Virus record (IMG/VR): IMGVR_UViG_3300045988_159006 | Span: 1 to 40,811 of that record | Strand: one strand, 5' to 3' | DNA length: 40,811 bases | Origin: a virus | Shown here: positions 1-40,811 of the stretch, one piece after another | Layout: each line of letters begins with the position of its first letter | How positions within the stretch are numbered: the stretch's first letter is position 1 | The notes under the pieces: model-generated | The model's input: only the letters and a program-made list of their open reading frames with translations | Database searches by the model: none | Told to the model about the DNA's origin: nothing | Program-made: the position numbers and the translations under genes

Positions 1-29
1 CGTGCCTCCAGCAGGATTCGAACCCGCGA
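1..29 (-). repeat. att core, left copy (duplicated 3' end of a tRNA gene)
   Basis: cgtgcctccagcaggattcgaacccgcga is identical to 40783-40811. Its reverse complement gives T-arm GCGGG-TTCGAAT-CCTGC followed by acceptor strand TGGAGGC. The sequence to its right (30-90) cannot be folded as the rest of a tRNA, so this copy is only the fragment. Confidence 0.8.
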
Positions 30-68
30 TCAAAAACCCCACAACCAGCAAAAATACCAACAACACCC

Positions 69-1166
69 CTAGGCGCCACGACAATCCCACGACGCCTGCA
101 AAACCCCATCCATAGCACGCGCAACCTCATCCAAATCACCATCAAAAAGATCCGCATAAACATCCAACGTCATCGCCGCCGACGCATGCCCCAACTGCCT
201 TTGCACAACCTTCACACTCGCCCCAGAAGCCACCATCAACCCCGCAGCCACATGCCGCAACCCATGCGGCGTCACCCACGGAAAATCCGCATCAGCCCTC
301 ATAGCACGCTGCACCGCACCATAAAACCACCCATCATAACCAGGCACCCGCATAAACCCACCATCCGACTCCCTAGGCCACAACAGCGCATCCCTAGCCT
401 TCCCCTCCATCAACGGCACCAGCATCTGCATCACCCTACGCGGCACCGCCACCGTCCGCCGCTCATGATTCTTCGGCGGCCCCACATGCACCTCATACCC
501 CACAGTCACCGCATTACGAGTAATACTAAGCCGGCCCCTAGCCTCATTCACATCACACACTCGAAGCGCCACCGCCTCACCCCACCGCAAACCAGTCGTC
601 GCCAATACCCACACAAGCTCCTGGTAACGGCTACACTGATCCACTAAAAACTGCACCTGCTCCACCGTCAAATACACCTTCTTCGACTTAGCGCGCCGCG
701 GCAACCGCACACCCCGCGCCGGGTTCGCTTTCAACAGCCCGTCCAGCACCGCTAAATCCAACACCTGGGCCAGGCAAGCGTGGGCGTGCCGGACTGTGGC
801 AGCTGCACGATCAATGCCCGCCACCCATTCCTGCACATCACTAGGCCTCACCCCCATGATTGACACGCCACCCCACCTAGGTCGCACATGCACTCGCCAT
901 GATTGCTCGGTTGTCCGCATGGTTGACGGCTTCAAATGGGTTTGCATAGCAAGCCACCGATCCCCCAATTCACCCACCGTGATAGCTGTTTTTATTGGCG
1001 CCCGCCACTCCCCAGCATGGATATCCGTAGCATTCTTAGCCGACCAAGCCTCCGCCTCCGCCTTGGTGCGGAAACCCTGCTTCGTGCGCCCCCGACCATC
1101 AGGCGACCGGTACTGAACCCGCCACGCATACCCCCTCGCTGTTTTGTATTTACGAATCGACGCCAT
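69..1166 (-). CDS. int: Tyrosine recombinase / phage integrase with N-terminal AP2-like arm-binding domain
   Basis: 365 aa. The N-terminus (RGYAWRVQYRSPDGRGRTKQGFRTKAEAEAW) is typical of the phage integrase N-terminal DNA-binding domain. The C-terminal catalytic region reads HGLRHVAAG...GHASAAMTLDVYADLF (HxxR...Y). The gene abuts the att repeat. Confidence 0.92.
   Translation of the reverse strand: MASIRKYKTARGYAWRVQYRSPDGRGRTKQGFRTKAEAEAWSAKNATDIHAGEWRAPIKTAITVGELGDRWLAMQTHLKPSTMRTTEQSWRVHVRPRWGGVSIMGVRPSDVQEWVAGIDRAAATVRHAHACLAQVLDLAVLDGLLKANPARGVRLPRRAKSKKVYLTVEQVQFLVDQCSRYQELVWVLATTGLRWGEAVALRVCDVNEARGRLSITRNAVTVGYEVHVGPPKNHERRTVAVPRRVMQMLVPLMEGKARDALLWPRESDGGFMRVPGYDGWFYGAVQRAMRADADFPWVTPHGLRHVAAGLMVASGASVKVVQRQLGHASAAMTLDVYADLFDGDLDEVARAMDGVLQASWDCRGA
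76..93. repeat. Candidate integrase arm-type site pair (CCACGACAATCCCACGAC), left arm
   Basis: The same 18-mer recurs at 40660-40677 in the same orientation. It consists of two tandem CCCACGAC(A) units. Confidence 0.45.
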
Positions 1167-1231
1167 CTTTGTTCCCTTTTGCTCCTTGTTCCCGAAAAGG
1201 GCCCCACCAAATCAGCAAGGGCCACAAAAAT

Positions 1232-1261
1232 TTACAGGCTAGTTACAGGCCAATTACGGGC
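1232..1261. repeat. Three phased TTAC(A/G)GGC repeats in the int upstream region
   Basis: ttacaggc at 1232 and 1243, ttacgggc at 1254 (11-12 bp spacing). They lie between the stop of the HIRAN gene and the int start. caacattgtcca is also repeated at 1263-1274 and 1342-1353. Confidence 0.4.
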
Positions 1262-1354
1262 CCAACATTGTCCACACTAGCGTCCACCAATCACCACAGG
1301 TCAAACCGTAAAAACAGGGCAAACTGCCGCATTAACACCTGCAACATTGTCCAT

Positions 1355-2410
1355 TTAATACTCACTTAGCGTCGCTTCCACCATCGCATTATCTTTATCA
1401 ATAGGGGTCACTGTGCAAGTCCAATTCGTCCGCAACGTTGCGCCGAAAGCATTCTGGGCATCCACATGCCCGTGAATCGTCCAATCCTTATGGTCAGCGC
1501 TCTGCACCGCAATGAAATCGAAAAGCCCCTCAAACTTCGCAGTAGACGGCGATTTTAACTGCTGCTTAATCCGATCGTGGCACAAATAACGAGCCCGGTT
1601 ATCACTCCACCCCATGATCCGATCAGCATCATAAGGCTCACTACTCGGACTACTGTATTCCGGCGAAAGCGTCGAAATAACGTTACTATACGACGTTGGA
1701 TAGGCAATAGCCTTCTCACCAATCCCCAATGTTCGTCCCCAACTGCCTTGGCCCCAAAGCGCAAGCCCACATAAAACAACACCAATAATGATTGCTAAAT
1801 TACGCAGTGTAGAGCCATTAATACCATCATTATCCTTGGTTGTATTACCGGCCTTAACGCTTTCCGCACCAGCAGTTGGCTTCACCACTGCCGTATGCGC
1901 TACCGTGCCGGACGGTACCTTAGCCGGTTGGATCTTGCTTAGTGCTGCTGGTCGGGCGTACGCAGAAGGAGCAGGCTTCGATGGCTTCGGCGGGGTAATG
2001 ACTTTACCTTTCTTGTCCCCCCGGTAAGCGTTAGGCACGCTATACGAAGATGCTTTAGGCACTAACTGCACGTTAGGTGGAATTGCCGTGTCAGTAGCAA
2101 GAAGATACAAGTGCAAGTTAATGAACCCATACTCATCACGCTTATATCTGCCTTGAACAATGGCCGTTTTCCCACTAGCCGCAATCCGATTAATAAACGG
2201 CAAATACGTTGCCGTGCGACTTCGAGAAATATATCCAACGGTTTGCCCTCCGTACCGGATACTAATGGCATTAGGATCATACGGATTATCCGGCTCCGGT
2301 ACCACCTCGAACAACGTAGCGGTCTCAGGAACCCGAATATTTTCATAAAACTCGGTTCCAACAGCTTTCACAGTCGGACGCTGCGAAGCCTGAAGAAGTA
2401 TGGGCTCCAT
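1355..2410 (-). CDS. Membrane-anchored HIRAN-domain protein (HIRAN - Pro/Ala/Lys linker - TM helix - C-terminal domain)
   Basis: 351 aa. HIRAN hallmark VVPEPDNPYDPNAISIRYGGQTVGYISRSR near the N-terminus. Low-complexity linker, hydrophobic helix LAIIIGVVLCGLALWG, then a ~125-aa domain with ...HGHVDAQNAFGATLRTNWTCTV. GC looks lower than the flanks. Confidence 0.7.
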   Translation of the reverse strand: MEPILLQASQRPTVKAVGTEFYENIRVPETATLFEVVPEPDNPYDPNAISIRYGGQTVGYISRSRTATYLPFINRIAASGKTAIVQGRYKRDEYGFINLHLYLLATDTAIPPNVQLVPKASSYSVPNAYRGDKKGKVITPPKPSKPAPSAYARPAALSKIQPAKVPSGTVAHTAVVKPTAGAESVKAGNTTKDNDGINGSTLRNLAIIIGVVLCGLALWGQGSWGRTLGIGEKAIAYPTSYSNVISTLSPEYSSPSSEPYDADRIMGWSDNRARYLCHDRIKQQLKSPSTAKFEGLFDFIAVQSADHKDWTIHGHVDAQNAFGATLRTNWTCTVTPIDKDNAMVEATLSEY

Positions 2411-2521
2411 GGTCGCTAGCTCACACCCACCTTCGCGGCTAGGGTTTCAATGCTTTGCGTGATACTCACAGGGGGTTCCTTTGCAAATAGTGGAGATCAA
2501 TGCTTGGGATAAGAGTCAGGG

Positions 2522-2941
2522 TCAGCTGAGGCTGAGGCCGCATGCGCTTACATGCCGGGTACGACCTACGCGGTAAAGGCGCTCCCAGGTGCGCAGCAGG
2601 TGCACGGTAACACCTAACTCGGCGGCCATGGCTACGGGCTCGGAATCGCATTCCCACGCGGCTTCTTCTACCAGGCCATCATCTAGCAGCTGGTTAGCGG
2701 CCCATTCGTCGGCTTCACGTTCATTATCTGGTGTGGAGCAGTCATGATTGTGATACGCATGCCCTAACTCGTGGGCAACAGCGCATACCCGGGTTATCGG
2801 GTCCAACCCATGCCGGGTATAGATAGTGCGAGTCAGGGGATGCCAGCATGCATTCATGCGTGGGGTAAGCGCCCCCGTCTCGACAAGACGAACATCGAAC
2901 CGACGCAATAAAAATTCCAGCCGTTGTTCAGTATCATTCAT
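2522..2941 (-). CDS. ImmA/IrrE-family (COG2856) zinc metallopeptidase
   Basis: 139 aa with HELGH (HExxH) followed by EREADEWAA, the usual ImmA/IrrE signature. Located in the lysogeny block downstream of an HTH gene. Confidence 0.75.
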   Translation of the reverse strand: MNDTEQRLEFLLRRFDVRLVETGALTPRMNACWHPLTRTIYTRHGLDPITRVCAVAHELGHAYHNHDCSTPDNEREADEWAANQLLDDGLVEEAAWECDSEPVAMAAELGVTVHLLRTWERLYRVGRTRHVSACGLSLS

Positions 2942-3128
2942 AATGGCTCCTCAAAAACTGATAATGAACTTAATCAAGTATGAAACAAATTCATGCCAGA
3001 AGCAATAAATTTTGGCGAAAAAATATGTGTAATAAATCTCAAAAACAAGGAAACCAAGACATAATCGCGTATATCTAAACTAAAAACCCCCGATACTGCC
3101 TGCTCAAACCCTGTTTTCAGGGCTGTAA

Positions 3129-3230
3129 CAAGCATATCAGGGGTCTTCGGAGTTGAACCCCAGCAATCAAGCTCAGCAATAAGACTGCGGTCCAAGCATA
3201 TCAGGGGTTTTCGGAGTTGAACCCCAGCAA
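3129..3230 (-). repeat. Two 38-nt near-identical direct repeats separated by a unique 26-nt spacer (mini-array-like)
   Basis: 3129-3166 and 3193-3230 read caagcatatcaggggt[c/t]ttcggagttgaaccccagcaa, with one mismatch (3145 c vs 3209 t). The spacer is 3167-3192. Each repeat holds a GGGGTT/AACCCC hairpin. The single substitution is a U-A to U.G change on the minus strand but a C:A mismatch on the plus strand. Confidence 0.6.
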
Positions 3231-3256
3231 CCCCAACACCTCAGCTTTCGAATCTT

Positions 3257-3745
3257 TTATGTGAAATGCTCCTCAATGGGGGGAGTCGCCTGCTGCGCGG
3301 CTACTCGCTCCACGCCCGCATTAATCCGGGCAATAATCGCGTCATCATCAAAAACATCAACAGCAGGTTTGCGCTGGGTGCTTCGGATACCAACAGGCTT
3401 GTTTTCGGAGGGGATGTGCCTTACCGTCTGCTCCAATATATTAGATTCAGGAACAATTCGGCGCGCCAGTTCCAGCACTAGGGCGGCATCATCGGCGGTC
3501 TCCAGGAGCTGCCCCTCCGAATCCAGATACTCAAGCACGTCTTCATGCTTGATCCTGCCTAATTCAACCAGCGCCAAGGTTTGATTAATGCCTAGCTCAT
3601 CGCATAGCCGTATCAAATCATCTGATGGCAGCCCTTCATTCAAACGCTTGTTGGCGGTTTTACGTGTAACTCCAAGGATCGACGCGATTTCCTGATCCGT
3701 TATCCGCCTGTGTGCTGATTCGCTCAACCATCGCTTGATCTCCAT
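3257..3745 (-). CDS. HTH DNA-binding regulator, candidate immunity repressor / ImmR-like partner of the ImmA protease
   Basis: 162 aa. N-terminal HTH (ITDQEIASILGVTRKTANKRLNEG). Divergent from a Cro-like gene across an AT-rich 160-bp region. Confidence 0.6.
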   Translation of the reverse strand: MEIKRWLSESAHRRITDQEIASILGVTRKTANKRLNEGLPSDDLIRLCDELGINQTLALVELGRIKHEDVLEYLDSEGQLLETADDAALVLELARRIVPESNILEQTVRHIPSENKPVGIRSTQRKPAVDVFDDDAIIARINAGVERVAAQQATPPIEEHFT

Positions 3746-3905
3746 ACAAATATGCTATCACTCTGGGTAATATTTTACTCAGTGGGTGTGCTGGGGGCTG
3801 GGGATTTAGTTATTTGCCGCATTTATATGAGTAATGCACGTTGCTCACTAACGGCTAATTGTGTAAATTCGGTTACATATCAACGCAAAGAAAGCTAAAG
3901 AGGGA
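3746..3905. promoter_or_regulatory. Divergent promoter/operator region of the first genetic switch
   Basis: AT-rich intergenic region between divergent HTH genes. Inverted half-sites ttactca (about 3775) and tgagtaa (about 3829). Confidence 0.45.
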
Positions 3906-4112
3906 ATGTATTTACTCAATTTAAATGAGGTTGATCGAGTTAAAAGAATGCATCAAATAGCCTCAAATACTGCATTAGCAGAAAAAACACAAATTAGTAG
4001 AAAAACCTGGTCAAGCGCCCTGAACACCCGGAAACCCACTATCACGGTTTTGGACGCTCTTGCCGATTTGGGTGCCCGGCCTGACAAAATTCTCGTTTTG
4101 GATGGGGCCTGA
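3906..4112 (+). CDS. Cro/XRE-like small HTH regulator
   Basis: 68 aa with HTH IASNTALAEKTQISRKTWSSAL. First gene of the rightward early operon. Confidence 0.65.
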   Translation: MYLLNLNEVDRVKRMHQIASNTALAEKTQISRKTWSSALNTRKPTITVLDALADLGARPDKILVLDGA

Positions 4113-4140
4113 GTAGCCCCGGTTCGTCGTAAAGCCCAGT

Positions 4141-4170
4141 AAAAAGCAAAAACCCCGCTTCACAGCGGGG
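4141..4170 (-). terminator. Intrinsic terminator hairpin whose U-tract lies on the minus strand
   Basis: ccccgc(4153-4158)-ttcaca-gcgggg(4165-4170), preceded on the plus strand by aaaaagcaaaaa. Read on the minus strand this is hairpin + tttttgcttttt. Confidence 0.5.
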
Positions 4171-4204
4171 CGGAACAAGAAACGATAAAGAAAGTATAAC
4201 ACGA

Positions 4205-4600
4205 ATGCATTATTTATTTAAAGTGAAGGTTCCTGGCACCCCGAACACGGTCGATGCAACCCTGATTGATGGGCGAATCTGGATCGCACTGTCGTCAGTG
4301 TGTAACAGCCTGGGCATCCACCAGCCCACGCAGCAGGACCGCCTAAAACTCACGTGCTGGGCGAAGATCGAGCGGATCCCCCTGGTGACCGAACGCGGCC
4401 GAGAACAAACCATGTACGTGATCGACCGCCGCACACTAACCATGTGGCTGGCCACCCTAGGTGTTTACCGCAACAAGGCCACGCGGAAAACCCTGGAAGC
4501 CTACCAAATGAACATCGACGACGTCCTAGACCGACTCCAACAAGGCCTGCGTGGGGAGAAAAACTACCCCACCGCACCACTAGCAGAGAAGGCGCAGTAA
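4205..4600 (+). CDS. P22 antirepressor N-terminal-domain-like protein
   Basis: 131 aa. The pattern IDGRIWIALSSVCNSLGI...QTMYVIDRRTLTMWLATL...LEAYQ resembles the P22_AR N-terminal domain. Confidence 0.5.
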   Translation: MHYLFKVKVPGTPNTVDATLIDGRIWIALSSVCNSLGIHQPTQQDRLKLTCWAKIERIPLVTERGREQTMYVIDRRTLTMWLATLGVYRNKATRKTLEAYQMNIDDVLDRLQQGLRGEKNYPTAPLAEKAQ

Positions 4601-4602
4601 GC

Positions 4603-4860
4603 ATGAGCCGCTGTAAAACCCCCGCATCTAAACGCCGCCGCCCGCGCCGGGAGGGGGAGTGGTTGACACTGCCGGAGGCCGCTGCATATACGAAGATTCA
4701 CCGCCAAACTCTGCGGGTGCTGCTGCTGAGTGGAGAGATCCCCTACAGCCGGAAAACCGCCCGCCCGCGCTCCCCATACCTGATCGAGCGTGAGCATTTG
4801 GACAGCTATCTTGCCCGGGTGAGTGATGATTGCCGTACCGCTGCTGGGGGAGTCGCCTAA
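4603..4860 (+). CDS. Excisionase-type / MerR-like HTH DNA-binding protein
   Basis: ATG at 4603 inside ORF 4354-4860. WLTLPEAAAYTKIHRQTLRVLLLSGEIPY is the typical Xis-family HTH. The upstream part of the ORF overlaps the previous gene. Confidence 0.6.
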   Translation: MSRCKTPASKRRRPRREGEWLTLPEAAAYTKIHRQTLRVLLLSGEIPYSRKTARPRSPYLIEREHLDSYLARVSDDCRTAAGGVA

Positions 4861-4983
4861 TGCCCAGGTACGGCACCGCAGTTATCGGCGATATGGACGA
4901 GGCAGTCGAAATCGCACTCCAGCAAGCTCGCGGTTTCATGCGTGAGCGCTCCTAAAACCTCTAAACCAGAAAGGAAACAAAGA

Positions 4984-5238
4984 ATGTCTGCTACCCCGTA
5001 TAGCACTGATCCGTACTACGACCCATATGAAGAGCTGGACCGGCGGTTTGACTATCGGGTTTTGGATGATGAAACCCGGGCGCTGCGGATCGCTGTGGGC
5101 CGACAGTTTAAGAATTTCGCCAGGAATCTGGAGGCAATGCTCGATGACAGCAGGGAGAAAAACCTGGCCTTAGAGCGGCTGGAGGAGGCGATGATGTGGG
5201 CGAATGCCTCGCTGGCCCGCGGTGCTGAGACCAGCTAG
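4984..5238 (+). CDS. Hypothetical protein
   Basis: ATG at 4984 preceded by gaaaggaaa. 84 aa with helical character. The ORF-track start at 4942 is a GTG without an RBS. Confidence 0.55.
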   Translation: MSATPYSTDPYYDPYEELDRRFDYRVLDDETRALRIAVGRQFKNFARNLEAMLDDSREKNLALERLEEAMMWANASLARGAETS

Positions 5239-5618
5239 CGGGATTAAGGATAGCCCTGGCCTGGTAGGCCGCCCCAAAGGGTGTGGGGGGTTCGATTCCC
5301 CCGGAGGGTGCTAGGCCCCAGCGTGGGGCGTGTTGTATAGCGAACTCGATAGTGGAAACACCTTAAGATGCCCTCCCTCTGTGGGGGAGGGCCAAGTCTA
5401 ACAGGGGCCTGATGTTTGGGCTCCTGTCAGGTTCATGCTCCGGTGAGGTAAAACCAGACTGCTTGTTGGTTTCGTGTTTGGTCAAGATATTGGTTGGTTT
5501 TACGCGGGTTCAACCCCCGCCATGAGCGCTACCCGCCTAACTAGCCGGGCGGGAACCTGGTGCCCCGTGGTCTTCCTCAGCCACGGGGCACCCCAAAACA
5601 GAAGTTAAGGAGTAGCCA
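5239..5618 (+). ncRNA. Candidate structured RNA region with two tRNA/tmRNA-like T-arm hairpins
   Basis: No credible ORF over 380 nt. T-arm-like GGGGG-TTCGATT-CCCCC (5286-5302) and GCGGG-TTCAACC-CCCGC (5504-5520). The second stacks on a 7-bp acceptor-like helix (5431-5437 with 5521-5527). There are at least five further hairpins, including a 12-bp stem at 5559-5592. Confidence 0.3.
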
Positions 5619-5936
5619 ATGACGAAGCTCAGCTACTTGGAAGAGGATGCTGCCCTGATTGTGGAGAACCTGCCGGAAGGGTTCGAAGCAACAGCCGAGG
5701 CGGCACCGCTTTTCCTGATCTACGCGGTGCTGATGCGTGCTAAAGGCATCTACACGACGCTGGAAGACGTCCACGATGCGTGGGCTGCTTGGCGCACCAC
5801 CACCAACCCAAACCATAGCGATTTAGTGCCCTTCGGCCAGCTTGATGCAGAAACCAGGTCGTTGGATCGCCCGTTCCTTCACGCAATCCATGCGGCAGCC
5901 CACATCCGAAACAGCCAAACCGAAAAGGAGTCATAA
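5619..5936 (+). CDS. Hypothetical protein
   Basis: 105 aa. RBS aaggag lies 7 nt upstream of the ATG. Confidence 0.6.
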   Translation: MTKLSYLEEDAALIVENLPEGFEATAEAAPLFLIYAVLMRAKGIYTTLEDVHDAWAAWRTTTNPNHSDLVPFGQLDAETRSLDRPFLHAIHAAAHIRNSQTEKES

Positions 5937-5937
5937 A

Positions 5938-6201
5938 ATGAATCCCGCATTTGTCATCTCAATGGTAGCGATAGCTATTTCTCTCACCGCCCTGGGCGTT
6001 TCAATCAGTGCCCACATGGCCGCCCGCGACTGCCGCAGGGTGACCGTGATGTTCATGACCACGGTGATGGAGTACCTGGATGGGGATGGCCAGGTAGGGG
6101 TTTGCGTGAAAAAAATCACTGGTGCCGCTGCTGATGCTGATGGTGATAAAAAACCAAATGATCGGGTGGTAAAGCGTCTCCGAGATGACCACAACCGCTA
6201 A
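5938..6201 (+). CDS. Small membrane protein
   Basis: ATG at 5938 after aaaaggag. N-terminal TM helix FVISMVAIAISLTALGVSI. Confidence 0.55.
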   Translation: MNPAFVISMVAIAISLTALGVSISAHMAARDCRRVTVMFMTTVMEYLDGDGQVGVCVKKITGAAADADGDKKPNDRVVKRLRDDHNR

Positions 6202-6481
6202 AACCACCAGCCGGCAACAGCGGCCGCTCACCCCTGACGGTATTCTCCTCGCCCCGTGCCATCAGGTGCTCCTCCCGTTTTGGGATGGGCGCCTGTACAT
6301 GGAGAAGGAAGAGATGATGCTGGCCCGCCATGAACAGGCAAAGTATCTTTGCCGCCAATGCCCGCTGCTAGAGGCATGCGGCCGCTACCTGGAGCGCATG
6401 GAAGAACAACGAATGCCCGTTGACGGGGTAGTAGCCGGCCGGTATTACACGCCGAAAAAACGCCGCCGGCGTAAAAAATAG
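6185..6481 (+). CDS. whiB: WhiB-family (Wbl) Fe-S transcription factor
   Basis: 98 aa. Cys pattern C..(n)..CRQCPLLEAC and a basic C-terminal tail (KKRRRRKK), as in actinophage WhiB-like proteins. Confidence 0.75.
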   Translation: MTTTAKTTSRQQRPLTPDGILLAPCHQVLLPFWDGRLYMEKEEMMLARHEQAKYLCRQCPLLEACGRYLERMEEQRMPVDGVVAGRYYTPKKRRRRKK

Positions 6482-6489
6482 TCGCACAC

Positions 6490-6526
6490 CTGCTAAGGGG
6501 ATCGAGTTTTTCGATACCCTTAGCAG
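6490..6526 (+). terminator. Long hairpin (15 of 16 bp paired) downstream of whiB
   Basis: ctgctaaggggatcga-gtttt-tcgatacccttagcag. No U-tract follows, so it may be a factor-independent I-shaped terminator or a protein-binding palindrome. Confidence 0.35.
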
Positions 6527-6558
6527 ACTCAAAACCGCAACAAGTGGCGCCCCAGATA

Positions 6559-6583
6559 GGGGGGTGATTATTAATCACCCCCC
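6559..6583. promoter_or_regulatory. Perfect 25-bp palindrome (12-bp arms) immediately upstream of the Bro antirepressor gene
   Basis: ggggggtgatta-t-taatcacccccc, ending 17 nt before the ATG at 6601. Confidence 0.5.
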
Positions 6584-6600
6584 AAGATTAAGGACTGCAA

Positions 6601-7410
6601 ATGGACAACAAGATCACACCATTCACATTCAACGATATCGAGGTGCGGGTTATTACCCGCGGCGGTGTCCCTTGGTGGGTTGCCGCCGATGTGGCCCACG
6701 CACTGGGGTACCGTGACGCGGGCAGGATAACCCGGTACGTGCGAGACCATCAAAAGGGGTCACAAAAATTGTGTACCCTTGGCGGCTCACAAGAGCTGCA
6801 GGTCATCAATGAGGCTGGCCTATACATGGCTATCATGAAATCCCATTCCCCACATGCCGAGAAGTTTCAGGATTGGGTGACCGAAGAAGTTTTGCCGGCG
6901 ATTCGGTCGCATGGTGGTTATCTCACCCCGGAGGCGACAGCCCAAGCGCTGTCTGACCCGGATTTCATTATCCGCTTGGCCACGCAGTTGAAGGAGGAGC
7001 GGGCCCAGCGTTTGGAGTTGGAAACCCGGGTGGAAGAAGCCGCGCCCAAGGTGATTTTTGCTGATGCTGTGAGCGCATCGACCACCTCGATCCTGGTAGG
7101 GGATTTGGCGAAGATCCTCAAAGGCAACTGTATTGATATTGGTGCTAACCGGCTCTTCACCTGGCTGCGGGCCCATGGATACCTCACCTCCCGCCGTGGT
7201 GCTGATTGGAACAGCCCCACCCAGAAAGCCATGGAATTAGGTCTCTTCGAGATTAAAGAAACCGTCATCACCCACGCCGATGGGCATATCACGGTTAACA
7301 AAACGCCGAAAGTCACGGGTAAAGGCCAACAATATTTTGTTGCTCGTTTCCTTGACGGCCGGTTCGATATCAACGACACAGGCGTCACAGTGACGAAACA
7401 AGGAGTATAA
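6601..7410 (+). CDS. Bro-N / KilAC-domain phage antirepressor
   Basis: 269 aa. Bro-N motif FTFNDIEVRVITRGGVPWWVAADVAHALGY. C-terminal KilAC/ANT-like region ILVGDLAKIL...ANRLFTWLRAHGYL. Confidence 0.8.
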   Translation: MDNKITPFTFNDIEVRVITRGGVPWWVAADVAHALGYRDAGRITRYVRDHQKGSQKLCTLGGSQELQVINEAGLYMAIMKSHSPHAEKFQDWVTEEVLPAIRSHGGYLTPEATAQALSDPDFIIRLATQLKEERAQRLELETRVEEAAPKVIFADAVSASTTSILVGDLAKILKGNCIDIGANRLFTWLRAHGYLTSRRGADWNSPTQKAMELGLFEIKETVITHADGHITVNKTPKVTGKGQQYFVARFLDGRFDINDTGVTVTKQGV

Positions 7411-7414
7411 AGGA

Positions 7415-7591
7415 ATGACCACGAGCACCCCCACCTACGAATCCCGCCTAGCACTACGATCCCTCCGCAGGCACGCCGCAGGCAAAAAGACCGGGCGGGC
7501 TGGGGTACGGGCCATGGAAGCCCTTGGATACGTCACCGAGGACGGCACTATCACCCCGGCCGGCAACCACGCCCTACACGGCGAAAAATAG
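7415..7591 (+). CDS. Small hypothetical protein (58 aa, below ORF-track cutoff)
   Basis: ATG at 7415 preceded by aaggagtataaagga. The frame is open to TAG at 7589-7591 and fills the gap between flanking genes. Confidence 0.4.
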   Translation: MTTSTPTYESRLALRSLRRHAAGKKTGRAGVRAMEALGYVTEDGTITPAGNHALHGEK

Positions 7592-7600
7592 GCGGTACCT

Positions 7601-7843
7601 ATGATAAAGCACCCGGAAATCCGTGATGCCCTCTACGAAAATGAGAAAAACAAACTCCGGCTCGAAATGAAACGCGAACGCCTCCAGGCGGCTAACCGCT
7701 GCTGCGCGCTGGAAGCCACCGGATACCACCCGCACCAGCAAATACATATTTGCGCCAGGCGCAGCGGGCACCGCGGCGGCCACCACGACTACGACACCGG
7801 ATTCCACTGGAAATGGGACAAAGAAGAAGGAACAACGAAATGA
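7601..7843 (+). CDS. Hypothetical protein
   Basis: 80 aa. Its stop overlaps the next start (ATGA at 7840-7843). Confidence 0.5.
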   Translation: MIKHPEIRDALYENEKNKLRLEMKRERLQAANRCCALEATGYHPHQQIHICARRSGHRGGHHDYDTGFHWKWDKEEGTTK

Positions 7844-8274
7844 CACACCCCTCAATCCAGCAAATGCTAGACAACCTGAAGTATCTCCGGGAAGAAACAA
7901 CCCTCCTAGATGAGAAGGATGAAAAACACCTACGGGTGGTGTCCCGCTGGATAGATTTCCTGCTAGACGATACCGACTACCAAGAGATGCGAAACCAGCC
8001 TGAACTCCTAGACAAACCCGACGACTATGGGACGCTCGTGACGTTCCTTCCTGCCCTGCCAGGGATCGGAGAAGGATCAAAATACATTATCGAGATCAGC
8101 CATCAAGGACCCGACGATATCACCATCACCATCAGTGACGACTGCCAGTATGGCACCTGCAAAATCACGCAGAAAAACCTCTACCAGCTAGCCCGAATGG
8201 CGCTAGTCATCCTCCTACAGACGGAAAACCTTAAAACCAGAGAATGGAACAAAAATGAACGCCCCGGCAAATAG
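7840..8274 (+). CDS. Hypothetical protein, paralog A of a tandem pair
   Basis: ATG at 7840 in ORF 7750-8274. Shares ...H(Q/C)GPD(D/Y)I...IT(Q/R)..LY(Q/R)LA...L..L with the next gene. Confidence 0.55.
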   Translation: MTHPSIQQMLDNLKYLREETTLLDEKDEKHLRVVSRWIDFLLDDTDYQEMRNQPELLDKPDDYGTLVTFLPALPGIGEGSKYIIEISHQGPDDITITISDDCQYGTCKITQKNLYQLARMALVILLQTENLKTREWNKNERPGK

Positions 8275-8641
8275 CCTAGCGCCGATGCTGGAGGCCATCG
8301 GCCGGCTCAAAAAATACGCCCCCTCAGAGCCCTTGGACCGCCAAGACATCAACACGATCATTGATACAATCGAGGCTCTGACCGACAGCCCAACCTACCA
8401 GCCAACAGACAGCGTAGGATACGGCAGGCTCGACGAAGAAGGCTACAGGGACGGGCTCTTAGTGCTACAAAATGGCGCACTGCAGGGATTCGTGATGGTT
8501 GACCACTGCGGCCCTGACTATATCATCCTGAGGACGGAAACTAAGCGAGATGCCCACCACATCACCCGGGATCAGCTCTACCGGCTAGCCGCCGGTGTCC
8601 TCACGGTACTAGCACACGTCGATTACCCCGACCAAAAATAA
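8255..8641 (+). CDS. Hypothetical protein, paralog B of a tandem pair
   Basis: 128 aa. VDHCGPDYIILRTETKRDAHHITRDQLYRLAAGVLTVLAH aligns with ISHQGPDDITITISDDCQYGTCKITQKNLYQLARMALVILLQ of the preceding gene. Confidence 0.55.
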   Translation: MNAPANSLAPMLEAIGRLKKYAPSEPLDRQDINTIIDTIEALTDSPTYQPTDSVGYGRLDEEGYRDGLLVLQNGALQGFVMVDHCGPDYIILRTETKRDAHHITRDQLYRLAAGVLTVLAHVDYPDQK

Positions 8642-8676
8642 GTAGAACAAACTTTCCAATCTGCGGATTATTTTGC

Positions 8677-9111
8677 TTACCCTGCGTACAAAGGGTCATG
8701 TCGCCCAGCTAGCTCCGTAGCTTCGAGGAGCAACCGTTCTGATACCCCGGCGCGCCGGGCTTTGGTGATGGTGGCGCCAAGCTCGGTTTTGGCCTGTTCG
8801 TGTGCTTCTGTGGCTTGTTTGAGTGCCCTTGAGGTTTCTTGGAAGGCTACAAGGCTATCGCTTACTGCTGCTAAGTGCTTGTTTGATGCGGCGTCGAGTG
8901 TCAACAGTTCGACGGGAATGCCCAGTGTTTCGGCTATTTTCATCGCCTCCGCCAACCTCGGTTCCCGTTCTCCGGCTTCGATACGCCGAAGTACAGTCAT
9001 GTGCATTTTGAGCCCATTTGCTTCTAGTCGTCGTCGCATTTCTAGTTGCGACCAGCCGGCTTTTTGCCTGAATTGGGCGAGATTTTGCCCAAAAATGTTC
9101 GATTCCGCCAT
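8677..9111 (-). CDS. XRE-family HTH repressor-like protein with helical C-terminal domain
   Basis: HTH LAQFRQKAGWSQLEMRRRL...LRRIEAGEREP. The ATG at 9111 is preferred over the TTG at 9135 because a TTGAAC-17-TATGAT promoter ends 6 nt upstream of it. Confidence 0.7.
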   Translation of the reverse strand: MAESNIFGQNLAQFRQKAGWSQLEMRRRLEANGLKMHMTVLRRIEAGEREPRLAEAMKIAETLGIPVELLTLDAASNKHLAAVSDSLVAFQETSRALKQATEAHEQAKTELGATITKARRAGVSERLLLEATELAGRHDPLYAG

Positions 9112-9117
9112 GTGTAG

Positions 9118-9146
9118 ATCATATCGCCCGCACAATATGTGTTCAA
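9118..9146 (-). promoter_or_regulatory. Sigma-70/SigA-type promoter giving a leaderless mRNA for the XRE repressor
   Basis: On the minus strand: TTGAAC (9146-9141), 17-nt spacer, TATGAT (9123-9118), 6 nt, then ATG (9111). Confidence 0.55.
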
Positions 9147-9211
9147 CACCTTATGTGCTCAAGTATGTATTCAATATGAATTATGTAGTCACTTCAATAT
9201 GGGTGAATGCA

Positions 9212-9240
9212 TTGACACAAGATGTAATAATCTGTAAAAC
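9212..9240 (+). promoter_or_regulatory. Candidate rightward promoter for the replication module
   Basis: TTGACA (9212-9217), 17 nt, TAAAAC (9235-9240) in an AT-rich divergent region. The -10 element is imperfect. Confidence 0.35.
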
Positions 9241-9300
9241 TATTTAAGCGACCGAAATCCGCTAACCACAAACCAATAAACCCCCAGCTTCCAGCGTGTT

Positions 9301-9318
9301 GCTAGCAAAAGCTAGCAA
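9301..9318. repeat. Two GCTAGCAA repeats just upstream of the initiator-like gene
   Basis: gctagcaa at 9301 and 9311 (10-bp phasing), 28 nt before the ATG at 9346. Confidence 0.45.
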
Positions 9319-9345
9319 GCTGCCACCACCTAAAGGAGACCCATT

Positions 9346-10701
9346 ATGGCAACGAAAACCGCCACCGCCCCCAAAGATGACCGGCTTTTTATCCGTATCA
9401 CTCTCGATTTTTTCGATAGCGAAAAGGTGTTTCCACTATCGCCAGCCGCCAAGCTGGCCTTCATCGAGATGATCGCGTGGTCAGCCCGTCAGCATACTGA
9501 CGGGCGAATCAGGAAGCGGCTAGCACTTGCTAGGTGGACGCCAGGAGTTGTCGAAGAGTTGCTAGATAGTGATCCTGAACGCCCGCTACTAGCCGAGGGC
9601 GAAAACGATTATTTCATCCATGACTATGCGGAGCATCAGCAAACCACCGCCGATATCGAGGCGGTGCGTGAAGCCCGGCGCGCTGCTGGCCGTAAAGGTG
9701 GGCTTGCTAAAGCCGCAGCTCAAAAGGGTGTTTCTAGCAAAAAGGTAGCAAAAGCTAGCAAGCCGCTAGCAAAACCTGCCGAGAAAGAGAATGAGAAAGA
9801 GAACTATAAAAAGAAAGGGGAAAGAAAAACCCGCACCACGGTAGCAGCCCCCGTTGCGCTTTGCCCCGTGCCCGACGCCCCCTCCCCCTCTCCTCAAATT
9901 GAAATTGGGTTGGCCCCTGATGGGGTGGCGCCTGCTACCGCAGTCGGCCACCCTGCCGCATCGGAGTCTCAAGAGCCGAAGCCGGTGGGCGCCCCGCGGC
10001 CGGTGGTGGTTGATCCCCAGTCTGCGGTAGAGCCCGCGCCTGCTCTGGTTCTTGAGGATCCGTGGGCTGGGCTGCCCGACCTTGCCGGCCACCAAGCCAT
10101 CGACACGGATCGTGCTGATAGCCGGGTGCCGGCCTGTCTCAGCCTCACCAGTGAGAAAACCGCGACCGCGAAGGATCAGGCCGTGGTTGCTGCCGTCCGG
10201 GCGTACCAGGTGATCGGCACCCCTGCGGAGTGGTCGGCTCCTGACGACCCGCGGTGCCGGAAACACGCTTACCTGCCGCGGGAAGAAGTGCCGCCGTGTC
10301 GTAACTGCATGCGGGCCCGGCGGTGGTTTGAGCAGCGGGCTGCTGCGGAAAAACAAGCAAAGTTGGCTGCTATCCACGCCTGTCCTTTGTGCGATGAGCT
10401 TGGCTATGTAGCGGTCAAGAACGCCGCAGGTGAAACGACGGGTGTGGCGCACTGCGATCACACTGGCGAGCTGCCGAAACCGAAAGCAGAGACCCAGCCC
10501 CGCCCTGCTGGCCGGGGCATGCCCGCACACCTACGCAAGAAACTCGACAACATCCTGGGGCGTAAAACTGCCCAAGAAACCGCCCCAGAAGCCCCGCAGA
10601 AGCCCGAAACCCCCAACACCCATGCCGATACCCTAAACCATGATCCAAACCCGGCAGAAGAGCGCTCAGGTGAACTCGTAGCAGTGGGGGTTGCATCATG
10701 A
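9346..10701 (+). CDS. Putative replication initiator / replisome-organizer-like protein with Pro/Ala-rich linker and C-terminal Cys cluster
   Basis: 451 aa. The N-terminal region (FIRITLDFFDSEKV...AKLAFIEMIAWSARQHTDGRI) resembles DnaD/phage replisome-organizer N-domains. C-terminal CRKH..CRNC...CPLC...HCDH. Internal iteron-like repeats are present. Confidence 0.45.
   Translation: MATKTATAPKDDRLFIRITLDFFDSEKVFPLSPAAKLAFIEMIAWSARQHTDGRIRKRLALARWTPGVVEELLDSDPERPLLAEGENDYFIHDYAEHQQTTADIEAVREARRAAGRKGGLAKAAAQKGVSSKKVAKASKPLAKPAEKENEKENYKKKGERKTRTTVAAPVALCPVPDAPSPSPQIEIGLAPDGVAPATAVGHPAASESQEPKPVGAPRPVVVDPQSAVEPAPALVLEDPWAGLPDLAGHQAIDTDRADSRVPACLSLTSEKTATAKDQAVVAAVRAYQVIGTPAEWSAPDDPRCRKHAYLPREEVPPCRNCMRARRWFEQRAAAEKQAKLAAIHACPLCDELGYVAVKNAAGETTGVAHCDHTGELPKPKAETQPRPAGRGMPAHLRKKLDNILGRKTAQETAPEAPQKPETPNTHADTLNHDPNPAEERSGELVAVGVAS
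9733..9774. repeat. Four helically phased (T/G)(C/G)TAGCAA(A) repeats inside the initiator-like gene (candidate iterons / ori)
   Basis: TAGCAA starts at 9735, 9746, 9756 and 9767 (10-11 bp spacing). Same motif as upstream at 9301-9318. Confidence 0.45.
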
Positions 10702-11315
10702 GCCGCGACCCATTCTTCGACGCCATTCGGGAGCGGCTTCTACCTGACGCCACCAACACCGAAATCGAAAACCTGTTCGCAAGGTATTTGAGCGCCCAGC
10801 CCGAGCCTGCATTCATCGCCCACATTGCTGGTGACCCCAAACCCCAAGGATCTAAACGCTACGTGGGTGGCGGGCGCGTCATCGAAGACAACCCCGGCAC
10901 ACGGGCGTGGCGGCAATCCGCACAACTCCAACTCGCCACCTAACGCTACGTGGGTGGCGGGCGCGTCATCGAAGACAACCCCGGCACACGGGCGTGGCGG
11001 CAATCCGCACAACTCCAACTCGCCACCTACCGCAGCCGCCAACTGAAAGCCCCCATCGACGAAGCGGTACTGGTACAAGCGGTTTTCTTCCTACCCCGCC
11101 CTAAAAGCGTCCGCAGCGTGCTCCCCACATCTAAATCCTCATACGACCTCGACAAGCTATGCCGGGCACTAGGGGACGCCCTAGAAGGGGCAGGTGTGCT
11201 CAAAAACGACTCCCGAATCACCACATGGCACGCCCGTAAACGCTACGCCGAAGCTGACAGCAACGGGCCAGCTATTACCGGCGTGTTCCTACGAATCTAT
11301 AAGGAAAAACAATAA
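10698..11315 (+). pseudogene. rusA: RusA-family Holliday junction resolvase split by an in-frame 87-bp tandem duplication that creates a TAA at the junction
   Basis: The ORFs 10698-10943 and 10950-11315 are in the same frame. The joined sequence has RusA features (DPKPQGSKRY...; YDLDKLCRALGDALEGAGVLKNDSRIT). The stop at 10941-10943 is formed by the last t of copy 1 plus the first aa of copy 2. Confidence 0.7.
10855..11028 (+). repeat. Exact 87-bp tandem duplication (2 copies)
   Basis: 10855-10941 and 10942-11028 are identical (aacgctacgtgggtggcggg...ctcgccacct). The duplicated peptide is visible in several ORF-track frames. Confidence 0.95.
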
Positions 11316-11638
11316 TGTGTACGTTGTTAGACGAAAAAACCCGGCGCGCCCGTAAACCACACGAGTGCGATATGTGCGGGGCAACAATCAACCTTGGTGA
11401 GGAATACCGCTGGGAAAAATATGTAAACTGCGATGGCCTGTATGAGCTGAAAACCTGCCTAGCCTGCGACGTGGCCTTCTCCGAAGTATGGGACTACGTG
11501 CCTGACTGGTGGGATGGGGGTGTCACTTTCGAGGACTACCAAGAATGGGCGACCGACCCCGATTACGATGACACCCCCGCCAAGCAGGCCTGGCGTCAGC
11601 GTGCCGGCTACACCAGAGAAGACGAGACCTTCAAATGA
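11315..11638 (+). CDS. Cys-rich hypothetical protein (zinc-ribbon-like)
   Basis: 107 aa with HECDMCG...CLAC. Start and stop are coupled to the neighbouring genes. Confidence 0.55.
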   Translation: MCTLLDEKTRRARKPHECDMCGATINLGEEYRWEKYVNCDGLYELKTCLACDVAFSEVWDYVPDWWDGGVTFEDYQEWATDPDYDDTPAKQAWRQRAGYTREDETFK

Positions 11639-12129
11639 TCCTCGATGTTACTTGCGGTGCCAGGCTCATGTGGCACAACAAACACCACCCCGATGTGATC
11701 TACGCCGACCAGCGGACGACGCAACACCAGCTATCAGATGGCCGGGAAATCACCATCAACCCGAACATTCGGCTCGACTACCGCGCCCTGCCCTTCCGTG
11801 ACAACACATTCCACCTCATCAACCTAGACCCACCCCACCTCCAGCGCGCCGGGGCGACTGGGTGGATGTGCCAGAAGTATGGGGTTCTCATGACCACGTG
11901 GAGGGAAGACCTGCGCCAGTGCTTCGTTGAGTGTTTCCGGGTGCTTGCCCCGGGCGGCACGCTCACCCTCAAGTGGAATCAAGTCCACATCCCGCTACGG
12001 GAGGTACTGGAGCTAGCCCCATACCCGCCCCTGTATGGCACCCGCCACGGCAAAAACAATGCTACGTCTTTTACGGTTTTCCATAAACCAATGGGATCAG
12101 GAGGTTTTCGAGTTGAACCCCAGCCCTGA
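11635..12129 (+). CDS. Small SAM-dependent DNA methyltransferase (DPPH motif IV)
   Basis: 164 aa. ILDVTCGARLMW (motif I-like) and LINLDPPHL (D-P-P-H/Y catalytic motif of N6-A/N4-C methyltransferases). Confidence 0.65.
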   Translation: MILDVTCGARLMWHNKHHPDVIYADQRTTQHQLSDGREITINPNIRLDYRALPFRDNTFHLINLDPPHLQRAGATGWMCQKYGVLMTTWREDLRQCFVECFRVLAPGGTLTLKWNQVHIPLREVLELAPYPPLYGTRHGKNNATSFTVFHKPMGSGGFRVEPQP

Positions 12130-12574
12130 TCCTAAAGCCATCTGGCAAACTGTGCTTGCTACTGCCTACCAGGAGTACACCGCGGCGAAAAATAGTGACA
12201 GGTCGCATCGTGATGGAGTGGTGGTCACCCCCGTGGAAATCGTAGATTTTCAAGTCAGAGCGCTGAAAGACTCCCTTGCCGCCCAAGGCGCCACACTAGC
12301 TGACCCACGGGTAGAAATCCTCGACCCCTTCGGCGGCACCGGCATCTACTGCGCCAGAATAATGCAACTATCTGGGCTCACACCGGATGAACTCGACGAC
12401 CTCTATCACTACCGCCTACGGATGATCGAAATCGACCCTATCGCCTGCCAGATCGCTGATGCCAACCTCAAAACAGTCTTCGAAGAAGAAACAGGGCGAC
12501 CACCCCGCCGCAGCATTGTTATCTGCGCTAATACCTTTACGATCCCTACCGGAATGGAAAAACCCCATGTCTAA
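12035..12574 (+). CDS. N-terminal fragment of a large N6-adenine DNA methyltransferase-like protein (type ISP/IIG-like), lacking motif IV. Start uncertain.
   Basis: GVVVTPVEIVDFQVRAL and ILDPFGGTGIY (motif X/I region) are present. The ORF stops before any NPPY/DPPY motif. The first 95 nt overlap the preceding gene, and there is no good ATG or RBS after 12129. Confidence 0.45.
   Translation: MAPATAKTMLRLLRFSINQWDQEVFELNPSPDPKAIWQTVLATAYQEYTAAKNSDRSHRDGVVVTPVEIVDFQVRALKDSLAAQGATLADPRVEILDPFGGTGIYCARIMQLSGLTPDELDDLYHYRLRMIEIDPIACQIADANLKTVFEEETGRPPRRSIVICANTFTIPTGMEKPHV
12096..12124 (+). repeat. Third, degenerate copy of the 3129/3193 repeat core
   Basis: atcaggaggttttcgagttgaaccccagc versus atcaggggttttcggagttgaaccccagc. 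There is an exact 14-mer agttgaaccccagc plus flanking matches with two 1-nt indels. It lies at the overlap of the two methyltransferase ORFs. Confidence 0.55.
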
Positions 12575-12737
12575 AAGCAAACGAACTAAACGAACCGTAA
12601 TCTGCCTCCGCTGCCGAAATCTTAAACGCCACGAGTGCCGCGGCCTCTGTAAATGCTGCTATAACCATGTGCGAGAGCACCGCAGCGGTAACGACACGCT
12701 CGACAATTACCCGCTCTACGCAGACCAAGAAAAATAA
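12567..12737 (+). CDS. Small Cys-rich (zinc-finger-like) protein
   Basis: ATG at 12567 in ORF 12459-12737. 56 aa with CLRC....C..C.CC..H. Confidence 0.45.
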   Translation: MSKSKRTKRTVICLRCRNLKRHECRGLCKCCYNHVREHRSGNDTLDNYPLYADQEK

Positions 12738-12781
12738 TCCCCGCCATAAAATACCAACTAGGTGACACTTAAGGAGCCATC

Positions 12782-13354
12782 ATGAGTCTGTACGATCTTT
12801 ACCCGCCTGTGCCTGCAGAGTTAGAGCCGTACCGTGGATTGACTGTTGGTGCAGTGCCGATCGAGTTTAGGGGGTGTTTGGTGGGGCAGCCATGCATTGA
12901 AATATCTTCTGGCACTCCCGTTTTACTGTTAGAGAGAATTTCTCCATCATGGCGGGGAGTCGCAGTATTGGATCTAACAATTGATTGCGTCCGCTACGCA
13001 AAAGTAGCAGATTTAGCACTCGCCCTGGAGGAAGAATTACCAACATTCTTATCTGTCGAATCATTCTATCTGATCCATCATGCAAGTGAATATGAGGATC
13101 CTCTGGTATGTGGGAACTCGGATATCAGTTCTCTCTACGGGGTGCGACTGAATCTTATCCCGCAGAATGTCTGGGGCGACATGATAGGCGACTTCTGGTT
13201 TTTCGATCTCGACAGGCAGCGCAAGGTGCTCCTGATGGATTACAGAGGAGGTGGTTGCTTGGTAGAGGACCCGGATGCTGTGGCGAAATGGTGGGTGGGT
13301 GCGTGCCGGCTGATGCTCATGGTTGAACGAACCTCCGGCGAATTAATGTGGTAA
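12782..13354 (+). CDS. Hypothetical protein in a lower-GC island (weak resemblance to SUKH/SMI1-KNR4-type immunity folds)
   Basis: 190 aa. RBS aaggag 6 nt upstream. Visibly more AT-rich than the flanks. No confident motif. Confidence 0.55.
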   Translation: MSLYDLYPPVPAELEPYRGLTVGAVPIEFRGCLVGQPCIEISSGTPVLLLERISPSWRGVAVLDLTIDCVRYAKVADLALALEEELPTFLSVESFYLIHHASEYEDPLVCGNSDISSLYGVRLNLIPQNVWGDMIGDFWFFDLDRQRKVLLMDYRGGGCLVEDPDAVAKWWVGACRLMLMVERTSGELMW

Positions 13355-13393
13355 AGAACACATTCACATCGCCCTTAAAGCCTATACCCCCAC

Positions 13394-13422
13394 TTGAAGA
13401 ATGCAGCGTGACGCTGTATAAT
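13394..13422 (+). promoter_or_regulatory. Near-consensus promoter TTGAAG-17-TATAAT
   Basis: ttgaag 13394-13399, 17-nt spacer, tataat 13417-13422. Followed by a 5'-UTR hairpin gtaagcc-aaac-ggcttac and an RBS ggagg. Confidence 0.6.
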
Positions 13423-13481
13423 AAAGAGTGTAAGCCAAACGGCTTACAGAAAACTCAATAGTGGAGGGGAGGTGACCCCAG

Positions 13482-13616
13482 ATGACCGACAAGGTTAGCC
13501 TGGCTCTCTCGGCGATTGCCGTAGCCACCGGCATCCTGACCTACTTGCAAGGCAGGAAACCCGGAGGCAAGCACCGGAAGCGGAAACGCTACCGCCGCGG
13601 TAAGCGCCAACGGTAA
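13482..13616 (+). CDS. 44-aa single-TM peptide with strongly basic tail (MTDKVSLALSAIAVATGILTYLQGRKPGGKHRKRKRYRRGKRQR)
   Basis: ATG at 13482 after ggaggggagg. Framed by a consensus promoter and a 15-bp terminator hairpin. Below the ORF-track length cutoff. Confidence 0.5.
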   Translation: MTDKVSLALSAIAVATGILTYLQGRKPGGKHRKRKRYRRGKRQR

Positions 13617-13655
13617 CCCCCGGGTGAGCTAAAACGTACTTAGCTCACCCGGGGG
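13617..13655 (+). terminator. Perfect 15-bp stem hairpin directly after the 44-aa ORF
   Basis: cccccgggtgagcta-aaacgtact-tagctcacccggggg. There is no U-tract. Confidence 0.5.
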
Positions 13656-13702
13656 ACACCCCACCACTCTACCACGTGAATCCCCAGGAAGGAGGAAAGC
13701 CC

Positions 13703-13864
13703 ATGAAAGCGCGACCCATGTACATCGTATCGGTAGTTACATTTACCGCTGCGGTCGCCACCGCGCTATATAGCAAAAGCGTAAGCGTCGCCACCGCTGC
13801 GCTACTCGCCATTGCCGCTGTGATACTCGGATATCTCACCTGTACTGGCCGCTGGCGCCGCTAA
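13703..13864 (+). CDS. 53-aa two-TM small membrane protein
   Basis: ATG at 13703 after ggaaggagga. MKARPMYIVSVVTFTAAVATALY...VATAALLAIAAVILGYL. Confidence 0.55.
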   Translation: MKARPMYIVSVVTFTAAVATALYSKSVSVATAALLAIAAVILGYLTCTGRWRR

Positions 13865-13871
13865 CCAGCAA

Positions 13872-13904
13872 CCCCACCAGCTTCGGCTAGTGGGGTCCTT
13901 TATT
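13872..13904 (+). terminator. Rho-independent terminator
   Basis: ccccaccagc-ttcg-gctagtgggg followed by tcctttatt. Confidence 0.6.
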
Positions 13905-13927
13905 AATCCTCCATGAAAGGTTCCACG

Positions 13928-14161
13928 ATGATTGATATCACCCTTGCCAAAGACATTCCGCACCGAACAACCATCACTGATGCCGGAATAGAGTACTGGA
14001 CCGTCACGGCTATCACCCAGCACATCGGCGTCGCTAAGGCCACTTTCGCTAGCTACGTTGCCCGTGGCCAAGCCCCACAACCCGCATTCCAGCTAGAACG
14101 CACCCGCCTATGGGACGCCGCCGAAATCAAACGATGGCACGCCTCACGCCCCACAAAGTAA
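13928..14161 (+). CDS. HTH DNA-binding protein (Xis/MerR-like)
   Basis: WTVTAITQHIGVAKATFASYVARGQAP...WDAAEIKRW. The ATG at 13928 has aaagg upstream. An alternative ATG is at 13913. Confidence 0.55.
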   Translation: MIDITLAKDIPHRTTITDAGIEYWTVTAITQHIGVAKATFASYVARGQAPQPAFQLERTRLWDAAEIKRWHASRPTK

Positions 14162-14267
14162 CCACACCCCCGCCCCTCGCCTCCCAGGGTGCGGTGAATG
14201 CCACTAGTGGCCAAGCCCCAGCTTTACCATTAGCCCACGCATACCAGCTGGGGAACGGGAGGAAACC

Positions 14268-15020
14268 ATGGGCGCCACCACCACTGAGACAGGCCTACGT
14301 GCCACGCTACGGGGCCTACAGGACCTCTGGGTAGAACTGGAAGCCGCCAAGTACCCCACCCCCACCCGTATAACGAACCCCCAGGGGGGTAAGAAACCCG
14401 GGGCCCACCCCACTACACCAGGCGGAGCCGCCACCACCCTAGACATCGACCTCACCCTTAGGCTCTTCGAGGTCGCCCGAGACATCGCCAACCACATCCA
14501 ACCAAGCCGCATCCTCACCTGCGACGCCCACCAACTCCTAGGCTTCCTCGCCTTCAATGCCGGACTCATCGCCAACCTAGACTTCGCCCCCGACATCCAC
14601 GCCGAACTCCGTCACCAAGAATCCAGACTCCAGGAATTCCTCCGCGCCGGGCAGCCCATGGTGTGTGATGCTGGTGAGCCGTGGCTGACGTGGCGAACTA
14701 TTATCCACGCCGCACGCGCCAATGGGTATATGGTTAGCCGTGCGCTGCTACGCAAGTGGGCCGAGCGTGGACGCATTGACACTCGCCTAAGCACTGATCG
14801 CATCGCGTGCTATCGACTCGGTGAGGTTCTAGGACACCTGAAAAATATGCCTTTGCCTGCTGTCACAGCAGGTGATATAATCGACGCGACGACGCAGGCT
14901 GCAGAAAAACCGGTGGAGGGTTTAGCGCCTGCGATTCGTCATCAGGGGTGTTTTGATGGCTCCTCACCCCGGATAGCTCGTGGGGCAGGGGATTGCCGCT
15001 CCACTCCTCCTACTTTCTGA
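14268..15020 (+). CDS. Hypothetical protein
   Basis: 250 aa with RBS gggagga upstream. Located before the HNH/terminase block. Confidence 0.55.
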   Translation: MGATTTETGLRATLRGLQDLWVELEAAKYPTPTRITNPQGGKKPGAHPTTPGGAATTLDIDLTLRLFEVARDIANHIQPSRILTCDAHQLLGFLAFNAGLIANLDFAPDIHAELRHQESRLQEFLRAGQPMVCDAGEPWLTWRTIIHAARANGYMVSRALLRKWAERGRIDTRLSTDRIACYRLGEVLGHLKNMPLPAVTAGDIIDATTQAAEKPVEGLAPAIRHQGCFDGSSPRIARGAGDCRSTPPTF

Positions 15021-15040
15021 CCTTCAGGGAGGGAATCCAT

Positions 15041-15355
15041 ATGGCAGCATGGCGAAACGGCGCCCCTACCCACGTGAAAACCCATATCCGCAAGAAAATC
15101 CTCACCCGCGACGGCTACACATGCCAACAATGCGGCAGCCCAGCTGCCGAAGTGGACCACATCGACAACGCCCGCGGGCCCGGATACGATGCCTTTAGCA
15201 ATCTCCAATCGCTCTGTGTCCCATGCCACAAGGCCAAAACGCAGCGTGAAGCCCAGGCGGGGCGCGCCGCCCGGGTAGCGAGAGTGAAGCGACCCCCCAC
15301 CCCCTCATTTTGTGATATTCCCCACATTATCAAGTTTGATACCGACCGGGGGTAG
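15041..15355 (+). CDS. HNH endonuclease (terminase-associated)
   Basis: DGYTCQQCG....VDHI....G.....NLQSLCVPCHKAKT is the HNH motif. ATG at 15041 after gggaggga. Confidence 0.85.
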   Translation: MAAWRNGAPTHVKTHIRKKILTRDGYTCQQCGSPAAEVDHIDNARGPGYDAFSNLQSLCVPCHKAKTQREAQAGRAARVARVKRPPTPSFCDIPHIIKFDTDRG

Positions 15356-15473
15356 GGGGATACCCCCCCGAGGCGGCCCTCGGGCCGCGGAGGGCAAAGG
15401 GCCTGCCGGCCTGTACGGGTTCCCAAGGCCCACCTAAAGGAAAGGTTAGGAAAACCTAAGAACACGAAAGGGG

Positions 15474-15896
15474 GTGCCGACCGTGCCCGGACCACCCCCG
15501 AAGAGGAATGCCCGCCGCCGCAATGCTAGACCCGACTGGGTGACGCTCCCCGCCGATGGGCGGAAGGGGCGAGCGCCCCGATGGCCACTGCCCGGCCGAG
15601 TGCAACGCGGTTGGGCGGAACTCTGGCGTCGCCCTCAGGCAGTCATGTGGGAACGCAACCACGACGAATTTTTAGTTGCTCGCTATCTCGTCCTGCGGAA
15701 CGCCATTCAAGACGAGCTCGATCACAGCGTGGTCAACGCCACCGCCATGGCCGAGCTTCGCCAAATCGAAGACCGGCTGGGGCTCTCACCCATGGCCATG
15801 AAACGTCTCCAATGGGAAATCGGCGATGTTGAGCAGTCCAAACCCGAAGATGATGGGGTGGTGATCGACGCCCATGACCGCTTCGCTAATCTCTGA
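15474..15896 (+). CDS. terS: Terminase small subunit (P27-family-like)
   Basis: 140 aa with GTG start after gaaagggg. Position upstream of TerL, plus WERNHDEFLVARYLVLRN...ELRQIEDRLGLSPMAMKRL. Confidence 0.7.
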   Translation: MPTVPGPPPKRNARRRNARPDWVTLPADGRKGRAPRWPLPGRVQRGWAELWRRPQAVMWERNHDEFLVARYLVLRNAIQDELDHSVVNATAMAELRQIEDRLGLSPMAMKRLQWEIGDVEQSKPEDDGVVIDAHDRFANL

Positions 15897-17637
15897 CCTC
15901 ACCATGCCACCCGGCTACTACCTCGGCGACAAAGGCGCCTGGTGCACGCTTCCGTGGCCCACCACCATGGACGAAAAACTCGACCTCATCGCCCACTCCC
16001 TAGGCCCCGCAGTCATCGACTGGGCCGAATGGCGCACCGACGAACCCGGCCTCCTCAACGACGACGGCGAACCCTGGCGATTCACACCAGGGCAAGCCCG
16101 CTTCCTCATTCTCTGGTACGCCTTCAACGACCAGGGGCGATTCATCTACCGGCGTGGCTGCAAACGCGGCAGCAAAGGCAGCGGCAAAGACCCTCTGGCT
16201 GCCGCCATGTGCAACATCGAGCTACTCGGCCCCTCCCAACTGCATTGGGACGGCACCCGATACGTGGGCAAGCAACACACCATGCCTCTGGTTCAGATAG
16301 CCTCCAACTCCGAAGAGCAATCGAAAGACGTCCTCCGGGTTGCTAACTCCCAGTTTGGTGTTGAAGCCACCAACTACTACGGGCTGGACAAGGGGAGGAC
16401 TGCGACCTTCGTGAAGACTTCCCCGGCCCGTATCGAAGTGCTTACCGCTTCAGAGCGGTCCTCCGAGGGGGACCCTGCTACTTTCATCGTGCTCAATGAG
16501 ACCCACCACATGACTCAACGCTCCGGCGGCCACGCGGTCGCCAAGGTCGCCCGCCGAAACGTCGGCAAATCAAAGAAAAGCGTGCAGGCCCGAATGGTGG
16601 ACTTCACCAACGCCCACCAGCGGGGCCAGGACTCCATTGGCGAAAAAACTTTCGAAGCATGGCAGAAACAGCAATCCGGTAAATATCCGCAGCTCAAGAA
16701 AGACATCCTCTATGACTCCATTGAATTTGACCCCAAGCTAGACATCTACGACCCCAAGCAGCGCATGCTGGCGCTCCAACAGGCCTATTCCGACGCCCCC
16801 TGGGCCGACATCGAACGCATCTCCGACGAAGTAGTGGACCCCGAACTCTCGGCAGGTGACGCTATCCGCTTCTACATGAACGGCTTAGGGGATGCCGAAG
16901 ACTCCTACGTGAGCGCCAAAGCGTGGGCGGCACTCGCTGACCCGTCCAAAGCATTCGAGCCGGGGGATCAGATCGCCATGTTCCTCGACTGCTCTAAATC
17001 GGAAGACGCTACCGCCCTCATGGGCTGCCGAATCTCAGACGGGTACAACCAAACGCTGGGCGTGTGGTCGAGGCCCCGCGGGCCCCGAGGCGAAGGCTAC
17101 CTCGTCGACCGCGACCAGGTGGACACCAGGGTACGAGAAATCATGGAACTATACAAAGTAGTTTGGTTCGGCGTCGACCCATCACCCGCCAAGGACGACA
17201 CCACCGAAGCCTCCTACTGGAGGCCCCTCATCGACGCATGGCACCGTGATTTCCGCCGAAAACTCCGCTGCTGGGCAACAAAAACCCACTCCGTCCTCTG
17301 GGACATGCGGCTTTCCGAACCCGGCGCCGCCGACCGGAACCGGCGCTTCTCCCAGGAGGTAGAAATCATCCAGGACCTCATCGACAAAGACGGCCTGGAC
17401 GGGCCATTCCGGCATGATGGCAACCCGGCGCTCACAGCGCACGTGAACAACACGAAAATCAGGTGGAACAAATTTGGCCTAGCGATTGGTAAAACCAGCC
17501 GTGACAGCCACCAACTCGTTGATCTATGCGTGGCCATGGTGGCCGCCAACGTAGGGCGTCGTGAAGCCCTGAACTCCGGCAAGGTCCGGGCCCGTAAGAG
17601 CGGCCCCAAGAAGCGAAGGAGAGTGATGATCGGATGA
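15874..17637 (+). CDS. terL: Terminase large subunit
   Basis: 587 aa with size, position and Terminase_1-like features (GSKGSGKDPLAA Walker A-like; FIVLNETHHM). The start could be 15904. Confidence 0.88.
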   Translation: MTASLISDLTMPPGYYLGDKGAWCTLPWPTTMDEKLDLIAHSLGPAVIDWAEWRTDEPGLLNDDGEPWRFTPGQARFLILWYAFNDQGRFIYRRGCKRGSKGSGKDPLAAAMCNIELLGPSQLHWDGTRYVGKQHTMPLVQIASNSEEQSKDVLRVANSQFGVEATNYYGLDKGRTATFVKTSPARIEVLTASERSSEGDPATFIVLNETHHMTQRSGGHAVAKVARRNVGKSKKSVQARMVDFTNAHQRGQDSIGEKTFEAWQKQQSGKYPQLKKDILYDSIEFDPKLDIYDPKQRMLALQQAYSDAPWADIERISDEVVDPELSAGDAIRFYMNGLGDAEDSYVSAKAWAALADPSKAFEPGDQIAMFLDCSKSEDATALMGCRISDGYNQTLGVWSRPRGPRGEGYLVDRDQVDTRVREIMELYKVVWFGVDPSPAKDDTTEASYWRPLIDAWHRDFRRKLRCWATKTHSVLWDMRLSEPGAADRNRRFSQEVEIIQDLIDKDGLDGPFRHDGNPALTAHVNNTKIRWNKFGLAIGKTSRDSHQLVDLCVAMVAANVGRREALNSGKVRARKSGPKKRRRVMIG

Positions 17638-19193
17638 CCCTCGAACTAATCCCCGACTACGAAATCGCAGACGACGAGCATAACCTCATCGTCAAGCTGG
17701 CGGGGCGGCTGCAAGAACACACCCAGAAGAACAGGCAAAAATGGGCTTACTATGAGGGCAAAAACGCCCTCAAAGATTTGAACATCGCCCTGCCCGCGGT
17801 TGCCAGCAGCATCCGGGCAGTGGTCGGCTGGCCCGAAATTGTCGTTGATTCCCTAGCGGAGCGGCTGGAGTGGCAAGGGTGGATATCCCCAAAGGCCGAC
17901 ATCAGCGAACTGGACCAAGTTTTTGCCGACAACGACTTGAGCTCCGAGTTTGCTAAAGCTACCCTGGAATCCCTCGTCACTGGCATGGGATTCCTCGAAG
18001 TATCAGCTGGTGGCGATGGCGAACCCACCATCATTATTGATGCCGTCACTGCCAATGAGGCCACCTACATGTGGGATGACAGGCTTAACCGCATGGCAGC
18101 AGGATACATCGAAAAAACCGGGGAAAACGGCGAAAAATACCAAACCCTACACCTGCCGGACCGGGTGATCTCTATCATCACCGACCCACGCGAAGCAGAA
18201 AAAGAAACCATCTGCGTCAAGCACGACTGGGGCAGGTGCGGCCTGATCCGTATCCCGAACCGGGCCCGCGCCGGGAAAGACGCAGGCGCCTCAGAAATCA
18301 CCACGGCCATCGAATACTACACCGACCACGGCGTGCGAACCGTGCTAGGCATGGAGTTCAACCGCGAGTACTACACCACCCCACAGCGCTATCTGCTGAA
18401 CGCGACATTCGACCAGCTAGGCCTAGACGAGGACGCGTCGGAAAGCGACCTCATCCAAATGGGGTGGAAAGTCGCCATGAGCAAAGCGCTTGTGGTGCCG
18501 CCGGGTGATCCTGATGACGGACTCCCCACCATCACCGCGGGCCAGTTCCAAGCATCCCCACCTACGCCATATATTGAAGAGCTCAAGATGATGGCACAGC
18601 TAGTATCAGCCCAATCCGGGGTGCCAGTATCCTACCTGGGGTTCGCCTCCGATAACCCGCCCAGCGCCGACAGCATTAGGGCCACCGAATCCCGCCTAGT
18701 GCGGCGCACTGAGCTCCGCCAGCTGGCGTTCGGCCGCCCACTGTGCCGTGATCTTGCCTACGTATGCAAAGCCATTCTCGACGGCAAGCCGCCCGAATGG
18801 GAGTTCATTGCCTCCCTCGAAGCGAAATGGCTGGCGGCCGCCACACCCACCCTGTCGGCAACCATGGACGCCATGACCAAAGCCGTAGCAGCCGAAATCA
18901 CCCCGAAACACTCCTCTGTCGTGTGGGGCCGGGTAGGGTTCAGCCAGACCGAGCAGGAAATCATGCGCAAGGAGCTCGCCGAACAATCCGCCACCCAACG
19001 CGCCACAGCACTTGCCGGCGGCGCCGCCACCATCGGCGATACCACCGTACTCGACCTGGCCAGGGCAAACCGTGACCCCGAAGAAACCCCCAACACCACC
19101 GAAGCGTCTACTGAAACCGACCTTCAGGAAAACACAACCGCTTCGCGGGGGGGGCGGAGGCAGATGACCTCAAACAACGCGCCGACGCCCTAG
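17634..19193 (+). CDS. Portal protein (zero-frame product; the C-terminus probably continues in the -1 frame to 19303)
   Basis: 519 aa directly after TerL (ATGA overlap). See the finding on the G8 tract at 19147-19154. Confidence 0.85.
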   Translation: MTLELIPDYEIADDEHNLIVKLAGRLQEHTQKNRQKWAYYEGKNALKDLNIALPAVASSIRAVVGWPEIVVDSLAERLEWQGWISPKADISELDQVFADNDLSSEFAKATLESLVTGMGFLEVSAGGDGEPTIIIDAVTANEATYMWDDRLNRMAAGYIEKTGENGEKYQTLHLPDRVISIITDPREAEKETICVKHDWGRCGLIRIPNRARAGKDAGASEITTAIEYYTDHGVRTVLGMEFNREYYTTPQRYLLNATFDQLGLDEDASESDLIQMGWKVAMSKALVVPPGDPDDGLPTITAGQFQASPPTPYIEELKMMAQLVSAQSGVPVSYLGFASDNPPSADSIRATESRLVRRTELRQLAFGRPLCRDLAYVCKAILDGKPPEWEFIASLEAKWLAAATPTLSATMDAMTKAVAAEITPKHSSVVWGRVGFSQTEQEIMRKELAEQSATQRATALAGGAATIGDTTVLDLARANRDPEETPNTTEASTETDLQENTTASRGGRRQMTSNNAPTP

Positions 19194-19334
19194 GCGTCCT
19201 GATCCGCGCCGGGGTCGAACCCAAAGCAGCTGCTGACCTGGCCGGCCTGCCCGGGATCCGGTTCACCGGGGCAACCCCCGTATCACTACGGGAGAAAACT
19301 TAAACAACACCCATGGGAGGGAGGTGCTAGCCAT

Positions 19335-20552
19335 ATGGCGCGAGACTTGGATGCCGAAGCTGACTACCAGCAGGCCATGGATAACTTGCGGACCCTCGCT
19401 ATACGGGATTTGGTGTCCTGGTGGAAACAGACTGAAACCCTCGGCTTCGCCGACGCCAAGCAGCTTATGGAAGAGCCCTTCCAGGCGATTATCGCGGCCT
19501 ACGGGGAACAAGCCGCCTACGCCGCCGCCGACTACCTATTCCGCTCCCGCAGCCTCGACGACAACTTGAAAGGCCTGGAATATCCCGAAGTGGCCGACCC
19601 GGCAGAGTTCGAGCAAATCCTCGGCTCCTACGCCTGGGCACTAAACACCTCCCGCAACGCCACCGGCGGTTTGGATAGGCAGCTAGTGCTACGGAAACTC
19701 GCTGGCATCACTAACCGGCTCGTACAACAACCAGCCCGCGAAACCGTATACCAAGCCACCCGAAAAGCCGGCACCCGCTACGCCCGTGTGCCGGAACCCC
19801 ACGCCTGCACTTTCTGTCTCCTCCTTGCCAGCCGTGGTGCTGTCTACAGCCACGACACCGTGCTGCTCACTGAGGCCGGCAAAAAATACCACGACAATTG
19901 CAAATGCCTAGGTATCGAGGTGCAAACTCCCGCTGACCTACCGCGCATCAACCAAGAACTAGAACAAATCTACGCGGAATCCGGCAAATACCCCGGCAGC
20001 GACCAAGAAGCCTTCGCTGAAGCCATAGAGCGCCACCGAAACCAAACACCCGACTGGGTGCCACCAGATGCTCAGCGGATCACTGAAAGGATTTATCATG
20101 CCCCCAAAGTTAAACGCCGAATTCGTGTCGATGAAGCGTTATCTTTAGGGCTAAATGATGATGCTCCATGGCCGCCTGATGAAGCGAAAATTCGGGACTG
20201 GCTATATGCAAATGGGGCTAAAGAAGTTATCAAGCTCAAAGAGCTAGACAAGTTGCCGGATCGTCGTGGTGCAATTTATGCAGAAGAAACAGGCGTTCAA
20301 AACACACCAGATTCCATCGTTGACGGCGAAGCCGTGGAATTAAAGACCATAACATCAAAAAGCGGGATAAAAAACCGGGCTAGGCATGCTAGATATCAAG
20401 CAGGCACGCTTTTGTATGATGCGAGATCATTGGGTAACGCTGAAGCCGACATTATTAATAGCATGAAAAATGCTGTTCGAGATAATGGGGCCGACCTTGA
20501 TAGGATAGTGGTAATAACCGTAAACGGAACTCTATTGTGGGAAAGGAAATAA
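19335..20552 (+). CDS. MuF/SPP1 gp7-like minor head protein fused to a C-terminal PD-(D/E)xK toxin-like domain
   Basis: 405 aa. MuF-type region with C.FC...HDNCKC. The C-terminal ~150 aa (from about nt 20100) has TPDSIVDGEAVELKT...RYQAG...VVITVNG, resembling CdiA-CT-type nuclease toxins. GC drops in this part. Confidence 0.7.
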   Translation: MARDLDAEADYQQAMDNLRTLAIRDLVSWWKQTETLGFADAKQLMEEPFQAIIAAYGEQAAYAAADYLFRSRSLDDNLKGLEYPEVADPAEFEQILGSYAWALNTSRNATGGLDRQLVLRKLAGITNRLVQQPARETVYQATRKAGTRYARVPEPHACTFCLLLASRGAVYSHDTVLLTEAGKKYHDNCKCLGIEVQTPADLPRINQELEQIYAESGKYPGSDQEAFAEAIERHRNQTPDWVPPDAQRITERIYHAPKVKRRIRVDEALSLGLNDDAPWPPDEAKIRDWLYANGAKEVIKLKELDKLPDRRGAIYAEETGVQNTPDSIVDGEAVELKTITSKSGIKNRARHARYQAGTLLYDARSLGNAEADIINSMKNAVRDNGADLDRIVVITVNGTLLWERK

Positions 20553-20553
20553 A

Positions 20554-20934
20554 ATGTCTTACGTTGCTGCTATTTTTATTCAGCGAGCCGATGAATCGCA
20601 GGATGAAATTGTAGCTCGTGCTAACCAGCTTATTGCTGCGAATTTTTCCGCGATAGAGGCTGTGAGGACCGTTCGAGTTATGGCAAATGATCCTGGGCGT
20701 GCTGAGGACTTCGGGATTGTTGAGATTGATGTTATGCAGTCACGCAATCCTGAGGCGTTAGCTTTATTGCGGAGCATTTTCATGCTCCTTTGCGAAGAAA
20801 CAAATTGGGGCATGGAGCTTAATTGGGATGGTATTGAAGCAGTGGAACCTGATTTTGGTATTTACCTACGTCGTAATTACGGCACCAAGTACCCGGTTGA
20901 ATTTGATGAAGATGAGGAATTTCTTCTTGCGTAG
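20554..20934 (+). CDS. Candidate cognate immunity protein of the MuF-toxin
   Basis: 126 aa, acidic. It starts 2 nt after the toxin stop, lies in the same lower-GC segment and is followed by a terminator. Confidence 0.5.
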   Translation: MSYVAAIFIQRADESQDEIVARANQLIAANFSAIEAVRTVRVMANDPGRAEDFGIVEIDVMQSRNPEALALLRSIFMLLCEETNWGMELNWDGIEAVEPDFGIYLRRNYGTKYPVEFDEDEEFLLA

Positions 20935-20952
20935 TTTGGGCTAATCCAACCT

Positions 20953-20990
20953 AAAACCCGCGGCCTTGTAAGAAGAACGCGGGTTTTCTC
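20953..20990 (+). terminator. Rho-independent terminator
   Basis: aaaacccgcg-(15 nt)-cgcgggtttt ctc. Confidence 0.6.
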
Positions 20991-21152
20991 ATACCCAAAG
21001 TACACCGGAAGGGTGCGATTTGAAATCTGACCCTTTGAGACCGCTGGTGGCATACAGGATCATGCAATATAGCCCCCAGCTTACCTACCAAGTAACCCCC
21101 ACCAGGCTGGTGGGGGTTAACCATATCCATCACAGGAAAGGACGAATCACCC

Positions 21153-21773
21153 ATGCCAGCCAGAGCATTAGCAATACCCCCCTGGGTGCGAACCATCACC
21201 CCCGACATCCCTGCCGGTGGTGGCACGACTGATGCCGCCCAGGCGGATACCGCGACTCCGCAAGCCTCAGACCGTGAAAGCGAAACCCCCAGCGACAACG
21301 ACAGTGGCAATGATGATGAGGATGGCGACCCCGACCCCGAGCCGGGGCCGGCAGACGACGCGACCGTGTGGAAAAAACATGCTCGCACTTGGGAAAACCG
21401 GGCCAAGGAAAACCGGAAAACCGCCGACAGTCTGCAGGCCCAGCTTGATGCCGAAACGGGCAAAACCAAGCAGGCCGAGGAAGCCCTCGCTGAAGCAACC
21501 AAACGCCAACAAGCAGCAGAACAAACGGCCGCTCGCCTAGAGCTCGCCCTGGAATTCGGTCTCAGCCGGAAAGAAGCCGAAACCTTCCTCCACGGCGACA
21601 CCGAAGCCATGCGCACCCAAGCACAGTTACTTGCGGACCGCGCCGGGGCTGGGGCGTCGAAAAGCCGCCCCGCCACCTCGCCTCTCCAGGGCAAGGGCAA
21701 GGCCGGCTCCTCGAAAGAAAGCGACCGCAGCTGGGCGCGCCGCCTTATGGGCAAAACCAAAACCGACAAATAA
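21153..21773 (+). CDS. Capsid scaffolding protein
   Basis: 206 aa. Acidic N-terminal part plus Ala/Gln/Glu-rich coiled coil. Positioned before the decoration and capsid genes. Confidence 0.7.
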   Translation: MPARALAIPPWVRTITPDIPAGGGTTDAAQADTATPQASDRESETPSDNDSGNDDEDGDPDPEPGPADDATVWKKHARTWENRAKENRKTADSLQAQLDAETGKTKQAEEALAEATKRQQAAEQTAARLELALEFGLSRKEAETFLHGDTEAMRTQAQLLADRAGAGASKSRPATSPLQGKGKAGSSKESDRSWARRLMGKTKTDK

Positions 21774-21788
21774 AGGATGTGATCTATC

Positions 21789-22172
21789 ATGCAACTCAAC
21801 CCAATCCGCGAGCCTTTAGGGGTTGATAACCGCAAGTGGCTAGGCAGCCGCCACGGCGTGGCTAACGCCCAAACCATCACCATTGACGGGAAGAAAATCG
21901 CAGCTGTTGTGAAGGACAACGTTTTGCCGTCTGGTATCCCGCTGAAGCGGGGGGCTGGCGGTAAATACGAGCCAGTAACCGCGGTCGGTGACACCCTAGC
22001 TGGGTTCTTGCTCACCTCCCAGTCCGCCAAGCAGAAAGACGTGGATATCGTGGCCCCCATGCTCGACCACGGCCGCATCCGGGTGAAATACCTCCCCGAA
22101 GGCGTATTCGACATCACCACCTTGACCACCCCTAACCCCCATTTCATCCTCACCCCGAAGGAAGGTGACTGA
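21789..22172 (+). CDS. Head decoration protein-like
   Basis: 127 aa directly upstream of a gpE-like major capsid gene, which is the usual position for gpD-like or DUF2190 proteins. Confidence 0.5.
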   Translation: MQLNPIREPLGVDNRKWLGSRHGVANAQTITIDGKKIAAVVKDNVLPSGIPLKRGAGGKYEPVTAVGDTLAGFLLTSQSAKQKDVDIVAPMLDHGRIRVKYLPEGVFDITTLTTPNPHFILTPKEGD

Positions 22173-22177
22173 TTCTC

Positions 22178-23203
22178 ATGTTATGGACTGAAGTCGTACA
22201 GCCGCAGTCCCTCACCACTGTGGCCCGCGAAACCCTTGATGAGCGGGAACGCTCCAAAAACGTTCTCGCTCAATTCCTCCCCAACCGTGTCGTCGACGAC
22301 ATCTCCGTGAGCCTGTCTGCAACTAACAACGGCCTGGTCGAGGTTGCTGAATACCGCGCCTACGATGCTGAAACCCCTATCGGCGCTATGCCCGGTGGTA
22401 AGAAAATTTCCCTGGAACTTCCACCTCTGGGCCAGAAAATTCCCGTCAGCGAATACGATCAGCTCCGGGCCCGTGGCATCAACGCCCCAGCATCCGGCAA
22501 GGATCTGATCGGCCGGGCCACAATCACCGCAGCCCGGGCTGTCGCTGACCGGGTAGAGATGCTGCGTGGCGAAATCCTCACCACCGGTAAAGCCCTCATC
22601 AGCGAAAACCAGTTCAACGTGGAGCAGGATTTCGGCCGCGACCCCCGCCTCACCACCACCGTAGGCACCAAGTGGGACCAGTACGCCACCGCGGCCCCGA
22701 TCGAAGACCTGCAAGCCCAAGCAGAGGTTTACGCCAACCTCAGTGGTGAGGCGCCCGGCTACCTGCTGGTATCCCCCAAAATCATCACCAGCCTGATCCG
22801 ATGCGAAGAAATCCGCAAAATGGCCGGCGGCGTGAACGGCATCCCCAGCATGGTGACCGTGGACTTCCTTCACAGCGTGCTCGCATCCTTCGAGCTGCCA
22901 CCCCTCCTGCGGTACGACCGTAAGATCCGCAAGGGCGGAGCGCTCAAACGAGTCATCGACGAAAAAATCGCCATCATGCTCCCCGCTGTAGACGGCGAAG
23001 AATCCCCGCTAGGCCGTACATTCTGGGGCACCACCCTCGAAGCCGTCGATCCCGCCTACGGCATTGCCGAAGAAGACCGCCCCGGCATTGTGGTTGGCGC
23101 CTACCAGGAAGACGACCCGAAGTCCACCTGGGTGCGGGCCAACGCTATCGGCATGCCTGTTGTTGGTGACGCTAACTACACCGCGGCCATGACCGTCCTC
23201 TAA
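22178..23203 (+). CDS. Major capsid protein (lambda gpE-like family)
   Basis: 341 aa. The N-terminal pattern LAQFLPNRVVDD...EYRAYDAETPIG...LPPLGQKIPVSEYDQL is typical of Phage_cap_E proteins. Confidence 0.85.
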   Translation: MLWTEVVQPQSLTTVARETLDERERSKNVLAQFLPNRVVDDISVSLSATNNGLVEVAEYRAYDAETPIGAMPGGKKISLELPPLGQKIPVSEYDQLRARGINAPASGKDLIGRATITAARAVADRVEMLRGEILTTGKALISENQFNVEQDFGRDPRLTTTVGTKWDQYATAAPIEDLQAQAEVYANLSGEAPGYLLVSPKIITSLIRCEEIRKMAGGVNGIPSMVTVDFLHSVLASFELPPLLRYDRKIRKGGALKRVIDEKIAIMLPAVDGEESPLGRTFWGTTLEAVDPAYGIAEEDRPGIVVGAYQEDDPKSTWVRANAIGMPVVGDANYTAAMTVL

Positions 23204-23220
23204 GAACAAGGAGAACACCC

Positions 23221-23472
23221 ATGGCAACCATTCGCAGCGACCTAGGAAGCTATGTGATTGCGCACGATGAAACCGGGCCGCATGTGCTCGCCCCAGGTGA
23301 GGACGTGCCAGATGGTGTAACCATCCACCCCGACCTGCTGGAACCGGAACCCGAAGATCCTGAAGATCCCGAAGATCCTGAAGACTCAGGTGACGGTGGG
23401 GCCGGTGGGGAGGACAAAACCCCCGCCAGCCCGAAGACGAATCGCCGGAGTAGTCGTGCTCGCAAGTCTTGA
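23221..23472 (+). CDS. Acidic hypothetical protein with PED repeats
   Basis: 83 aa with RBS aaggaga upstream. Confidence 0.5.
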   Translation: MATIRSDLGSYVIAHDETGPHVLAPGEDVPDGVTIHPDLLEPEPEDPEDPEDPEDSGDGGAGGEDKTPASPKTNRRSSRARKS

Positions 23473-23821
23473 CGATGTGAAGACCCGTATCCCCCACGTG
23501 GATTTCGACGAAGACCGTGCCCTAGGCCTGCTTGAGGAGGCCTCTGCCCTGGTTGAGGGGTACCTGCAAAAACCAGCGCCCGAGCCGGTGCCGGAAACCA
23601 TCAAAATCGTGGTATCCCGCATGGTAGCCAGGGTCATCGAAGCCCCTAAGGAAACCGCCTTCCAAGAATCCATGCAGGTCACCGCAGGCCCGTTTAGCCA
23701 AAGCGCGAACTTCACCCATGGCGGTAGTGGTGGCGCCCCCTGGCTCACCACATCGGATAAAACAATGTTGGCTCCCTTCCGTAGGAAGCGCCGCGGTATC
23801 TACTCCATCACCATGAGCTAA
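23456..23821 (+). CDS. Head-tail connector (gp6-like)
   Basis: GTG at 23456 after ggag. LASLDDVKTRI......DEDRALGLLEEASALVEGYL is the characteristic N-terminus of gp6-like connectors. Confidence 0.65.
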   Translation: MLASLDDVKTRIPHVDFDEDRALGLLEEASALVEGYLQKPAPEPVPETIKIVVSRMVARVIEAPKETAFQESMQVTAGPFSQSANFTHGGSGGAPWLTTSDKTMLAPFRRKRRGIYSITMS

Positions 23822-23835
23822 AGAAAGAGGGTGCG

Positions 23836-24183
23836 ATGCCAGGCCTGCCAACAATCAAGCGGTACCCGGTAACCCGGCTCCGCCGCTTCAAAACCGGTAC
23901 CGATGAGCTCGGCAACCCCACCTATGGGCTCCAGGGCACCATTATCCATGTGGTGGGCTGGGCGAAACCCACCACTGCGGAACCCGAACTAGCGGGCCAT
24001 GCCCGCCGAACAGTCGCCATAAAAATGTACGCCCACCCCGGCGACTTTATCGAAACCGACATTGTCATCCTCACCCCAGGCGGCGAACGACTAGAGGTTG
24101 TGGGCGAACCCGAAAACTACGAACACGGCCCCTTCGGCTGGGCCCCAGAATTGGAGGTGATTAACCTTGCCGGAATCGAATAA
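23836..24183 (+). CDS. Head closure / head-tail adaptor protein
   Basis: 115 aa. Call rests on position and size in the connector block. Confidence 0.5.
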   Translation: MPGLPTIKRYPVTRLRRFKTGTDELGNPTYGLQGTIIHVVGWAKPTTAEPELAGHARRTVAIKMYAHPGDFIETDIVILTPGGERLEVVGEPENYEHGPFGWAPELEVINLAGIE

Positions 24184-24397
24184 ACAATGGCTAAAAGTAA
24201 CCATTAACGCCGAGGACGACCTAGCGGATTACGTCGAATGCTCAAGCCTGTCCTTCGATGGCGGCAGCCTTATTTGCTTCGCCGATGAGGGCATGCGGCA
24301 AGTACGAGCAGCCTATTCGCCCACCGGGTGGGCCAGGTGCATGTGGGTGGATTACAGCGAAGTACGCGCCGAACAAGACAGCGCTCGGTACAAGTGA
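24167..24397 (+). CDS. Hypothetical protein
   Basis: 76 aa ORF in the connector block. Overlaps the previous gene by 17 nt. Confidence 0.4.
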   Translation: MPESNKQWLKVTINAEDDLADYVECSSLSFDGGSLICFADEGMRQVRAAYSPTGWARCMWVDYSEVRAEQDSARYK

Positions 24398-24404
24398 GCG
24401 GACT

Positions 24405-24635
24405 ATGGCGAAGTACGTGCCGAACAAAGCGGCGCTGAAAGCGCTACTCAAAGACCCCATGACCCAAGGGATCGTAGTCGACCACGCCGAACAAATAGCA
24501 GCCCGTGCCGGTGACGGTTTCGTCTCCTCCTACCAGATGGGCAAAACCCGCCACCGCTGCATCATCTACGCCGACACCTGGTCAGCCAAACGCCGAGAAG
24601 CCAGAGACAACATCCTCACCCGAACCCTAGGCTAA
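24405..24635 (+). CDS. HK97 gp10-like tail-head joining protein
   Basis: ATG at 24405 in ORF 24258-24635. MAKYVPNKAALKALLKDP...AEQIAARA fits the gp10 family N-terminus. Confidence 0.55.
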   Translation: MAKYVPNKAALKALLKDPMTQGIVVDHAEQIAARAGDGFVSSYQMGKTRHRCIIYADTWSAKRREARDNILTRTLG

Positions 24636-24659
24636 CCAGCCTTCTGGAAGGAGGCCCAT

Positions 24660-25013
24660 GTGACCACCACCGCCACCACGCTAGTTATTGCCGAGCTGGC
24701 GCGCAGGGTAGGGGTGCCGGTATCTAGCCGCATGCCGGGCACCCCGAAACCGCAAGCCTTCATCATTGTTTCCCGCATCGGCGGCGGCATGGAGGACTGG
24801 GCACTCCGCAACCCCCGGTTTCTGGTGGAGTGCTACGCCCACACCGAACTAGACGCTGAAGCCCTGGCCGAAACAGCCTACGAAGCGTGGGCGCGGATGC
24901 GGTCCGCCCAGATCCAATCCACCACCATAGACACCCTCACCAGGTACGAAGACCCCGACCCGAAGCTCTACCGCTTCCAATTCACCGGTGGCGTGCGGCT
25001 CCTAGCCCACTAG
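24660..25013 (+). CDS. Tail terminator / tail completion protein
   Basis: 117 aa with GTG start after ggaaggagg. Lies immediately upstream of the major tail gene. Confidence 0.5.
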   Translation: MTTTATTLVIAELARRVGVPVSSRMPGTPKPQAFIIVSRIGGGMEDWALRNPRFLVECYAHTELDAEALAETAYEAWARMRSAQIQSTTIDTLTRYEDPDPKLYRFQFTGGVRLLAH

Positions 25014-25092
25014 CCGGCCCCTGGCGCGGCAGCAGGGGACACCATCCTGCCGCAACTCCCTTTTCCAACATTCCTGATTTAGGAGAATACCC

Positions 25093-25968
25093 ATGGCTAT
25101 CAACATTCAAAACGCCTTCGTGGCCACCCCACCCATCGACGGCGGCGTGTATTTCAATGCCCCAGTCGATACCCCGCTGCCAAAAACTGCCCTCGAAACC
25201 CTCCATAAGGACTTCAAAGATCACGGCGCTGTAGGCGAAGACGGCTTCACTCACACCATTAACCGGGAAACCAGCACCGAAAAAATGTTCGGCGGTGACG
25301 ACTGGGTAGACACCCAAACCTCGTATACCGAAACAGTCGTTCTCACCCTGCTCGAAGACGGCAACACTAATGTGCTCCGATCTTGCTTCGGCGATGCAAA
25401 CGTTATCGAAAAAGCAGCCACCGACAAGCACGGCCGCCAGATCACCGTGTACCACACTGCTGAACGGCTACCGCTCAAGCGCCACGTTGTGAAAGCTGTT
25501 TCCGGTGAAAAAGCTAAAACCTTGGTCGTACCGGTCGGCCGGATCACTACCGTGGAAAAAACCGCTGAGGTCCATTCCGCATCCACGAAATACAACGTCA
25601 CGATCACCGCTTTCAAGGGCCCCGCCGAATTCAAATTCGCAAACTCCTTCGAGCTGCGGGACGACGGCATGGTCGACCCCAACACCCCAGACCCCGACAC
25701 CCAAGACAAGACCGTGACCCTCCCCGGCGGCGTTACAGGCGGCACCTTCACCCTCTCCGTCGACGGCCACGCCACCGCCGAACTAGCGTTTAACGCCACC
25801 GCCGACACCGTGCAGGCCGAGCTACGCAAACTCACAGGCGCCACCACCGCCACCGTCACCGGTAATGCTGGCGGGCCCTACACCATCAAGGATGTTACCG
25901 GGGCCCTCACCGCCGACGGTACTAAACTCACCGGTGGCGCGGGCACCACCATCACCGTAAACCCCTAA
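25093..25968 (+). CDS. Major tail protein with C-terminal Ig-like extension
   Basis: 291 aa after RBS aggaga. Position fits. The C-terminal part (TVTLPGGVTGGTFTLSVDG...TVQAELRKLTG) looks like a decoration domain. Confidence 0.8.
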   Translation: MAINIQNAFVATPPIDGGVYFNAPVDTPLPKTALETLHKDFKDHGAVGEDGFTHTINRETSTEKMFGGDDWVDTQTSYTETVVLTLLEDGNTNVLRSCFGDANVIEKAATDKHGRQITVYHTAERLPLKRHVVKAVSGEKAKTLVVPVGRITTVEKTAEVHSASTKYNVTITAFKGPAEFKFANSFELRDDGMVDPNTPDPDTQDKTVTLPGGVTGGTFTLSVDGHATAELAFNATADTVQAELRKLTGATTATVTGNAGGPYTIKDVTGALTADGTKLTGGAGTTITVNP

Positions 25969-26192
25969 ACCCCTCCCCGGTAACTCCGGGCGGCGGAGGG
26001 AACAACAACGGCGGCGGGGCTGTACCGCCGCCCCCGAAACCGGACACCCGCCGACGCGCTGTATCATTCGGTTGGGAAGACACCTCATCGAAAACCTACA
26101 ACTGGGAAGAAACCCTCCAAAAAGTAGTAGACGCGGGTGGCACCACCATCGATCTAGCGGTAGGCCGCCCCGAATGGCTGCTCTCCCCCGAA

Positions 26193-27035
26193 GTGCCCTC
26201 AGACAGTGGGCTCACATCATCCCTATCAGCAGCCGAAGGCGACCCCATCGCAGGGATCATCAACACCGCCCGCGCAGCTGGTATCACAAGCATCTACCTC
26301 ACCCTGGATGCCATGGCCACCACCACCCTGGCGAAACCCGAATACCAAGACCTCCGGGCAGTATCCAGAGACGGCACCATCCGAAACGATTTGGGCAGCG
26401 CCTACGCCCTCACCAAAGGACACATCGGTGTCATGCTAGAGAACGCCGCACGGCACCTCGCGGCCCGCTACGGCAACCGCATCAACGGCATCATCCTCAC
26501 CGAAATCCACTGGGACTCCGGGTCATTTTCAGATAAAGACTTGGAGCTGTTCAAACAAGACACCGGCGAGACGGACTGGACCCGCCGCGGCGACGGCACC
26601 CCCCACGAGGGCCCTAAAGAGCTGGCGTGGTTCGGCGATAAAATGGCCGAAGTCGCAGGCCGCATCAAACGCGCTATCGGTAATGCCCAACTGGTTTTCG
26701 ACGTGCGAGTCAACTGGGCCAACCCGGTTGCTGGCCGGCCCGACAGCGGACACGACTATGCCAAACTGTTGCAGCATGCCGATCTGCTGCAGCCGTGGGT
26801 CTATTTCGATGCTGGGCAGGCTGGAAAAGCGGCGCCCCTGGTGGAGGCGCTCACCGCACAATGGCCGGGCAAGATCCGCCCCTCCATCGGCCTGTGGGGT
26901 GCTGGCGGCACCACCATCCCCGCAACCGACCTAGACGCGGCTATCACCTCACTACGCGACCAGCCGTGGCTGCAAGTCACGCCAGCATCGAAACTCACCA
27001 CTGCCCACTGGCAGGTGCTGAAACACTGGCGCTAA
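26193..27035 (+). CDS. Hypothetical enzyme-like protein (possible TIM-barrel glycoside-hydrolase-like). The frame is open from 25926 with no canonical start.
   Basis: GTG at 26193 is the first start codon, but the frame is open and coding-like for 267 nt upstream. Inserted between the major tail gene and the chaperones. Confidence 0.55.
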   Translation: MPSDSGLTSSLSAAEGDPIAGIINTARAAGITSIYLTLDAMATTTLAKPEYQDLRAVSRDGTIRNDLGSAYALTKGHIGVMLENAARHLAARYGNRINGIILTEIHWDSGSFSDKDLELFKQDTGETDWTRRGDGTPHEGPKELAWFGDKMAEVAGRIKRAIGNAQLVFDVRVNWANPVAGRPDSGHDYAKLLQHADLLQPWVYFDAGQAGKAAPLVEALTAQWPGKIRPSIGLWGAGGTTIPATDLDAAITSLRDQPWLQVTPASKLTTAHWQVLKHWR

Positions 27036-27049
27036 CCACACTGAAAAAA

Positions 27050-27085
27050 GGGCCGCGGGCAAAACCCCGTTACCGCCCGCGGCCC
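27050..27085. terminator. 11-bp GC hairpin, A-run upstream (U-tract on minus strand)
   Basis: gggccgcgggc-(14 nt)-gcccgcggccc, preceded by aaaaaa. Confidence 0.4.
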
Positions 27086-27120
27086 TCCCACCCTCTATCA
27101 ACCACACCTAAGGAGCCATC

Positions 27121-27483
27121 ATGGCATTCGATATCTCCGGATTCGATAACATTGAATTCAACATCCCTGCAGGCAAAGACAAAAAAGTTACCATCGCCAT
27201 CCCCCCAGTTGATTGTTTGTACCCGACAGACATTACCGCCGTCCAAAACGAAGCCGAAAAACAGCACATCGGCAAAGACTCTGTTGAAATTACGCGGCTC
27301 TTCCTGCTCCACTTCAATAGCACCCAGGTGAAGAAGGATGCCATCAGCAAGTTGGTACAACGCCAGCTGGTGGAAATCGACCGCATCTGGGGGCAGGAAT
27401 CAGGTATTCTGTTGGGGGAATCCTTGCCCTCCACCAGTATGCCTTCGGGGGAGACCCCGAGCTCACCGACGCCCTCCGAGTAG
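27121..27483 (+). CDS. Tail assembly chaperone (G-like)
   Basis: 120 aa between the major tail and tape measure genes. Confidence 0.75.
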   Translation: MAFDISGFDNIEFNIPAGKDKKVTIAIPPVDCLYPTDITAVQNEAEKQHIGKDSVEITRLFLLHFNSTQVKKDAISKLVQRQLVEIDRIWGQESGILLGESLPSTSMPSGETPSSPTPSE

Positions 27484-27842
27484 ACCTCCTCCACATCGGA
27501 TACTCACTCAGCAACGTAGGGCGCACCTACCGGTGGAGCGACCTTAAGGCATTCCTCAAACATCTACCAGCCACATCCCACCTCCACACCTACCTCAACC
27601 CCGCAGCCGCCGAAGCCGCCGCCTGGGTGACACCCACCAACCAAATCCTTGGCGCACTCTTCGACCAGCAGTACATCCTGGCCCTGGCCCGCGCCGGGAA
27701 AAACACAAATGGTGTTGGGGGTCTTATTCAACAAACCATCGAGGGTATCGAGGCCTCCCACCAGCAGGTGAGCCGGCCGCATAGGCGGGAGCTGACCGCC
27801 GCAGAGATCAGGCAAAAGGTCAGGGAAAAGCACCACATCTAG
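27121..27842 (+). CDS. Tail assembly chaperone -1 frameshift product (GT-like, about 240 aa)
   Basis: The -1 frame is open from 27321 to 27842 without a start codon and ends 25 nt before the tape measure gene. G5 runs at 27390-27394, 27414-27418 and 27446-27450 are candidate slip sites. Confidence 0.6.
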
Positions 27843-27866
27843 AGAATCTGAAGGAGGGGATTTTTC

Positions 27867-30800
27867 ATGGGCGCAGAGCTCGGCACCGGCTACATCTCGA
27901 TCATCCCCGAGGTGAGTAAAATCAGCCCCACCATCGCCAAAGCACTGGGGAGTGTGGAAAGCGAAGCCGAGCGCCGCGGCGGCTCGTGGGGAAGCAAGCT
28001 CGCCGCTGGCGTGGGCAAAACCCTGAAAGCCGGCGCGCTCGCCACCGGTGTGGCGGCAGGTGGGCTCATCGGCACCGCCATGGCCAAAGGCATGGGCCGC
28101 CTCACCGCTATCGAAAACGCCCAACAGAAACTCCTCGGCCTAGGCAACGACACCAAGACCGTTGCCGGGGTCATGAACGATGCGCTTTCCTCAGTGAAAG
28201 GCACCGCCTTTGGACTGGGGGAGGCGGCATCCGTTGCCGCAGGCCTAGTTGCCGCAGGCATTAAACCCGGCCAGCAGCTGGAAACCACCCTGAAAACCGT
28301 GGGCGACACCGCTGCTATTGCCGGCCGGAGCATGCAAGACGTCGGCGTTATCTTCGGCTCGATTGCCGCCCGCGGCAAACTCCAGGGCGATGATATGCTG
28401 CAGCTCATGGCGTCGGGCATTCCCGTGCTCCAGCTGCTCGCCAAACAGACCGGAAAAACCTCCGCCGAAATCTCGGATATGGTTTCCAAAGGCAAGATCG
28501 ACTTCGAAACCTTCGAGAAAGCCATGCGCGCCGGCATGGGTGGGTCCGCCCTGAAAATGGGCGAATCCTTCACAGGTGCCGCAGCCAATGCCCAGGCAGC
28601 CCTGGGCCGGTTGGGTGCTACCGCCCTGAAACCATTCTTCGGCCTGGCGAAGGACGGCCTGGTGGCCGCCACCGGCGCCATCGACGGGTTGGAAACCAAA
28701 ATCAAACCAGTTGCAGCCGACATTGATACTTTCCTCCAGCAGCGCCTAGTGCCAGGGCTCAAAGACGCCAAGAGCGCTGTGACGAATTTTATGCAGTCCG
28801 ATCAGGGCAAAGGCATGCTTACCGGCGTCCAGGCGGCCTTCACCGATGCACTTGATGCAGGTAAAGCCTTGGCGCCCGTGGTATCTACCGTGGCTACTGC
28901 TCTGGGGCAGGCATCCGCAGCCCTCGGTGTTAGCACCTGGAATATTTTCCTCGGTACTTTGCATGCAGCATCTGGCGTGCTCGTTGCCCTGGCCCCGTCC
29001 CTCCAGTCTGTCGCTGACCTGCTGAAAGCCCACCCCGGGTTATTGGCGGCCGCTATGGCAGGCTGGGCGGCGTTCCGCACCGTGCCAGGTATTGTTGGCG
29101 GTATCACCACCACCGTGGGCCAGTACACGTCCAAGCTGTCCGAGATGCGGGGGCACGTGTCTAGCCTGTCTGAAATGCGGGGACAAATATCCAGCATCCA
29201 AAAATTCTATAGGGACGCTGGTGTGGAAATGGACCGGGTTGGGGCCACCACACACTACCTGACCGGTGCACAAAGTGGTTTGGCTGCCGCCGTGCTTAAG
29301 GCTGAGGCCGCGGTCCAGCAGGGTTCCCCGGCATTGAAAACATTTGCGGAAAAGCACACCGAGGCAGCCCACACCGCCCGCGCTGCCCTGGGTTCGATCG
29401 GTGACGCAGCTGTTGGTGTGGCCCGTGGCGGTTTCTCCCTGCTGAAATCCGGTGCCGAAGGCCTACTAGGCGCCCTCGGAGGGCCGTGGGGCCTGGCGCT
29501 CACAGGCGCCGCCGCAGCCCTTACCCTGTTCGCCAGCGAAAACGAAAAAGCAGCTAAGGCTGAACAGCAGCACAAGAACAATGTTGACGACCTCAAGAAT
29601 TCCTTGAACGGAATTGAGGAGGCAGCAACCCGGTCGGTGATGGTACAGCGCGCATCCAGCGAAGGCCTGATAGACCTGGCCAGCAAGGCAGGTATCGCAT
29701 CCAGCACCGTGGTGGACGCCATGATGGGGCAAGCCTCCGGCCTGGAAGCCATCCAAGGCAAAGCCGAATCCATCGTCACCGCGTTCATGCACGCCCACCC
29801 CCAGCTGCAGCAAGCCAAAATCTCCGCCGACGATCTAGAAGCCGCCCTCAACGGCAACAAAGATGCCGCCTTGGGTGTGGCCACCGCCCTCGCCGATCTT
29901 GATGATGGCAGCTTAAAAGCCAAGCAGTCCGCCGCCGAATCCTTCGCGAAATGGAAGGAAGGCCTAACTGATGCGGACCTGGCGACATTAAAGCTAGCCG
30001 AGTCCACCCGGGGCGCCAACAACGATCTGGAAGAGGCAACCAGACAGCACGAAGCCGAAGCAGCAGCCATGACAAACGCCGCTAAGGAGGCTGATGCTGC
30101 GGCTCAGATCTACTCAATCCTGGGCGACAAAATCAAATCCATCCCGGATAACAAAACGATCAAAGTTGAATCGGATGCGATCACCGATGAGACCAAACAA
30201 AAGCTGGAGGCCATGGGGGCGAAAGTCTCCGAGCCCTTCGAGGGGCAGGTGACCATTGATTTCCCCGACGCGTTCTCCATCATTTCCTTACTGGATCAGA
30301 TGGGGGTCAAACTCTCCAGTCTCGACGGCTATATCCATATTGATAATGCTGAGGTGCCCGGCACTATCGAAAAACTCGATGCCCTAGGGCTGAAAACGAA
30401 AACCCTCCCCGGCGGGAAAGTTGTTATTGACTCCAACGACCCAGATGTTAAAACCCGCATGCTTGACCTGGGTATCCTGGTTAAAGACAAGCGCACCGGT
30501 GAAGTCAAAATCAACGACAACGTGCCAGAAGTCATCAAGCGGATCCATGGCCTGAGCGGGCAAAACACCACATCTCGCCACACGATTTCGGTGGAAACCG
30601 TGTATGTGGGTGGTGGCAGGCCAGCGCTTCTTCCTGATGGCAGCCCAGCCCGGCGCGTTATGGGTGGTGTCGTAGGGTTCGCAGCAGGTGGCCTGTTCGG
30701 CACTCCGGCAGGGTATCGGCTGCCCCTCTCCGGGCCCGGTACCACCGAGGTCGATGGTTTCCAGGGCGTCGATAGGCAGGGCAGGCCCACAGCCCGGGTT

Positions 30801-33701
30801 GATGCTGGGGAGTGGGTTATCAACCGCAGGTCATCGGCCAAGCACCATAATTTGTTGCGTGCGATTAATGATGATTCCCCCAAGCTCAACAAGATCCTAG
30901 GGGGCGTGCAGGCTCTGGCTGATGGTGGGGTCGTCACCCCGGGCCAGCTTTTGCGTTTCGCTAAAGGTGAAACCGTCAACGGTAAGAAGGCCCCGCGGTC
31001 TCTCGAAGGCGCACCGTATGTTTTCGGCGGTGGCCTACTCGCTAACTGGGGTGACTGTAGCGGTGCGATGAGTGGCCTGGCCGCACTAGCTGTGGGGTGG
31101 CCACTCGACGGCCGCAAATTCGCCACTATGGACGAAGGCCCCGTGCTGGCCCGCATGGGGTTCAGCACCGGCCTGGGCAGTGGCGGCCCCCGGTTTTCCA
31201 TCGGCTGGCTCAACGGCGGCCCCGCAGGTGGCCACACCTCAGGCACCATTCATTTCACCGACGGCCAAGCTGTCAACGTCGAAATGGGTGGCGGCCGCGG
31301 CGATGGTCAAATCGGCGGTGGGGCAGCACCAGCATCCCACCCCCAGTACACCAACCATGCCTACCTGCCGCTCATCGCCGGGCAGATCGTCACCATCAAC
31401 GGCAAAGACTACGACCCTGCCGACTTTTTGAACCTTGGGGATGATATCGAATCCACGTCTGTGGATGGGGTGAAAACCAGCCGCGGTAACGTTTCGTGGG
31501 GCAAAGCCCAGTCCTTGTTTGACCAGGCCAAAAGGTACGTGCAGTACGGGCCGAAGTTCGACACCGGCGGCCGGTGGCCATCCGGCGTTCGAGGACGGAA
31601 CGAATCCGGCGCCGATGAGCTAGTGCTCACAAACCAGCAGTGGCGGCACCAATCGTCCATCGCCAAGGCCCTACCTGAAATTGGGAAACAGAACGCTACT
31701 GCGGCGAAAATCCTCATGGCAGCAGGCGAAAAATTCGACAAAGCCGCTGGGGAAATCTCCACCGCGGCAAAGCTCTTCGCCCACGACGCCGAAGACGCTC
31801 GGGTGGTCGTGCAAGCCGAAGGCCGCCATTTCGGTGGCGGCTGGTTGGACTCCGCCGAAGTTGTGAGGGACGCCGAAAAGGGCCTGTATGATCTGCGGAA
31901 AAAGATCGCCACCGAGACTGACGGCATCAGCAAAGCCGAAAAAGAGCTTGCCGACGCCAAGAAGGAGCTGGCGAAAACCGAGAAAGAAGGCGCCGCGGTA
32001 TCCAAGGCTGATAGGCGAAAACTGGAGGACGCCGAAAAATCCCTGGCTGACGCCAGGAAAAAAGGCAAAGCCGACCGCATCGCCGACGCCGAGAAGAAAC
32101 TCGCCAGAGTACGGGAAGATATTGGCGACAACCTGGAAAAATCCACCGACAAAAACGCCAAAGCGGTCAAATCCGCCCAGGAAAAGGTCAACAAGGCTGA
32201 GGACAAACTAGCGGCGGCCCGTGCCGCCCAGGCTGAATCCCTCGCTGATCTAGAGGCGGCAGAACGCACGGTGGCGGCATCCCGCTACCAGGCAGCCAGC
32301 GAGATTGCCGAAAAGATCGGCGGCTCCCTCGCAGCCGGCATTGGGCACATCGCAAGTTTTTTCTCTGAAATAGAGAAAGCAGCCGGCATCGTGGACAAGA
32401 CCCGGCAAGAAGTTTCCAAGCTGGAAATGCAGCAGCAAACCAACGCCCTCACCAGGGTGAAAACACTAACTGAGCTGCAGATCAGGGAGCGGGATATAGA
32501 GCGCACCCGTGCCCGCGGCATCGTGAGCATTGCCCAAGCGGAAGCCGCGCTCGCCGAGGCCCGTAAGCAATCCGCCCTCATGGGGTCCACCAGCGTGGAA
32601 GCCATGAAAGGTGCAATTGACCGTTTCTACCGCACCGGTAAATTCACCGTCGAAGATTTGACCGCATCCGTGGTGGCAAACACCAAAGAAATCCAGGCCG
32701 CCGAATGGGGGGTTCGGGTCGCAAGGGCCCAAGCCGCAGTCGACGACCTGGAAGCGGCTAAAGCCCACTCCGACGCCCAGCATGAGGCGCTAGAAGCAAC
32801 GCTGAAACAAACCGCGGCAGCGCAGCTGCTGCGGGCCCAAACCACGGCCCTTGCCGAGCAAACTGCTAGCCTATACGGCATGACTGCCAACCAGGCCCAA
32901 GGCGCATCCAAAGGCTTCGGCGGGGTATCTAAGCTGGTAGGCGGCATCGGTAAGCTCCTAGCCGGCGCCGCCGCTGGGGTTGCTGGGTTCACCGTTGGCG
33001 GGCCACTAGGCGCCCTAGCAGGCGCCGGCATGGCGCTAGGCGGCCTGAAAGATCTAGTGCAGGGCGGCATTGATCTCCACCAAAACAAGGACTCCGTCAA
33101 GGAAGCTTGGAAGAACCTAGGGACGGCTGAAAAAGCCGCCCTGGTTCTGGGGTCCGCGGGCGGTGCCGCTCTCACTATCGGCGGCGGCGTGCTCTCCCAA
33201 CAATACGGAGTAGAAGCCGCCACCGGTGGCGCCAAGCTCGGCGAGCAGTTCATGGAGAGCACGATCGGCGCACTCCAGTATGGTATCAGCGGCAGGATCG
33301 AAAAATCCCAACGCCAAACCGAAGACCGGCTCACCGCTATCCAACGCCAGATCGACCAGAACAACCTCAACCTGGAGCTAGACCGAGCCACCAAGGCGGT
33401 GGAATACCTCCGGCAAAAAGACAAACTGACCGCCGAACTGGAATATGCGAAACTCAAACAAGAGATCGAAAAAACCGACGACGAAAAAGTGCGGAAAGCA
33501 CTCGCCGCCGCCGCGGAAGTAGAACGCCTCCGCTCACTCGCCACAACCACCGAGGTAGCACAAACCGGAGAACTACGGCAGCTCAACGCCACCCTGGCCG
33601 AACTCCTCGCCGTCACAAAACGCTCACTCGCTACCGGCTCCGGGCAAGTCGGCCAGCTATCGGCAGTTGATGCGGTGCGCTACGAGCGAGCCCGAATCTA
33701 G
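27867..33701 (+). CDS. Tape measure protein with embedded NlpC/P60-like motif
   Basis: 1944 aa. Ala/Gly-rich helical protein downstream of G/GT. Internal PYVFGGGLLANWGDCSG (about 31000-31070). Confidence 0.9.
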   Translation: MGAELGTGYISIIPEVSKISPTIAKALGSVESEAERRGGSWGSKLAAGVGKTLKAGALATGVAAGGLIGTAMAKGMGRLTAIENAQQKLLGLGNDTKTVAGVMNDALSSVKGTAFGLGEAASVAAGLVAAGIKPGQQLETTLKTVGDTAAIAGRSMQDVGVIFGSIAARGKLQGDDMLQLMASGIPVLQLLAKQTGKTSAEISDMVSKGKIDFETFEKAMRAGMGGSALKMGESFTGAAANAQAALGRLGATALKPFFGLAKDGLVAATGAIDGLETKIKPVAADIDTFLQQRLVPGLKDAKSAVTNFMQSDQGKGMLTGVQAAFTDALDAGKALAPVVSTVATALGQASAALGVSTWNIFLGTLHAASGVLVALAPSLQSVADLLKAHPGLLAAAMAGWAAFRTVPGIVGGITTTVGQYTSKLSEMRGHVSSLSEMRGQISSIQKFYRDAGVEMDRVGATTHYLTGAQSGLAAAVLKAEAAVQQGSPALKTFAEKHTEAAHTARAALGSIGDAAVGVARGGFSLLKSGAEGLLGALGGPWGLALTGAAAALTLFASENEKAAKAEQQHKNNVDDLKNSLNGIEEAATRSVMVQRASSEGLIDLASKAGIASSTVVDAMMGQASGLEAIQGKAESIVTAFMHAHPQLQQAKISADDLEAALNGNKDAALGVATALADLDDGSLKAKQSAAESFAKWKEGLTDADLATLKLAESTRGANNDLEEATRQHEAEAAAMTNAAKEADAAAQIYSILGDKIKSIPDNKTIKVESDAITDETKQKLEAMGAKVSEPFEGQVTIDFPDAFSIISLLDQMGVKLSSLDGYIHIDNAEVPGTIEKLDALGLKTKTLPGGKVVIDSNDPDVKTRMLDLGILVKDKRTGEVKINDNVPEVIKRIHGLSGQNTTSRHTISVETVYVGGGRPALLPDGSPARRVMGGVVGFAAGGLFGTPAGYRLPLSGPGTTEVDGFQGVDRQGRPTARVDAGEWVINRRSSAKHHNLLRAINDDSPKLNKILGGVQALADGGVVTPGQLLRFAKGETVNGKKAPRSLEGAPYVFGGGLLANWGDCSGAMSGLAALAVGWPLDGRKFATMDEGPVLARMGFSTGLGSGGPRFSIGWLNGGPAGGHTSGTIHFTDGQAVNVEMGGGRGDGQIGGGAAPASHPQYTNHAYLPLIAGQIVTINGKDYDPADFLNLGDDIESTSVDGVKTSRGNVSWGKAQSLFDQAKRYVQYGPKFDTGGRWPSGVRGRNESGADELVLTNQQWRHQSSIAKALPEIGKQNATAAKILMAAGEKFDKAAGEISTAAKLFAHDAEDARVVVQAEGRHFGGGWLDSAEVVRDAEKGLYDLRKKIATETDGISKAEKELADAKKELAKTEKEGAAVSKADRRKLEDAEKSLADARKKGKADRIADAEKKLARVREDIGDNLEKSTDKNAKAVKSAQEKVNKAEDKLAAARAAQAESLADLEAAERTVAASRYQAASEIAEKIGGSLAAGIGHIASFFSEIEKAAGIVDKTRQEVSKLEMQQQTNALTRVKTLTELQIRERDIERTRARGIVSIAQAEAALAEARKQSALMGSTSVEAMKGAIDRFYRTGKFTVEDLTASVVANTKEIQAAEWGVRVARAQAAVDDLEAAKAHSDAQHEALEATLKQTAAAQLLRAQTTALAEQTASLYGMTANQAQGASKGFGGVSKLVGGIGKLLAGAAAGVAGFTVGGPLGALAGAGMALGGLKDLVQGGIDLHQNKDSVKEAWKNLGTAEKAALVLGSAGGAALTIGGGVLSQQYGVEAATGGAKLGEQFMESTIGALQYGISGRIEKSQRQTEDRLTAIQRQIDQNNLNLELDRATKAVEYLRQKDKLTAELEYAKLKQEIEKTDDEKVRKALAAAAEVERLRSLATTTEVAQTGELRQLNATLAELLAVTKRSLATGSGQVGQLSAVDAVRYERARI

Positions 33702-33721
33702 CAGAAAGGAAAGGAGGCACC

Positions 33722-34501
33722 ATGATTGACCGGCGCTACCTGGTGCGGTACATCGCCCCCACCGGTAAATCTTGGGAGCTTTCATCCAGCACTTGGATAG
33801 CAGGCATCCGCAGAGCAGGCATCAAAGAGCTGATCGGCAGGCCCGAAGCCACCGGCATCGAAACTCTCGGTGTACCAGGCAGAGCAATCGAAGGCCTCCG
33901 ATTCCCAGCCATCGAAGGTTCCCTCGACCTTTTTGTGCGCGCCGGGCAGGGCCGGCATGCCCATGATATTTGGGCAGAGTTCCGGCATGGTTTCTCCATC
34001 CTCCCGCCGTTGGGCACGCTCCAGATCGAGTCACCCATGGGCACCATGCACGCCCAAGTGAGGCTCAACGGCGCCCCATCTGATCTAGAAGTTGATGATG
34101 CTACGGCCGACATGTGGGCCCTATCCATACCGCTTGCCATTGATACCGGCTACTGGGAAACGACCCCATTCCGAAAACCCGGGAGCGTCACTGTGACAAA
34201 TTCAGGCCAGGTGTATACATGGCCCGAAATCGTGTGGGAAGGGGCCGGCGGGAAAGTAACACTCCCCTCCACGGCGGAATTCACCCTACCTACCGTGGAC
34301 TCTACCCGCCGGCTGCATTTGGATCCGCAGAGATCCCACCAAGTACTCAACGGCCTAGGCGTACGGGATGATGATCTCTGGCGCCGAATCCGGGGTCAAA
34401 TCATTTCCGAAGGTGTACCCCCGGGGCAAAGCAGGCAATACGCATTGCCGGCCGGGGCGTTTCTGGAGTGGCGGATAGGAGTGCTCGACCCATGGCGATG
34501 A
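33722..34501 (+). CDS. Distal tail protein (Dit-like) / minor tail protein
   Basis: 259 aa. First gene after the tape measure gene. Confidence 0.6.
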   Translation: MIDRRYLVRYIAPTGKSWELSSSTWIAGIRRAGIKELIGRPEATGIETLGVPGRAIEGLRFPAIEGSLDLFVRAGQGRHAHDIWAEFRHGFSILPPLGTLQIESPMGTMHAQVRLNGAPSDLEVDDATADMWALSIPLAIDTGYWETTPFRKPGSVTVTNSGQVYTWPEIVWEGAGGKVTLPSTAEFTLPTVDSTRRLHLDPQRSHQVLNGLGVRDDDLWRRIRGQIISEGVPPGQSRQYALPAGAFLEWRIGVLDPWR

Positions 34502-35364
34502 CGATAGGGCAATGGTGGCAGCACGCTAGGCACCGGGCTATGGTGGCGGACGATTTTGGGCAATGGATCGGGCTGCTGGATGAAAACTGTGAACCGCTTT
34601 TCGATTGCCCACCACCAATAGAATTTTCGGCCCCCGCCACCCGGGGCGCCCCGGTATCATGTCGGTTCCTCCACAAAGTAGCAGACGGCGTTAGTGGGGC
34701 AGTACACCCGTTAGCGGATGAACTGATTGCCGATTTCGGCGCAGCCCAAAACGGGCAACTCATCGACGCCGCAGGGCCCAGCCGCTACATCATGGTGGAG
34801 CGCCCAGGCTTCCGCAGGGTGTATCGGATCACCCACACCGTGGCCAGGGGTACTTTCCACACCCCGACTCTCGTGGAAATCAATGGTACTGACTTGCTTT
34901 CGATCCTGAACCGGCATGTGGCATGGTCAAACCCCCAAGCGCTTCGAACAGGTAGCTTCCAGACGTTTACCCGCGACTGGGTAGGCGACCCCACCAAGCT
35001 GGACCTGTATAAAACACCCCGCGATTTGATGCACTACCCCATGGTCACCGCCACCGATGGGGTAACCATGGAAGGGCCGGCTGAAACCGTGATCCGCAAC
35101 GTTATCGCCACCTCCTTGGAGATTGGATTCAAGCTGTGGGGGAAGACCCAGCGGATTGTGGTGTCGACGGCATCCTCCGGGCTACCATCCCCACACCTGG
35201 TGTACACCGCTGACGACCAGCCCCTCTGGGACTCCATAGGGGCCCTAGCGCTCCAGGCAGGTATCACCGTCACCTGTGACCTGTGGTTCCCATCCGACCC
35301 CCAACCCATAGGGGTGAAACTCCTCACCCAACCCACCATGATAGTTCGCGTCACCCAAGGCTAG
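34492..35364 (+). CDS. Minor tail protein
   Basis: ATG at 34492 in ORF 34468-35364. Overlaps the Dit stop. Confidence 0.55.
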   Translation: MAMTIGQWWQHARHRAMVADDFGQWIGLLDENCEPLFDCPPPIEFSAPATRGAPVSCRFLHKVADGVSGAVHPLADELIADFGAAQNGQLIDAAGPSRYIMVERPGFRRVYRITHTVARGTFHTPTLVEINGTDLLSILNRHVAWSNPQALRTGSFQTFTRDWVGDPTKLDLYKTPRDLMHYPMVTATDGVTMEGPAETVIRNVIATSLEIGFKLWGKTQRIVVSTASSGLPSPHLVYTADDQPLWDSIGALALQAGITVTCDLWFPSDPQPIGVKLLTQPTMIVRVTQG

Positions 35365-35386
35365 CCGGCGCAGATAGGAGGAGATC

Positions 35387-36448
35387 ATGGCCGAAAAAAC
35401 CGACGTCATCCTCATTGCTGACGGTGGCGACCTCACCGTAGGCCGCCACATGCCCGCCTACACCTACGGTAGCTTCGACGTCACCATACCCGCCGACAAA
35501 CAACAGGAACAACCCGCCGAAAACCGGCTCCGCAACGGCTACATCTACCGCCCACCCAATGCTGGCGCAGGGGCTTTCGACGTGGGATTTGTACGCGCCG
35601 ACGTCACCCTCAACATGAACGGCAAATCCTCCAATCTTGAGGCCGTAGTAGACGCAGCCCAAAAACGAGTCGACGGCAATTTGTTCTTCGAACGCGACAT
35701 CACCGGCCGCGGCCTCGGCGCCTACGAACCCGGCGCGGATTTCCGGCTTGGGGATGTGGTTTTGGTGGAGATTTGGGGCAGGCGCATCAAGGTGCCGGTG
35801 ACCGCTATTGACCTCATTGGCAATAGCCAGGAGGGGGCTAGGGGCTGGCGGGTTCATGTGGGTGGGCAGATGATATCCGATGCTGAGGCCCTGAAAACCC
35901 ACAATAATGCCATCTGGGAGCGCATAAACCAGGAGCGCGCAGAACGGCTGCGCGCGGTCGGGGCGGTGCAGAAGACCGCCACTACGGCGGTAACCGCGGC
36001 TGGTGTGGCCGATGTGAAAGCCGCCACAGCAGATACCAAAGCCGATAACGCAGCGGTTGCCGCTGATGATGCTGATAGGAAAGCTAGGGAAGCCGACCGA
36101 AAAGCTATTGAAGCCCTGCAAACCACGATCACTGGCATGCCCCGCATCCTCCATATCGACACCGGAGATATCAATCTTTTCACCGGATCTAGCGGAAAAA
36201 TTAACTCCGGCACCGAATGGGGCACCTTGCAGTGGCTTGCGGCAGGAATCCGGCCTCGCAGCGGCGCCCGCTTTGAGGCCAAAGGCAACTGGGTTGGATC
36301 CATTCTCATGATCGCGGTATCCGACCAGGGTGCAACAGATGTGAGCTGCGCCAATATCACCGCCGGAAACCGATATCATGATTCGGCAACCGGTGGGCTT
36401 TTCCAAGCGTATAAATCGGCTACGGTTTTCATCCTCCCCAACGTATAA
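35387..36448 (+). CDS. Minor tail protein (siphovirus Gp37-like)
   Basis: 353 aa with FRLGDVVLVEIWGRRIKVPVTAI and a central Ala-rich coiled coil. Confidence 0.55.
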   Translation: MAEKTDVILIADGGDLTVGRHMPAYTYGSFDVTIPADKQQEQPAENRLRNGYIYRPPNAGAGAFDVGFVRADVTLNMNGKSSNLEAVVDAAQKRVDGNLFFERDITGRGLGAYEPGADFRLGDVVLVEIWGRRIKVPVTAIDLIGNSQEGARGWRVHVGGQMISDAEALKTHNNAIWERINQERAERLRAVGAVQKTATTAVTAAGVADVKAATADTKADNAAVAADDADRKAREADRKAIEALQTTITGMPRILHIDTGDINLFTGSSGKINSGTEWGTLQWLAAGIRPRSGARFEAKGNWVGSILMIAVSDQGATDVSCANITAGNRYHDSATGGLFQAYKSATVFILPNV

Positions 36449-36472
36449 CGGCACTATTTAAGGAGTATTATC

Positions 36473-37645
36473 ATGCCCACCATTACCGGCGATTTAAGGC
36501 TCGTAACCCAAATCCCCGCGGGTGCCACTCATTTGCATATCCATGCTCCCCAAACCCGGGTTACCGGCAGCACAGTAATCCTCACCGACCCCGATATCAT
36601 TCAGGTGAAACCCGATGGCACCTTCACCACCACTATTGAGCCAGGTGAAGCTATCTGCATTCCCGCCTACTCCGGCACCATGGGGCTCCCAATCCCCATC
36701 CTTGTGAAACCAGAAACCACAACCTTTGCCGAAGCCGTACGGAACGCAGGGAACCTTACCGCCGACGAACGCGACTCCGTCATCAACATGTACCACGAAA
36801 TCGTGGCATCCCAACAAGCCGCAGCAGCCGCCGCCAGCCGCGCCGGGGCGAAAGCCACCGAAGCAGCCATTCACGCTCAAGCGGCAGCGAAATCCGCCAC
36901 CGAAGCAGCAGCGGCTATCCCCCCGGCAACCGCCACAACCCAAGGCAAAATCCGCCTAGCAGGAGACCTCACCGGCACCGCCGATAACCCTAAAATTATT
37001 ACAGCGGGTAACTCAGCGTGGAGTATTACCGCCGATGCGCATCCCGCTAAAGCGGGCTTTGTAAAAACGCAACCCGACGGTCAAATCCATATCGAAACCC
37101 CCAGCATCACTAGTTACTGGCATGCTGTTAATAAAAAATACGTTGACGACCAGATAAGCACCAGGGCGCCAGTGGGCCATACCCACAATCTGAGTACTAT
37201 CAATGGAGTGCCGGATAAGGCAACCCCAGTAGTCGATACTGAAGGTGTGACTACGATCATGACCAGGGACAACACTGGGCGCTCTGAAGTCGCTGATCCG
37301 ATTGATCCGAAAGACATTGCGAATAAGCAATACGTTGATCGTGAGATGTCCAAATTGGCCTACATTACGGAAGCAGTCTCTCTGACTGGCCACGTCACTG
37401 CCCGTAGGCTGGGGCGTTGGGTTTTTATCAATGTTCGAGACGCCCCGATAGGCCATAAAGGTAAACTGCCTGAAAAATTCCACCCCGTAGATGACATAGA
37501 CTTCTTCCTCACCGTACCCAATCGCCGCGGATACCCTGGCTTCTGTAATATCCTCGCCAATGGCAGTGTCGAAATCGGCTTTTCAGGAGATACCAGCAGT
37601 TCCGATCGTGGATTCGGATGCGCTACCTACCTCGCAAAACTCTAG
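36473..37645 (+). CDS. Tail fibre / receptor-binding minor tail protein
   Basis: 390 aa. The ATTQGKIRLAGDLTGTADNPKI motif is common in actinophage fibre proteins. The C-terminal half has lower GC. Confidence 0.6.
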   Translation: MPTITGDLRLVTQIPAGATHLHIHAPQTRVTGSTVILTDPDIIQVKPDGTFTTTIEPGEAICIPAYSGTMGLPIPILVKPETTTFAEAVRNAGNLTADERDSVINMYHEIVASQQAAAAAASRAGAKATEAAIHAQAAAKSATEAAAAIPPATATTQGKIRLAGDLTGTADNPKIITAGNSAWSITADAHPAKAGFVKTQPDGQIHIETPSITSYWHAVNKKYVDDQISTRAPVGHTHNLSTINGVPDKATPVVDTEGVTTIMTRDNTGRSEVADPIDPKDIANKQYVDREMSKLAYITEAVSLTGHVTARRLGRWVFINVRDAPIGHKGKLPEKFHPVDDIDFFLTVPNRRGYPGFCNILANGSVEIGFSGDTSSSDRGFGCATYLAKL

Positions 37646-37669
37646 CCCAGACAGAAAGGCTCATTACTC

Positions 37670-38074
37670 ATGTCATTGCAAGATTTTAAAAACAGTACCC
37701 AGGCCCTCACTATGGAGGAATGGCAGGAGTTCCTGGGCTGGTGTGTGGCTGAGGAGCGGCCGCGCCGGGAGATGCTACAAGCCCAGGAAGAAGCACGCGC
37801 CCGGCTTATCATGCACCTGCGTGAGCTAGGGGAAATCCCCGCCCCCGACGCACTGCGGGAACCACCCCGGCATGTGGAAGACGCCCCCGAGTGGCAGCAC
37901 CCCAAAGACGAACCGCAAAACTGCTACGTTCAGGGCGATATCATCCAGTACGAGGGCAACCTCTACCGAAGCGTATACCCGCATCTGAACTGTTCGACCC
38001 CCGGCGCTGATGGTAAATGGTTACGCATTGAGCCTGCGCCGGAGCCTGCCACACCACCGGAAGAGCCCCAATAA
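37670..38074 (+). CDS. Hypothetical protein with C-terminal CBM5/12-like carbohydrate-binding motif
   Basis: 134 aa. YVQGDIIQYEGNLYRSVYPH......GADGKWLRI. Confidence 0.45.
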   Translation: MSLQDFKNSTQALTMEEWQEFLGWCVAEERPRREMLQAQEEARARLIMHLRELGEIPAPDALREPPRHVEDAPEWQHPKDEPQNCYVQGDIIQYEGNLYRSVYPHLNCSTPGADGKWLRIEPAPEPATPPEEPQ

Positions 38075-38167
38075 ACAAACCCCCCATCAAACCCTGGAAC
38101 GTCCTATCGCTTGGGCGCACCGGGGTTTTCGCATGGGCGCAATCTAAATGAAGAAGGAGAAAGTAAT

Positions 38168-39604
38168 ATGACTGTGATGCCTGTTGAAGCGGGCTTTTAC
38201 GTGACCAGTGGTTTTGGACCGCGGGAGGGGGGTGAGTTCCACTATGGTACGGATTTCGGCCGTGATGGTGGTAGTGGTAACCACTTGGTTTTCGCTATCC
38301 GGCCGGGTACTGTGCAGTACGCCGGGCAGGCTGCTGGTTTCGGCGAGTGGGTGACAATTGACCATCCGGCTGATGTGGGTGGGGGCTATAGTGTGTACGG
38401 GCATGTGATCCCCGAGGTGGTGGCTGGCCAGTGGGTAGGGGAGGGGCAGCGGATTGCCCGCATCAACCCTAATCCAGCGACAAACGGGGGTTTCCCACCG
38501 CACCTGCACTTGGAGTTTCACCGGTTTGTGTGGGCGCCGCCCGGCCCTGACCGTATCGACCCCATAAGTATCCTTGCGGGTGCCCCTTACCCGGATAGTG
38601 GGGCATTGGCGGCGGCTGCGTCCTTTGGCGATCCGCTGTTTGGTGTGGATGTGAGTGAGCATCAGGATGGCATGAGCCTCCAGCAAGCCGCTCGTGAAGG
38701 CGTCAGTTTCGCTATTATCCGCACCACGGATGGCACCTATCGGGATCGTTGCTACCGCAGCCACCTGGAGGATGCTGAAGCCGCAGGTATGCTCACCGCC
38801 GCCTACCACTACCTGCGGAACCCTGCCGAGGGCACCAGTGTCCAGGAGCAGGTGGACGCTTCACTAGTGGTGATGGGGGACGCTATCCGGCCTATGTGGC
38901 TTGACGTTGAGACCGAGGCGGGGCTCTCGGTGGAGCATATCCGTGCCGCTAAACAGTGCTTTGAGGCTGCTGGGGTGCGGGTGTGCGGTGTGTATTCGTA
39001 TGTGCCCTACTGGGAGCGCAGGATCGCAGGCGGCGAGCCGGACAGCGGCGAGTTCGGCGCCCTTTGGGTGGCGGCCTATGGGCAAAACCCCCACGGGGCG
39101 CCAAGCCTTATCTACCCGGGTAACTCGCACCCACAGTGGGATTATCCGCTGGGTAACCAAAAGCCTCAGATTTGGCAGTACGGGTCCAACGCTTTGGTGG
39201 CGGGCTTTGCTGTGGATATTAATGCTTTCCGCGGCACCCGCGATGAATTGCGCACAATTTTCTACGGGGGTGTTACACCCCCAAACCAACCAACTAAGGA
39301 GGATTTTCTCATGGCACTCACCGACGCCGAACAGCGCGAGCTCCTACAGCTCGCCCGCGAAATCGCAACCCAACTCCAGGGCCCTCGGCAGGAAGACCTA
39401 CCCGACGGGCGGAAAAACCCGGCAGGTGGCCGCGGGTGGCCACAACTCGGAGCCACCTCCACCGGCCAATACCACACCCTGGTTGACGGGCTCGGCGAAA
39501 CCCAAGCGGACGTGAAAGCCCTACTCGCCTGGGCTGCTGCTCAAAGCGGCACCACCATCGAGGCCATCAAAAACCACTACGCAACCACACAGGAAGGAAA
39601 ATAA
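38168..39604 (+). CDS. Endolysin: M23 peptidase + GH25 muramidase + C-terminal domain
   Basis: ATG at 38168 after gaaggaga. M23 motifs HYGTDF and HLHLEFH. GH25 motifs FGVDVSEHQ and WLDVE. Confidence 0.88.
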   Translation: MTVMPVEAGFYVTSGFGPREGGEFHYGTDFGRDGGSGNHLVFAIRPGTVQYAGQAAGFGEWVTIDHPADVGGGYSVYGHVIPEVVAGQWVGEGQRIARINPNPATNGGFPPHLHLEFHRFVWAPPGPDRIDPISILAGAPYPDSGALAAAASFGDPLFGVDVSEHQDGMSLQQAAREGVSFAIIRTTDGTYRDRCYRSHLEDAEAAGMLTAAYHYLRNPAEGTSVQEQVDASLVVMGDAIRPMWLDVETEAGLSVEHIRAAKQCFEAAGVRVCGVYSYVPYWERRIAGGEPDSGEFGALWVAAYGQNPHGAPSLIYPGNSHPQWDYPLGNQKPQIWQYGSNALVAGFAVDINAFRGTRDELRTIFYGGVTPPNQPTKEDFLMALTDAEQRELLQLAREIATQLQGPRQEDLPDGRKNPAGGRGWPQLGATSTGQYHTLVDGLGETQADVKALLAWAAAQSGTTIEAIKNHYATTQEGK

Positions 39605-39606
39605 TC

Positions 39607-39855
39607 ATGTGGACTAAAATATTCTGGATCGACGCGGCAGACCGCGCCCTCCGTACCTTCGCCCAAGCCCTGCTCGCAACCATTACTGTTGGAGATGCTA
39701 TCTACCACGTGGACTGGACAGCAGGGCTAGGCATCGCAGCTACCGCCGCAATCGCATCCCTGCTTACTTCCGTGGCCACATCGAAAGTCGGTGATGCCGG
39801 CACTGCCGCCATCATCACCCCAACCCCTCACACCAGCGGTGAACACGCAGCATGA
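39607..39855 (+). CDS. Holin (r1t-type-like)
   Basis: 82 aa with DAADRALRTFAQALLATI plus a second TM helix. Directly after the endolysin. Confidence 0.65.
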   Translation: MWTKIFWIDAADRALRTFAQALLATITVGDAIYHVDWTAGLGIAATAAIASLLTSVATSKVGDAGTAAIITPTPHTSGEHAA

Positions 39856-39962
39856 TTGACAACATCACCACCCTCATGGACGCAATCGGCGCGCTCATCC
39901 GCAGCCTTGACCCAGTGTTGGTAGCAGCAGTCATTGACGCGGCATCGGCATTATCCGCCTAA
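39852..39962 (+). CDS. 36-aa hydrophobic peptide (below ORF-track cutoff)
   Basis: ATGA overlap with the holin stop. MIDNITTLMDAIGALIRSLDPVLVAAVIDAASALSA. Confidence 0.35.
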   Translation: MIDNITTLMDAIGALIRSLDPVLVAAVIDAASALSA

Positions 39963-39979
39963 ACAGATTGGAGGAACCC

Positions 39980-40465
39980 ATGGGGCCCATGGATTTCATC
40001 ACCATATCTAGCGTGGCCCCCACCAATCAGGGATTCTGGGCAGCGCTGTGGGGCTGGATCAGCCCCACAGAAGCCGTCACCCTGGCCATTATCGGCGCCG
40101 CTGGCACCTGGTACAAGATTTTCACTGACCGTAAAATGGCCGAGCTACGGGCCGAGGTCGACTGGGCCAAAGCCGACGCCGAGAAAGACGCCGCCAAAGC
40201 CGCCGCCCTAGAACGCAAAGCCGAGGCTATAGATAAAGCATCACAAGAGCTGAGGGAATGGCTCACCACGCGGGTATCGGTGCTGGAAGCCAAAGTGGAA
40301 GAAATGCAGCACGAACGCGAAGCCTACCTTCGCGTAGCTGCCGCCTTTTTCGACGTGCTCGACGACTACCCAGACCCACCAGGCCCGCCCAGAATATCCG
40401 CCCACGTTGCCAGCTACATCGGCTGGACAAACACCGACCTCAAACCCCAACCCCCCAACACCTAA
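39980..40465 (+). CDS. Membrane-anchored coiled-coil protein with Pro-rich C-terminus
   Basis: ATG at 39980 after ggagga. TM helix AVTLAIIGAAGTWY, then an Ala/Glu/Lys coiled coil. Confidence 0.6.
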   Translation: MGPMDFITISSVAPTNQGFWAALWGWISPTEAVTLAIIGAAGTWYKIFTDRKMAELRAEVDWAKADAEKDAAKAAALERKAEAIDKASQELREWLTTRVSVLEAKVEEMQHEREAYLRVAAAFFDVLDDYPDPPGPPRISAHVASYIGWTNTDLKPQPPNT

Positions 40466-40473
40466 AACCCCCA

Positions 40474-40510
40474 ACCCCCGCCCGGCACGCCACCCAGCCC
40501 GGGCGGGGGT
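40474..40510 (+). terminator. 12-bp GC hairpin ending the late operon
   Basis: acccccgcccgg-(13 nt)-ccgggcgggggt, followed by cttcccgcattt. Confidence 0.5.
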
Positions 40511-40656
40511 CTTCCCGCATTTATGCCCTTCCGCTATGGAACCCACGTTCGATTGTGAACTTGAAATGCCCCACCATTTTTCGCTCGAACGCCTATTCGC
40601 CCCAGTCGCCCAGAGCATCAGCCCTCCCTGTTTCTCCCGACTTTGGGTATAGCATG

Positions 40657-40678
40657 ATCCCACGACAATCCCACGACA
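40657..40678. repeat. Tandem ATCCCACGACA x2, candidate integrase arm-type sites (right arm)
   Basis: atcccacgaca at 40657 and 40668. The 18-mer is shared with 76-93. Confidence 0.45.
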
Positions 40679-40683
40679 CAAAG

Positions 40684-40712
40684 AACTAAAACAAACTAAA
40701 ACAAACTAAAAC
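40684..40712. repeat. 10-bp tandem repeat AACTAAAACA x 2.9
   Basis: Read directly from the sequence, in the att-proximal non-coding arm. Confidence 0.7.
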
Positions 40713-40782
40713 TTGTGACTTACCGCCTCAATGAAAACACCCGCCGACCAGGTAAAACACCAGCCGGCAGGTAGGGTGATTT

Positions 40783-40811
40783 CGTGCCTCCAGCAGGATT
40801 CGAACCCGCGA
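40783..40811 (-). tRNA. 3' end of a minus-strand tRNA gene continuing beyond the right window edge; att core, right copy
   Basis: Identical to 1-29. The reverse complement gives T-arm + acceptor strand TGGAGGC + A. The rest of the gene would lie outside the window, so the isotype cannot be read. Confidence 0.5.

Follow-up and report, generated by a model that had tools for sequence, protein, structure and literature searches.

The gene at positions 1355..2410 (minus strand) of the window, by which we mean the whole stretch of 40,811 nucleotides analysed, is a genuine gene with purifying selection on both folded domains of its product, a membrane-tethered HIRAN protein. In the reading that we prefer, to which we give a probability of about 0.4, the product is a lysogeny-expressed exclusion or defence protein that would bind DNA by its free 3' ends next to the membrane, perhaps together with an M78 protease partner.

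The open reading frame is complete in the program-made list, running from an ATG to a stop codon at 1355-1357 and encoding 351 amino acids. Both the frame and the protein sequence quoted in the first-pass annotation, which was made from the letters alone, were correct. At least 20 clusters formed at 90% identity keep the frame unbroken, and many oral metagenome contigs carry homologs with 90-99% identity. Between variants with a dS of 0.12-0.22, dN/dS was 0.14-0.23 for the whole gene, and by part it was 0.05 for the HIRAN part, 0.52 for the linker, 0.43 for the stalk and 0.19 for the outside domain. The overall values and the value of the HIRAN part indicate that 1355..2410 is more than a chance open reading frame. 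The GC content of the gene is lower than that of the window (49.6% against 57.7%), as had been suspected, and that of the adjoining regulatory region is as low as the gene's or lower.

The window is one whole prophage, since the attL core at 1..29 (direct-repeat family D6, tRNA T-arm-like, no strand assigned) is identical to attR at 40783-40811. It is a single complete, tRNA-integrated siphoprophage of Corynebacterium matruchotii, a dental-plaque bacterium, and the host was identified from exact matches of the flanking proteins. An HNH gene adjoins the terminase genes, indicating that cos packaging is probable. The lysogeny operon runs leftward on the minus strand. It begins with an HTH prophage repressor gene at 3257..3745 (phrog_18815, 2e-45; phrog_19097, transcriptional repressor, 4e-26), from which a Cro-like gene with an HTH_26 match diverges at 3906-4112. 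The next gene, at 2522..2941, encodes an ImmA/IrrE-like M78 metalloprotease with an HELGH motif (PF06114, 26.6 bits with a cut-off of 22; phrog_87 metalloprotease, 3e-18) and ends 111 bp upstream of the HIRAN gene on the same strand. The tyrosine integrase gene at 69..1166 (PF00589, 63.4 bits; phrog_1, 1e-71) follows 188 bp downstream of the HIRAN gene. The position first described, close to the integrase and on the strand of the lysogeny genes, was therefore right.

This gene order is not peculiar to the window. The M78 gene was followed by a co-oriented HIRAN gene in 9/9 independent Corynebacterium-type prophage lineages (the window, L007, L008, L011, L012, L013, L014, L015 and L038), and in all eight lineages with downstream sequence an integrase gene lay at most 2.5 kb downstream of the HIRAN gene. 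A survey of homologs for association with integrases, which had been suggested at the outset, thus shows that the close subfamily is both integrase-associated and M78-paired. In L007 and L013 the M78 gene runs 4 nt into the HIRAN gene, and in L011 a gap of 14 nt separates the two; judged from sequence, they are translationally coupled in these three lineages. Cargo sometimes sits between the HIRAN gene and the integrase (L014 and L015), and the HIRAN gene is the more constant of the two. The slot had been taken for a classic moron or defence position, but the gene's behaviour is closer to that of a fixed companion of the M78 gene than to that of a free-floating moron. A borderline HipA_2-like gene lies near the HIRAN homolog in L014, the one other prophage in which this was seen.

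Residues 1-133 (2012..2410, minus strand) form a HIRAN domain with an ordered C-terminal extension, predicted to be cytoplasmic. The N-terminal HIRAN assignment of the first-pass annotation was borne out by Pfam, profile search, AlphaFold2 and Foldseek. Pfam PF08797 matched residues 14-73 (E=1.7e-7, 31.4 bits; gathering score 24.7), and the family profile matched the bacterial HIRAN structure 3k2y (8.7e-6) and the HLTF HIRAN domain (~0.05) in the PDB. The AlphaFold2 model has a pLDDT above 89 across residues 1-133. The best 17 Foldseek matches in the PDB were all HIRAN domains, of HLTF and lp_0118, with a probability of 0.98-1.00 and a target-normalised TM score of 0.48-0.57, and all confident matches of the N-terminal part were HIRAN structures.

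Within the domain, the motif E39-P-D-N-P-Y-D45 and the residues S50, R52 and Y60 show no or almost no variation among the 45 family members compared. The 3'-end-binding pocket of HLTF is made up of R71, Y72, Y73, N91, Y93, D94 and K113. In the alignment, Y73, N91, Y93, D94 and K113 correspond to Y22, N42, Y44, D45 and R63 of the query protein, which are conserved throughout the family. In contrast, R71 is replaced by E20, and Y72 by F21 in the query and by Ala in most relatives, indicating that the pocket resembles that of HLTF only partly. C-terminal to the HIRAN core lies the family-wide motif PKxxxYxVPxAY, here PKASSYSVPNAY (residues 118-129; 2024..2059, minus strand), in which P126 is invariant and Y123, V125, A128 and Y129 are conserved (pLDDT ~94-98 in the AlphaFold2 model). 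The motif is part of an ordered, conserved extension of the HIRAN domain formed by residues 106-133.

The extension had been counted as part of a linker of ~95 amino acids rich in Pro, Ala and Lys. Such a linker is present, but its disordered part spans only ~66 amino acids, residues 134-199 (1814..2011, minus strand; pLDDT ~50), which are predicted to be cytoplasmic. Residues 106-204 carry a net charge of +9, and the linker differs among relatives in both length and sequence. A single transmembrane helix follows at residues 200-221 (1748..1813, minus strand), placed by hydropathy, by AlphaFold2 and by its alignment with the C-terminal tail anchors of relatives. The single hydrophobic helix noticed in the first reading is supported by a Kyte-Doolittle value of 1.94 for residues 202-220 and by an AlphaFold2 helix spanning residues 200-219 with a pLDDT of 87-90. 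Beyond the membrane, a Ser/Pro-rich stalk of ~40 amino acids (residues 222-261; 1628..1747, minus strand; pLDDT ~55) would lead to a folded domain of ~90 amino acids (residues 262-351; 1358..1627, minus strand). The C-terminal domain of ~125 amino acids described at first is thus real and recurrent, but its folded part is shorter and is preceded by the stalk.

The predicted topology is bitopic, N-in/C-out. The query has no N-terminal signal sequence, its linker is basic and its C-terminal part is acidic. In 21 of the 33 short anchored relatives the HIRAN domain must be cytoplasmic, because only 0 or 1 residue follows the transmembrane helix. The C-terminal domain is placed outside because it trails a signal peptide, lipobox or transmembrane segment in 175 of 187 relatives (a lipobox in 36) and because its cysteines co-vary as a pair. 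The three-part architecture read from the sequence is supported, and no catalytic domain was found in the query with Pfam, in agreement with the first impression.

The outside domain was delimited with phrog_13160, AlphaFold2 and Foldseek against BFVD. Its model consists of one helix and a four-stranded sheet (pLDDT 87-98), and it carries the motifs LKSPSTAKF and VDAQNAFGATLR and the cysteines Cys277 and Cys332. Both cysteines are present in 25 of 49 sequences and both are missing in 14, and the domain is probably disulfide-bonded. The phrog_13160 match covers residues 269-341 (8.1e-15), and NCBIfam NF052676 (YPYG_dom) scored 25.8 bits, with a cut-off of 30. No Pfam family matched the domain, and the PDB sequence search returned no match. 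A fold-family label was dropped, as the PDB fold matches were only weak and non-significant ones to NTF2-, cystatin- and VirB8-like folds (E>=0.05). A profile of the domain had more than 1377 matches; the Foldseek BFVD matches include a lipoprotein of Gordonia phage Sidious and a protein of Corynebacterium phage Juicebox, and approximately 60 Gordonia phages encode the domain as a reverse-oriented moron lipoprotein. By these similarities the outside domain derives from a large family whose members are lipoproteins or membrane proteins of phages and bacteria. In a set of 1.84 billion representative proteins, its fusion to HIRAN was found only in the query's own cluster and phage lineage, which marks it, on sequence comparison, as an addition peculiar to that lineage. 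A fusion precursor in the form of a separate, adjoining gene for the C-terminal domain was sought in sister prophages and was absent from every fetched locus. The closest stand-alone protein with this domain is P0039, on a short contig.

The combination of HIRAN, linker and predicted C-terminal membrane anchor defines an undescribed family that is widespread in Actinomycetota. A C-terminal transmembrane anchor is present in 79 of 99 relatives, so the architecture is not the one-off that it had seemed. The query has the family layout (N-terminal HIRAN, PKxxxYxVPxAY, disordered linker and single transmembrane helix in alignments A1, A2 and A4) and the family's gene order, directly 3' of an M78/ImmA-like gene and 5' of an integrase. 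It has 130 residues past the helix, compared with 0-53 in all other relatives. Databases label the tail-anchored relatives merely "HIRAN domain-containing protein".

All members found of the short single-HIRAN subfamily, the query among them, lie in prophage lysogeny modules. The longer relatives with two HIRAN domains belong to the core chromosome in Kocuria, where the gene has pepN on one side and an ABC1 kinase gene on the other; at least 16 Kocuria species keep this synteny, which also takes in an aldehyde dehydrogenase gene. Double-HIRAN, C-terminally anchored relatives are also widespread in Arthrobacter and Rothia. Certain double-HIRAN genes sit in prophages or adjoin recombinases; in an Arthrobacter agilis prophage, such a relative is an insert on the opposite strand. 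Housekeeping homologs outside mobile elements had been named beforehand as grounds for giving up a defence role. They do occur among the distant double-HIRAN relatives, as the Kocuria core genes, but not in the prophage-only single-HIRAN subfamily. The Kocuria core relatives indicate that the HIRAN-anchor architecture also has a role outside phages.

The intergenic region 5' of the HIRAN gene (2411..2521, minus strand, 111 bp) contains a promoter-like site and a ribosome-binding candidate, AAGGTGGG, at 2433-2426. Three phage variants share 98% identity in this region and 92-96% in their coding regions. The promoter proposed earlier, TTGCAA-16-TATCAC, does exist in sequence, at TTGCAA 2486-2481 and TATCAC 2464-2459 rather than at about 2440-2470. 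The spacer is 16 nt in the query and 15 nt in two sister phages. A consensus promoter scan does not return the site because its -10 hexamer lacks the final T. The site is a weak promoter candidate and is kept as a possibility.

Searches for known counterparts returned little. Against 50,697 phage records, megablast of window positions 1-6000 found nothing and tblastn of the HIRAN protein found nothing at E<=1e-5; at E<=1, tblastn gave weak matches of the C-terminal domain in Gordonia phages and one HIRAN match, and nothing else. No relative came up when GTDB species representatives were first scanned with the single protein. Pfam, NCBIfam, PADLOC and annotated PHROG profiles gave no match to an exclusion or defence family, and the PHROG matches were all of unknown function. 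The PADLOC matches were marginal, among them candidate PDC-M03B (E=0.008) on residues 34-63, the 30-residue HIRAN core, and placement in any known defence system was rejected. Full-text literature searches found no account of membrane-anchored HIRAN proteins. The statement that no described defence system has this architecture therefore holds. The only phage HIRAN mention in the literature searched is an unannotated open reading frame in Arthrobacter phage Vulpecula.

The closest functional parallels are superinfection exclusion (Sie) proteins. In temperate phages of Gram-positive bacteria, the slot between integrase and repressor carries proven membrane-associated Sie genes (PMC7693887), such as the lactococcal and streptococcal lysogeny-module proteins Sie2009 of Tuc2009, SieF7/2AB of TP901-1 (Orf2/3) and Ltp of TP-J34. 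The HIRAN gene lies in the same slot and its product is predicted to be membrane-associated. The lactococcal two-component SieF7/2AB combines a membrane protein with a protein bearing a metalloprotease zinc motif (PMC7693887), to which the pair of M78 protease and anchored HIRAN protein may be likened. No sequence or profile similarity was detected between the Sie proteins and the query. The Sie proteins known so far are small, carry a hydrophobic segment or a lipid anchor at the N terminus, act outside or within the membrane and, unlike the query, have no cytoplasmic DNA-binding domain; the host phylum differs too.

The fold of the N-terminal part is that of the HIRAN domains of HLTF and Lactobacillus plantarum lp_0118 (4S0N, 4XZF, 6KCS, 3K2Y; Foldseek probability 1.00), and the (D/N)NPYD..AI..R and GY/GH motifs of the 3'-end pocket are common to all three. 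In HLTF, HIRAN is fused with an SNF2 motor and a RING domain, and lp_0118 consists of HIRAN by itself, whereas the query is membrane-tethered, has the extra conserved YxVPxAY extension and differs at the positions of R71 and Y72. The HLTF HIRAN domain is cited in PMC8262856 as recognising 3' ends at stalled forks, and the same paper proposes that HIRAN domains sense the ends of phage DNA in Hip kinase systems. HipN/HipL (PADLOC candidate PDC-M03), in which HIRAN is fused to HipS-like or Hip kinase domains, likewise place bacterial HIRAN in conflict and toxin-antitoxin contexts (PMC8262856; PMC11706625). They are soluble, whereas the query is membrane-tethered, has no HipS-like domain and has no neighbouring kinase gene in the window. 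The phage proteins of phrog_13160 (the Sidious lipoprotein, gp16 of Gordonia phage Kita and the Juicebox protein) are homologous to residues 262-351 by profile and predicted fold. They are exported proteins of 100-280 amino acids whose N terminus holds only a signal peptide, a lipobox or a zinc ribbon plus transmembrane segment, and no HIRAN. ImmR/ImmA of ICEBs1 and DdrO/IrrE resemble the prophage module in that a single operon encodes an HTH repressor together with an M78 (IrrE N-terminal-like) protease. We know of no membrane-anchored, DNA-end-binding third component in these switches.

If the protein does serve exclusion or defence, the lysogen would make it constitutively, and the tethered HIRAN domain would patrol the inner face of the membrane and capture the free 3' end of linear DNA during entry. 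Actinobacteriophage cos genomes typically carry 3' single-stranded overhangs; this argument is general knowledge and does not come from phages of C. matruchotii. With its end captured, an incoming genome would fail to circularise or to become established, resulting in superinfection exclusion or defence. The M78 partner may cooperate, by analogy with SieF7/2AB, and the outside domain may act at the cell surface as a second exclusion layer or position the protein where phages attack. The analogies that lend this reading its tentative support are the integrase-repressor slot, the M78 pairing and the presence of the outside domain on moron lipoproteins of Gordonia phages. Also counted in its favour were the purifying selection on both folded domains, the HIRAN identity with its conserved pocket residues, the predicted topology, the A. 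agilis prophage insert, the proposal for HIRAN in Hip kinase systems and the probable cos packaging; counted against it were the lack of a link to a defence family, the partly HLTF-like pocket (E20, and Ala at the position of Y72) and the Kocuria core relatives.

Because the HIRAN gene always adjoins the M78 gene, unlike variable cargo, a role in the lysogeny switch fits as well as defence. HIRAN would then sense DNA damage, in the form of 3' ends or single-stranded DNA at stalled or broken forks, and control the repressor-cleaving M78 protease, for example by retaining it at the membrane as long as no DNA ends are present, and would govern induction, not defence. The constant, co-oriented M78-HIRAN pair downstream of the repressor in 9/9 lineages, the 4-nt overlaps and 14-nt gap and the steadiness of the HIRAN gene relative to the cargo of L014 and L015 all speak for such a role, as does the reading of 3' ends at stalled forks by the HLTF domain, as cited in PMC8262856. 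A membrane anchor is odd for a sensor of chromosomal damage, however, and the folded outside domain would have no obvious role. The conserved 111-bp spacer between the two genes may carry a promoter of its own, and ImmA/ImmR-type switches of other phages and ICEs are not known to need such a partner. We regard a switch accessory as unlikely. The Kocuria core genes raise another alternative, that the protein serves DNA maintenance of a cellular type as lysogenic conversion, anchoring or protecting ends in repair, segregation or uptake with no anti-phage specificity. Its role would equal that of the Micrococcales double-HIRAN core genes, with their synteny in at least 16 Kocuria species and their spread in Arthrobacter and Rothia. 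The confinement of the single-HIRAN subfamily to prophage lysogeny modules, the double-HIRAN genes that are themselves prophage-borne or beside recombinases, and the fused outside domain, which is typical of phage lipoproteins, make this alternative decidedly improbable.

The protein could also act alone in abortive infection: HIRAN would bind the numerous free DNA ends that arise as an infecting phage replicates or packages its genome, the transmembrane helices would cluster and permeabilise the membrane, and the cell would die before progeny are released. Effectors consisting only of transmembrane segments are common among defence systems, and the query, borne by a prophage in its lysogeny module, joins a sensor domain to a C-terminal helix of very high hydrophobicity and lacks any enzymatic domain. 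But one helix on a long flexible tether is a poor pore former, induction of the resident prophage itself would trigger the device, the Kocuria core-gene relatives speak against a toxic design, and PADLOC, with marginal matches only, gave no support. Abortive infection is thus rather improbable, if a shade less so than DNA maintenance. Finally, the gene might be a chimera that arose by accident, through a deletion that joined a HIRAN gene of the tail-anchored kind to an adjacent gene of the lipoprotein type, and might lack a function of its own. The occurrence of both domains together only in the query's cluster among the 1.84 billion representative proteins would suit such an origin, and some gene callers give products of 177-251 amino acids that comprise only the C-terminal part. 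Purifying selection on both halves (dN/dS 0.05 and 0.19 at a dS of 0.12-0.22) and the unbroken frame in at least 20 of the clusters formed at 90% identity make such an origin without function very hard to believe.

It is established that prophage genes lying between integrase and repressor can supply exclusion and defence functions, but almost none are known from Corynebacterium or oral actinobacteria. HIRAN is known to date mainly from replication-fork repair. If the exclusion or defence reading is true, this would be the first such protein to station a module that binds DNA 3' ends on the cytoplasmic side of the membrane, the site of phage DNA entry. The ImmA-like protease that constantly accompanies it suggests an exclusion system of two components or, alternatively, the missing input of the ImmA switch; the activation signal of ImmA-type switches is a long-standing question. 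It is conceivable, though doubtful, that the family represents a new class of prophage immunity, in which a DNA-end reader at the membrane would capture the entering 3' end or signal to the M78 protease and, in this prophage, would also be tied to a surface-sensing outside domain, giving a single-chain link across the membrane. The family is small (~200 amino acids), widespread in Actinomycetota and has core relatives in Kocuria, and therefore its phage and cellular roles are directly testable.

The ORF at 1355..2410 on the minus strand starts with ATG and encodes a 351-aa protein identical to the sequence quoted in the first-pass annotation. The HIRAN signature assigned to its N terminus was recovered as a PF08797 match over residues 14-73, at 31.4 bits against a gathering score of 24.7. 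A family profile built from 45 relatives matched 3k2y, the bacterial HIRAN crystal structure (lp_0118), at 8.7e-6 and the HIRAN domain of HLTF at about 0.05. Residues 1-133 were modeled by AlphaFold2, with an alignment of 45 relatives, at pLDDT >89, and the best 17 Foldseek matches of this part in the PDB were all HIRAN structures (17/17). By sequence and predicted fold, the query is a bona fide HIRAN-domain protein, with its pocket conserved in part.

The proposed hydrophobic helix was confirmed as a single TM helix at residues ~200-221 (Kyte-Doolittle 1.94; AlphaFold2 helix 200-219). The disordered linker preceding it, however, spans about 66 residues (134-199) and not the 95 originally estimated. 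The C-terminal domain is genuine, but its folded part covers only ~90 residues (~262-351, modeled at pLDDT 87-98) after a 40-residue stalk, rather than ~125 aa. The GC content of the gene is indeed lower (49.6%, versus 57.7% for the window). Compared with two sister phages, dN/dS was 0.14 to 0.23 for the whole gene and, by region, 0.05 for the HIRAN part, 0.19 for the outside domain and ~0.5 for the two linkers, indicating that the ORF is a functional gene.

A 29-nt direct repeat, CGTGCCTCCAGCAGGATTCGAACCCGCGA, is identical at 1-29 and 40783-40811, resembles a tRNA T-arm and is probably the att core. These identical tRNA-like ends indicate that the window corresponds exactly to a single, entire integrated prophage bounded by attL and attR; the insertion is probably into a tRNA gene, at its 3' end. 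No complete tRNA was detected within the window by ARAGORN. An exact 18-nt repeat, CCACGACAATCCCACGAC, occurs at 76-93 and 40660-40677, close to both prophage ends, one copy falling within the integrase gene, at its 3' end. In long contigs with the same prophage, the host-flank proteins match Corynebacterium matruchotii exactly, type II-C Cas9 included, and ~3.5 kb separates the integrated prophage from cas9-cas1-cas2, the type II-C locus (L001, 12810-18169; L005, 12641-19244). In a 639-kb contig (L004, 11541-21056), the integrase gene is called at just 262 aa and is directly followed by the right-hand phage end with lysis and tail genes; this junction, also present in L002, indicates either tandem prophages or assembly via the excised circular form.

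The leftward operon, entirely on the minus strand, comprises the repressor gene (3257-3745), the M78 gene for an ImmA-like protease (2522-2941), the HIRAN gene and, last, the integrase gene (69-1166). The HIRAN gene thus adjoins the integrase gene and shares its strand with the lysogeny genes, as the first-pass annotation had stated; it belongs to the lysogeny operon and is under selection. The operon is divergent from a Cro-like gene and an early region of the antirepressor type, and the remainder of the window is siphovirus. The 98-aa product of an early gene (4942-5238, plus strand) scores 51.9 bits against the Acb2/Tad1 hairpin domain (PF24729; cutoff, 27). It is a candidate sponge of the signaling nucleotides used by CBASS or Thoeris, making this a probable anti-defense gene. 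The early/replication region also contains a perfect 87-nt tandem duplication in two copies (10855-11028). An HNH endonuclease gene (14993-15355, plus strand; phrog_333, 3e-22) immediately precedes the terminase genes, an arrangement shared with HK97-like phages that use cos sites, which suggests cos packaging.

Promoter-like hexamers are present upstream of the HIRAN gene, but they are weak and lie at 2486-2459 rather than at ~2440-2470. The spacer at 2411-2521 is 98% identical across three phage variants, versus 92 to 96% for the flanking coding regions, which suggests a constrained regulatory element. Between the HIRAN and integrase genes, TGGACAATGTTG occurs in two exact copies (1263-1274 and 1342-1353, minus strand) 79 bp apart, the only copies in the window (chance expectation, 0.19); they are possible arm-type sites for the integrase or regulatory sites. 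A 38-nt repeat between the M78 and repressor genes (3129-3166 and 3193-3230; 97% identical, 64 nt apart) has an internal GGGGT...ACCCC hairpin and a weaker copy at 12089-12126, and could be an operator, terminator or small-RNA element.

When 1.84 billion representative proteins were searched exhaustively, 2,818 matched, and the query's own cluster alone did so with both domains. The N-terminal matches share a layout of HIRAN domain, conserved ordered extension (PKxxxYxVPxAY), variable charged linker and C-terminal TM helix. The coupling of HIRAN to a membrane anchor is therefore not unique: of the 99 relatives that do not belong to the query's lineage, 79 have the helix, in every anchored case with at most 53 residues after it. 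Named sources include Corynebacterium hansenii, Arthrobacter, Rothia, Mycolicibacterium and a Caudoviricetes MAG, and the database name is "HIRAN domain-containing protein" with nothing further. Full-text literature searches returned no description of membrane-anchored HIRAN proteins, and this tail-anchored family is undescribed.

Members of the single-HIRAN subfamily (170 to 250 aa, Corynebacterium and relatives) are encoded in 9/9 independent prophage lineages immediately 3' of a co-oriented M78 gene, with the integrase gene no more than 2.5 kb downstream in all eight with downstream sequence. For this subfamily, the survey for integrase-proximal homologs proposed in the first-pass annotation is thus positive. 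The M78 and HIRAN genes overlap by 4 nt in two of these loci (L007 and L013) and are 14 nt apart in a third (L011). Variable cargo is at times inserted before the integrase gene. In Corynebacterium silvaticum KL0182 (L014), the tail-anchored HIRAN gene (5914-6596) is broken into two frames that overlap, through either a frameshift or a sequencing error, and the interval to the integrase gene holds a HipA_2-like kinase gene (26.8 bits; cutoff, 27) and a DUF3037 gene, so the slot also accepts toxin-antitoxin or defense-type cargo. Among cultured phages, examples with a HIRAN gene in the lysogeny region are Propionibacterium phage E6 (gp33) and Arthrobacter phage Vulpecula (ORF 28). The double-HIRAN subfamily (380 to 450 aa, Micrococcales) is also C-terminally anchored; its genes lie within a prophage in Arthrobacter agilis and next to a resolvase gene in another Arthrobacter. 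The concern that homologs might be housekeeping genes holds for some of these distant relatives, namely, those with a conserved housekeeping neighborhood in at least 16 Kocuria species; single-HIRAN genes were found only in prophage lysogeny modules. The Kocuria protein, with C-terminal TM helices, is encoded by a syntenic core gene (L056, 5869-7011, and 17 other Kocuria loci) situated between genes for aminopeptidase N, an ABC1-type kinase and an aldehyde dehydrogenase.

The query protein lacks an N-terminal signal sequence. Its linker is basic (net +9 over residues 106-204) and its C-terminal part is acidic. The closest HIRAN relatives (~170 to 250 aa) end in the TM helix, mostly with 0 or 1 residue beyond, and being tail anchored must have a cytoplasmic HIRAN domain. 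A signal peptide, lipobox or TM segment precedes the C-terminal domain in 175 of 187 other proteins. These two independent comparisons point to a predicted N-in/C-out orientation. The outside-domain cysteine pair is either complete or absent in 39 of 49 sequences, as would be expected of an exported, disulfide-bonded domain. The HIRAN domain, with its conserved NPYD pocket motif, is predicted to be cytoplasmic and flexibly tethered to the membrane.

The C-terminal part matches phrog_13160 at 8e-15, and profile searching recovered more than 1,377 proteins with this domain. Pfam has no family for it, sequence searching gave no relative in the PDB, and its score for the NCBIfam "YPYG domain" is below the model cutoff. 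Resemblance to NTF2- or cystatin-like folds was weak and nonsignificant. Clear predicted-structure matches among viral proteins were small exported phage proteins, such as a lipoprotein of Gordonia phage Sidious and a protein of Corynebacterium phage Juicebox. A lipobox-bearing homolog is present in ~60 Gordonia phages, where its gene is in reverse orientation and is flanked by those for the tail chaperone and the tape-measure protein, a classic site for morons. Gene 16 of Gordonia phage Kita (L098, 2423-2740) encodes a 105-aa lipoprotein with a LIGGC lipobox and the same outside domain on the opposite strand; such homologs are annotated as hypothetical only across the ~60 phages. Sister prophages have no separate outside-domain gene beside the HIRAN gene, and in these comparisons the fusion is confined to the phage lineage of C. 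matruchotii.

The best reading, to which we assign a probability of about 0.4, is that a lysogen would express the HIRAN membrane protein and thereby block establishment of superinfecting genomes. The tethered HIRAN domain would capture free 3' ends of DNA coming in at the membrane, so that the captured genome could not establish; the M78 protein may act jointly with it. The cos ends of actinobacteriophages are typically 3' overhangs. The constant M78 partner and the phage-lipoprotein-type outside domain are features predicted from sequence and comparison. The first-pass interpretation is supported in part. The M78 pairing opens a serious rival to a defense role, namely, that the protein feeds a DNA-damage signal into the repressor/ImmA-like switch. 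The tight M78 coupling favors such an input, but the membrane anchor and outside domain fit it awkwardly, and we consider it rather unlikely. Less probable is a sensor-effector protein of abortive infection, and less again a DNA-end function of cellular type, brought in as lysogenic conversion, to which the core genes in Kocuria point. A chimera without function is highly improbable and is contradicted by selection on both halves.

The precedent closest to superinfection blocking is functional and positional, with sequence homology not involved. In lactococcal phages, the interval from int to the repressor gene holds Sie genes with membrane-associated products; one of these systems, SieF7/2AB, consists of a membrane protein and a partner with a metalloprotease motif (PMC7693887). 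The query occupies the same genomic slot and is also membrane associated, but by sequence it belongs to no characterized Sie family. HIRAN has been proposed as a phage DNA-end sensor in Hip kinase systems (PMC8262856). The query is a member of neither HipN/HipL nor the PADLOC group PDC-M03, in line with the initial view that no known defense system has its architecture. The query combines the design of the undescribed tail-anchored HIRAN family with an outside domain whose fusion is specific to its own lineage. As a membrane protein of the prophage lysogeny module and a candidate exclusion or defense factor, the HIRAN protein is an unusual and experimentally tractable lead.

What the first reader, a model, noticed from the sequence alone, without database searches (positions are those of the whole stretch)
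3129..3230. Minimal CRISPR-array-like unit: two 38-nt repeats around a 26-nt unique spacer, in the lysogeny transcript
3129-3166 and 3193-3230 differ at one base and flank 26 nt of unique sequence. This repeat-spacer-repeat geometry has a repeat length typical of type II arrays. There are no cas genes in the window. Each repeat contains a GGGGUU/AACCCC hairpin, and the only substitution keeps pairing as U.G on the minus strand (the strand of the surrounding lysogeny genes) but not on the plus strand. That weakly argues for a minus-strand RNA. Read on the minus strand the repeat begins UUGCUGGGGUUCAAC.... From memory, crRNA repeats of Corynebacterium-type II-C Cas9 begin ACUGGGGUUCAG, which must be verified. 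Phage-borne mini-arrays used against competitors and solitary repeat units acting as RNA anti-CRISPRs are known phenomena, so either role is conceivable. Alternatives are tandem attenuator hairpins or a protein-binding repeat.
Basis: partly seen in the sequence, partly recalled or inferred. Interest (0 to 1): 0.7.

Follow-up and report, generated by a model that had tools for sequence, protein, structure and literature searches.

The report
Prophage mini-CRISPR array borrowing host Cas9
A virus integrated in the chromosome of a mouth-dwelling Corynebacterium carries a tiny CRISPR array (two repeats, one spacer) copied from its host's Cas9 system, and its spacer matches rival relatives of the virus, so it most likely uses the host's Cas9 to keep competitors out; this kind of system is already known, and this is a clear Cas9-based example.

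Summary
The repeat-spacer-repeat unit is real. Its true geometry is 36-nt repeats around a 28-nt spacer, read on the minus strand.

- **Location.** It lies between the prophage repressor and an ImmA-like protease gene. The window is a complete prophage integrated in tRNA-Arg, 2.3 kb from the cas9 gene of an uncultured oral Corynebacterium.
- **Host array.** The host's type II-C array has the same 64-nt period and a repeat 31/36 (33/36 in a MAG) identical to the phage repeat. The 15 nt that pair with the predicted host tracrRNA are identical. About 49 nt next to the last phage repeat are homologous to the host leader.
- **Relatives.** Related prophages carry 1, 2 or 3 repeats at this site, with two different spacers.
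- **Targets.** The window's spacer has 0-3-mismatch protospacers in 16 related phage contigs and none in its own genome. Thirteen phage-borne spacers share a 3' flank of NNNCAY (C at position 4 in 13/13). Other phages carry spacers with perfect matches to this window, including its repressor gene.

Best explanation: a prophage-borne mini-array that loads host Cas9 to exclude related phages. This is a new member of a known kind (viral mini-arrays). No expression or interference data exist.

The parts
3193..3228 (-). CRISPR repeat 1, upstream in crRNA orientation: GCTGGGGTTCAACTCCGAAAACCCCTGATATGCTTG
   Evidence: It is 31/36 identical to the host repeat beside cas9 and 33/36 to the Corynebacterium MAG repeat. 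Nt 1-15 pair with the predicted host tracrRNA anti-repeat.
3195..3203 (-). Predicted repeat-embedded extended -10 promoter, TGATATGCT (TGnTAnnnT). It would start transcription a few nt into the spacer. The same box lies in repeat 2 at 3131-3139.
   Evidence: across 40 repeat variants G27, T29, A30 and T34 are invariant and T26 is 93% conserved, while the three 'n' positions vary. Repeat-embedded promoters are documented for type II-C arrays of N. meningitidis and C. jejuni (PMC5965381). The generic sigma-70 scan did not flag it. This part is an inference.
3165..3192 (-). Spacer S1: GACCGCAGTCTTATTGCTGAGCTTGATT (28 nt)
   Evidence: Protospacers with 0-3 mismatches occur in 16 related phage contigs, always followed by CCCCAT. 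The window holds no other copy at up to 7 mismatches.
3129..3164 (-). CRISPR repeat 2, next to the leader-like flank. It has G instead of A at repeat nt 20.
3080..3128 (-). Leader-like flank: TTACAGCCCTGAAAACAGGGTTTGAGCAGGCAGTATCGGGGGTTTTTAG
   Evidence: It aligns with the cas2-to-array leader of the host loci L002 and L018 (alignment A1). A related flank follows the mini-arrays at the other phage sites.
3229..3256 (-). Upstream flank of the array. It ends in GGGGTT, like the flank of the host array's distal degenerate repeat.
3257..3745 (-). Prophage repressor gene, immediately upstream and on the same strand as the array
   Evidence: phrog_19097 transcriptional repressor, E = 4e-26. It holds two protospacers (3670-3697, 3712-3739) perfectly matched by spacers of phages L039 and L040.
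2522..2941 (-). ImmA/IrrE-like metalloprotease gene, downstream and on the same strand
   Evidence: PF06114, E = 5.6e-6; phrog_87, E = 3e-18.
12089..12124 (-). Degenerate solitary repeat (site D): GCTGGGGTTCAACTCGAAAACCTCCTGATCCCATTG. It has no -10 box and no leader-like flank.
   Evidence: It overlaps the last 12 codons of the plus-strand ORF 11635-12129.
1..33 (.). att core repeat, equal to the 3' end of tRNA-Arg(TCT). Its partner is at 40783-40811. Together they bound the prophage.
   Evidence: The tRNA lies 2.3 kb upstream of cas9 in the host (L046).
40783..40811 (.). Second att core repeat

Best explanation
The element is a prophage-borne type II-C CRISPR mini-array (repeat, 28-nt spacer, repeat, leader-like flank). 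It was derived from the cas-proximal end of a Corynebacterium host array and sits in the lysogeny gene block.

**Proposed mechanism.** In the lysogen it is transcribed on the minus strand, probably from the extended -10 box inside repeat 1 and possibly also by read-through from the repressor gene. That gives a crRNA made of about 22-24 nt of spacer S1 plus the 5' part of repeat 2. The first 15 nt of the repeat pair with the host tracrRNA, and the duplex loads into the host's CdCas9-like Cas9. The complex then cuts incoming related phages that carry the S1 protospacer followed by an NNNCAY PAM, in an early-region ORF that this prophage lacks. The result is CRISPR-based exclusion of rival phages, which also protects the host cell.

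**Shown here.**
- Homology of repeat, period and flank to the host array.
- Variation in repeat number and spacer among relatives.
- Protospacers in relatives and none in the window itself.
- A shared PAM.
- Reciprocal targeting among phages.
- An intact cas9 ORF and a predicted tracrRNA beside the prophage.

**Inferred.** Transcription, the promoter, loading into Cas9, cleavage, and use of the leader-like flank for spacer acquisition.
For: 1. **Homology to the host array.**
   - The host array next to cas9 in lysogen contigs has period 64 and repeat CAAGTATATCAAGGGATTTGAGAGTTGAACCCCAGC, 31/36 identical to the phage repeat.
   - A Corynebacterium MAG with tracrRNA-cas9-cas1-cas2 and 15 repeats has a repeat 33/36 identical.
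   - The 49-nt flank aligns with the host leader.
2. **Array-like variation.** Ten prophages with an identical repressor carry 1, 2 or 3 repeats at this site in 64-nt steps, with two unrelated spacers. L008 reads R-S1-R-S2-R.
3. **Targets.**
   - S1 has protospacers at 0-3 mismatches in 16 related viral contigs outside arrays.
   - No copy occurs elsewhere in the window, nor in the held parts of the other S1 carriers.
4. **PAM.** For 13 phage-borne spacers with non-self protospacers, 3' flank position 4 is C in 13/13 (p = 3.5e-8), position 5 is A in 11/13, and position 6 is Y in 13/13. The 5' flank shows no signal. The repeat itself starts GCTGGG, which is not a PAM.
5. **Compatibility with host RNA and protein.**
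   - A predicted tracrRNA lies just upstream of cas9. It is identical in the lysogen host and the MAG, and has an anti-repeat and a terminator.
   - Phage repeat to anti-repeat cofold is -28.2 kcal/mol, against -31.8 for the host repeat and -17 +/- 2 for shuffles.
   - Of 39 repeat variants, 37 keep at least 13 of 16 pairs with the anti-repeat.
   - The cas9 ORF is uninterrupted in three lysogens.
   - The closest solved structure is CdCas9, 6JOO.
6. **Conservation pattern of the repeat.** Nt 1-15 and the TGnTAnnnT box are conserved, and nt 16-17 vary freely.
7. **Reciprocal targeting.** Spacers of L013, L039 and L040 match the window perfectly with PAM.
Against: - There is no RNA or interference data, so expression, processing and cleavage are all inferred.
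- The generic sigma-70 scan did not call a promoter in the repeats.
- The phage repeat differs from the lysogen host's repeat at 5 of 36 positions. All 5 lie outside the first 15 nt, and their effect is untested.
- Six of the ten closest relatives have only a solitary repeat and therefore no canonical guide.
- In the lysogen hosts cas1-cas2 are deleted, so acquisition cannot occur there. In one lysogen (L005) cas9 is called as two ORFs.
- None of 37 chromosomal host spacers matches this phage family, so host-mediated immunity against these phages is not demonstrated.
- The second spacer, S2, has no target in the viral collection.
- The tracrRNA has no Rfam support.
Confidence: 0.75

Rival explanations
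1. RNA anti-CRISPR or decoy (Racr-like). The repeat RNA mimics host crRNA repeats, pairs with the tracrRNA and occupies Cas9. That would lower host immunity against the phage or prophage itself, and the spacer would be incidental.
For: - Solitary repeats are the commonest state at this site in the closest relatives (6 of 10).
- Further solitary repeats exist elsewhere in these phages, including window 12089-12124.
- The phage repeat keeps the tracr-pairing 15 nt but diverges in the middle.
- Phage RNAs that sequester or redirect Cas9 are reported in preprint 10.64898/2026.06.01.729453.
Against: - The window's unit has a full 28-nt spacer with perfect, PAM-flanked targets in rival phages.
- 13 of 15 phage-borne spacers have such targets with one shared PAM. 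That pattern is expected for working guides, not decoys.
- The solitary repeats at sites A to C retain the leader-like flank, as empty arrays would.
- The lysogen hosts hold only two spacers, neither of which matches the phage, so there is little immunity to suppress there.
Confidence: 0.12
2. Regulatory crRNA-like RNA (crlRNA, scaRNA or tracr-L type). A guide from the element directs Cas9, through partial complementarity, to repress cas9 or the tracrRNA promoter, another defence gene, or a phage gene.
For: - The array lies in the lysogeny block, 28 nt after the repressor stop codon.
- The prophage sits 2.3 kb from cas9.
- Phage crRNA-like RNAs that silence host immunity are reported (10.1101/2024.10.29.618823; 10.64898/2026.06.01.729453).
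Against: - Seeds of 9-12 nt from S0 (the 28 nt upstream of repeat 1), S1 and S2 were searched in the cas9, tracrRNA and array regions of four host loci. The only hit was a single 9-nt match of S0 (13/28, flank TCTGCT, not a PAM), and it lies outside the cas9 promoter.
- S1 matches its phage targets over all 28 nt. That predicts cleavage rather than repression.
Confidence: 0.04
3. Inert relic. A piece of a host CRISPR array was captured by illegitimate recombination and is carried passively, or serves only as a recombination junction between phage modules.
For: - Repeats occur at several module junctions in the early region.
- One of them (site D) is clearly decaying inside a coding sequence.
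- Adaptation genes are deleted in the lysogen hosts.
Against: - The repeat shows position-specific conservation across 40 variants: the tracr-pairing part and the TGnTAnnnT box are conserved while the middle varies freely.
- Spacers turn over between near-identical prophages.
- The PAM is consistent.
- No carrier holds a PAM-flanked perfect match to its own spacer. The one perfect self-match (L044) has a mutated PAM, and the other two self-hits (L008, L009) carry 2 mismatches.
Confidence: 0.06
4. Non-CRISPR repeat: tandem attenuator hairpins, or operator or protein-binding repeats of the immunity region.
For: - The element lies between the repressor and ImmA genes.
- Each repeat can form a 6-bp hairpin.
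Against: - Repeat, period and flank are homologous to a cas9-linked array.
- The hairpin shows no covariation, and its z-score is -0.3.
- The sequence between the repeats is replaced wholesale between relatives and matches other phages.
Confidence: 0.02

Closest known systems
Virus-borne mini-CRISPR arrays of Saccharolobus portogloboviruses SPV1 and SPV2 (Medvedeva et al. 2019, PMC6858448)
   Same: - Arrays have 1-2 spacers and no viral cas genes.
- Repeats and leader resemble those of the host.
- Spacers target closely related viruses but not the carrier.
- Targeting is reciprocal.
- Stand-alone repeats occur in the same genomes.
- The element is interpreted as heterotypic superinfection exclusion.
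   Different: - Those are archaeal, non-lytic viruses that use host type I/III machinery.
- Here the carrier is a temperate bacterial phage using a Cas9 (II-C) effector that also needs a host tracrRNA.
- Here the promoter is apparently inside the repeat rather than in the leader.
- Competition was tested experimentally there, and nothing has been tested here.
Mini-arrays and solitary repeat units in bacteriophage and prophage genomes (the comparative-genomics survey described in PMC6858448 and PMC11656645, which I take from memory to be Faure et al. 2019; modelled in PMC7099407)
   Same: - Phage or prophage mini-arrays have host-like repeats.
- Most spacers are directed at related phages, often at nearby genes that the carrier lacks.
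   Different: - PMC6858448 states that those phage mini-arrays lack leader regions. The present units keep about 49 nt homologous to the host leader.
- I could not check whether that survey already lists Corynebacterium or type II-C cases.
CRISPR arrays inside Clostridioides difficile prophages (type I-B; Hargreaves et al. 2014, PMC4173771)
   Same: Prophage-located arrays depend on chromosomal cas genes, and their spacers target other phages of the same host species.
   Different: - Those are type I-B. From memory (the paper's text was not opened here), they are usually longer arrays.
- No tracrRNA is required there.
- No repeat-embedded promoter is involved there.
Type II-C CRISPR-Cas of Corynebacterium diphtheriae (CdCas9, PDB 6JOO, PMC6488586) and of Neisseria meningitidis (repeat-embedded promoters, PMC5965381)
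   Same: - The host Cas9's best solved relative is 6JOO.
- The repeat starts GCTGGGG, against ACTGGGG in C. diphtheriae.
- The host locus is cas9-cas1-cas2 followed by an array transcribed towards cas2.
- PAM positions 4-6 are non-G in both (NNNCAY against NNRHHHY).
- A TGnTAnnnT box lies at the 3' end of each repeat, as in the Neisseria model.
   Different: - The array is on a phage, not in the cas locus.
- The inferred PAM is narrower at positions 4-5 and shows no R at position 3.
- Promoter activity has not been measured.
RNA anti-CRISPRs (Racr, PMC10651486) and viral sgRNA/scaRNA (bioRxiv 10.64898/2026.06.01.729453)
   Same: These are phage-encoded RNAs that mimic CRISPR repeats or guides and engage host Cas proteins. 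The solitary repeats in relatives and at window 12089-12124 resemble solitary repeat units.
   Different: - The window's unit has a full spacer with cleavage-competent targets.
- It has no fused tracrRNA part.
- It has no match to the cas9 promoter.

Membership tests
CRISPR array (type II-C, Corynebacterium/CdCas9-like) | Direct repeats of constant length separated by unique spacers of constant length | tested here: met
   36-nt repeats and a 28-nt spacer give a period of 64. Relatives have 1-3 repeats at the same period.
CRISPR array (type II-C, Corynebacterium/CdCas9-like) | Repeat homologous to the repeat of a cas-linked array in the host | tested here: met
   31/36 identical to the array beside cas9 in the lysogen chromosome, and 33/36 to the MAG array beside cas9-cas1-cas2.
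CRISPR array (type II-C, Corynebacterium/CdCas9-like) | 5' part of the repeat complementary to a tracrRNA anti-repeat | tested here: met
   Repeat nt 1-15 pair with the predicted anti-repeat upstream of cas9, at -28.2 kcal/mol against -17 +/- 2 for shuffles. The tracrRNA itself is predicted only, with no Rfam hit.
CRISPR array (type II-C, Corynebacterium/CdCas9-like) | Spacers match foreign DNA next to a consistent PAM on the 3' side | tested here: met
   The flank is NNNCAY, with C at position 4 in 13/13 (p = 3.5e-8). The 5' flank shows no signal.
CRISPR array (type II-C, Corynebacterium/CdCas9-like) | Transcription and maturation into crRNA bound by Cas9 | not testable with these tools
   No RNA data are available. 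There is only a conserved TGnTAnnnT box in the repeat and the type II-C precedent.
Virus-borne mini-CRISPR array for inter-virus conflict | Located in a viral genome, with 1-2 spacers and no viral cas genes | tested here: met
   The window is a complete prophage bounded by att repeats. No cas gene appeared in the ORF reading of window 1-8000 or among the Pfam-annotated genes of the relatives' loci; the rest of the window was not scanned.
Virus-borne mini-CRISPR array for inter-virus conflict | Spacer targets related viruses and not the carrier | tested here: met
   S1 has targets in 16 related contigs at 0-3 mismatches. The window holds no other copy at up to 7 mismatches.
Virus-borne mini-CRISPR array for inter-virus conflict | Host encodes a matching effector | tested here: met
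   An uninterrupted 1089-aa cas9 ORF and a predicted tracrRNA lie 2.3 kb from the prophage in L002, L007 and L008.
Virus-borne mini-CRISPR array for inter-virus conflict | Demonstrated exclusion of the targeted virus | not testable with these tools
   This requires infection or transformation assays.
RNA anti-CRISPR (Racr) / solitary repeat unit | A solitary repeat without a functional spacer that inhibits the cognate Cas complex | tested here: not met
   The window's site A unit has two repeats and a targeting spacer. The copy at 12089-12124 and the single-repeat relatives would fit the 'solitary' criterion. Inhibition is untestable here.
Viral sgRNA / scaRNA / crlRNA repressing cas9 | A guide with partial complementarity and PAM at the cas9 or tracrRNA promoter, and for vsgRNA a fused tracr scaffold | tested here: not met
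   No PAM-flanked seed match of S0, S1 or S2 was found in four host loci. The window holds no anti-repeat or tracr-like scaffold apart from the three repeat copies.

The most novel reading that the evidence does not exclude
In this oral Corynebacterium lineage the chromosomal CRISPR locus may have become adaptation-dead: cas1-cas2 are deleted and only two spacers remain. Its Cas9 and tracrRNA would then be kept mainly as a shared weapon that resident prophages program.

The phages carry portable 'repeat plus leader' cassettes with their own promoters at up to three or four genomic sites. They would refill these cassettes in hosts that still have Cas1-Cas2, and use them in a reciprocal war. That war includes hits on each other's immunity repressors, which would kill or cure rival lysogens.

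The prophage's integration site, 2.3 kb from cas9, would then be part of a co-adapted phage-Cas9 unit rather than a coincidence.
Probability: 0.25. Interest if true: 0.75.

Novelty: new member of a known kind. Interest (0 to 1): 0.55.

Why it matters
Viral mini-arrays that hijack host CRISPR effectors have been tested experimentally essentially only in archaeal viruses. For bacteriophages the evidence is mostly a bioinformatic catalogue.

This locus offers a compact, Cas9-based natural example in a human oral bacterium, with every component identifiable:
- the effector (Cas9);
- a predicted tracrRNA;
- a leader-like flank;
- an inferred PAM;
- the targets;
- reciprocal targeting among dozens of co-circulating phages.

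Several questions become directly testable:
- whether prophages can program Cas9 for superinfection exclusion;
- whether phage arrays acquire spacers through a retained leader;
- whether such prophage use helps explain why Cas9 is retained after the adaptation genes are lost.

It also gives an inferred PAM (NNNCAY) for an uncharacterised CdCas9 relative.

Tried and rejected
- **Rfam.** No family reached its gathering score anywhere in the window. Only chance-level hits fell around the element. The predicted tracrRNA has no Rfam match.
- **tRNA-remnant idea for GGTTCAACTCC.** ARAGORN finds no tRNA in the window. The real tRNA-derived sequence is the att core at the window ends.
- **Exact 25-nt phage repeat in one genome per species.** No hit. 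A degenerate pattern was needed.
- **Megablast of window 1-8000 against GenBank phages.** No hit.
- **Spacer S2** (not in the window). No protospacer in IMG/VR.
- **Host chromosomal spacers.** 37 spacers from L018, L048 and L049 have no match at up to 4 mismatches in the window or the phage loci. They therefore could not give an independent PAM check.
- **Cas9 autorepression model.** No PAM-flanked seed match was found.
- **Intra-repeat hairpin.** No covariation, and no excess stability.
- **Generic promoter and terminator scan.** Nothing was flagged in the array. The promoter proposal rests on the conservation pattern instead.
- **Coding strand of the S1 target ORF.** Pfam, PHROGs and GC by codon position did not resolve it.
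- **Literature string search for the repeat sequence.** Nothing relevant was found.
Full report
**1. The observation**

Window 3129-3166 and 3193-3230 are a 38-nt direct repeat with one mismatch and 64-nt start-to-start spacing. No other copy exists at up to 3 mismatches, and no dinucleotide shuffle produced one.

The pair lies in the 316-nt gap between two minus-strand genes:
- a phage repressor at 3257-3745 (phrog_19097, E = 4e-26);
- an ImmA/IrrE-like metalloprotease at 2522-2941 (PF06114; phrog_87).

Rfam and ARAGORN find nothing there.

**2. Relatives show it behaves as an array**

A look-up of the exact repressor protein returned ten contigs from human oral metagenomes carrying near-identical prophages. 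Their repressor-to-ImmA gap is 250/252, 316 or 380 nt, which is steps of 64. The gap holds one repeat in six contigs (L001, L003, L004, L007, L009, L010), two in three (L002, L005, L006; the window also has two) and three in one (L008).

Read on the strand of the lysogeny genes, the conserved unit is 36 nt: GCTGGGGTTCAACTCCGAAAACCCCTGATATGCTTG. The intervening 28 nt come in two unrelated versions:
- S1, GACCGCAGTCTTATTGCTGAGCTTGATT, in the window, L005, L008 and L015;
- S2, TGCTTCGGCGGTGCGTTTCGACATTTGC, in L002, L006 and L008.

The two extra matching bases are coincidental, because they differ in L002.

**3. The host has the matching system, right next door**

The window is a complete prophage. 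Its ends (1-33 and 40783-40811) repeat the 3' end of a tRNA-Arg(TCT) gene. In the host chromosome that tRNA lies 2.3 kb upstream of a 1089-aa cas9.

The closest solved relative of this Cas9 is 6JOO (E = 0, 1275 bits), followed by 4OGC. 6JOO is Corynebacterium diphtheriae Cas9, and its paper gives the spacer-flanking repeat as ACTGGGG and the PAM as NNRHHHY (PMC6488586).

Downstream of cas9 the lysogen hosts have a short array. It has period 64 and repeat CAAGTATATCAAGGGATTTGAGAGTTGAACCCCAGC, 31/36 identical to the phage repeat. A shortened, degenerate third repeat follows.

A degenerate repeat pattern hit one genome among one per species. It is an uncultured Corynebacterium sp. MAG with tracrRNA, cas9, cas1 (cas1_NMENI), cas2 and 15 repeats, and its repeat is 33/36 identical. 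That is a type II-C architecture. A Cas9-based search again returned only Corynebacterium MAGs.

In the lysogen hosts an 827-bp deletion has removed most of cas1 and cas2, while the cas9 ORF is uninterrupted.

**4. The flanks are homologous too**

The 49 nt after the last phage repeat are TTACAGCCCTGAAAACAGGGTTTGAGCAGGCAGTATCGGGGGTTTTTAG (window 3128->3080). They align with the sequence between cas2 and the first repeat of both host loci (alignment A1). The other side shares the ...GGGGTT junction.

Related flanks follow the mini-arrays at the other sites in these phages. The phage unit is thus a copy of the cas-proximal end of a host array, leader included. According to PMC6858448, previously catalogued bacteriophage mini-arrays lack leaders.

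**5. Compatibility with the host RNA machinery**

Just upstream of cas9, identical in the lysogen host and the MAG, lies ...GCAGAGTTGAACCTCAGTAAGTGTCGGCTAG...GCCGACGGACTTACCTCCGTCGGCTTTCTTTTT. It comprises an anti-repeat, a nexus-like segment and a terminator hairpin, so it is a predicted tracrRNA. It has no Rfam match.

The first 15 nt of the repeat are identical in host and phage, and they form the duplex:

| Repeat | Cofold with anti-repeat (kcal/mol) |
|---|---|
| Phage | -28.2 |
| Host | -31.8 |
| Shuffled | -17 +/- 2 |

. The CdCas9 sgRNA needs only a 12-bp repeat:anti-repeat duplex.

Across 40 repeat variants from phages and hosts the conservation pattern is position-specific:
- nt 1-15 are conserved;
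- nt 16-17 vary freely;
- at the 3' end G27, T29, A30 and T34 are invariant and T26 is 93% conserved, while nt 31-33 vary. This is the signature of an extended -10 box, TGnTAnnnT.

Repeat-embedded promoters that start crRNAs inside the spacer are documented for type II-C arrays of N. meningitidis and C. jejuni (PMC5965381). By analogy, transcription from repeat 1 would start about 4-6 nt into S1 and leave a 22-24-nt guide. CdCas9 works best with 22 nt. This step is inferred, and the generic sigma-70 scan did not flag it.

**6. What the spacer targets**

The 3' 22 nt of S1 occur exactly in seven IMG/VR contigs. One of them, L015, is the same array. The other six are non-array sites in related phages.

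With mismatches allowed, 16 related contigs carry the protospacer at 0-3 mismatches, always followed by CCCCAT. The site lies in an uncharacterised ORF of about 200 aa between the immunity switch and the P22_AR_N-like gene (L012 4706-5344). The window lacks this segment. The window has no other S1-like sequence at up to 7 mismatches.

**7. A family-wide pattern with a PAM**

Thirty-one viral contigs carry the repeat. Related phages hold mini-arrays or solitary repeats at up to four sites.

Of 15 phage-borne spacers of 27-29 nt, 13 have non-self protospacers at up to 2 mismatches in other members of the family. The 3' flanks give:

| 3' flank position | Base | Count | p |
|---|---|---|---|
| 4 | C | 13/13 | 3.5e-8 |
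| 5 | A | 11/13 | 6.7e-6 |
| 6 | Y | 13/13 | not computed |

The 5' flank shows no signal. The inferred PAM, NNNCAY, is compatible at positions 4-6 with CdCas9's non-G preference. The repeat start, GCTGGG, is not a PAM.

One phage (L044) has a perfect self-match, but there the flank reads CCATAT instead of CCACAT.

The window is itself targeted. Spacers of L013 match 6711-6738 and 8973-9000 perfectly. Spacers of L039 and L040 match 3670-3697 and 3712-3739, inside the repressor gene. Of these four sites, 3670-3697, 3712-3739 and 8973-9000 carry consensus-type flanks, while 6711-6738 has TACCCC (C-C-C at positions 4-6). Several more spacers match with 1-3 mismatches.

**8. Interpretation**

The best explanation is a prophage-borne type II-C mini-array that uses host Cas9 and tracrRNA to exclude related phages. 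This matches the 'virus-borne mini-array / interviral conflict' model (PMC6858448, PMC7099407, PMC11656645). It also recalls the prophage arrays of C. difficile (PMC4173771).

Rivals:
- **Racr-like decoy role** (PMC10651486). It cannot be excluded, particularly for single-repeat relatives and for the degenerate copy at 12089-12124. It does not explain PAM-flanked full-length targets.
- **Regulatory guide against cas9** (preprints seen). It finds no seed match.
- **Attenuator or operator repeats.** The homology makes these unlikely.

**9. Limits**

All functional steps are inferred: transcription, loading, cleavage and acquisition. None of 37 chromosomal host spacers matches these phages, so the PAM rests on phage-borne spacers only. 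Most related loci are partial contigs. The held literature library may lack a prior description of these particular phages.

**10. Verdict**

The element is a new, well-resolved member of a known class. Several features deserve follow-up:
- dependence on Cas9 and a tracrRNA;
- a retained leader-like flank;
- likely repeat-embedded promoters;
- cassettes at several sites in one phage genome;
- reciprocal hits on immunity repressors;
- integration beside a cas9 locus that has lost cas1-cas2.

Noticed in passing
window 12089-12124 (-): This is a third, degenerate CRISPR repeat. It matches 28/36 with the first 15 nt perfect, has lost the -10 box, and has no leader-like flank. On the plus strand it supplies the last 12 codons (MGSGGFRVEPQP*) of ORF 11635-12129, so that mRNA carries a perfect 15-nt anti-repeat. 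It is conserved in many relatives at a junction between variable modules. It could be a decaying array, a recombination scar, or a crRNA sponge.
   Followed up: partly
window 1-33 and 40783-40811; L046 7634-7707: The window is a complete prophage bounded by 29-33-bp att repeats equal to the 3' end of tRNA-Arg(TCT). In the host this tRNA lies only 2.3 kb upstream of cas9, so the prophage sits beside the CRISPR-Cas locus it appears to exploit.
   Followed up: yes
L002 19353-19800, compared with L018 3628-4966: The lysogen hosts L002 (aligned), L005 and L008 (inferred from the same gene layout) carry an 827-bp deletion that fuses the start of cas1 to the end of cas2. The cas9 ORF (uninterrupted in L002 and L008, split in L005), the predicted tracrRNA and a 2-3-repeat array remain. 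The locus is adaptation-dead but apparently still competent for interference.
   Followed up: partly
window 3670-3697, 3712-3739, 6711-6738, 8973-9000 (also 8829-8856, 6813-6840, 6730-6757, 3315-3342): These are protospacers in the window matched by spacers carried by other phages of the family (L039, L040, L013, L011, L025, L028, L019). The first four are perfect matches; three of them have NNNCAY-type flanks and 6711-6738 has TACCCC. Two of the four lie in the repressor gene, so a rival phage could direct Cas9 at this prophage's immunity gene.
   Followed up: partly
L002 19838-19865; L046 8405-8432; L002 14473-14500; window 31937-31964: The host's own spacer H1 matches 25/28 the Rv2525c-like glycoside-hydrolase gene that lies between the tRNA and cas9 in the MAG. 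It matches its own genome's copy at only 21/28, and also matches a site in the window at 21/28. It may derive from a phage lysin-like homologue, or be a diverged self-target.
   Followed up: partly
L044 2342-2369: A phage carries a spacer with a perfect match in its own genome. The flank there reads CCATAT, whereas all other phages have CCACAT. This looks like a PAM escape that permits carrying the spacer, and it independently points to C at PAM position 4.
   Followed up: partly
L008 7006-7105, L011 3515-3678, L001 8791-8826 and others (absent from the window): Related phages have further 'repeat(s) plus leader-like flank' cassettes. One site is upstream of the Bro-N/ANT gene (site B) and one is a solitary site C. 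L039 and L040 have an array at the repressor's 3' end in inverted orientation.
   Followed up: partly
L001-L010 at about 8100-8680 (homologous to the window's early region near 5000-5240): The phage family encodes an 84-aa protein with an Acb2/Tad1-hairpin Pfam hit (PF24729). It is a candidate anti-CBASS/anti-Thoeris sponge, in the early region close to the mini-arrays.
   Followed up: no

Follow-up and report, generated by a model that had tools for sequence, protein, structure and literature searches.

The head operon of the prophage considered here raises the question of whether a minor head protein that carries a long C-terminal extension, and that is followed by a small acidic protein, is a toxin paired with its own immunity protein, or whether the two serve the phage or its host in some other way. 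The window, by which we mean the whole stretch of 40,811 nucleotides that was analysed, is an entire prophage integrated at a tRNA; it comes closest to Corynebacterium matruchotii, one of the structural species in human dental plaque. It is bounded by 29-bp tRNA-derived att direct repeats (1-29 and 40783-40811), and encodes an integrase on the minus strand (69-1166), marking it as temperate, together with an M78/Xre pair. The genes of its head module are ordered portal, MuF fusion, immunity, scaffold, cement-like and major capsid, the portal gene (17634..19193, plus strand) being matched by Pfam SPP1_portal (E 5e-14), and megablast of this module against the phage collection detected no relative at the DNA level.

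A minor head protein with a predicted nuclease domain

The fusion ORF (19335-20552, 405 aa) lies directly 3' of the portal gene, and its first 215 residues (19335..19979, plus strand) form a MuF4/VG15 minor head protein domain. Pfam VG15 matches residues 9-198 with an E value of 9.5e-36, above the curated cut-off, which bears out the MuF head protein named in an earlier, sequence-only reading of this DNA, and Foldseek against BFVD recovered minor capsid proteins of the MuF-like type, with E values between 1e-10 and 1e-4. The domain contains a Cys/His cluster, C158-x-x-C161 ... H186-D-N-C189-x-C191, whose columns are invariant among relatives. We assign it to the MuF4 family of Jamet et al. (2017, BMC Biol 15:75; PMC5576092) because gp15 of mycobacteriophage D29 is also a VG15 protein, which hhalign relates to the family profile of the fusion (probability 95%, E 2e-8), and D29 is classed as MuF4 in a table of that paper. 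The link from MuF4 to MuF1 is that of the HHsearch in the same study (PMC5576092); hhalign of the VG15 profile or alignment against the MuF1 protein SPP1 gp7 was non-significant, at a probability of 1%.

Beyond this domain comes a linker (residues 216-261, 19980..20117, plus strand) with a junction motif, T238-P-D-W-V-P-x-D-A-x-R248 (20046-20078), the residues of which are at least 90% conserved among fusions of the CdiA_C type, and then the C-terminal (CT) domain itself, which comprises residues 262-405 and, with the stop codon, occupies 20118..20552 on the plus strand. The sequence-only reading had seen here, by eye, an extension of about 150 aa with a PD-(D/E)xK core resembling CdiA-CT nuclease toxins. 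The extension is there but is longer, at about 190 aa, since homology to relatives with other C-termini breaks off at residues 209-216, and the likeness to CdiA-CT is now a formal match: Pfam CdiA_C (PF18451), the family of the Burkholderia pseudomallei 1026b CdiA-CT tRNase, is found at residues 324-399 with an E value of 3.4e-10 and 40.4 bits, where the curated cut-off is 26.6. The relatives range from 25.7 to 68 bits, and one, P0140 at 25.7 bits, lies slightly under the cut-off.

The core is likewise conserved. The predicted catalytic residues are E283 (20181-20183), D326 (20310-20312), E335 (20337-20339) and K337 (20343-20345); all of 22 diverse relatives keep D326 and K337 and have D or E at position 335, and E283, Q355 and D362 are each at least 90% conserved, and this among proteins that share a mere 21-60% identity. 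In the AF2 model the CT domain has a pLDDT above 90 and the secondary-structure order alpha-beta-beta-beta-alpha-beta, with E283 in a helix (281-292), D326 at a strand (327-329) and E335 and K337 in the strand 332-338, which is followed by a helix (344-352) and a further strand (358-362). Model and conservation together place E ... PD ... (D/E)xK on the alpha-beta-beta-beta-alpha-beta core. By family, motif and secondary-structure order the CT is thus a PD-(D/E)xK nuclease domain of the CdiA_C type, and its catalytic motif is intact.

Structural comparison points the same way at different strengths. The CT profile found 4G6V_A as its best match in the PDB, weakly at E 0.012, and hhalign of the CT with the 4G6V fragment gave a probability of 84% (E 7e-6), and among the BFVD matches are 'CDI toxin-like' and 'tRNA nuclease CdiA C-terminal domain' proteins. 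A single-sequence search of the PDB with the CT domain gave no match, and Foldseek against the PDB, for which the query was the full-length two-domain model and not the isolated CT, returned noise alone; because of this blank, the support for the fold consists of the profile matches, the BFVD annotations and the order of secondary-structure elements.

CdiA_C is a tRNase family of the PD-(D/E)XK clan that also occurs in T5SS CdiA and in myxobacterial SitA3, and its characterised members, Bp1026b CdiA-CT and SitA3, are tRNases (PMC9990079). By analogy with these two, the CT nuclease is most likely toxic and a tRNase, although between tRNA and DNA as the substrate the sequence cannot discriminate. 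A phmmer search of 1.8 billion representatives with the CT domain returned 20 proteins, nearly all VG15 fusions or fragments and none of them CdiA, Rhs or LXG giants, so that at the sensitivity of phmmer this subfamily looks confined to the MuF context.

A partner gene and an exchangeable module

Comparison with 117 Corynebacterium relatives shows that the N-terminus is shared to residue ~210-215 and that the proteins diverge beyond it, ending in CdiA_C (26), EndoU-like (58) or third-family (7) domains, in Gln_amidase, or in nothing, with a separate ADP-ribosyltransferase ORF at one locus. At least five cargo types share this slot. The C-termini of the relatives' MuF genes are thus swapped, and show none of the invariance that would have spoken against the sequence-only reading.

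The partner of the nuclease is encoded at 20554-20934 on the plus strand by an ORF of 126 aa (pI 4.2). The small acidic protein noted before is thus real; its distance from the toxin gene, given then as two nucleotides, is a single base, the junction reading TAA-A-ATG, with a Shine-Dalgarno sequence, GAAAGGA, at 20542-20548 within the final toxin codons. From this arrangement we predict translational coupling of the ORF to the toxin. Homologues of 111-138 aa stand directly 3' of every CdiA_C-type fusion examined and of no other type; an EndoU fusion is followed by an ORF of 83 aa, the third-type fusion by one of 72 aa, and the MuF genes without a toxin (L088, L013) by no small ORF. Identity among the small ORFs tracks that of the toxin CTs (Spearman 0.86), and in the 8 contexts, out of 23 contigs, that were inspected no immunity gene stood apart from a toxin as an orphan. 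This co-occurrence and co-divergence agree with the immunity-like role first suggested for the ORF, and by context it is probably the cognate immunity gene. No promoter of the lysogeny type, from which immunity might be expressed, was detected upstream of it.

The 126-aa protein itself matched nothing in Pfam, PHROG, NCBIfam, PADLOC or the PDB by sequence or profile, and its structure model is ferredoxin-like (pLDDT 74), Foldseek giving generic ferredoxin-like matches alone (E >0.05) and no likeness to CdiI. Judged by these searches, it falls outside every described immunity family and would define an unannotated one.

Both genes sit in DNA of distinct composition. An AT-rich segment had been perceived at about 20100-20940, and GC content, 0.58-0.66 elsewhere in the region, does drop to 0.42-0.48 over about 20050-21100; it is 0.45 in the small ORF and likewise in the stretch that encodes the CT, and 0.59-0.60 in the N-terminal part and the flanks. 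The module as a whole, at 20064-21190, has about 45% GC against a backbone of 60%, and in several relatives the module is likewise lower in GC than the backbone. Its left boundary lies within the linker at ~20064-20072 and its right end at ~21152-21190. Against the relative L083, blastn identity is ~91% up to 20071, undetectable over 20072-21152, where MAFFT, forced to align the two, yields about 40-50%, and ~89% again from 21153; the N-terminus, CT and immunity protein are 97%, 36% and 28% identical to their counterparts in L083. DNA identity to both L081 and L083 resumes at the scaffold-like gene (21153..21773, plus strand), which precedes the cement-like and major capsid genes. The recombination boundary in the DNA falls at residue ~244-246, and protein homology to relatives with other C-termini ends at the residues given above.

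The reverse pattern is seen among prophages that share the immunity allele. Between these the MuF domain differs by ~5% and the scaffold gene by ~10%, against only 3-6 bases across 20064-21190, the dense differences between prophages with the same cassette ceasing at 19979-20063. Different modules thus occur on near-identical backbones and the same module on diverged ones: the CT domain, small gene and spacer travel together between backbones as one module of ~1.1 kb.

Known systems and competing explanations

We consider it probable that the locus is a MuF polymorphic toxin plus its immunity gene, borne by the exchangeable module that this temperate Corynebacterium prophage has in its head operon. 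The traits by which such toxins are recognised (Jamet et al. 2017) are found here: a MuF-superfamily N-terminus on the 405-aa fusion, a position immediately after the portal gene, a conserved N-terminus joined to a variable C-terminus, an extension of at least 100 aa whose toxin domain recurs in other polymorphic toxin families, a downstream ORF of fewer than 150 aa that is specific to the toxin type in the comparative data, and residence in a temperate phage, as indicated by the integrase, M78/Xre pair and att repeats. In that survey small ORFs follow MuF toxins in 89% of cases, the toxin domains named include EndoU_bacteria and cd13442, the domain of Bp1026b CdiA-2, and the actinobacterial family is MuF4, with mention of a MuF4-EndoU toxin from Bifidobacterium (PMC5576092). 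The window therefore does hold an actinobacterial MuF toxin candidate, as had been proposed, and not the first of its kind, such toxins being already in the literature; it is a well-supported but ordinary case of a phage-borne toxin type published in 2017, and no new kind of system. Corynebacterium was not found among the toxins in the searched text and tables of that paper, where the sole Corynebacterium phage found is MuF-negative, and its supplement, as far as accessible, leaves the specific pairing of MuF4 with CdiA_C unconfirmed (PMC5576092). What the window documents beyond that work is the unannotated immunity family, the limits of the module and its contrast in GC with the backbone. 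It is a clean, well-delimited actinobacterial addition to the MuF polymorphic toxins, with an exchangeable unit that can be mapped to the base, and its lineage is a convenient natural system for asking whether MuF toxins are really packaged and injected, and whether the immunity allele of a prophage decides which neighbours survive.

Four further systems place the parts. The CT domain shares PF18451 and the PD-(D/E)XK clan with CdiA-CT(II) of B. pseudomallei 1026b (4G6V), and in the alignment the E, PD, D and Q positions match, whereas the classical (D/E)xK lysine of the window family has no counterpart there; delivery differs too, being by a two-partner secretion (T5SS) filament in B. pseudomallei and by a phage head protein in our reading of the window, and the immunity protein resembles no solved structure, CdiI included. 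SPP1 gp7 (MuF1, Pfam Phage_Mu_F), which binds DNA (cited in PMC12226406), has the same post-portal position and a C-terminal 'CNCRC / DNCRC ... V' motif in common with the window protein, but has no toxin domain and, in place of the CxxC pair of VG15, carries R/H. A MuF toxin with experimental validation, the (p)ppApp synthetase domain of the Apk2 - IapK - Aph1 system in a Streptococcus pneumoniae prophage, also has a small downstream partner, which neutralises it by direct binding in an allele-specific manner; it belongs to another MuF subfamily, is a nucleotide pyrophosphokinase and not a nuclease, and comes with two immunity genes instead of one (PMC12226406). Finally, fusions of MuF-like domains to ADP-ribosyltransferases in actinobacteriophages of Mycobacterium, Rhodococcus and Microbacterium have a homologous N-terminus at the same locus position but other C-terminal cargo; the match of the window protein to them is limited to residues 6-230.

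For the window pair we infer toxicity, neutralisation and capsid delivery. The acidic partner would bind and block the basic toxin domain (pI 8.2) during virion assembly, and perhaps in lysogens too; the MuF domain may dock a few copies of the toxin on the portal inside the capsid, a portal-bound, low-copy incorporation suggested by the precedent of SPP1 gp7; and the toxin would then exit with the DNA or be freed at lysis, harming cells that do not carry the matching immunity allele.

The same anatomy could also be that of an injected effector that serves the phage, in host takeover or counter-defence after the logic of the 'polyvalent proteins', the partner being an inhibitor or chaperone in the producer cell that silences the nuclease until packaging, and no weapon of lysogens against non-lysogens being involved. 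Location in the late head operon and translational coupling imply that both proteins would be products of the lytic phase and not of the lysogen, which would suit such an effector, as would the lack of a detectable lysogeny-type promoter, and MuF-fused enzymatic domains have been interpreted along these lines (PMC5512222). A conserved takeover function should however show purifying selection, whereas the extreme turnover of alleles and the co-divergence of toxin and immunity are the signature of antagonistic kin discrimination, and phages of the same lineage with a toxin-less MuF protein (L088, L013) are viable. We regard a phage-serving effector as unlikely.

It is very improbable that a toxin-antitoxin or abortive-infection module, excluding phages for the lysogen or stabilising the prophage, has merely landed in the MuF slot. 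The small acidic partner beside a basic nuclease, the low GC that indicates foreign origin and the mobility of the cassette would all be expected of it, but in the examined loci the nuclease was without exception an in-frame fusion to the head protein, or lay in the slot of that protein, and none stood alone; the toxin-first order is that of polymorphic toxins, PADLOC gave no match, and the pair lies inside a late structural operon where no promoter of its own was detected. That the CT is a catalytically dead or purely structural decoration, for instance a DNA-binding one as the DNA binding of SPP1 gp7 might suggest, with the small ORF an unrelated head-assembly accessory, is scarcely credible given that the catalytic E/D/(D/E)xK is invariant or nearly so at such low identities and that the small ORF is missing in toxin-less relatives and switches with the toxin type.

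Hairpins and the spacer before the scaffold gene

The terminator that the sequence-only reading placed behind the small gene corresponds to a terminator-like hairpin (hairpin 1, 20953..20987, plus strand) with a 10-bp stem, AAAACCCGCG/CGCGGGTTTT, followed by CTCAT; the sequence after the hairpin reads TTTTCTCATACCCAAA. In its 81-nt context it has a folding energy of -28.7 kcal/mol (z = -3.8, with 0/200 shuffles as stable), and it shows a stem and a TTTTCTCAT tail, as an intrinsic terminator would; a simple scan for terminators missed it on the plus strand, probably because its loop exceeds the limit of the scan. The combination of this hairpin with TTTTnTnATGCCC is seen again where MuF and scaffold genes meet in relatives, on the gene strand in 44 of 46 cases and with differing stem sequences. 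The hairpin thus stands, but as a lineage-wide trait of the MuF-scaffold spacer and not as a part specific to the toxin cassette. In L081 its equivalent lies ~30 nt upstream of the scaffold start codon, so that transcription must read through it or the hairpin has another role.

Between hairpin 1 and a second hairpin is a spacer (20988..21093, plus strand; positional alignment A8) at the position of which relatives have a tRNA-Ser(CGA)-like gene, called by ARAGORN as tRNA-Ser(cga) in L007, L012 and L087, or a mini T-arm element. ARAGORN and Rfam found nothing across the window, and its spacer may be the decayed remnant of a tRNA-like element. The mini-elements of relatives were identified by a custom scan with shuffles, MAFFT having left their 5' acceptor strands out of register. 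As att sites they were rejected, the real att core being the 29-bp repeat at the window ends, and their apparent 5' acceptor strand also speaks against it.

It would be a long shot to propose that a capsid-delivered tRNase and its immunity allele act as a kin-recognition or superinfection key in oral Corynebacterium, to which the spacer elements are functionally tied. Were it so, only cells with a matching ~1.1-kb module would survive contact with virions, and the tRNA-like mini-elements and paired hairpins that relatives have in this spacer might serve as a processing signal of the RNase P/Z type, by which toxin and immunity would be expressed independently of scaffold and capsid, or alternatively as a decoy for the tRNase. 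A link specific to the tRNase toxin is unsupported, the tRNA-like element also occurring beside EndoU-type and toxin-less MuF genes. The second hairpin (AACCCCCACC / GGTGGGGGTT; 21094..21118, plus strand) stands just 5' of the ribosome-binding site of the scaffold gene and is positionally equivalent to the pre-scaffold hairpin of L083, L012 and L008.

A complete prophage and its two-domain head protein

The window begins and ends with an exact 29-bp direct repeat (CGTGCCTCCAGCAGGATTCGAACCCGCGA, at 1-29 and 40783-40811), the minus strand of which corresponds to the T-arm and 3' acceptor strand of a tRNA, and these tRNA-derived repeats identify it as exactly one complete prophage, bounded by attL and attR, in a tRNA gene. 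Adjoining the left repeat, all on the minus strand, are a tyrosine integrase (69-1166), a gene for a 351-aa HIRAN-domain protein (1355-2410) that could be a moron or defence gene and, beyond it, an M78 (ImmA/IrrE-like) peptidase and Xre-like HTH pair (2522-2941 and 3257-3745) that looks like a lysogeny switch, while an M23 and GH25 endolysin lies close to the right end. Among proteins bearing an organism name the closest belongs to Corynebacterium matruchotii, and the near-identical contigs are of human oral metagenomic origin; megablast with the head module returned no DNA-level relative from the phage collection.

The late operon has a siphophage-type head module, in which the small terminase (15474-15896), large terminase (15874-17637) and portal (17634-19193; Pfam SPP1_portal) are directly followed in gene order by a 405-aa ORF (19335-20552), the MuF-toxin fusion. 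Behind it come a 126-aa ORF (20554-20934), a 218-nt spacer, a scaffold-like gene (21153-21773), a cement-like gene (21789-22172) and the major capsid gene (22178-23203; Phage_cap_E). A 400-aa antisense ORF (20951-22153, minus strand) overlaps the spacer, scaffold and cement-like genes; it has no support as a gene and most likely arose by chance in GC-rich DNA.

Residues 9-198 of the fusion match Pfam VG15 (E 9.5e-36), a family named for gene 15 of mycobacteriophage D29. The D29 gp15 protein matches VG15 itself and aligns by hhalign with the profile of the window family (probability 95%, E 2e-8), and D29 has been scored positive for MuF4, a subfamily of MuF head proteins homologous to Phage_Mu_F and Phage_min_cap2 by HHsearch (Jamet et al. 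2017; PMC5576092). Consistently, the AlphaFold model retrieves from the BFVD structure collection MuF-like minor capsid proteins of Mycobacterium, Gordonia, Rothia, Streptomyces and Microbacterium phages (E 1e-10 to 1e-4). Profile comparison of the VG15 family with SPP1 gp7 gave no significant match; the two have in common only a CNCRC/DNCRC motif near the domain end, and gp7 has R/H where VG15 proteins have a CxxC pair. That pair belongs to an invariant cluster, C158-x-x-C161 ... H186-D-N-C189-x-C191 (19806-19817 and 19890-19907), whose residues suggest a probable zinc site (zinc-binding knuckle) in a stretch modelled at low confidence (pLDDT <50 at residues 147-199).

The sequence-only reading had seen, by eye, a PD-(D/E)xK core resembling CdiA-CT nucleases in the C-terminal extension, and profile searches bear this out, with residues 324-399 scoring 40.4 bits against Pfam CdiA_C (cut-off 26.6). 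PF18451 belongs to the PD-(D/E)XK clan, and its characterised members, CdiA-CT(II) of B. pseudomallei 1026b and SitA3, are tRNases (PMC9990079); tRNA may likewise be the substrate here. A profile built from 22 C-terminal domains, 21-62% identical to that of the window, found as its best PDB match the Bp1026b toxin (4G6V chain A, E 0.012), and hhalign to the aligned 4G6V fragment gave a probability of 84% (E 7e-6). Across these 22 domains D326 and K337 never vary, position 335 is D or E throughout, and E283, P325, Q355, D362 and G385 are kept in at least 90%. In the AlphaFold model (pLDDT >90 in this half), E283 lies on a helix, D326 opens a strand and the strand after it carries E335-x-K337, with a further helix and strand behind, so that the predicted order of elements is that of the canonical PD-(D/E)xK core. 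The whole two-domain model gave no Foldseek match in PDB; BFVD matches include proteins annotated 'CDI toxin-like protein' and 'tRNA nuclease CdiA C-terminal domain-containing protein'.

A partner gene that co-varies with the nuclease

The junction of the toxin stop and the following start reads TAA-A-ATG, with GAAAGGA just 5' of it, an arrangement that indicates translational coupling of the two genes; the spacing is thus one base and not the two given by the sequence-only reading, whose observations stood apart from this and the start of the variable part. That reading had also called the downstream gene immunity-like, and its distribution agrees. A homologue lies right behind all eight CdiA_C-type fusions examined (C-terminal identity 23% to 58%), each encoding 111-138 aa with a pI of 4.1-4.5 and often overlapping the toxin stop codon. 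An unrelated 83-aa ORF stands behind an EndoU fusion and an unrelated 72-aa ORF behind a third-type fusion, and two truly toxin-less MuF loci (L088 and L013) have no ORF ahead of the scaffold gene. Identity of the 126-aa protein tracks that of the C-terminal domain (Spearman 0.86, 28 locus pairs), the clearest case being the window against locus L083, where the N-terminus is 97% identical, the C-terminal domain 36% and the immunity protein 28%. In the eight contexts shown, from 23 contigs read, the exact window immunity protein always sits behind the toxin, with no orphan copies. The family is small (16 clusters, all named ones Corynebacterium), and Pfam, PHROGs, NCBIfam, PADLOC and PDB offer no match to it; the protein is modelled (pLDDT 74) as a beta-alpha-beta-beta-alpha-beta sandwich, whose structural neighbours are all generic ferredoxin-like ones.

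An exchangeable module in a polymorphic slot

The two genes travel as a module, the boundaries of which agree between two independent comparisons. The DNA of the window and L083 is ~91% identical up to 20071 and ~89% identical again from 21153, the scaffold start codon; from 20072 to 21152 blastn detects no similarity and a forced MAFFT alignment gives ~40-50% identity. Conversely, between the window and each of seven oral-metagenome prophages with its immunity allele there are ~30 substitutions in the 645-nt MuF domain and 50-70 in the 621-nt scaffold gene, and only 3-6 across 20064-21190; these prophages were chosen by immunity-protein identity, which does not imply near-identity of the C-terminal domain and spacer. 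The left boundary falls just past a motif kept among CdiA_C-type fusions, T238-P-D-W-V-P-x-D-A-x-R248. In CdiA proteins the VENN motif is a homologous crossover point, and by analogy this motif may be one too. The AT-richness remarked on from the sequence is confirmed, GC being 0.42-0.48 across ~20050-21100 (0.45 both in the nuclease-coding part and in the small ORF) against 0.58-0.66 on either flank; module GC is below that of the backbone in several relatives irrespective of cargo, which points to circulation among lower-GC hosts or phages.

Domain swapping among relatives, named beforehand as a test, is extensive. The 117 relatives, mostly unnamed metagenome sequences and otherwise all Corynebacterium, keep the N-terminal domain, and their similarity to the window protein ends at residues 209-216 unless CdiA_C is also present; the variable part of the extension begins before the proposed residue 255. 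The C-terminal clusters comprise 58 EndoU-like, 26 CdiA_C (the window included) and seven of an unknown third type, with single cases of Gln_amidase (papain-fold toxin 1) and a second CdiA_C subtype, and 13 proteins stop after the MuF domain. In two genomes with a short MuF gene the slot holds the cargo as an ORF of its own: a 136-aa EndoU in C. kozikiae (L004, 6754-7164, small ORF 7154-7408 behind) and a 152-aa ADP-ribosyltransferase (ADPrib_exo_Tox) in a Corynebacterium MAG (L022, 7097-7555, small ORF 7548-7925 behind); these are either fusions that were split or pseudogenised, or cargo that stands alone. Separately, two Eggerthella loci (L065 and L070, both 5827-6690) fuse a shortened MuF fragment to a CdiA_C-like domain (287 aa); host tRNA-Leu(cag) and tRNA-Ser genes directly follow this Eggerthellaceae/Coriobacteriaceae fusion, with no intervening small ORF, and it may be what remains of a prophage integrated at a tRNA.

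The best-supported account of the locus is the published MuF polymorphic-toxin model. Zhang et al. 2012 proposed that polymorphic toxins are packaged in capsids by way of MuF, and their list included actinobacteria; the toxin family and its actinobacterial MuF4 subfamily were then defined, with small downstream ORFs in 89% of cases and cargo that includes EndoU and cd13442, the Bp1026b CdiA-2 domain (Jamet et al. 2017; PMC5576092). For Apk2-IapK, experiments showed that the small protein from the downstream gene neutralises the MuF toxin by binding (PMC12226406). The window locus has every sequence-level feature of this family. Here, a nuclease borne on a low-copy head protein, presumably incorporated into the capsid and toxic, would be blocked in the producing cell by binding of its co-translated acidic partner and would reach other cells within virions or at lysis, where the matching immunity allele would decide the survivors and give the pair its ecological role. 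The main rival keeps the same anatomy and makes the nuclease an injected effector serving the phage, in keeping with the gene's position in the late operon and with the failure to detect a lysogenic promoter; the rapid turnover of alleles and the viability of toxin-less relatives speak against it. Readings of the pair as a toxin-antitoxin or abortive-infection system, or of the C-terminal domain as inactive decoration, fit poorly. MuF polymorphic toxins are already known; the local interest lies in the oral Corynebacterium host, the unannotated immunity family and the unusually sharp module boundaries.

Hairpins and a tRNA-like element in the spacer

The terminator proposed behind the immunity gene corresponds to a real hairpin (20953-20987), far stabler than shuffled controls (z = -3.8), yet it is not specific to toxin loci. 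Many relatives carry, at the MuF-scaffold junction, a GC hairpin with TTTTnTnATGCCC behind it, its stem sequences varying with pairing kept; of 46 cases 44 are on the gene strand, and across actinobacterial VG15 loci the tail TTTT(C/G)T(C/T)ATGCCC recurs just 5' of the scaffold gene. In locus L081 the equivalent hairpin lies ~30 nt before the scaffold start codon and could be an efficient terminator only if the phage reads through it; we infer that late transcription passes the junction hairpin, or that it acts after RNA processing, for instance as a 5' stabiliser.

Several loci carry two such hairpins either side of a tRNA-like element, and many Corynebacterium prophages have this element in the spacer, usually with a terminator-like hairpin next. 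ARAGORN calls tRNA-Ser(CGA) at the junction in L007 (7466-7551), L012 (1393-1478) and L087 (5506-5587). Other loci have no more than a canonical T-arm (GGGTTCGAnTCCC) and, 13-27 nt 5' of it, a possible acceptor stem, in mini-elements of 44-58 nt that include a D-loop-like GG (L003 7643-7687, L004 7398-7446, L006 7726-7783, L009 7492-7541, L010 7434-7483, L013 6706-6756, L020 7075-7118, L022 7970-8014, L084 3374-3418, L086 5533-5578 and L088 4698-4741). Acceptor pairing is modestly above shuffled controls (combined P 0.0013, some loci being non-independent), and the mini-elements match no Rfam family; they may be tRNA genes in decay, or else a signal for RNA processing that resembles a tRNA. 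The element is found alike beside CdiA_C, EndoU and toxin-less MuF genes. The window carries both hairpins (20953-20987 and 21094-21118), and the 106 nt between them (20988-21093), not callable as a tRNA, align by position with the tRNA-Ser-like genes; in our reading the window hairpin is the terminator-like border of a slot that holds, or once held, a tRNA in this phage lineage.

Follow-up and report, generated by a model that had tools for sequence, protein, structure and literature searches.

The analysed DNA, hereafter the window (the whole stretch of 40,811 nucleotides), derives from a phage of Corynebacterium, and the features of the region studied are collected in the table. The product of the ORF at 25093-25968, the 3' end of which reads ...GTA AAC CCC TAA, was assigned to the PHROG family phrog_117 ('major tail protein', E 4.5e-34), phrog_10909 matched its residues 179-289, and tblastn with the protein retrieved 811 actinophage records that carry a major tail protein annotation. 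The major tail gene named in an earlier note on this DNA was thereby confirmed; its residues ~195-291 make up a C-terminal decoration domain, and its pN/pS was 0.20. The earlier note had also described a heptamer, A_AAC_CCC, directly before the UAA and a -1 frame open from 25926 to 27035 with no ATG, GTG or TTG until the GTG at 26193, and both were found in the sequence as described; by direct reading, no in-frame CTG, ATT, ATC or ATA was present ahead of the conserved domain at ~26052 either. The codon read after a -1 slip would be CUA (25965-25967), and the slip product would comprise 291 + 356 = 647 aa (68.9 kDa, compared with 30.7 kDa for the tail protein alone), in agreement with the earlier estimate of about 647 aa. 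The predicted junction is ...VNP-L-NPS..., containing ...TITVNPLNPSPV..., with LTGGAGTTITVNPLNPSPVTPGGGGNNNGGGAVPPPPKPDTR as the junction peptide. No tRNA genes were present in the window.

Features of the major tail gene and the overlapping -1 frame, with window positions
Feature	Position	Strand	Remarks
Major tail (tube) protein gene	25093-25968	+	291 aa, zero frame
Constrained block, predicted recoding signal	25957-26050	+	includes shift site with stop, spacer, both hairpins, plus a further 18 nt
Candidate shift site A_AAC_CCC	25959-25965	+	last two sense codons; includes C_CCC tetramer 25962-25965
Linker LNPSPVTPGGGGNNNGGGAVPPPPKPDTR	25965-26051	+	Gly/Asn/Pro-rich, -1 frame; predicted disordered
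Zero-frame stop UAA	25966-25968	+	abuts shift site, 'shifty stop' position
Hairpin 1	25971-26000	+	~9-10 bp, one bulge; CCCTCCCCG.../...CGG-C-GGAGGG
Hairpin 2	26010-26032	+	perfect 8-bp GC stem GGCGGCGG / CCGCCGCC, arms 26010-26017 / 26025-26032, 7-nt loop
Glycoside-hydrolase-like (beta/alpha)8 barrel	26052-27035	+	-1 frame; stop codon 27033-27035
First in-frame GTG	26193-26195	+	internal Val codon
Hairpin after enzyme ORF	27050-27085	+	perfect 11-bp GC stem
Tail assembly chaperone G	27121-27483	+	phrog_8595
-1 frame T extension of G	27321-27842 (open)	+	separate, classical recoding site, 1.2 kb downstream

The -1 frame encodes a linker of low model confidence (AF2 pLDDT 45-46 for residues 1-20 and 76 for residues 21-30) followed by a domain modelled by AF2 as a (beta/alpha)8 barrel (pLDDT 91, pTM 0.88). 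Foldseek matched this model to Cwp19 (5oq3, E 1.2e-12), to the C-terminal domain of PgaB (4p7q, E 1.1e-10; TM 0.64-0.67) and to other glycoside hydrolase barrels, and a BFVD entry labelled 'PgaB glycoside hydrolase PNAG' was 95% identical to the window domain, so that the glycoside-hydrolase-like TIM barrel suggested earlier was borne out as a fold. The domain shares this fold with GH153 (PgaB-C) and Cwp19/GHL10 (PF02638) (Foldseek E 1e-10 to 1e-12, TM ~0.65) at a sequence identity to PgaB-C and Cwp19 of only 13-14%, and it does not reach the Pfam gathering threshold. The extension had no match in Pfam, NCBIfam or PHROGs, and a PDB sequence-profile search with the window protein returned noise only; a distant family member (P0095) matched GHL10 (PF02638) below threshold (25.1 versus 27.9 bits). 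The domain belongs to a small, separate family (197 representative clusters) with invariant acidic residues D114, E179, D191 and D245 (extension numbering). Its long members are fused to a GT2, a malectin domain or a head-fibre anchor, and no in-frame fusion of a tail protein to the domain was found among the 197 representatives. Cellular homologues adjoin PIG-L deacetylase, ATP-grasp and GT2 synthase genes, and some are fused to a GT2 or malectin domain; PgaB is similarly linked to PgaC, as the cellular members of this family are to a GT2 synthase and a deacetylase. We infer that the substrate or ligand of the putative enzyme is most probably a hexosamine-type (PNAG-like) exopolysaccharide, which it would cleave or bind, of the surface of Corynebacterium matruchotii, a scaffold species of dental plaque, or of the plaque matrix.

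Coding status was assessed among 34 closely related phages (29 unique variants, 89-95% nucleotide identity), in all of which the enzyme ORF was intact. In the -1 frame, pN/pS was 0.153 for the start-less segment 26052-26192 (the other two frames gave 1.4 and 4.2) and 0.172 for 26193-27032, and the proportions of variable sites at the three codon positions were.149/.085/.426 and.150/.118/.432, before and after the GTG, respectively. Homologues align from VSFGWED onward, and the AF2 model places beta1 (26052-26069), beta2 (26145-26168) and helix alpha1 upstream of GTG 26193. The homologue alignment, pN/pS, codon-position pattern and modelled fold all upheld the earlier impression that the start-less stretch is coding-like, and they support its being real coding sequence that is, according to the model, needed for the barrel.

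At the sequence level, no initiator for the enzyme ORF is conserved among the relatives: 12 of the 29 unique variants have no ATG, GTG or TTG ahead of 26193, and the remainder have scattered synonymous GTG or TTG codons (at 26061, 26127 or 26178), located within structural elements. GTG 26193 has no Shine-Dalgarno sequence or other RBS ahead of it and, judging from the modelled fold, is not a plausible start, as its product would be devoid of beta1, alpha1 and beta2. Public gene callers have nevertheless annotated stand-alone proteins of 302 aa (NCBI, P0001) and 240 aa (BFVD), both of them truncated. Such annotations would fit independent initiation, in which a free enzyme is made from GTG 26193, from some other codon, internal or non-canonical, or by ribosomes that reinitiate once they have terminated at the UAA, and the heptamer is a coincidence; the domain also stands under its own ATG in the type C relatives described below, and one of the more distant contigs (L065) has an ATG 15 nt past the stop. 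The annotated starts are, however, mutually inconsistent, the L065 ATG is buried inside a 27-bp hairpin, and in the window the stretch from the stop to the first codon of the domain contains no candidate start codon (ATG, GTG, TTG, CTG or ATH). Purifying selection on the segment that a GTG-26193 product would omit is, moreover, equal to that on the rest, and independent initiation is considered improbable.

Type C relatives are oral Corynebacterium phages (P0010, P0003 and P0007 types; L012, L010 and L039-L059) in which the enzyme is an independent gene. Their enzyme domain is 45-50% identical to that of the window and occupies the same slot between the tail-tube and chaperone genes, but it is preceded by an ATG and an AAGGAGG RBS, neither of which is found for the window gene, and by an extra N-terminal module of 100-130 aa of minor-tail/head-fibre type (phrog_2012, phrog_5711), which is missing in the window gene. 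The tail gene of these phages has no slip pattern at its end, and the enzyme gene may be in any frame relative to it. The earlier note had regarded relatives with their own start codon and RBS as evidence against a frameshift; some such relatives exist, but they speak against it in form only, the genes concerned carrying the extra N-terminal module. With either an anchor module or a frameshift fusion, the domain would be attached to the virion by one route or the other.

In the type C phages, the DNA homologous to the window linker is a non-coding spacer with its hairpin (ccctcGccggtaac..., ccgccgcccc), and degraded copies of the domain occur in some bacterial genomes (L106, L108, L116). Both observations would be in keeping with the window gene being a decaying remnant, that is, if a type C ancestor had lost its N-terminal anchor, RBS and start, leaving a silent domain and a -1 frame that happens to be open through the former spacer. 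Against this, the ORF is intact in 34/34 relatives with a pN/pS of 0.15-0.17 and a clear third-position periodicity, and the same arrangement without a start codon is found again on two further families of tail protein (see below), which leaves decay scarcely credible.

Synonymous variation dropped sharply between the tail gene and the domain, with a pooled pS of 0.005 over 25968-26051 compared with flanking values of 0.244 (tail protein gene), 0.229 (26052-26192) and 0.162 (26193-27032). The heptamer was unchanged in 34/34 close relatives, and the whole of 25957-26050 contained four variable sites only, of which two lie in loops, one in a bulge and one where G-U pairing is compatible with the change. 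A real gene on the minus strand (25822-26088) was discarded as an explanation for this conservation, as its ORF is far longer than the conserved block. Separately, a recombination tract could account in part for the extreme conservation of the linker.

Of the structures in this block, the bulged hairpin of about 10 bp described earlier (hairpin 1) is present and starts 5 nt 3' of the last sense codon (MFE -17.1 kcal/mol); in the -1 frame it encodes PSPVTPGGGG, and among the 29 variants only its positions 25984 and 25994, in the loop and the bulge, vary. Hairpin 2, which the earlier note did not contain, encodes GGGAVPPP and varies at 26019, in the loop, and at 26031, where a G-C pair becomes G-U. 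Neither hairpin outperformed shuffles of this GC-rich sequence (z -1.4 to -1.9), hairpin 1 on its own not being statistically notable (z -1.4), and a homologous hairpin is also found 3' of the tail gene in non-frameshifting relatives (L012), so that its ancestral role may differ. Hairpin 1 does not qualify as a classical intrinsic terminator, since a terminator scan detected none with a T-tract on the plus strand past the tail gene. Rfam gave sub-threshold snoRNA noise only, on the minus strand. The hairpin following the enzyme ORF may mark the transcript end or act as a stabiliser. A heptamer abutting the stop was found in 3 of 315 long open frames in the window (0.95%), and a single instance is therefore not compelling alone; the significance of A_AAC_CCC before the stop derives from the comparative data.

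Three other contigs (L009, L064 and L065), which represent two further major tail protein families, shared a layout of shift-prone last codons, a stop, a stem within ~5 nt and an open -1 frame leading into the same domain. The tail gene ends in G_GGA_AAC_UAA in L009, followed after 5 nt by a 10-bp hairpin (z -4.3), and in GAA_AAA_UAG in L064, again followed after 5 nt by a hairpin (z -2.7), which differs from that of L009 by two compensatory pair changes; the slip site in L064 is the tetramer A_AAA without a full heptamer. In L065, G_GGC_CCC_UAG is followed by a 27-bp hairpin (z -5.4), the main stem of which lies 5 nt past the last sense codon, while the lowest four predicted pairs start from the stop codon itself. 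Counting the window, the main stem starts 5 nt past the last sense codon in each of the four lineages. By blastp, a single match was obtained across the three tail protein families (L065 versus the window, 23% identity, E 1.6e-5), and by this comparison the families have no meaningful sequence similarity. The linkers of L065 and L009 contain an in-frame ATG or GTG, which could permit some independent initiation. No more relatives of the L009, L064 or L065 type were found in the viral, genome and metagenome collections scanned, broad-alignment scans returning only window-type, independent-gene-type and cellular loci. Neither megablast of 24600-27600 nor tblastn of the extension gave a match in the phage collection searched.

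Tail-tube genes recoded at the last sense codon (in several cases CCC) by the stop include SPP1 gp17.1/gp17.1*, Tsh of the Listeria phages PSA, A118 and A500, and MTP-TpeX of the lactococcal 936 phages (PMC6316719, PMC5009743, PMC4759559, PMC6669499). 'Shifty stop' extension of the tail tube is proven in SPP1, Listeria and 936 phages (PMC6316719, PMC5009743, PMC4759559), where a minority of extended subunits co-assembles and displays a surface module presumed to make contact with glycans of the host (PMC6316719, PMC5009743, PMC4759559, PMC6669499). The window resembles these systems in having a tail-tube gene with a stop-adjacent candidate shift site, and TpeX in particular in having a large extension (~22 kDa in TpeX) after an Ig-like domain. 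It differs in the direction of the shift: the SPP1, Listeria and 936 genes use a +1 shift (CCC to CCU/A) that needs no downstream hairpin, whereas the window has a -1 ORF, a run on which tRNAs can re-pair one step back and, 5 nt further on, a hairpin. The extensions also differ, being FN3/Ig or carbohydrate-binding modules of 87 to ~230 aa in the known systems and a 356-aa enzyme-like (beta/alpha)8 barrel in the window. All proven cases of tail-protein recoding shift +1, not -1; by analogy, the window is a variant of these frameshift-extended tail proteins, here with a predicted -1 shift.

An SPP1-like +1 reading of the window was rejected, as the +1 frame has no coding signature. The same finding bears on other recoding routes to a fusion, namely transcriptional slippage by RNA polymerase, bypass of the stop by a +2 shift or a hop, or a -1 slip elsewhere in 25926-25965; the classic +1 'shifty stop' of the SPP1, 936 and Listeria tail genes has the form CCC_UAA, and the -1 frame is open already from 25926. 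The homopolymer runs are, however, just 3-5 nt long, which is too short for efficient transcriptional slippage, and 25926-25958 contains no further X_XXY_YYZ motif or efficient tetramer. What recurs across lineages is the last-codon position, the stem and its placement within ~5 nt, and a route other than a -1 slip at the heptamer is very unlikely.

With respect to known -1 frameshift sites, the window has the slippery motif, a stem within the 5-9 nt spacing range, a start-less -1 ORF and suppressed synonymous variation. Like the sites of dnaX, IS3/IS911 and the phage G/GT chaperones, it combines an X_XXY_YYZ motif, a 5-nt spacer and a stem-loop, an arrangement that in those genes gives a fixed ratio of two products with a common N-terminus. 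It is distinguished from them by a weak motif (Pro or Asn codons, not A_AAG) that abuts the zero-frame stop, by a trans-frame part larger than the zero-frame protein and by its fusion of a structural to an enzymatic part, in place of the chaperone, polymerase or transposase of the canonical sites. C_CCC is one of six shift-prone tetramers. In E. coli reporters, AAACCCC gave 0.07, 0.13 and 0.98% -1 shifting with no, a moderate and a strong stimulator, respectively, and AAACCCC, GGGCCCC and GGGAAAC are all weak there (<=1% with a strong pseudoknot), which suggests a low efficiency of these heptamers, about 1% or less.

The fusion proposed in the earlier note thus gains computational backing from the motif, the stem, the start-less coding ORF, the constraint on the signal and its independent recurrence, although not from hairpin stability in the window, which was no better than that of shuffles. 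Taken with the modelled fold, these features make it probable that a -1 frameshift produces a minority tube-enzyme fusion displayed on the tail. Slippage itself, its efficiency, incorporation into the virion and the substrate are predictions. A programmed -1 shift at A_AAC_CCC would let a small fraction of ribosomes evade the UAA and continue through the flexible Gly/Pro linker into the 38-kDa TIM barrel, while most would terminate and release the tube subunit. The shift might proceed by tandem slippage (tRNA-Asn from AAC to AAA and tRNA-Pro from CCC to CCC), or the P-site tRNA-Pro could slip on C_CCC with the slowly decoded stop in the A site; in addition, the hairpin 5 nt downstream would oppose forward movement of the ribosome. 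The fusion protein would then co-assemble in the tail tube, where a few subunits would show the enzyme on the tail exterior.

More tentatively, with the chances put slightly below even, the window may exemplify a so far unannotated 'backward shifty-stop' class of recoding site, made up of a -1 slip on the final sense codon, the stop and a hairpin. Such sites would have arisen or persisted in no fewer than three families of major tail protein, without meaningful sequence similarity to one another, in actinobacterial phages, and would serve to dot the tail tube with a few copies of an enzymatically active depolymerase of PNAG-like exopolysaccharide. The window is the first case in this search of a tail-tube subunit apparently recoded with an enzyme-type domain in place of an adhesin, and by a -1 in place of a +1 shift. 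The public annotations ('hypothetical protein', 302 or 240 aa) look wrong, and standard gene callers miss this kind of gene. Together with the type C phages, the window provides a natural comparison of one enzyme with two putative virion attachments, frameshift fusion and a dedicated anchor domain. The hydrolase-like family, small, uncharacterised and linked to GT2 exopolysaccharide synthases in Actinobacteria, could be a candidate source of anti-biofilm enzymes against C. matruchotii. If the proposed class is real, the enzyme would alternate in evolution between frameshift fusion and a minor-tail anchor of its own, and the whole tail shaft, not the tip alone, would be a matrix-degrading tool in the dental-plaque biofilm.

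The ORF upstream of the junction matched phrog_117 'major tail protein' (PHROG, E 4.5e-34) and, by tblastn, 811 actinophage records that carry a major tail protein annotation, with, for example, 40% identity to Gordonia phage tail proteins over the full length, and the gene order (tail protein, chaperone, tape measure) is that usual for a siphovirus (see table). Re-reading of the -1 frame agreed with the earlier note: it was open from 25926 to 27035, with the GTG at 26193 as the earliest ATG, GTG or TTG, and direct reading of the codons found no CTG or ATH in this frame from the tail stop to about 26052. The heptamer abutting the UAA stop was likewise confirmed, and slippage there would yield a computed product of 647 aa and 68.9 kDa (the note had proposed about 647 aa and 70 kDa), versus 30.7 kDa for the tail protein alone. 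The proposed downstream hairpin was present, but neither it nor a second one was better than dinucleotide shuffles (z -1.4 to -1.9 in this 58% GC sequence). Because 0.95% of the long open frames in the window carried such a heptamer directly before their stop, the anatomy of the slip site alone was not yet convincing.

Features of the tail-enzyme region, with variability among relatives (variable sites by codon position, pS and pN/pS)
Feature	Window position	Details
Major tail (tube) protein ORF, zero frame	25093-25968	291 aa; end ...ACC GTA AAC CCC TAA;.163/.125/.562 (25093-25958); pS 0.244, pN/pS 0.196 (25093-25956)
Heptamer A_AAC_CCC	25959-25965	
Zero-frame stop	25966-25968	
Linker, -1 frame	25968-26051	pS 0.005; pN/pS 1.16, changes too few to interpret
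Hairpin 1	25971-26000	starts 5 nt past last sense codon; variable sites 25984 (loop), 25994 (bulge)
Hairpin 2	26010-26032	perfect 8-bp GC stem; variable sites 26019 (loop), 26031 (G-C pair to G-U)
Start-less domain, -1 frame	26052-26192	.149/.085/.426; pS 0.229, pN/pS 0.153
beta1 (AlphaFold model)	26052-26069	extension residues 29-34
alpha1 (AlphaFold model)		extension residues 46-55
beta2 (AlphaFold model)		extension residues 60-67
Post-GTG domain, -1 frame	26193-27032	.150/.118/.432; pS 0.162, pN/pS 0.172
Tail assembly chaperone (phrog_8595)	27121-27483	downstream of enzyme ORF
Tape measure gene	27867-33701	downstream of tail gene

Just 3' of the enzyme ORF, a perfect 11-bp GC hairpin (27050-27085; A6 before, no T run after) may act as a terminator lacking a U tract or as a stabiliser at the end of the tail-enzyme unit. 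The -1 frame T extension of the chaperone (27321-27842) overlaps without a canonical X_XXY_YYZ heptamer, the only candidate slip sites being G5 runs at about 27408-27412 and 27447-27451.

Diversity was assessed in 34 relatives that align without gaps, all from oral metagenomes (29 unique sequences; nucleotide identity 89-95%). The enzyme ORF was intact in all of them, and the start-less domain showed purifying selection in the -1 frame only (pN/pS 1.4 and 4.2 in the other two frames). No in-frame ATG, GTG or TTG preceded 26193 in 12 of the 29 unique sequences, while the remainder had scattered synonymous GTG or TTG codons at 26061, 26127 or 26178, within structural elements. The protein is thus selected and its N-terminal part needed, with no conserved initiation. 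A protein search with the extension gave 20 homologues, the closest being a 302-aa Corynebacterium matruchotii 'hypothetical protein' (95% identity) with an artificial start inside the domain; remoter homologues (45-50% identity) aligned from VSFGWEDTS...DLAVGRPEW on, a motif upstream of GTG 26193. An AlphaFold model of the extension, with the homologue alignment as input, gave a (beta/alpha)8 barrel (pLDDT 91, pTM 0.88), in which GTG 26193 corresponds to residue 76, so that a product initiated there would be without the first two strands. The start-less stretch, described in the earlier note as coding-like, is thus genuine coding sequence. Public annotations of the enzyme gene lack N-terminal sequence and disagree with one another: NCBI entry P0001 has 302 aa (window 26127-27035), and BFVD A0A8S5Q971 from an uncultured siphovirus (240 aa, 95% identical) is auto-named 'PgaB, glycoside hydrolase, PNAG'.

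The junction is also constrained at the nucleotide level, with only four variable sites from 25957 to 26050 among the 29 sequences. Pooled synonymous divergence was 0.005 over 25968-26051 versus 0.16-0.24 on either side, roughly 40-fold lower, which is the signature expected for an RNA recoding element inside coding sequence, although a short recombination tract retains a small probability as the source of this conservation.

A recoding element is further suggested by three other contigs, in which the same domain is encoded directly 3' of a tail-tube gene, in a -1 frame that stays open from that gene's final codons onward. The junctions read A_AAC_CCC_UAA in the window (hairpin CCCTCCCCG... 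with a bulge, z -1.4), G_GGA_AAC_UAA in L009 (CCCCAGGATC/GATCCTGGGG, z -4.3), GAA_AAA_UAG in L064 (CCCCAGGGGC/GCCCCTGGGG, z -2.7) and G_GGC_CCC_UAG in L065 (27 bp hairpin, z -5.4), the main stem starting 5 nt past the last sense codon in all four. In L065 the lowest four predicted pairs begin at the stop codon, and an ATG 15 nt past the stop is buried in the hairpin. In the -1 frame, L009 and L064 share 64% identity across their linker peptides, and two of the hairpin pairs differ between them on both sides. Blastp gave no meaningful similarity among the tail proteins of the window, L009/L064 and L065 (best cross-family match 23% identity, E 1.6e-5), yet each of these three unrelated genes is followed by a hairpin and then a homologous -1 ORF. 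Given a background of about 1%, chance origin of such heptamers at the ends of three unrelated tail genes is very unlikely.

The two re-pairings that a tandem -1 slip would require, of tRNA-Asn (AAC to AAA) and of tRNA-Pro (CCC to CCC), are each known elsewhere (Sharma et al. 2014, PMC4066793). In E. coli reporters with no, moderate and strong stimulators, -1 shifting was 0.07%, 0.13% and 0.98% at AAACCCC, 0.05%, 0.09% and 0.42% at GGGCCCC, and 0.16%, 0.22% and 0.89% at GGGAAAC, respectively, and C_CCC and A_AAA are among six shift-prone tetramers. In all four lineages the first two bases of the last sense codon equal the preceding base and the stop follows immediately. This pattern suggests that slippage takes place in the P site, with the slowly decoded stop in the A site and the nearby hairpin pushing the ribosome backwards. 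Efficiency is probably low, on the order of 1%, which would give each tail a few fusion subunits. Transcriptional slippage could also yield the fusion but is unlikely, since the runs are only 3-5 nt long.

Many relatives (L012, L010, L039-L059, L083 and others) carry the enzyme in the same slot as an ordinary gene with a strong AAGGAGG RBS and an ATG. Relative to the tail gene, the enzyme gene can occupy any of the three frames; the tail gene itself ends TCC_TAG or GGC_TGA and shows no slip pattern. Such independent starts, which the earlier note had held would count against the fusion, were found only with a different domain architecture, namely an extra N-terminal module of 100-130 aa matching minor tail protein/head fibre families phrog_2012 and phrog_5711. 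In L012-type relatives, the tail gene is followed by a spacer and hairpin homologous to the window linker DNA (ccctcGccggtaac..., ccgccgcccc); the hairpin begins 1 nt past the tail stop and the slip site is absent, which makes it probable that the hairpin is older than the frameshift and was co-opted. The non-coding L012:5925-6000 is homologous to the linker-coding window 25969-26040. This suggests that the frameshift layout arose when the anchor module was deleted and the spacer co-opted. In L010, the tail-tube TGA is followed, after a small hairpin, by 47 open in-frame Pro-rich codons (5788-5931; ...PPQAPPQPAPSPPEPAPP...), which may extend the protein by stop-codon readthrough or be what is left of a linker. 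The tail-tube/chaperone slot seems to collect envelope-active enzymes, L010:7188-9921 encoding a Spherulin4-family protein (629 aa) and a glycerophosphodiester phosphodiesterase (283 aa). In three large bacterial contigs (L106, L108, L116) the enzyme gene is degraded to short open frames with lost N-termini, likely in decaying prophages.

The glycoside-hydrolase-like TIM barrel first proposed from sequence is supported by the predicted fold. Its best Foldseek match was C. difficile Cwp19, a GHL10-type peptidoglycan hydrolase (5oq3, E 1e-12), with the C-terminal PNAG hydrolase domain of PgaB (4p7q, E 1e-10) and GH20, GH42 and beta-amylase barrels among the further top matches. The family is small (197 representative clusters) and its cellular members are lipoproteins. 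Fusions to a GT2 synthase (P0091) and to a malectin domain occur in one member each, and one member has a sub-threshold GHL10 match. Two cellular members lie last in a conserved operon (L119:922-5002 and L120:839-4993) after a PIG-L deacetylase, an ATP-grasp protein and a GT2 synthase (processive glycosyltransferase), an arrangement that suggests an uncharacterised exopolysaccharide system of actinobacteria, comparable to PgaC/PgaB. By analogy with these two proteins, the substrate is likely an exopolysaccharide of partly deacetylated hexosamine; the domain may also serve for binding alone.

Frameshift-extended major tail proteins are indeed known, all by +1 shifts: SPP1 gp17.1* (CCC_UAA, 87-aa FN3 extension, 3:1 ratio; PMC6316719), Tsh of Listeria PSA/A118/A500 (CCC_UGA; PMC5009743) and lactococcal 936 MTP-TpeX (CCC_UAG, carbohydrate-binding module of about 22 kDa), demonstrated by western blot and immunogold labelling (PMC4759559, PMC6669499). 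An SPP1-type shift at the window's CCC_UAA was rejected: the +1 frame (25964-26536) is open for about 190 Arg/His-rich codons without a coding signature, so any +1 slippage would give a junk-tailed tube protein. As in these phages, the predicted stop-proximal recoding in the window would decorate a minority of tube subunits, whereas the shift would be -1 and hairpin-assisted and the extension a predicted enzyme-type barrel rather than an adhesin. A -1 frameshift fusion of tail tube and enzyme has strong comparative support and is considered quite probable. Together with the relatives carrying their own anchor, it suggests that this enzyme may be joined to the virion in either of two ways, by an anchor of its own or by fusion to a tube subunit.
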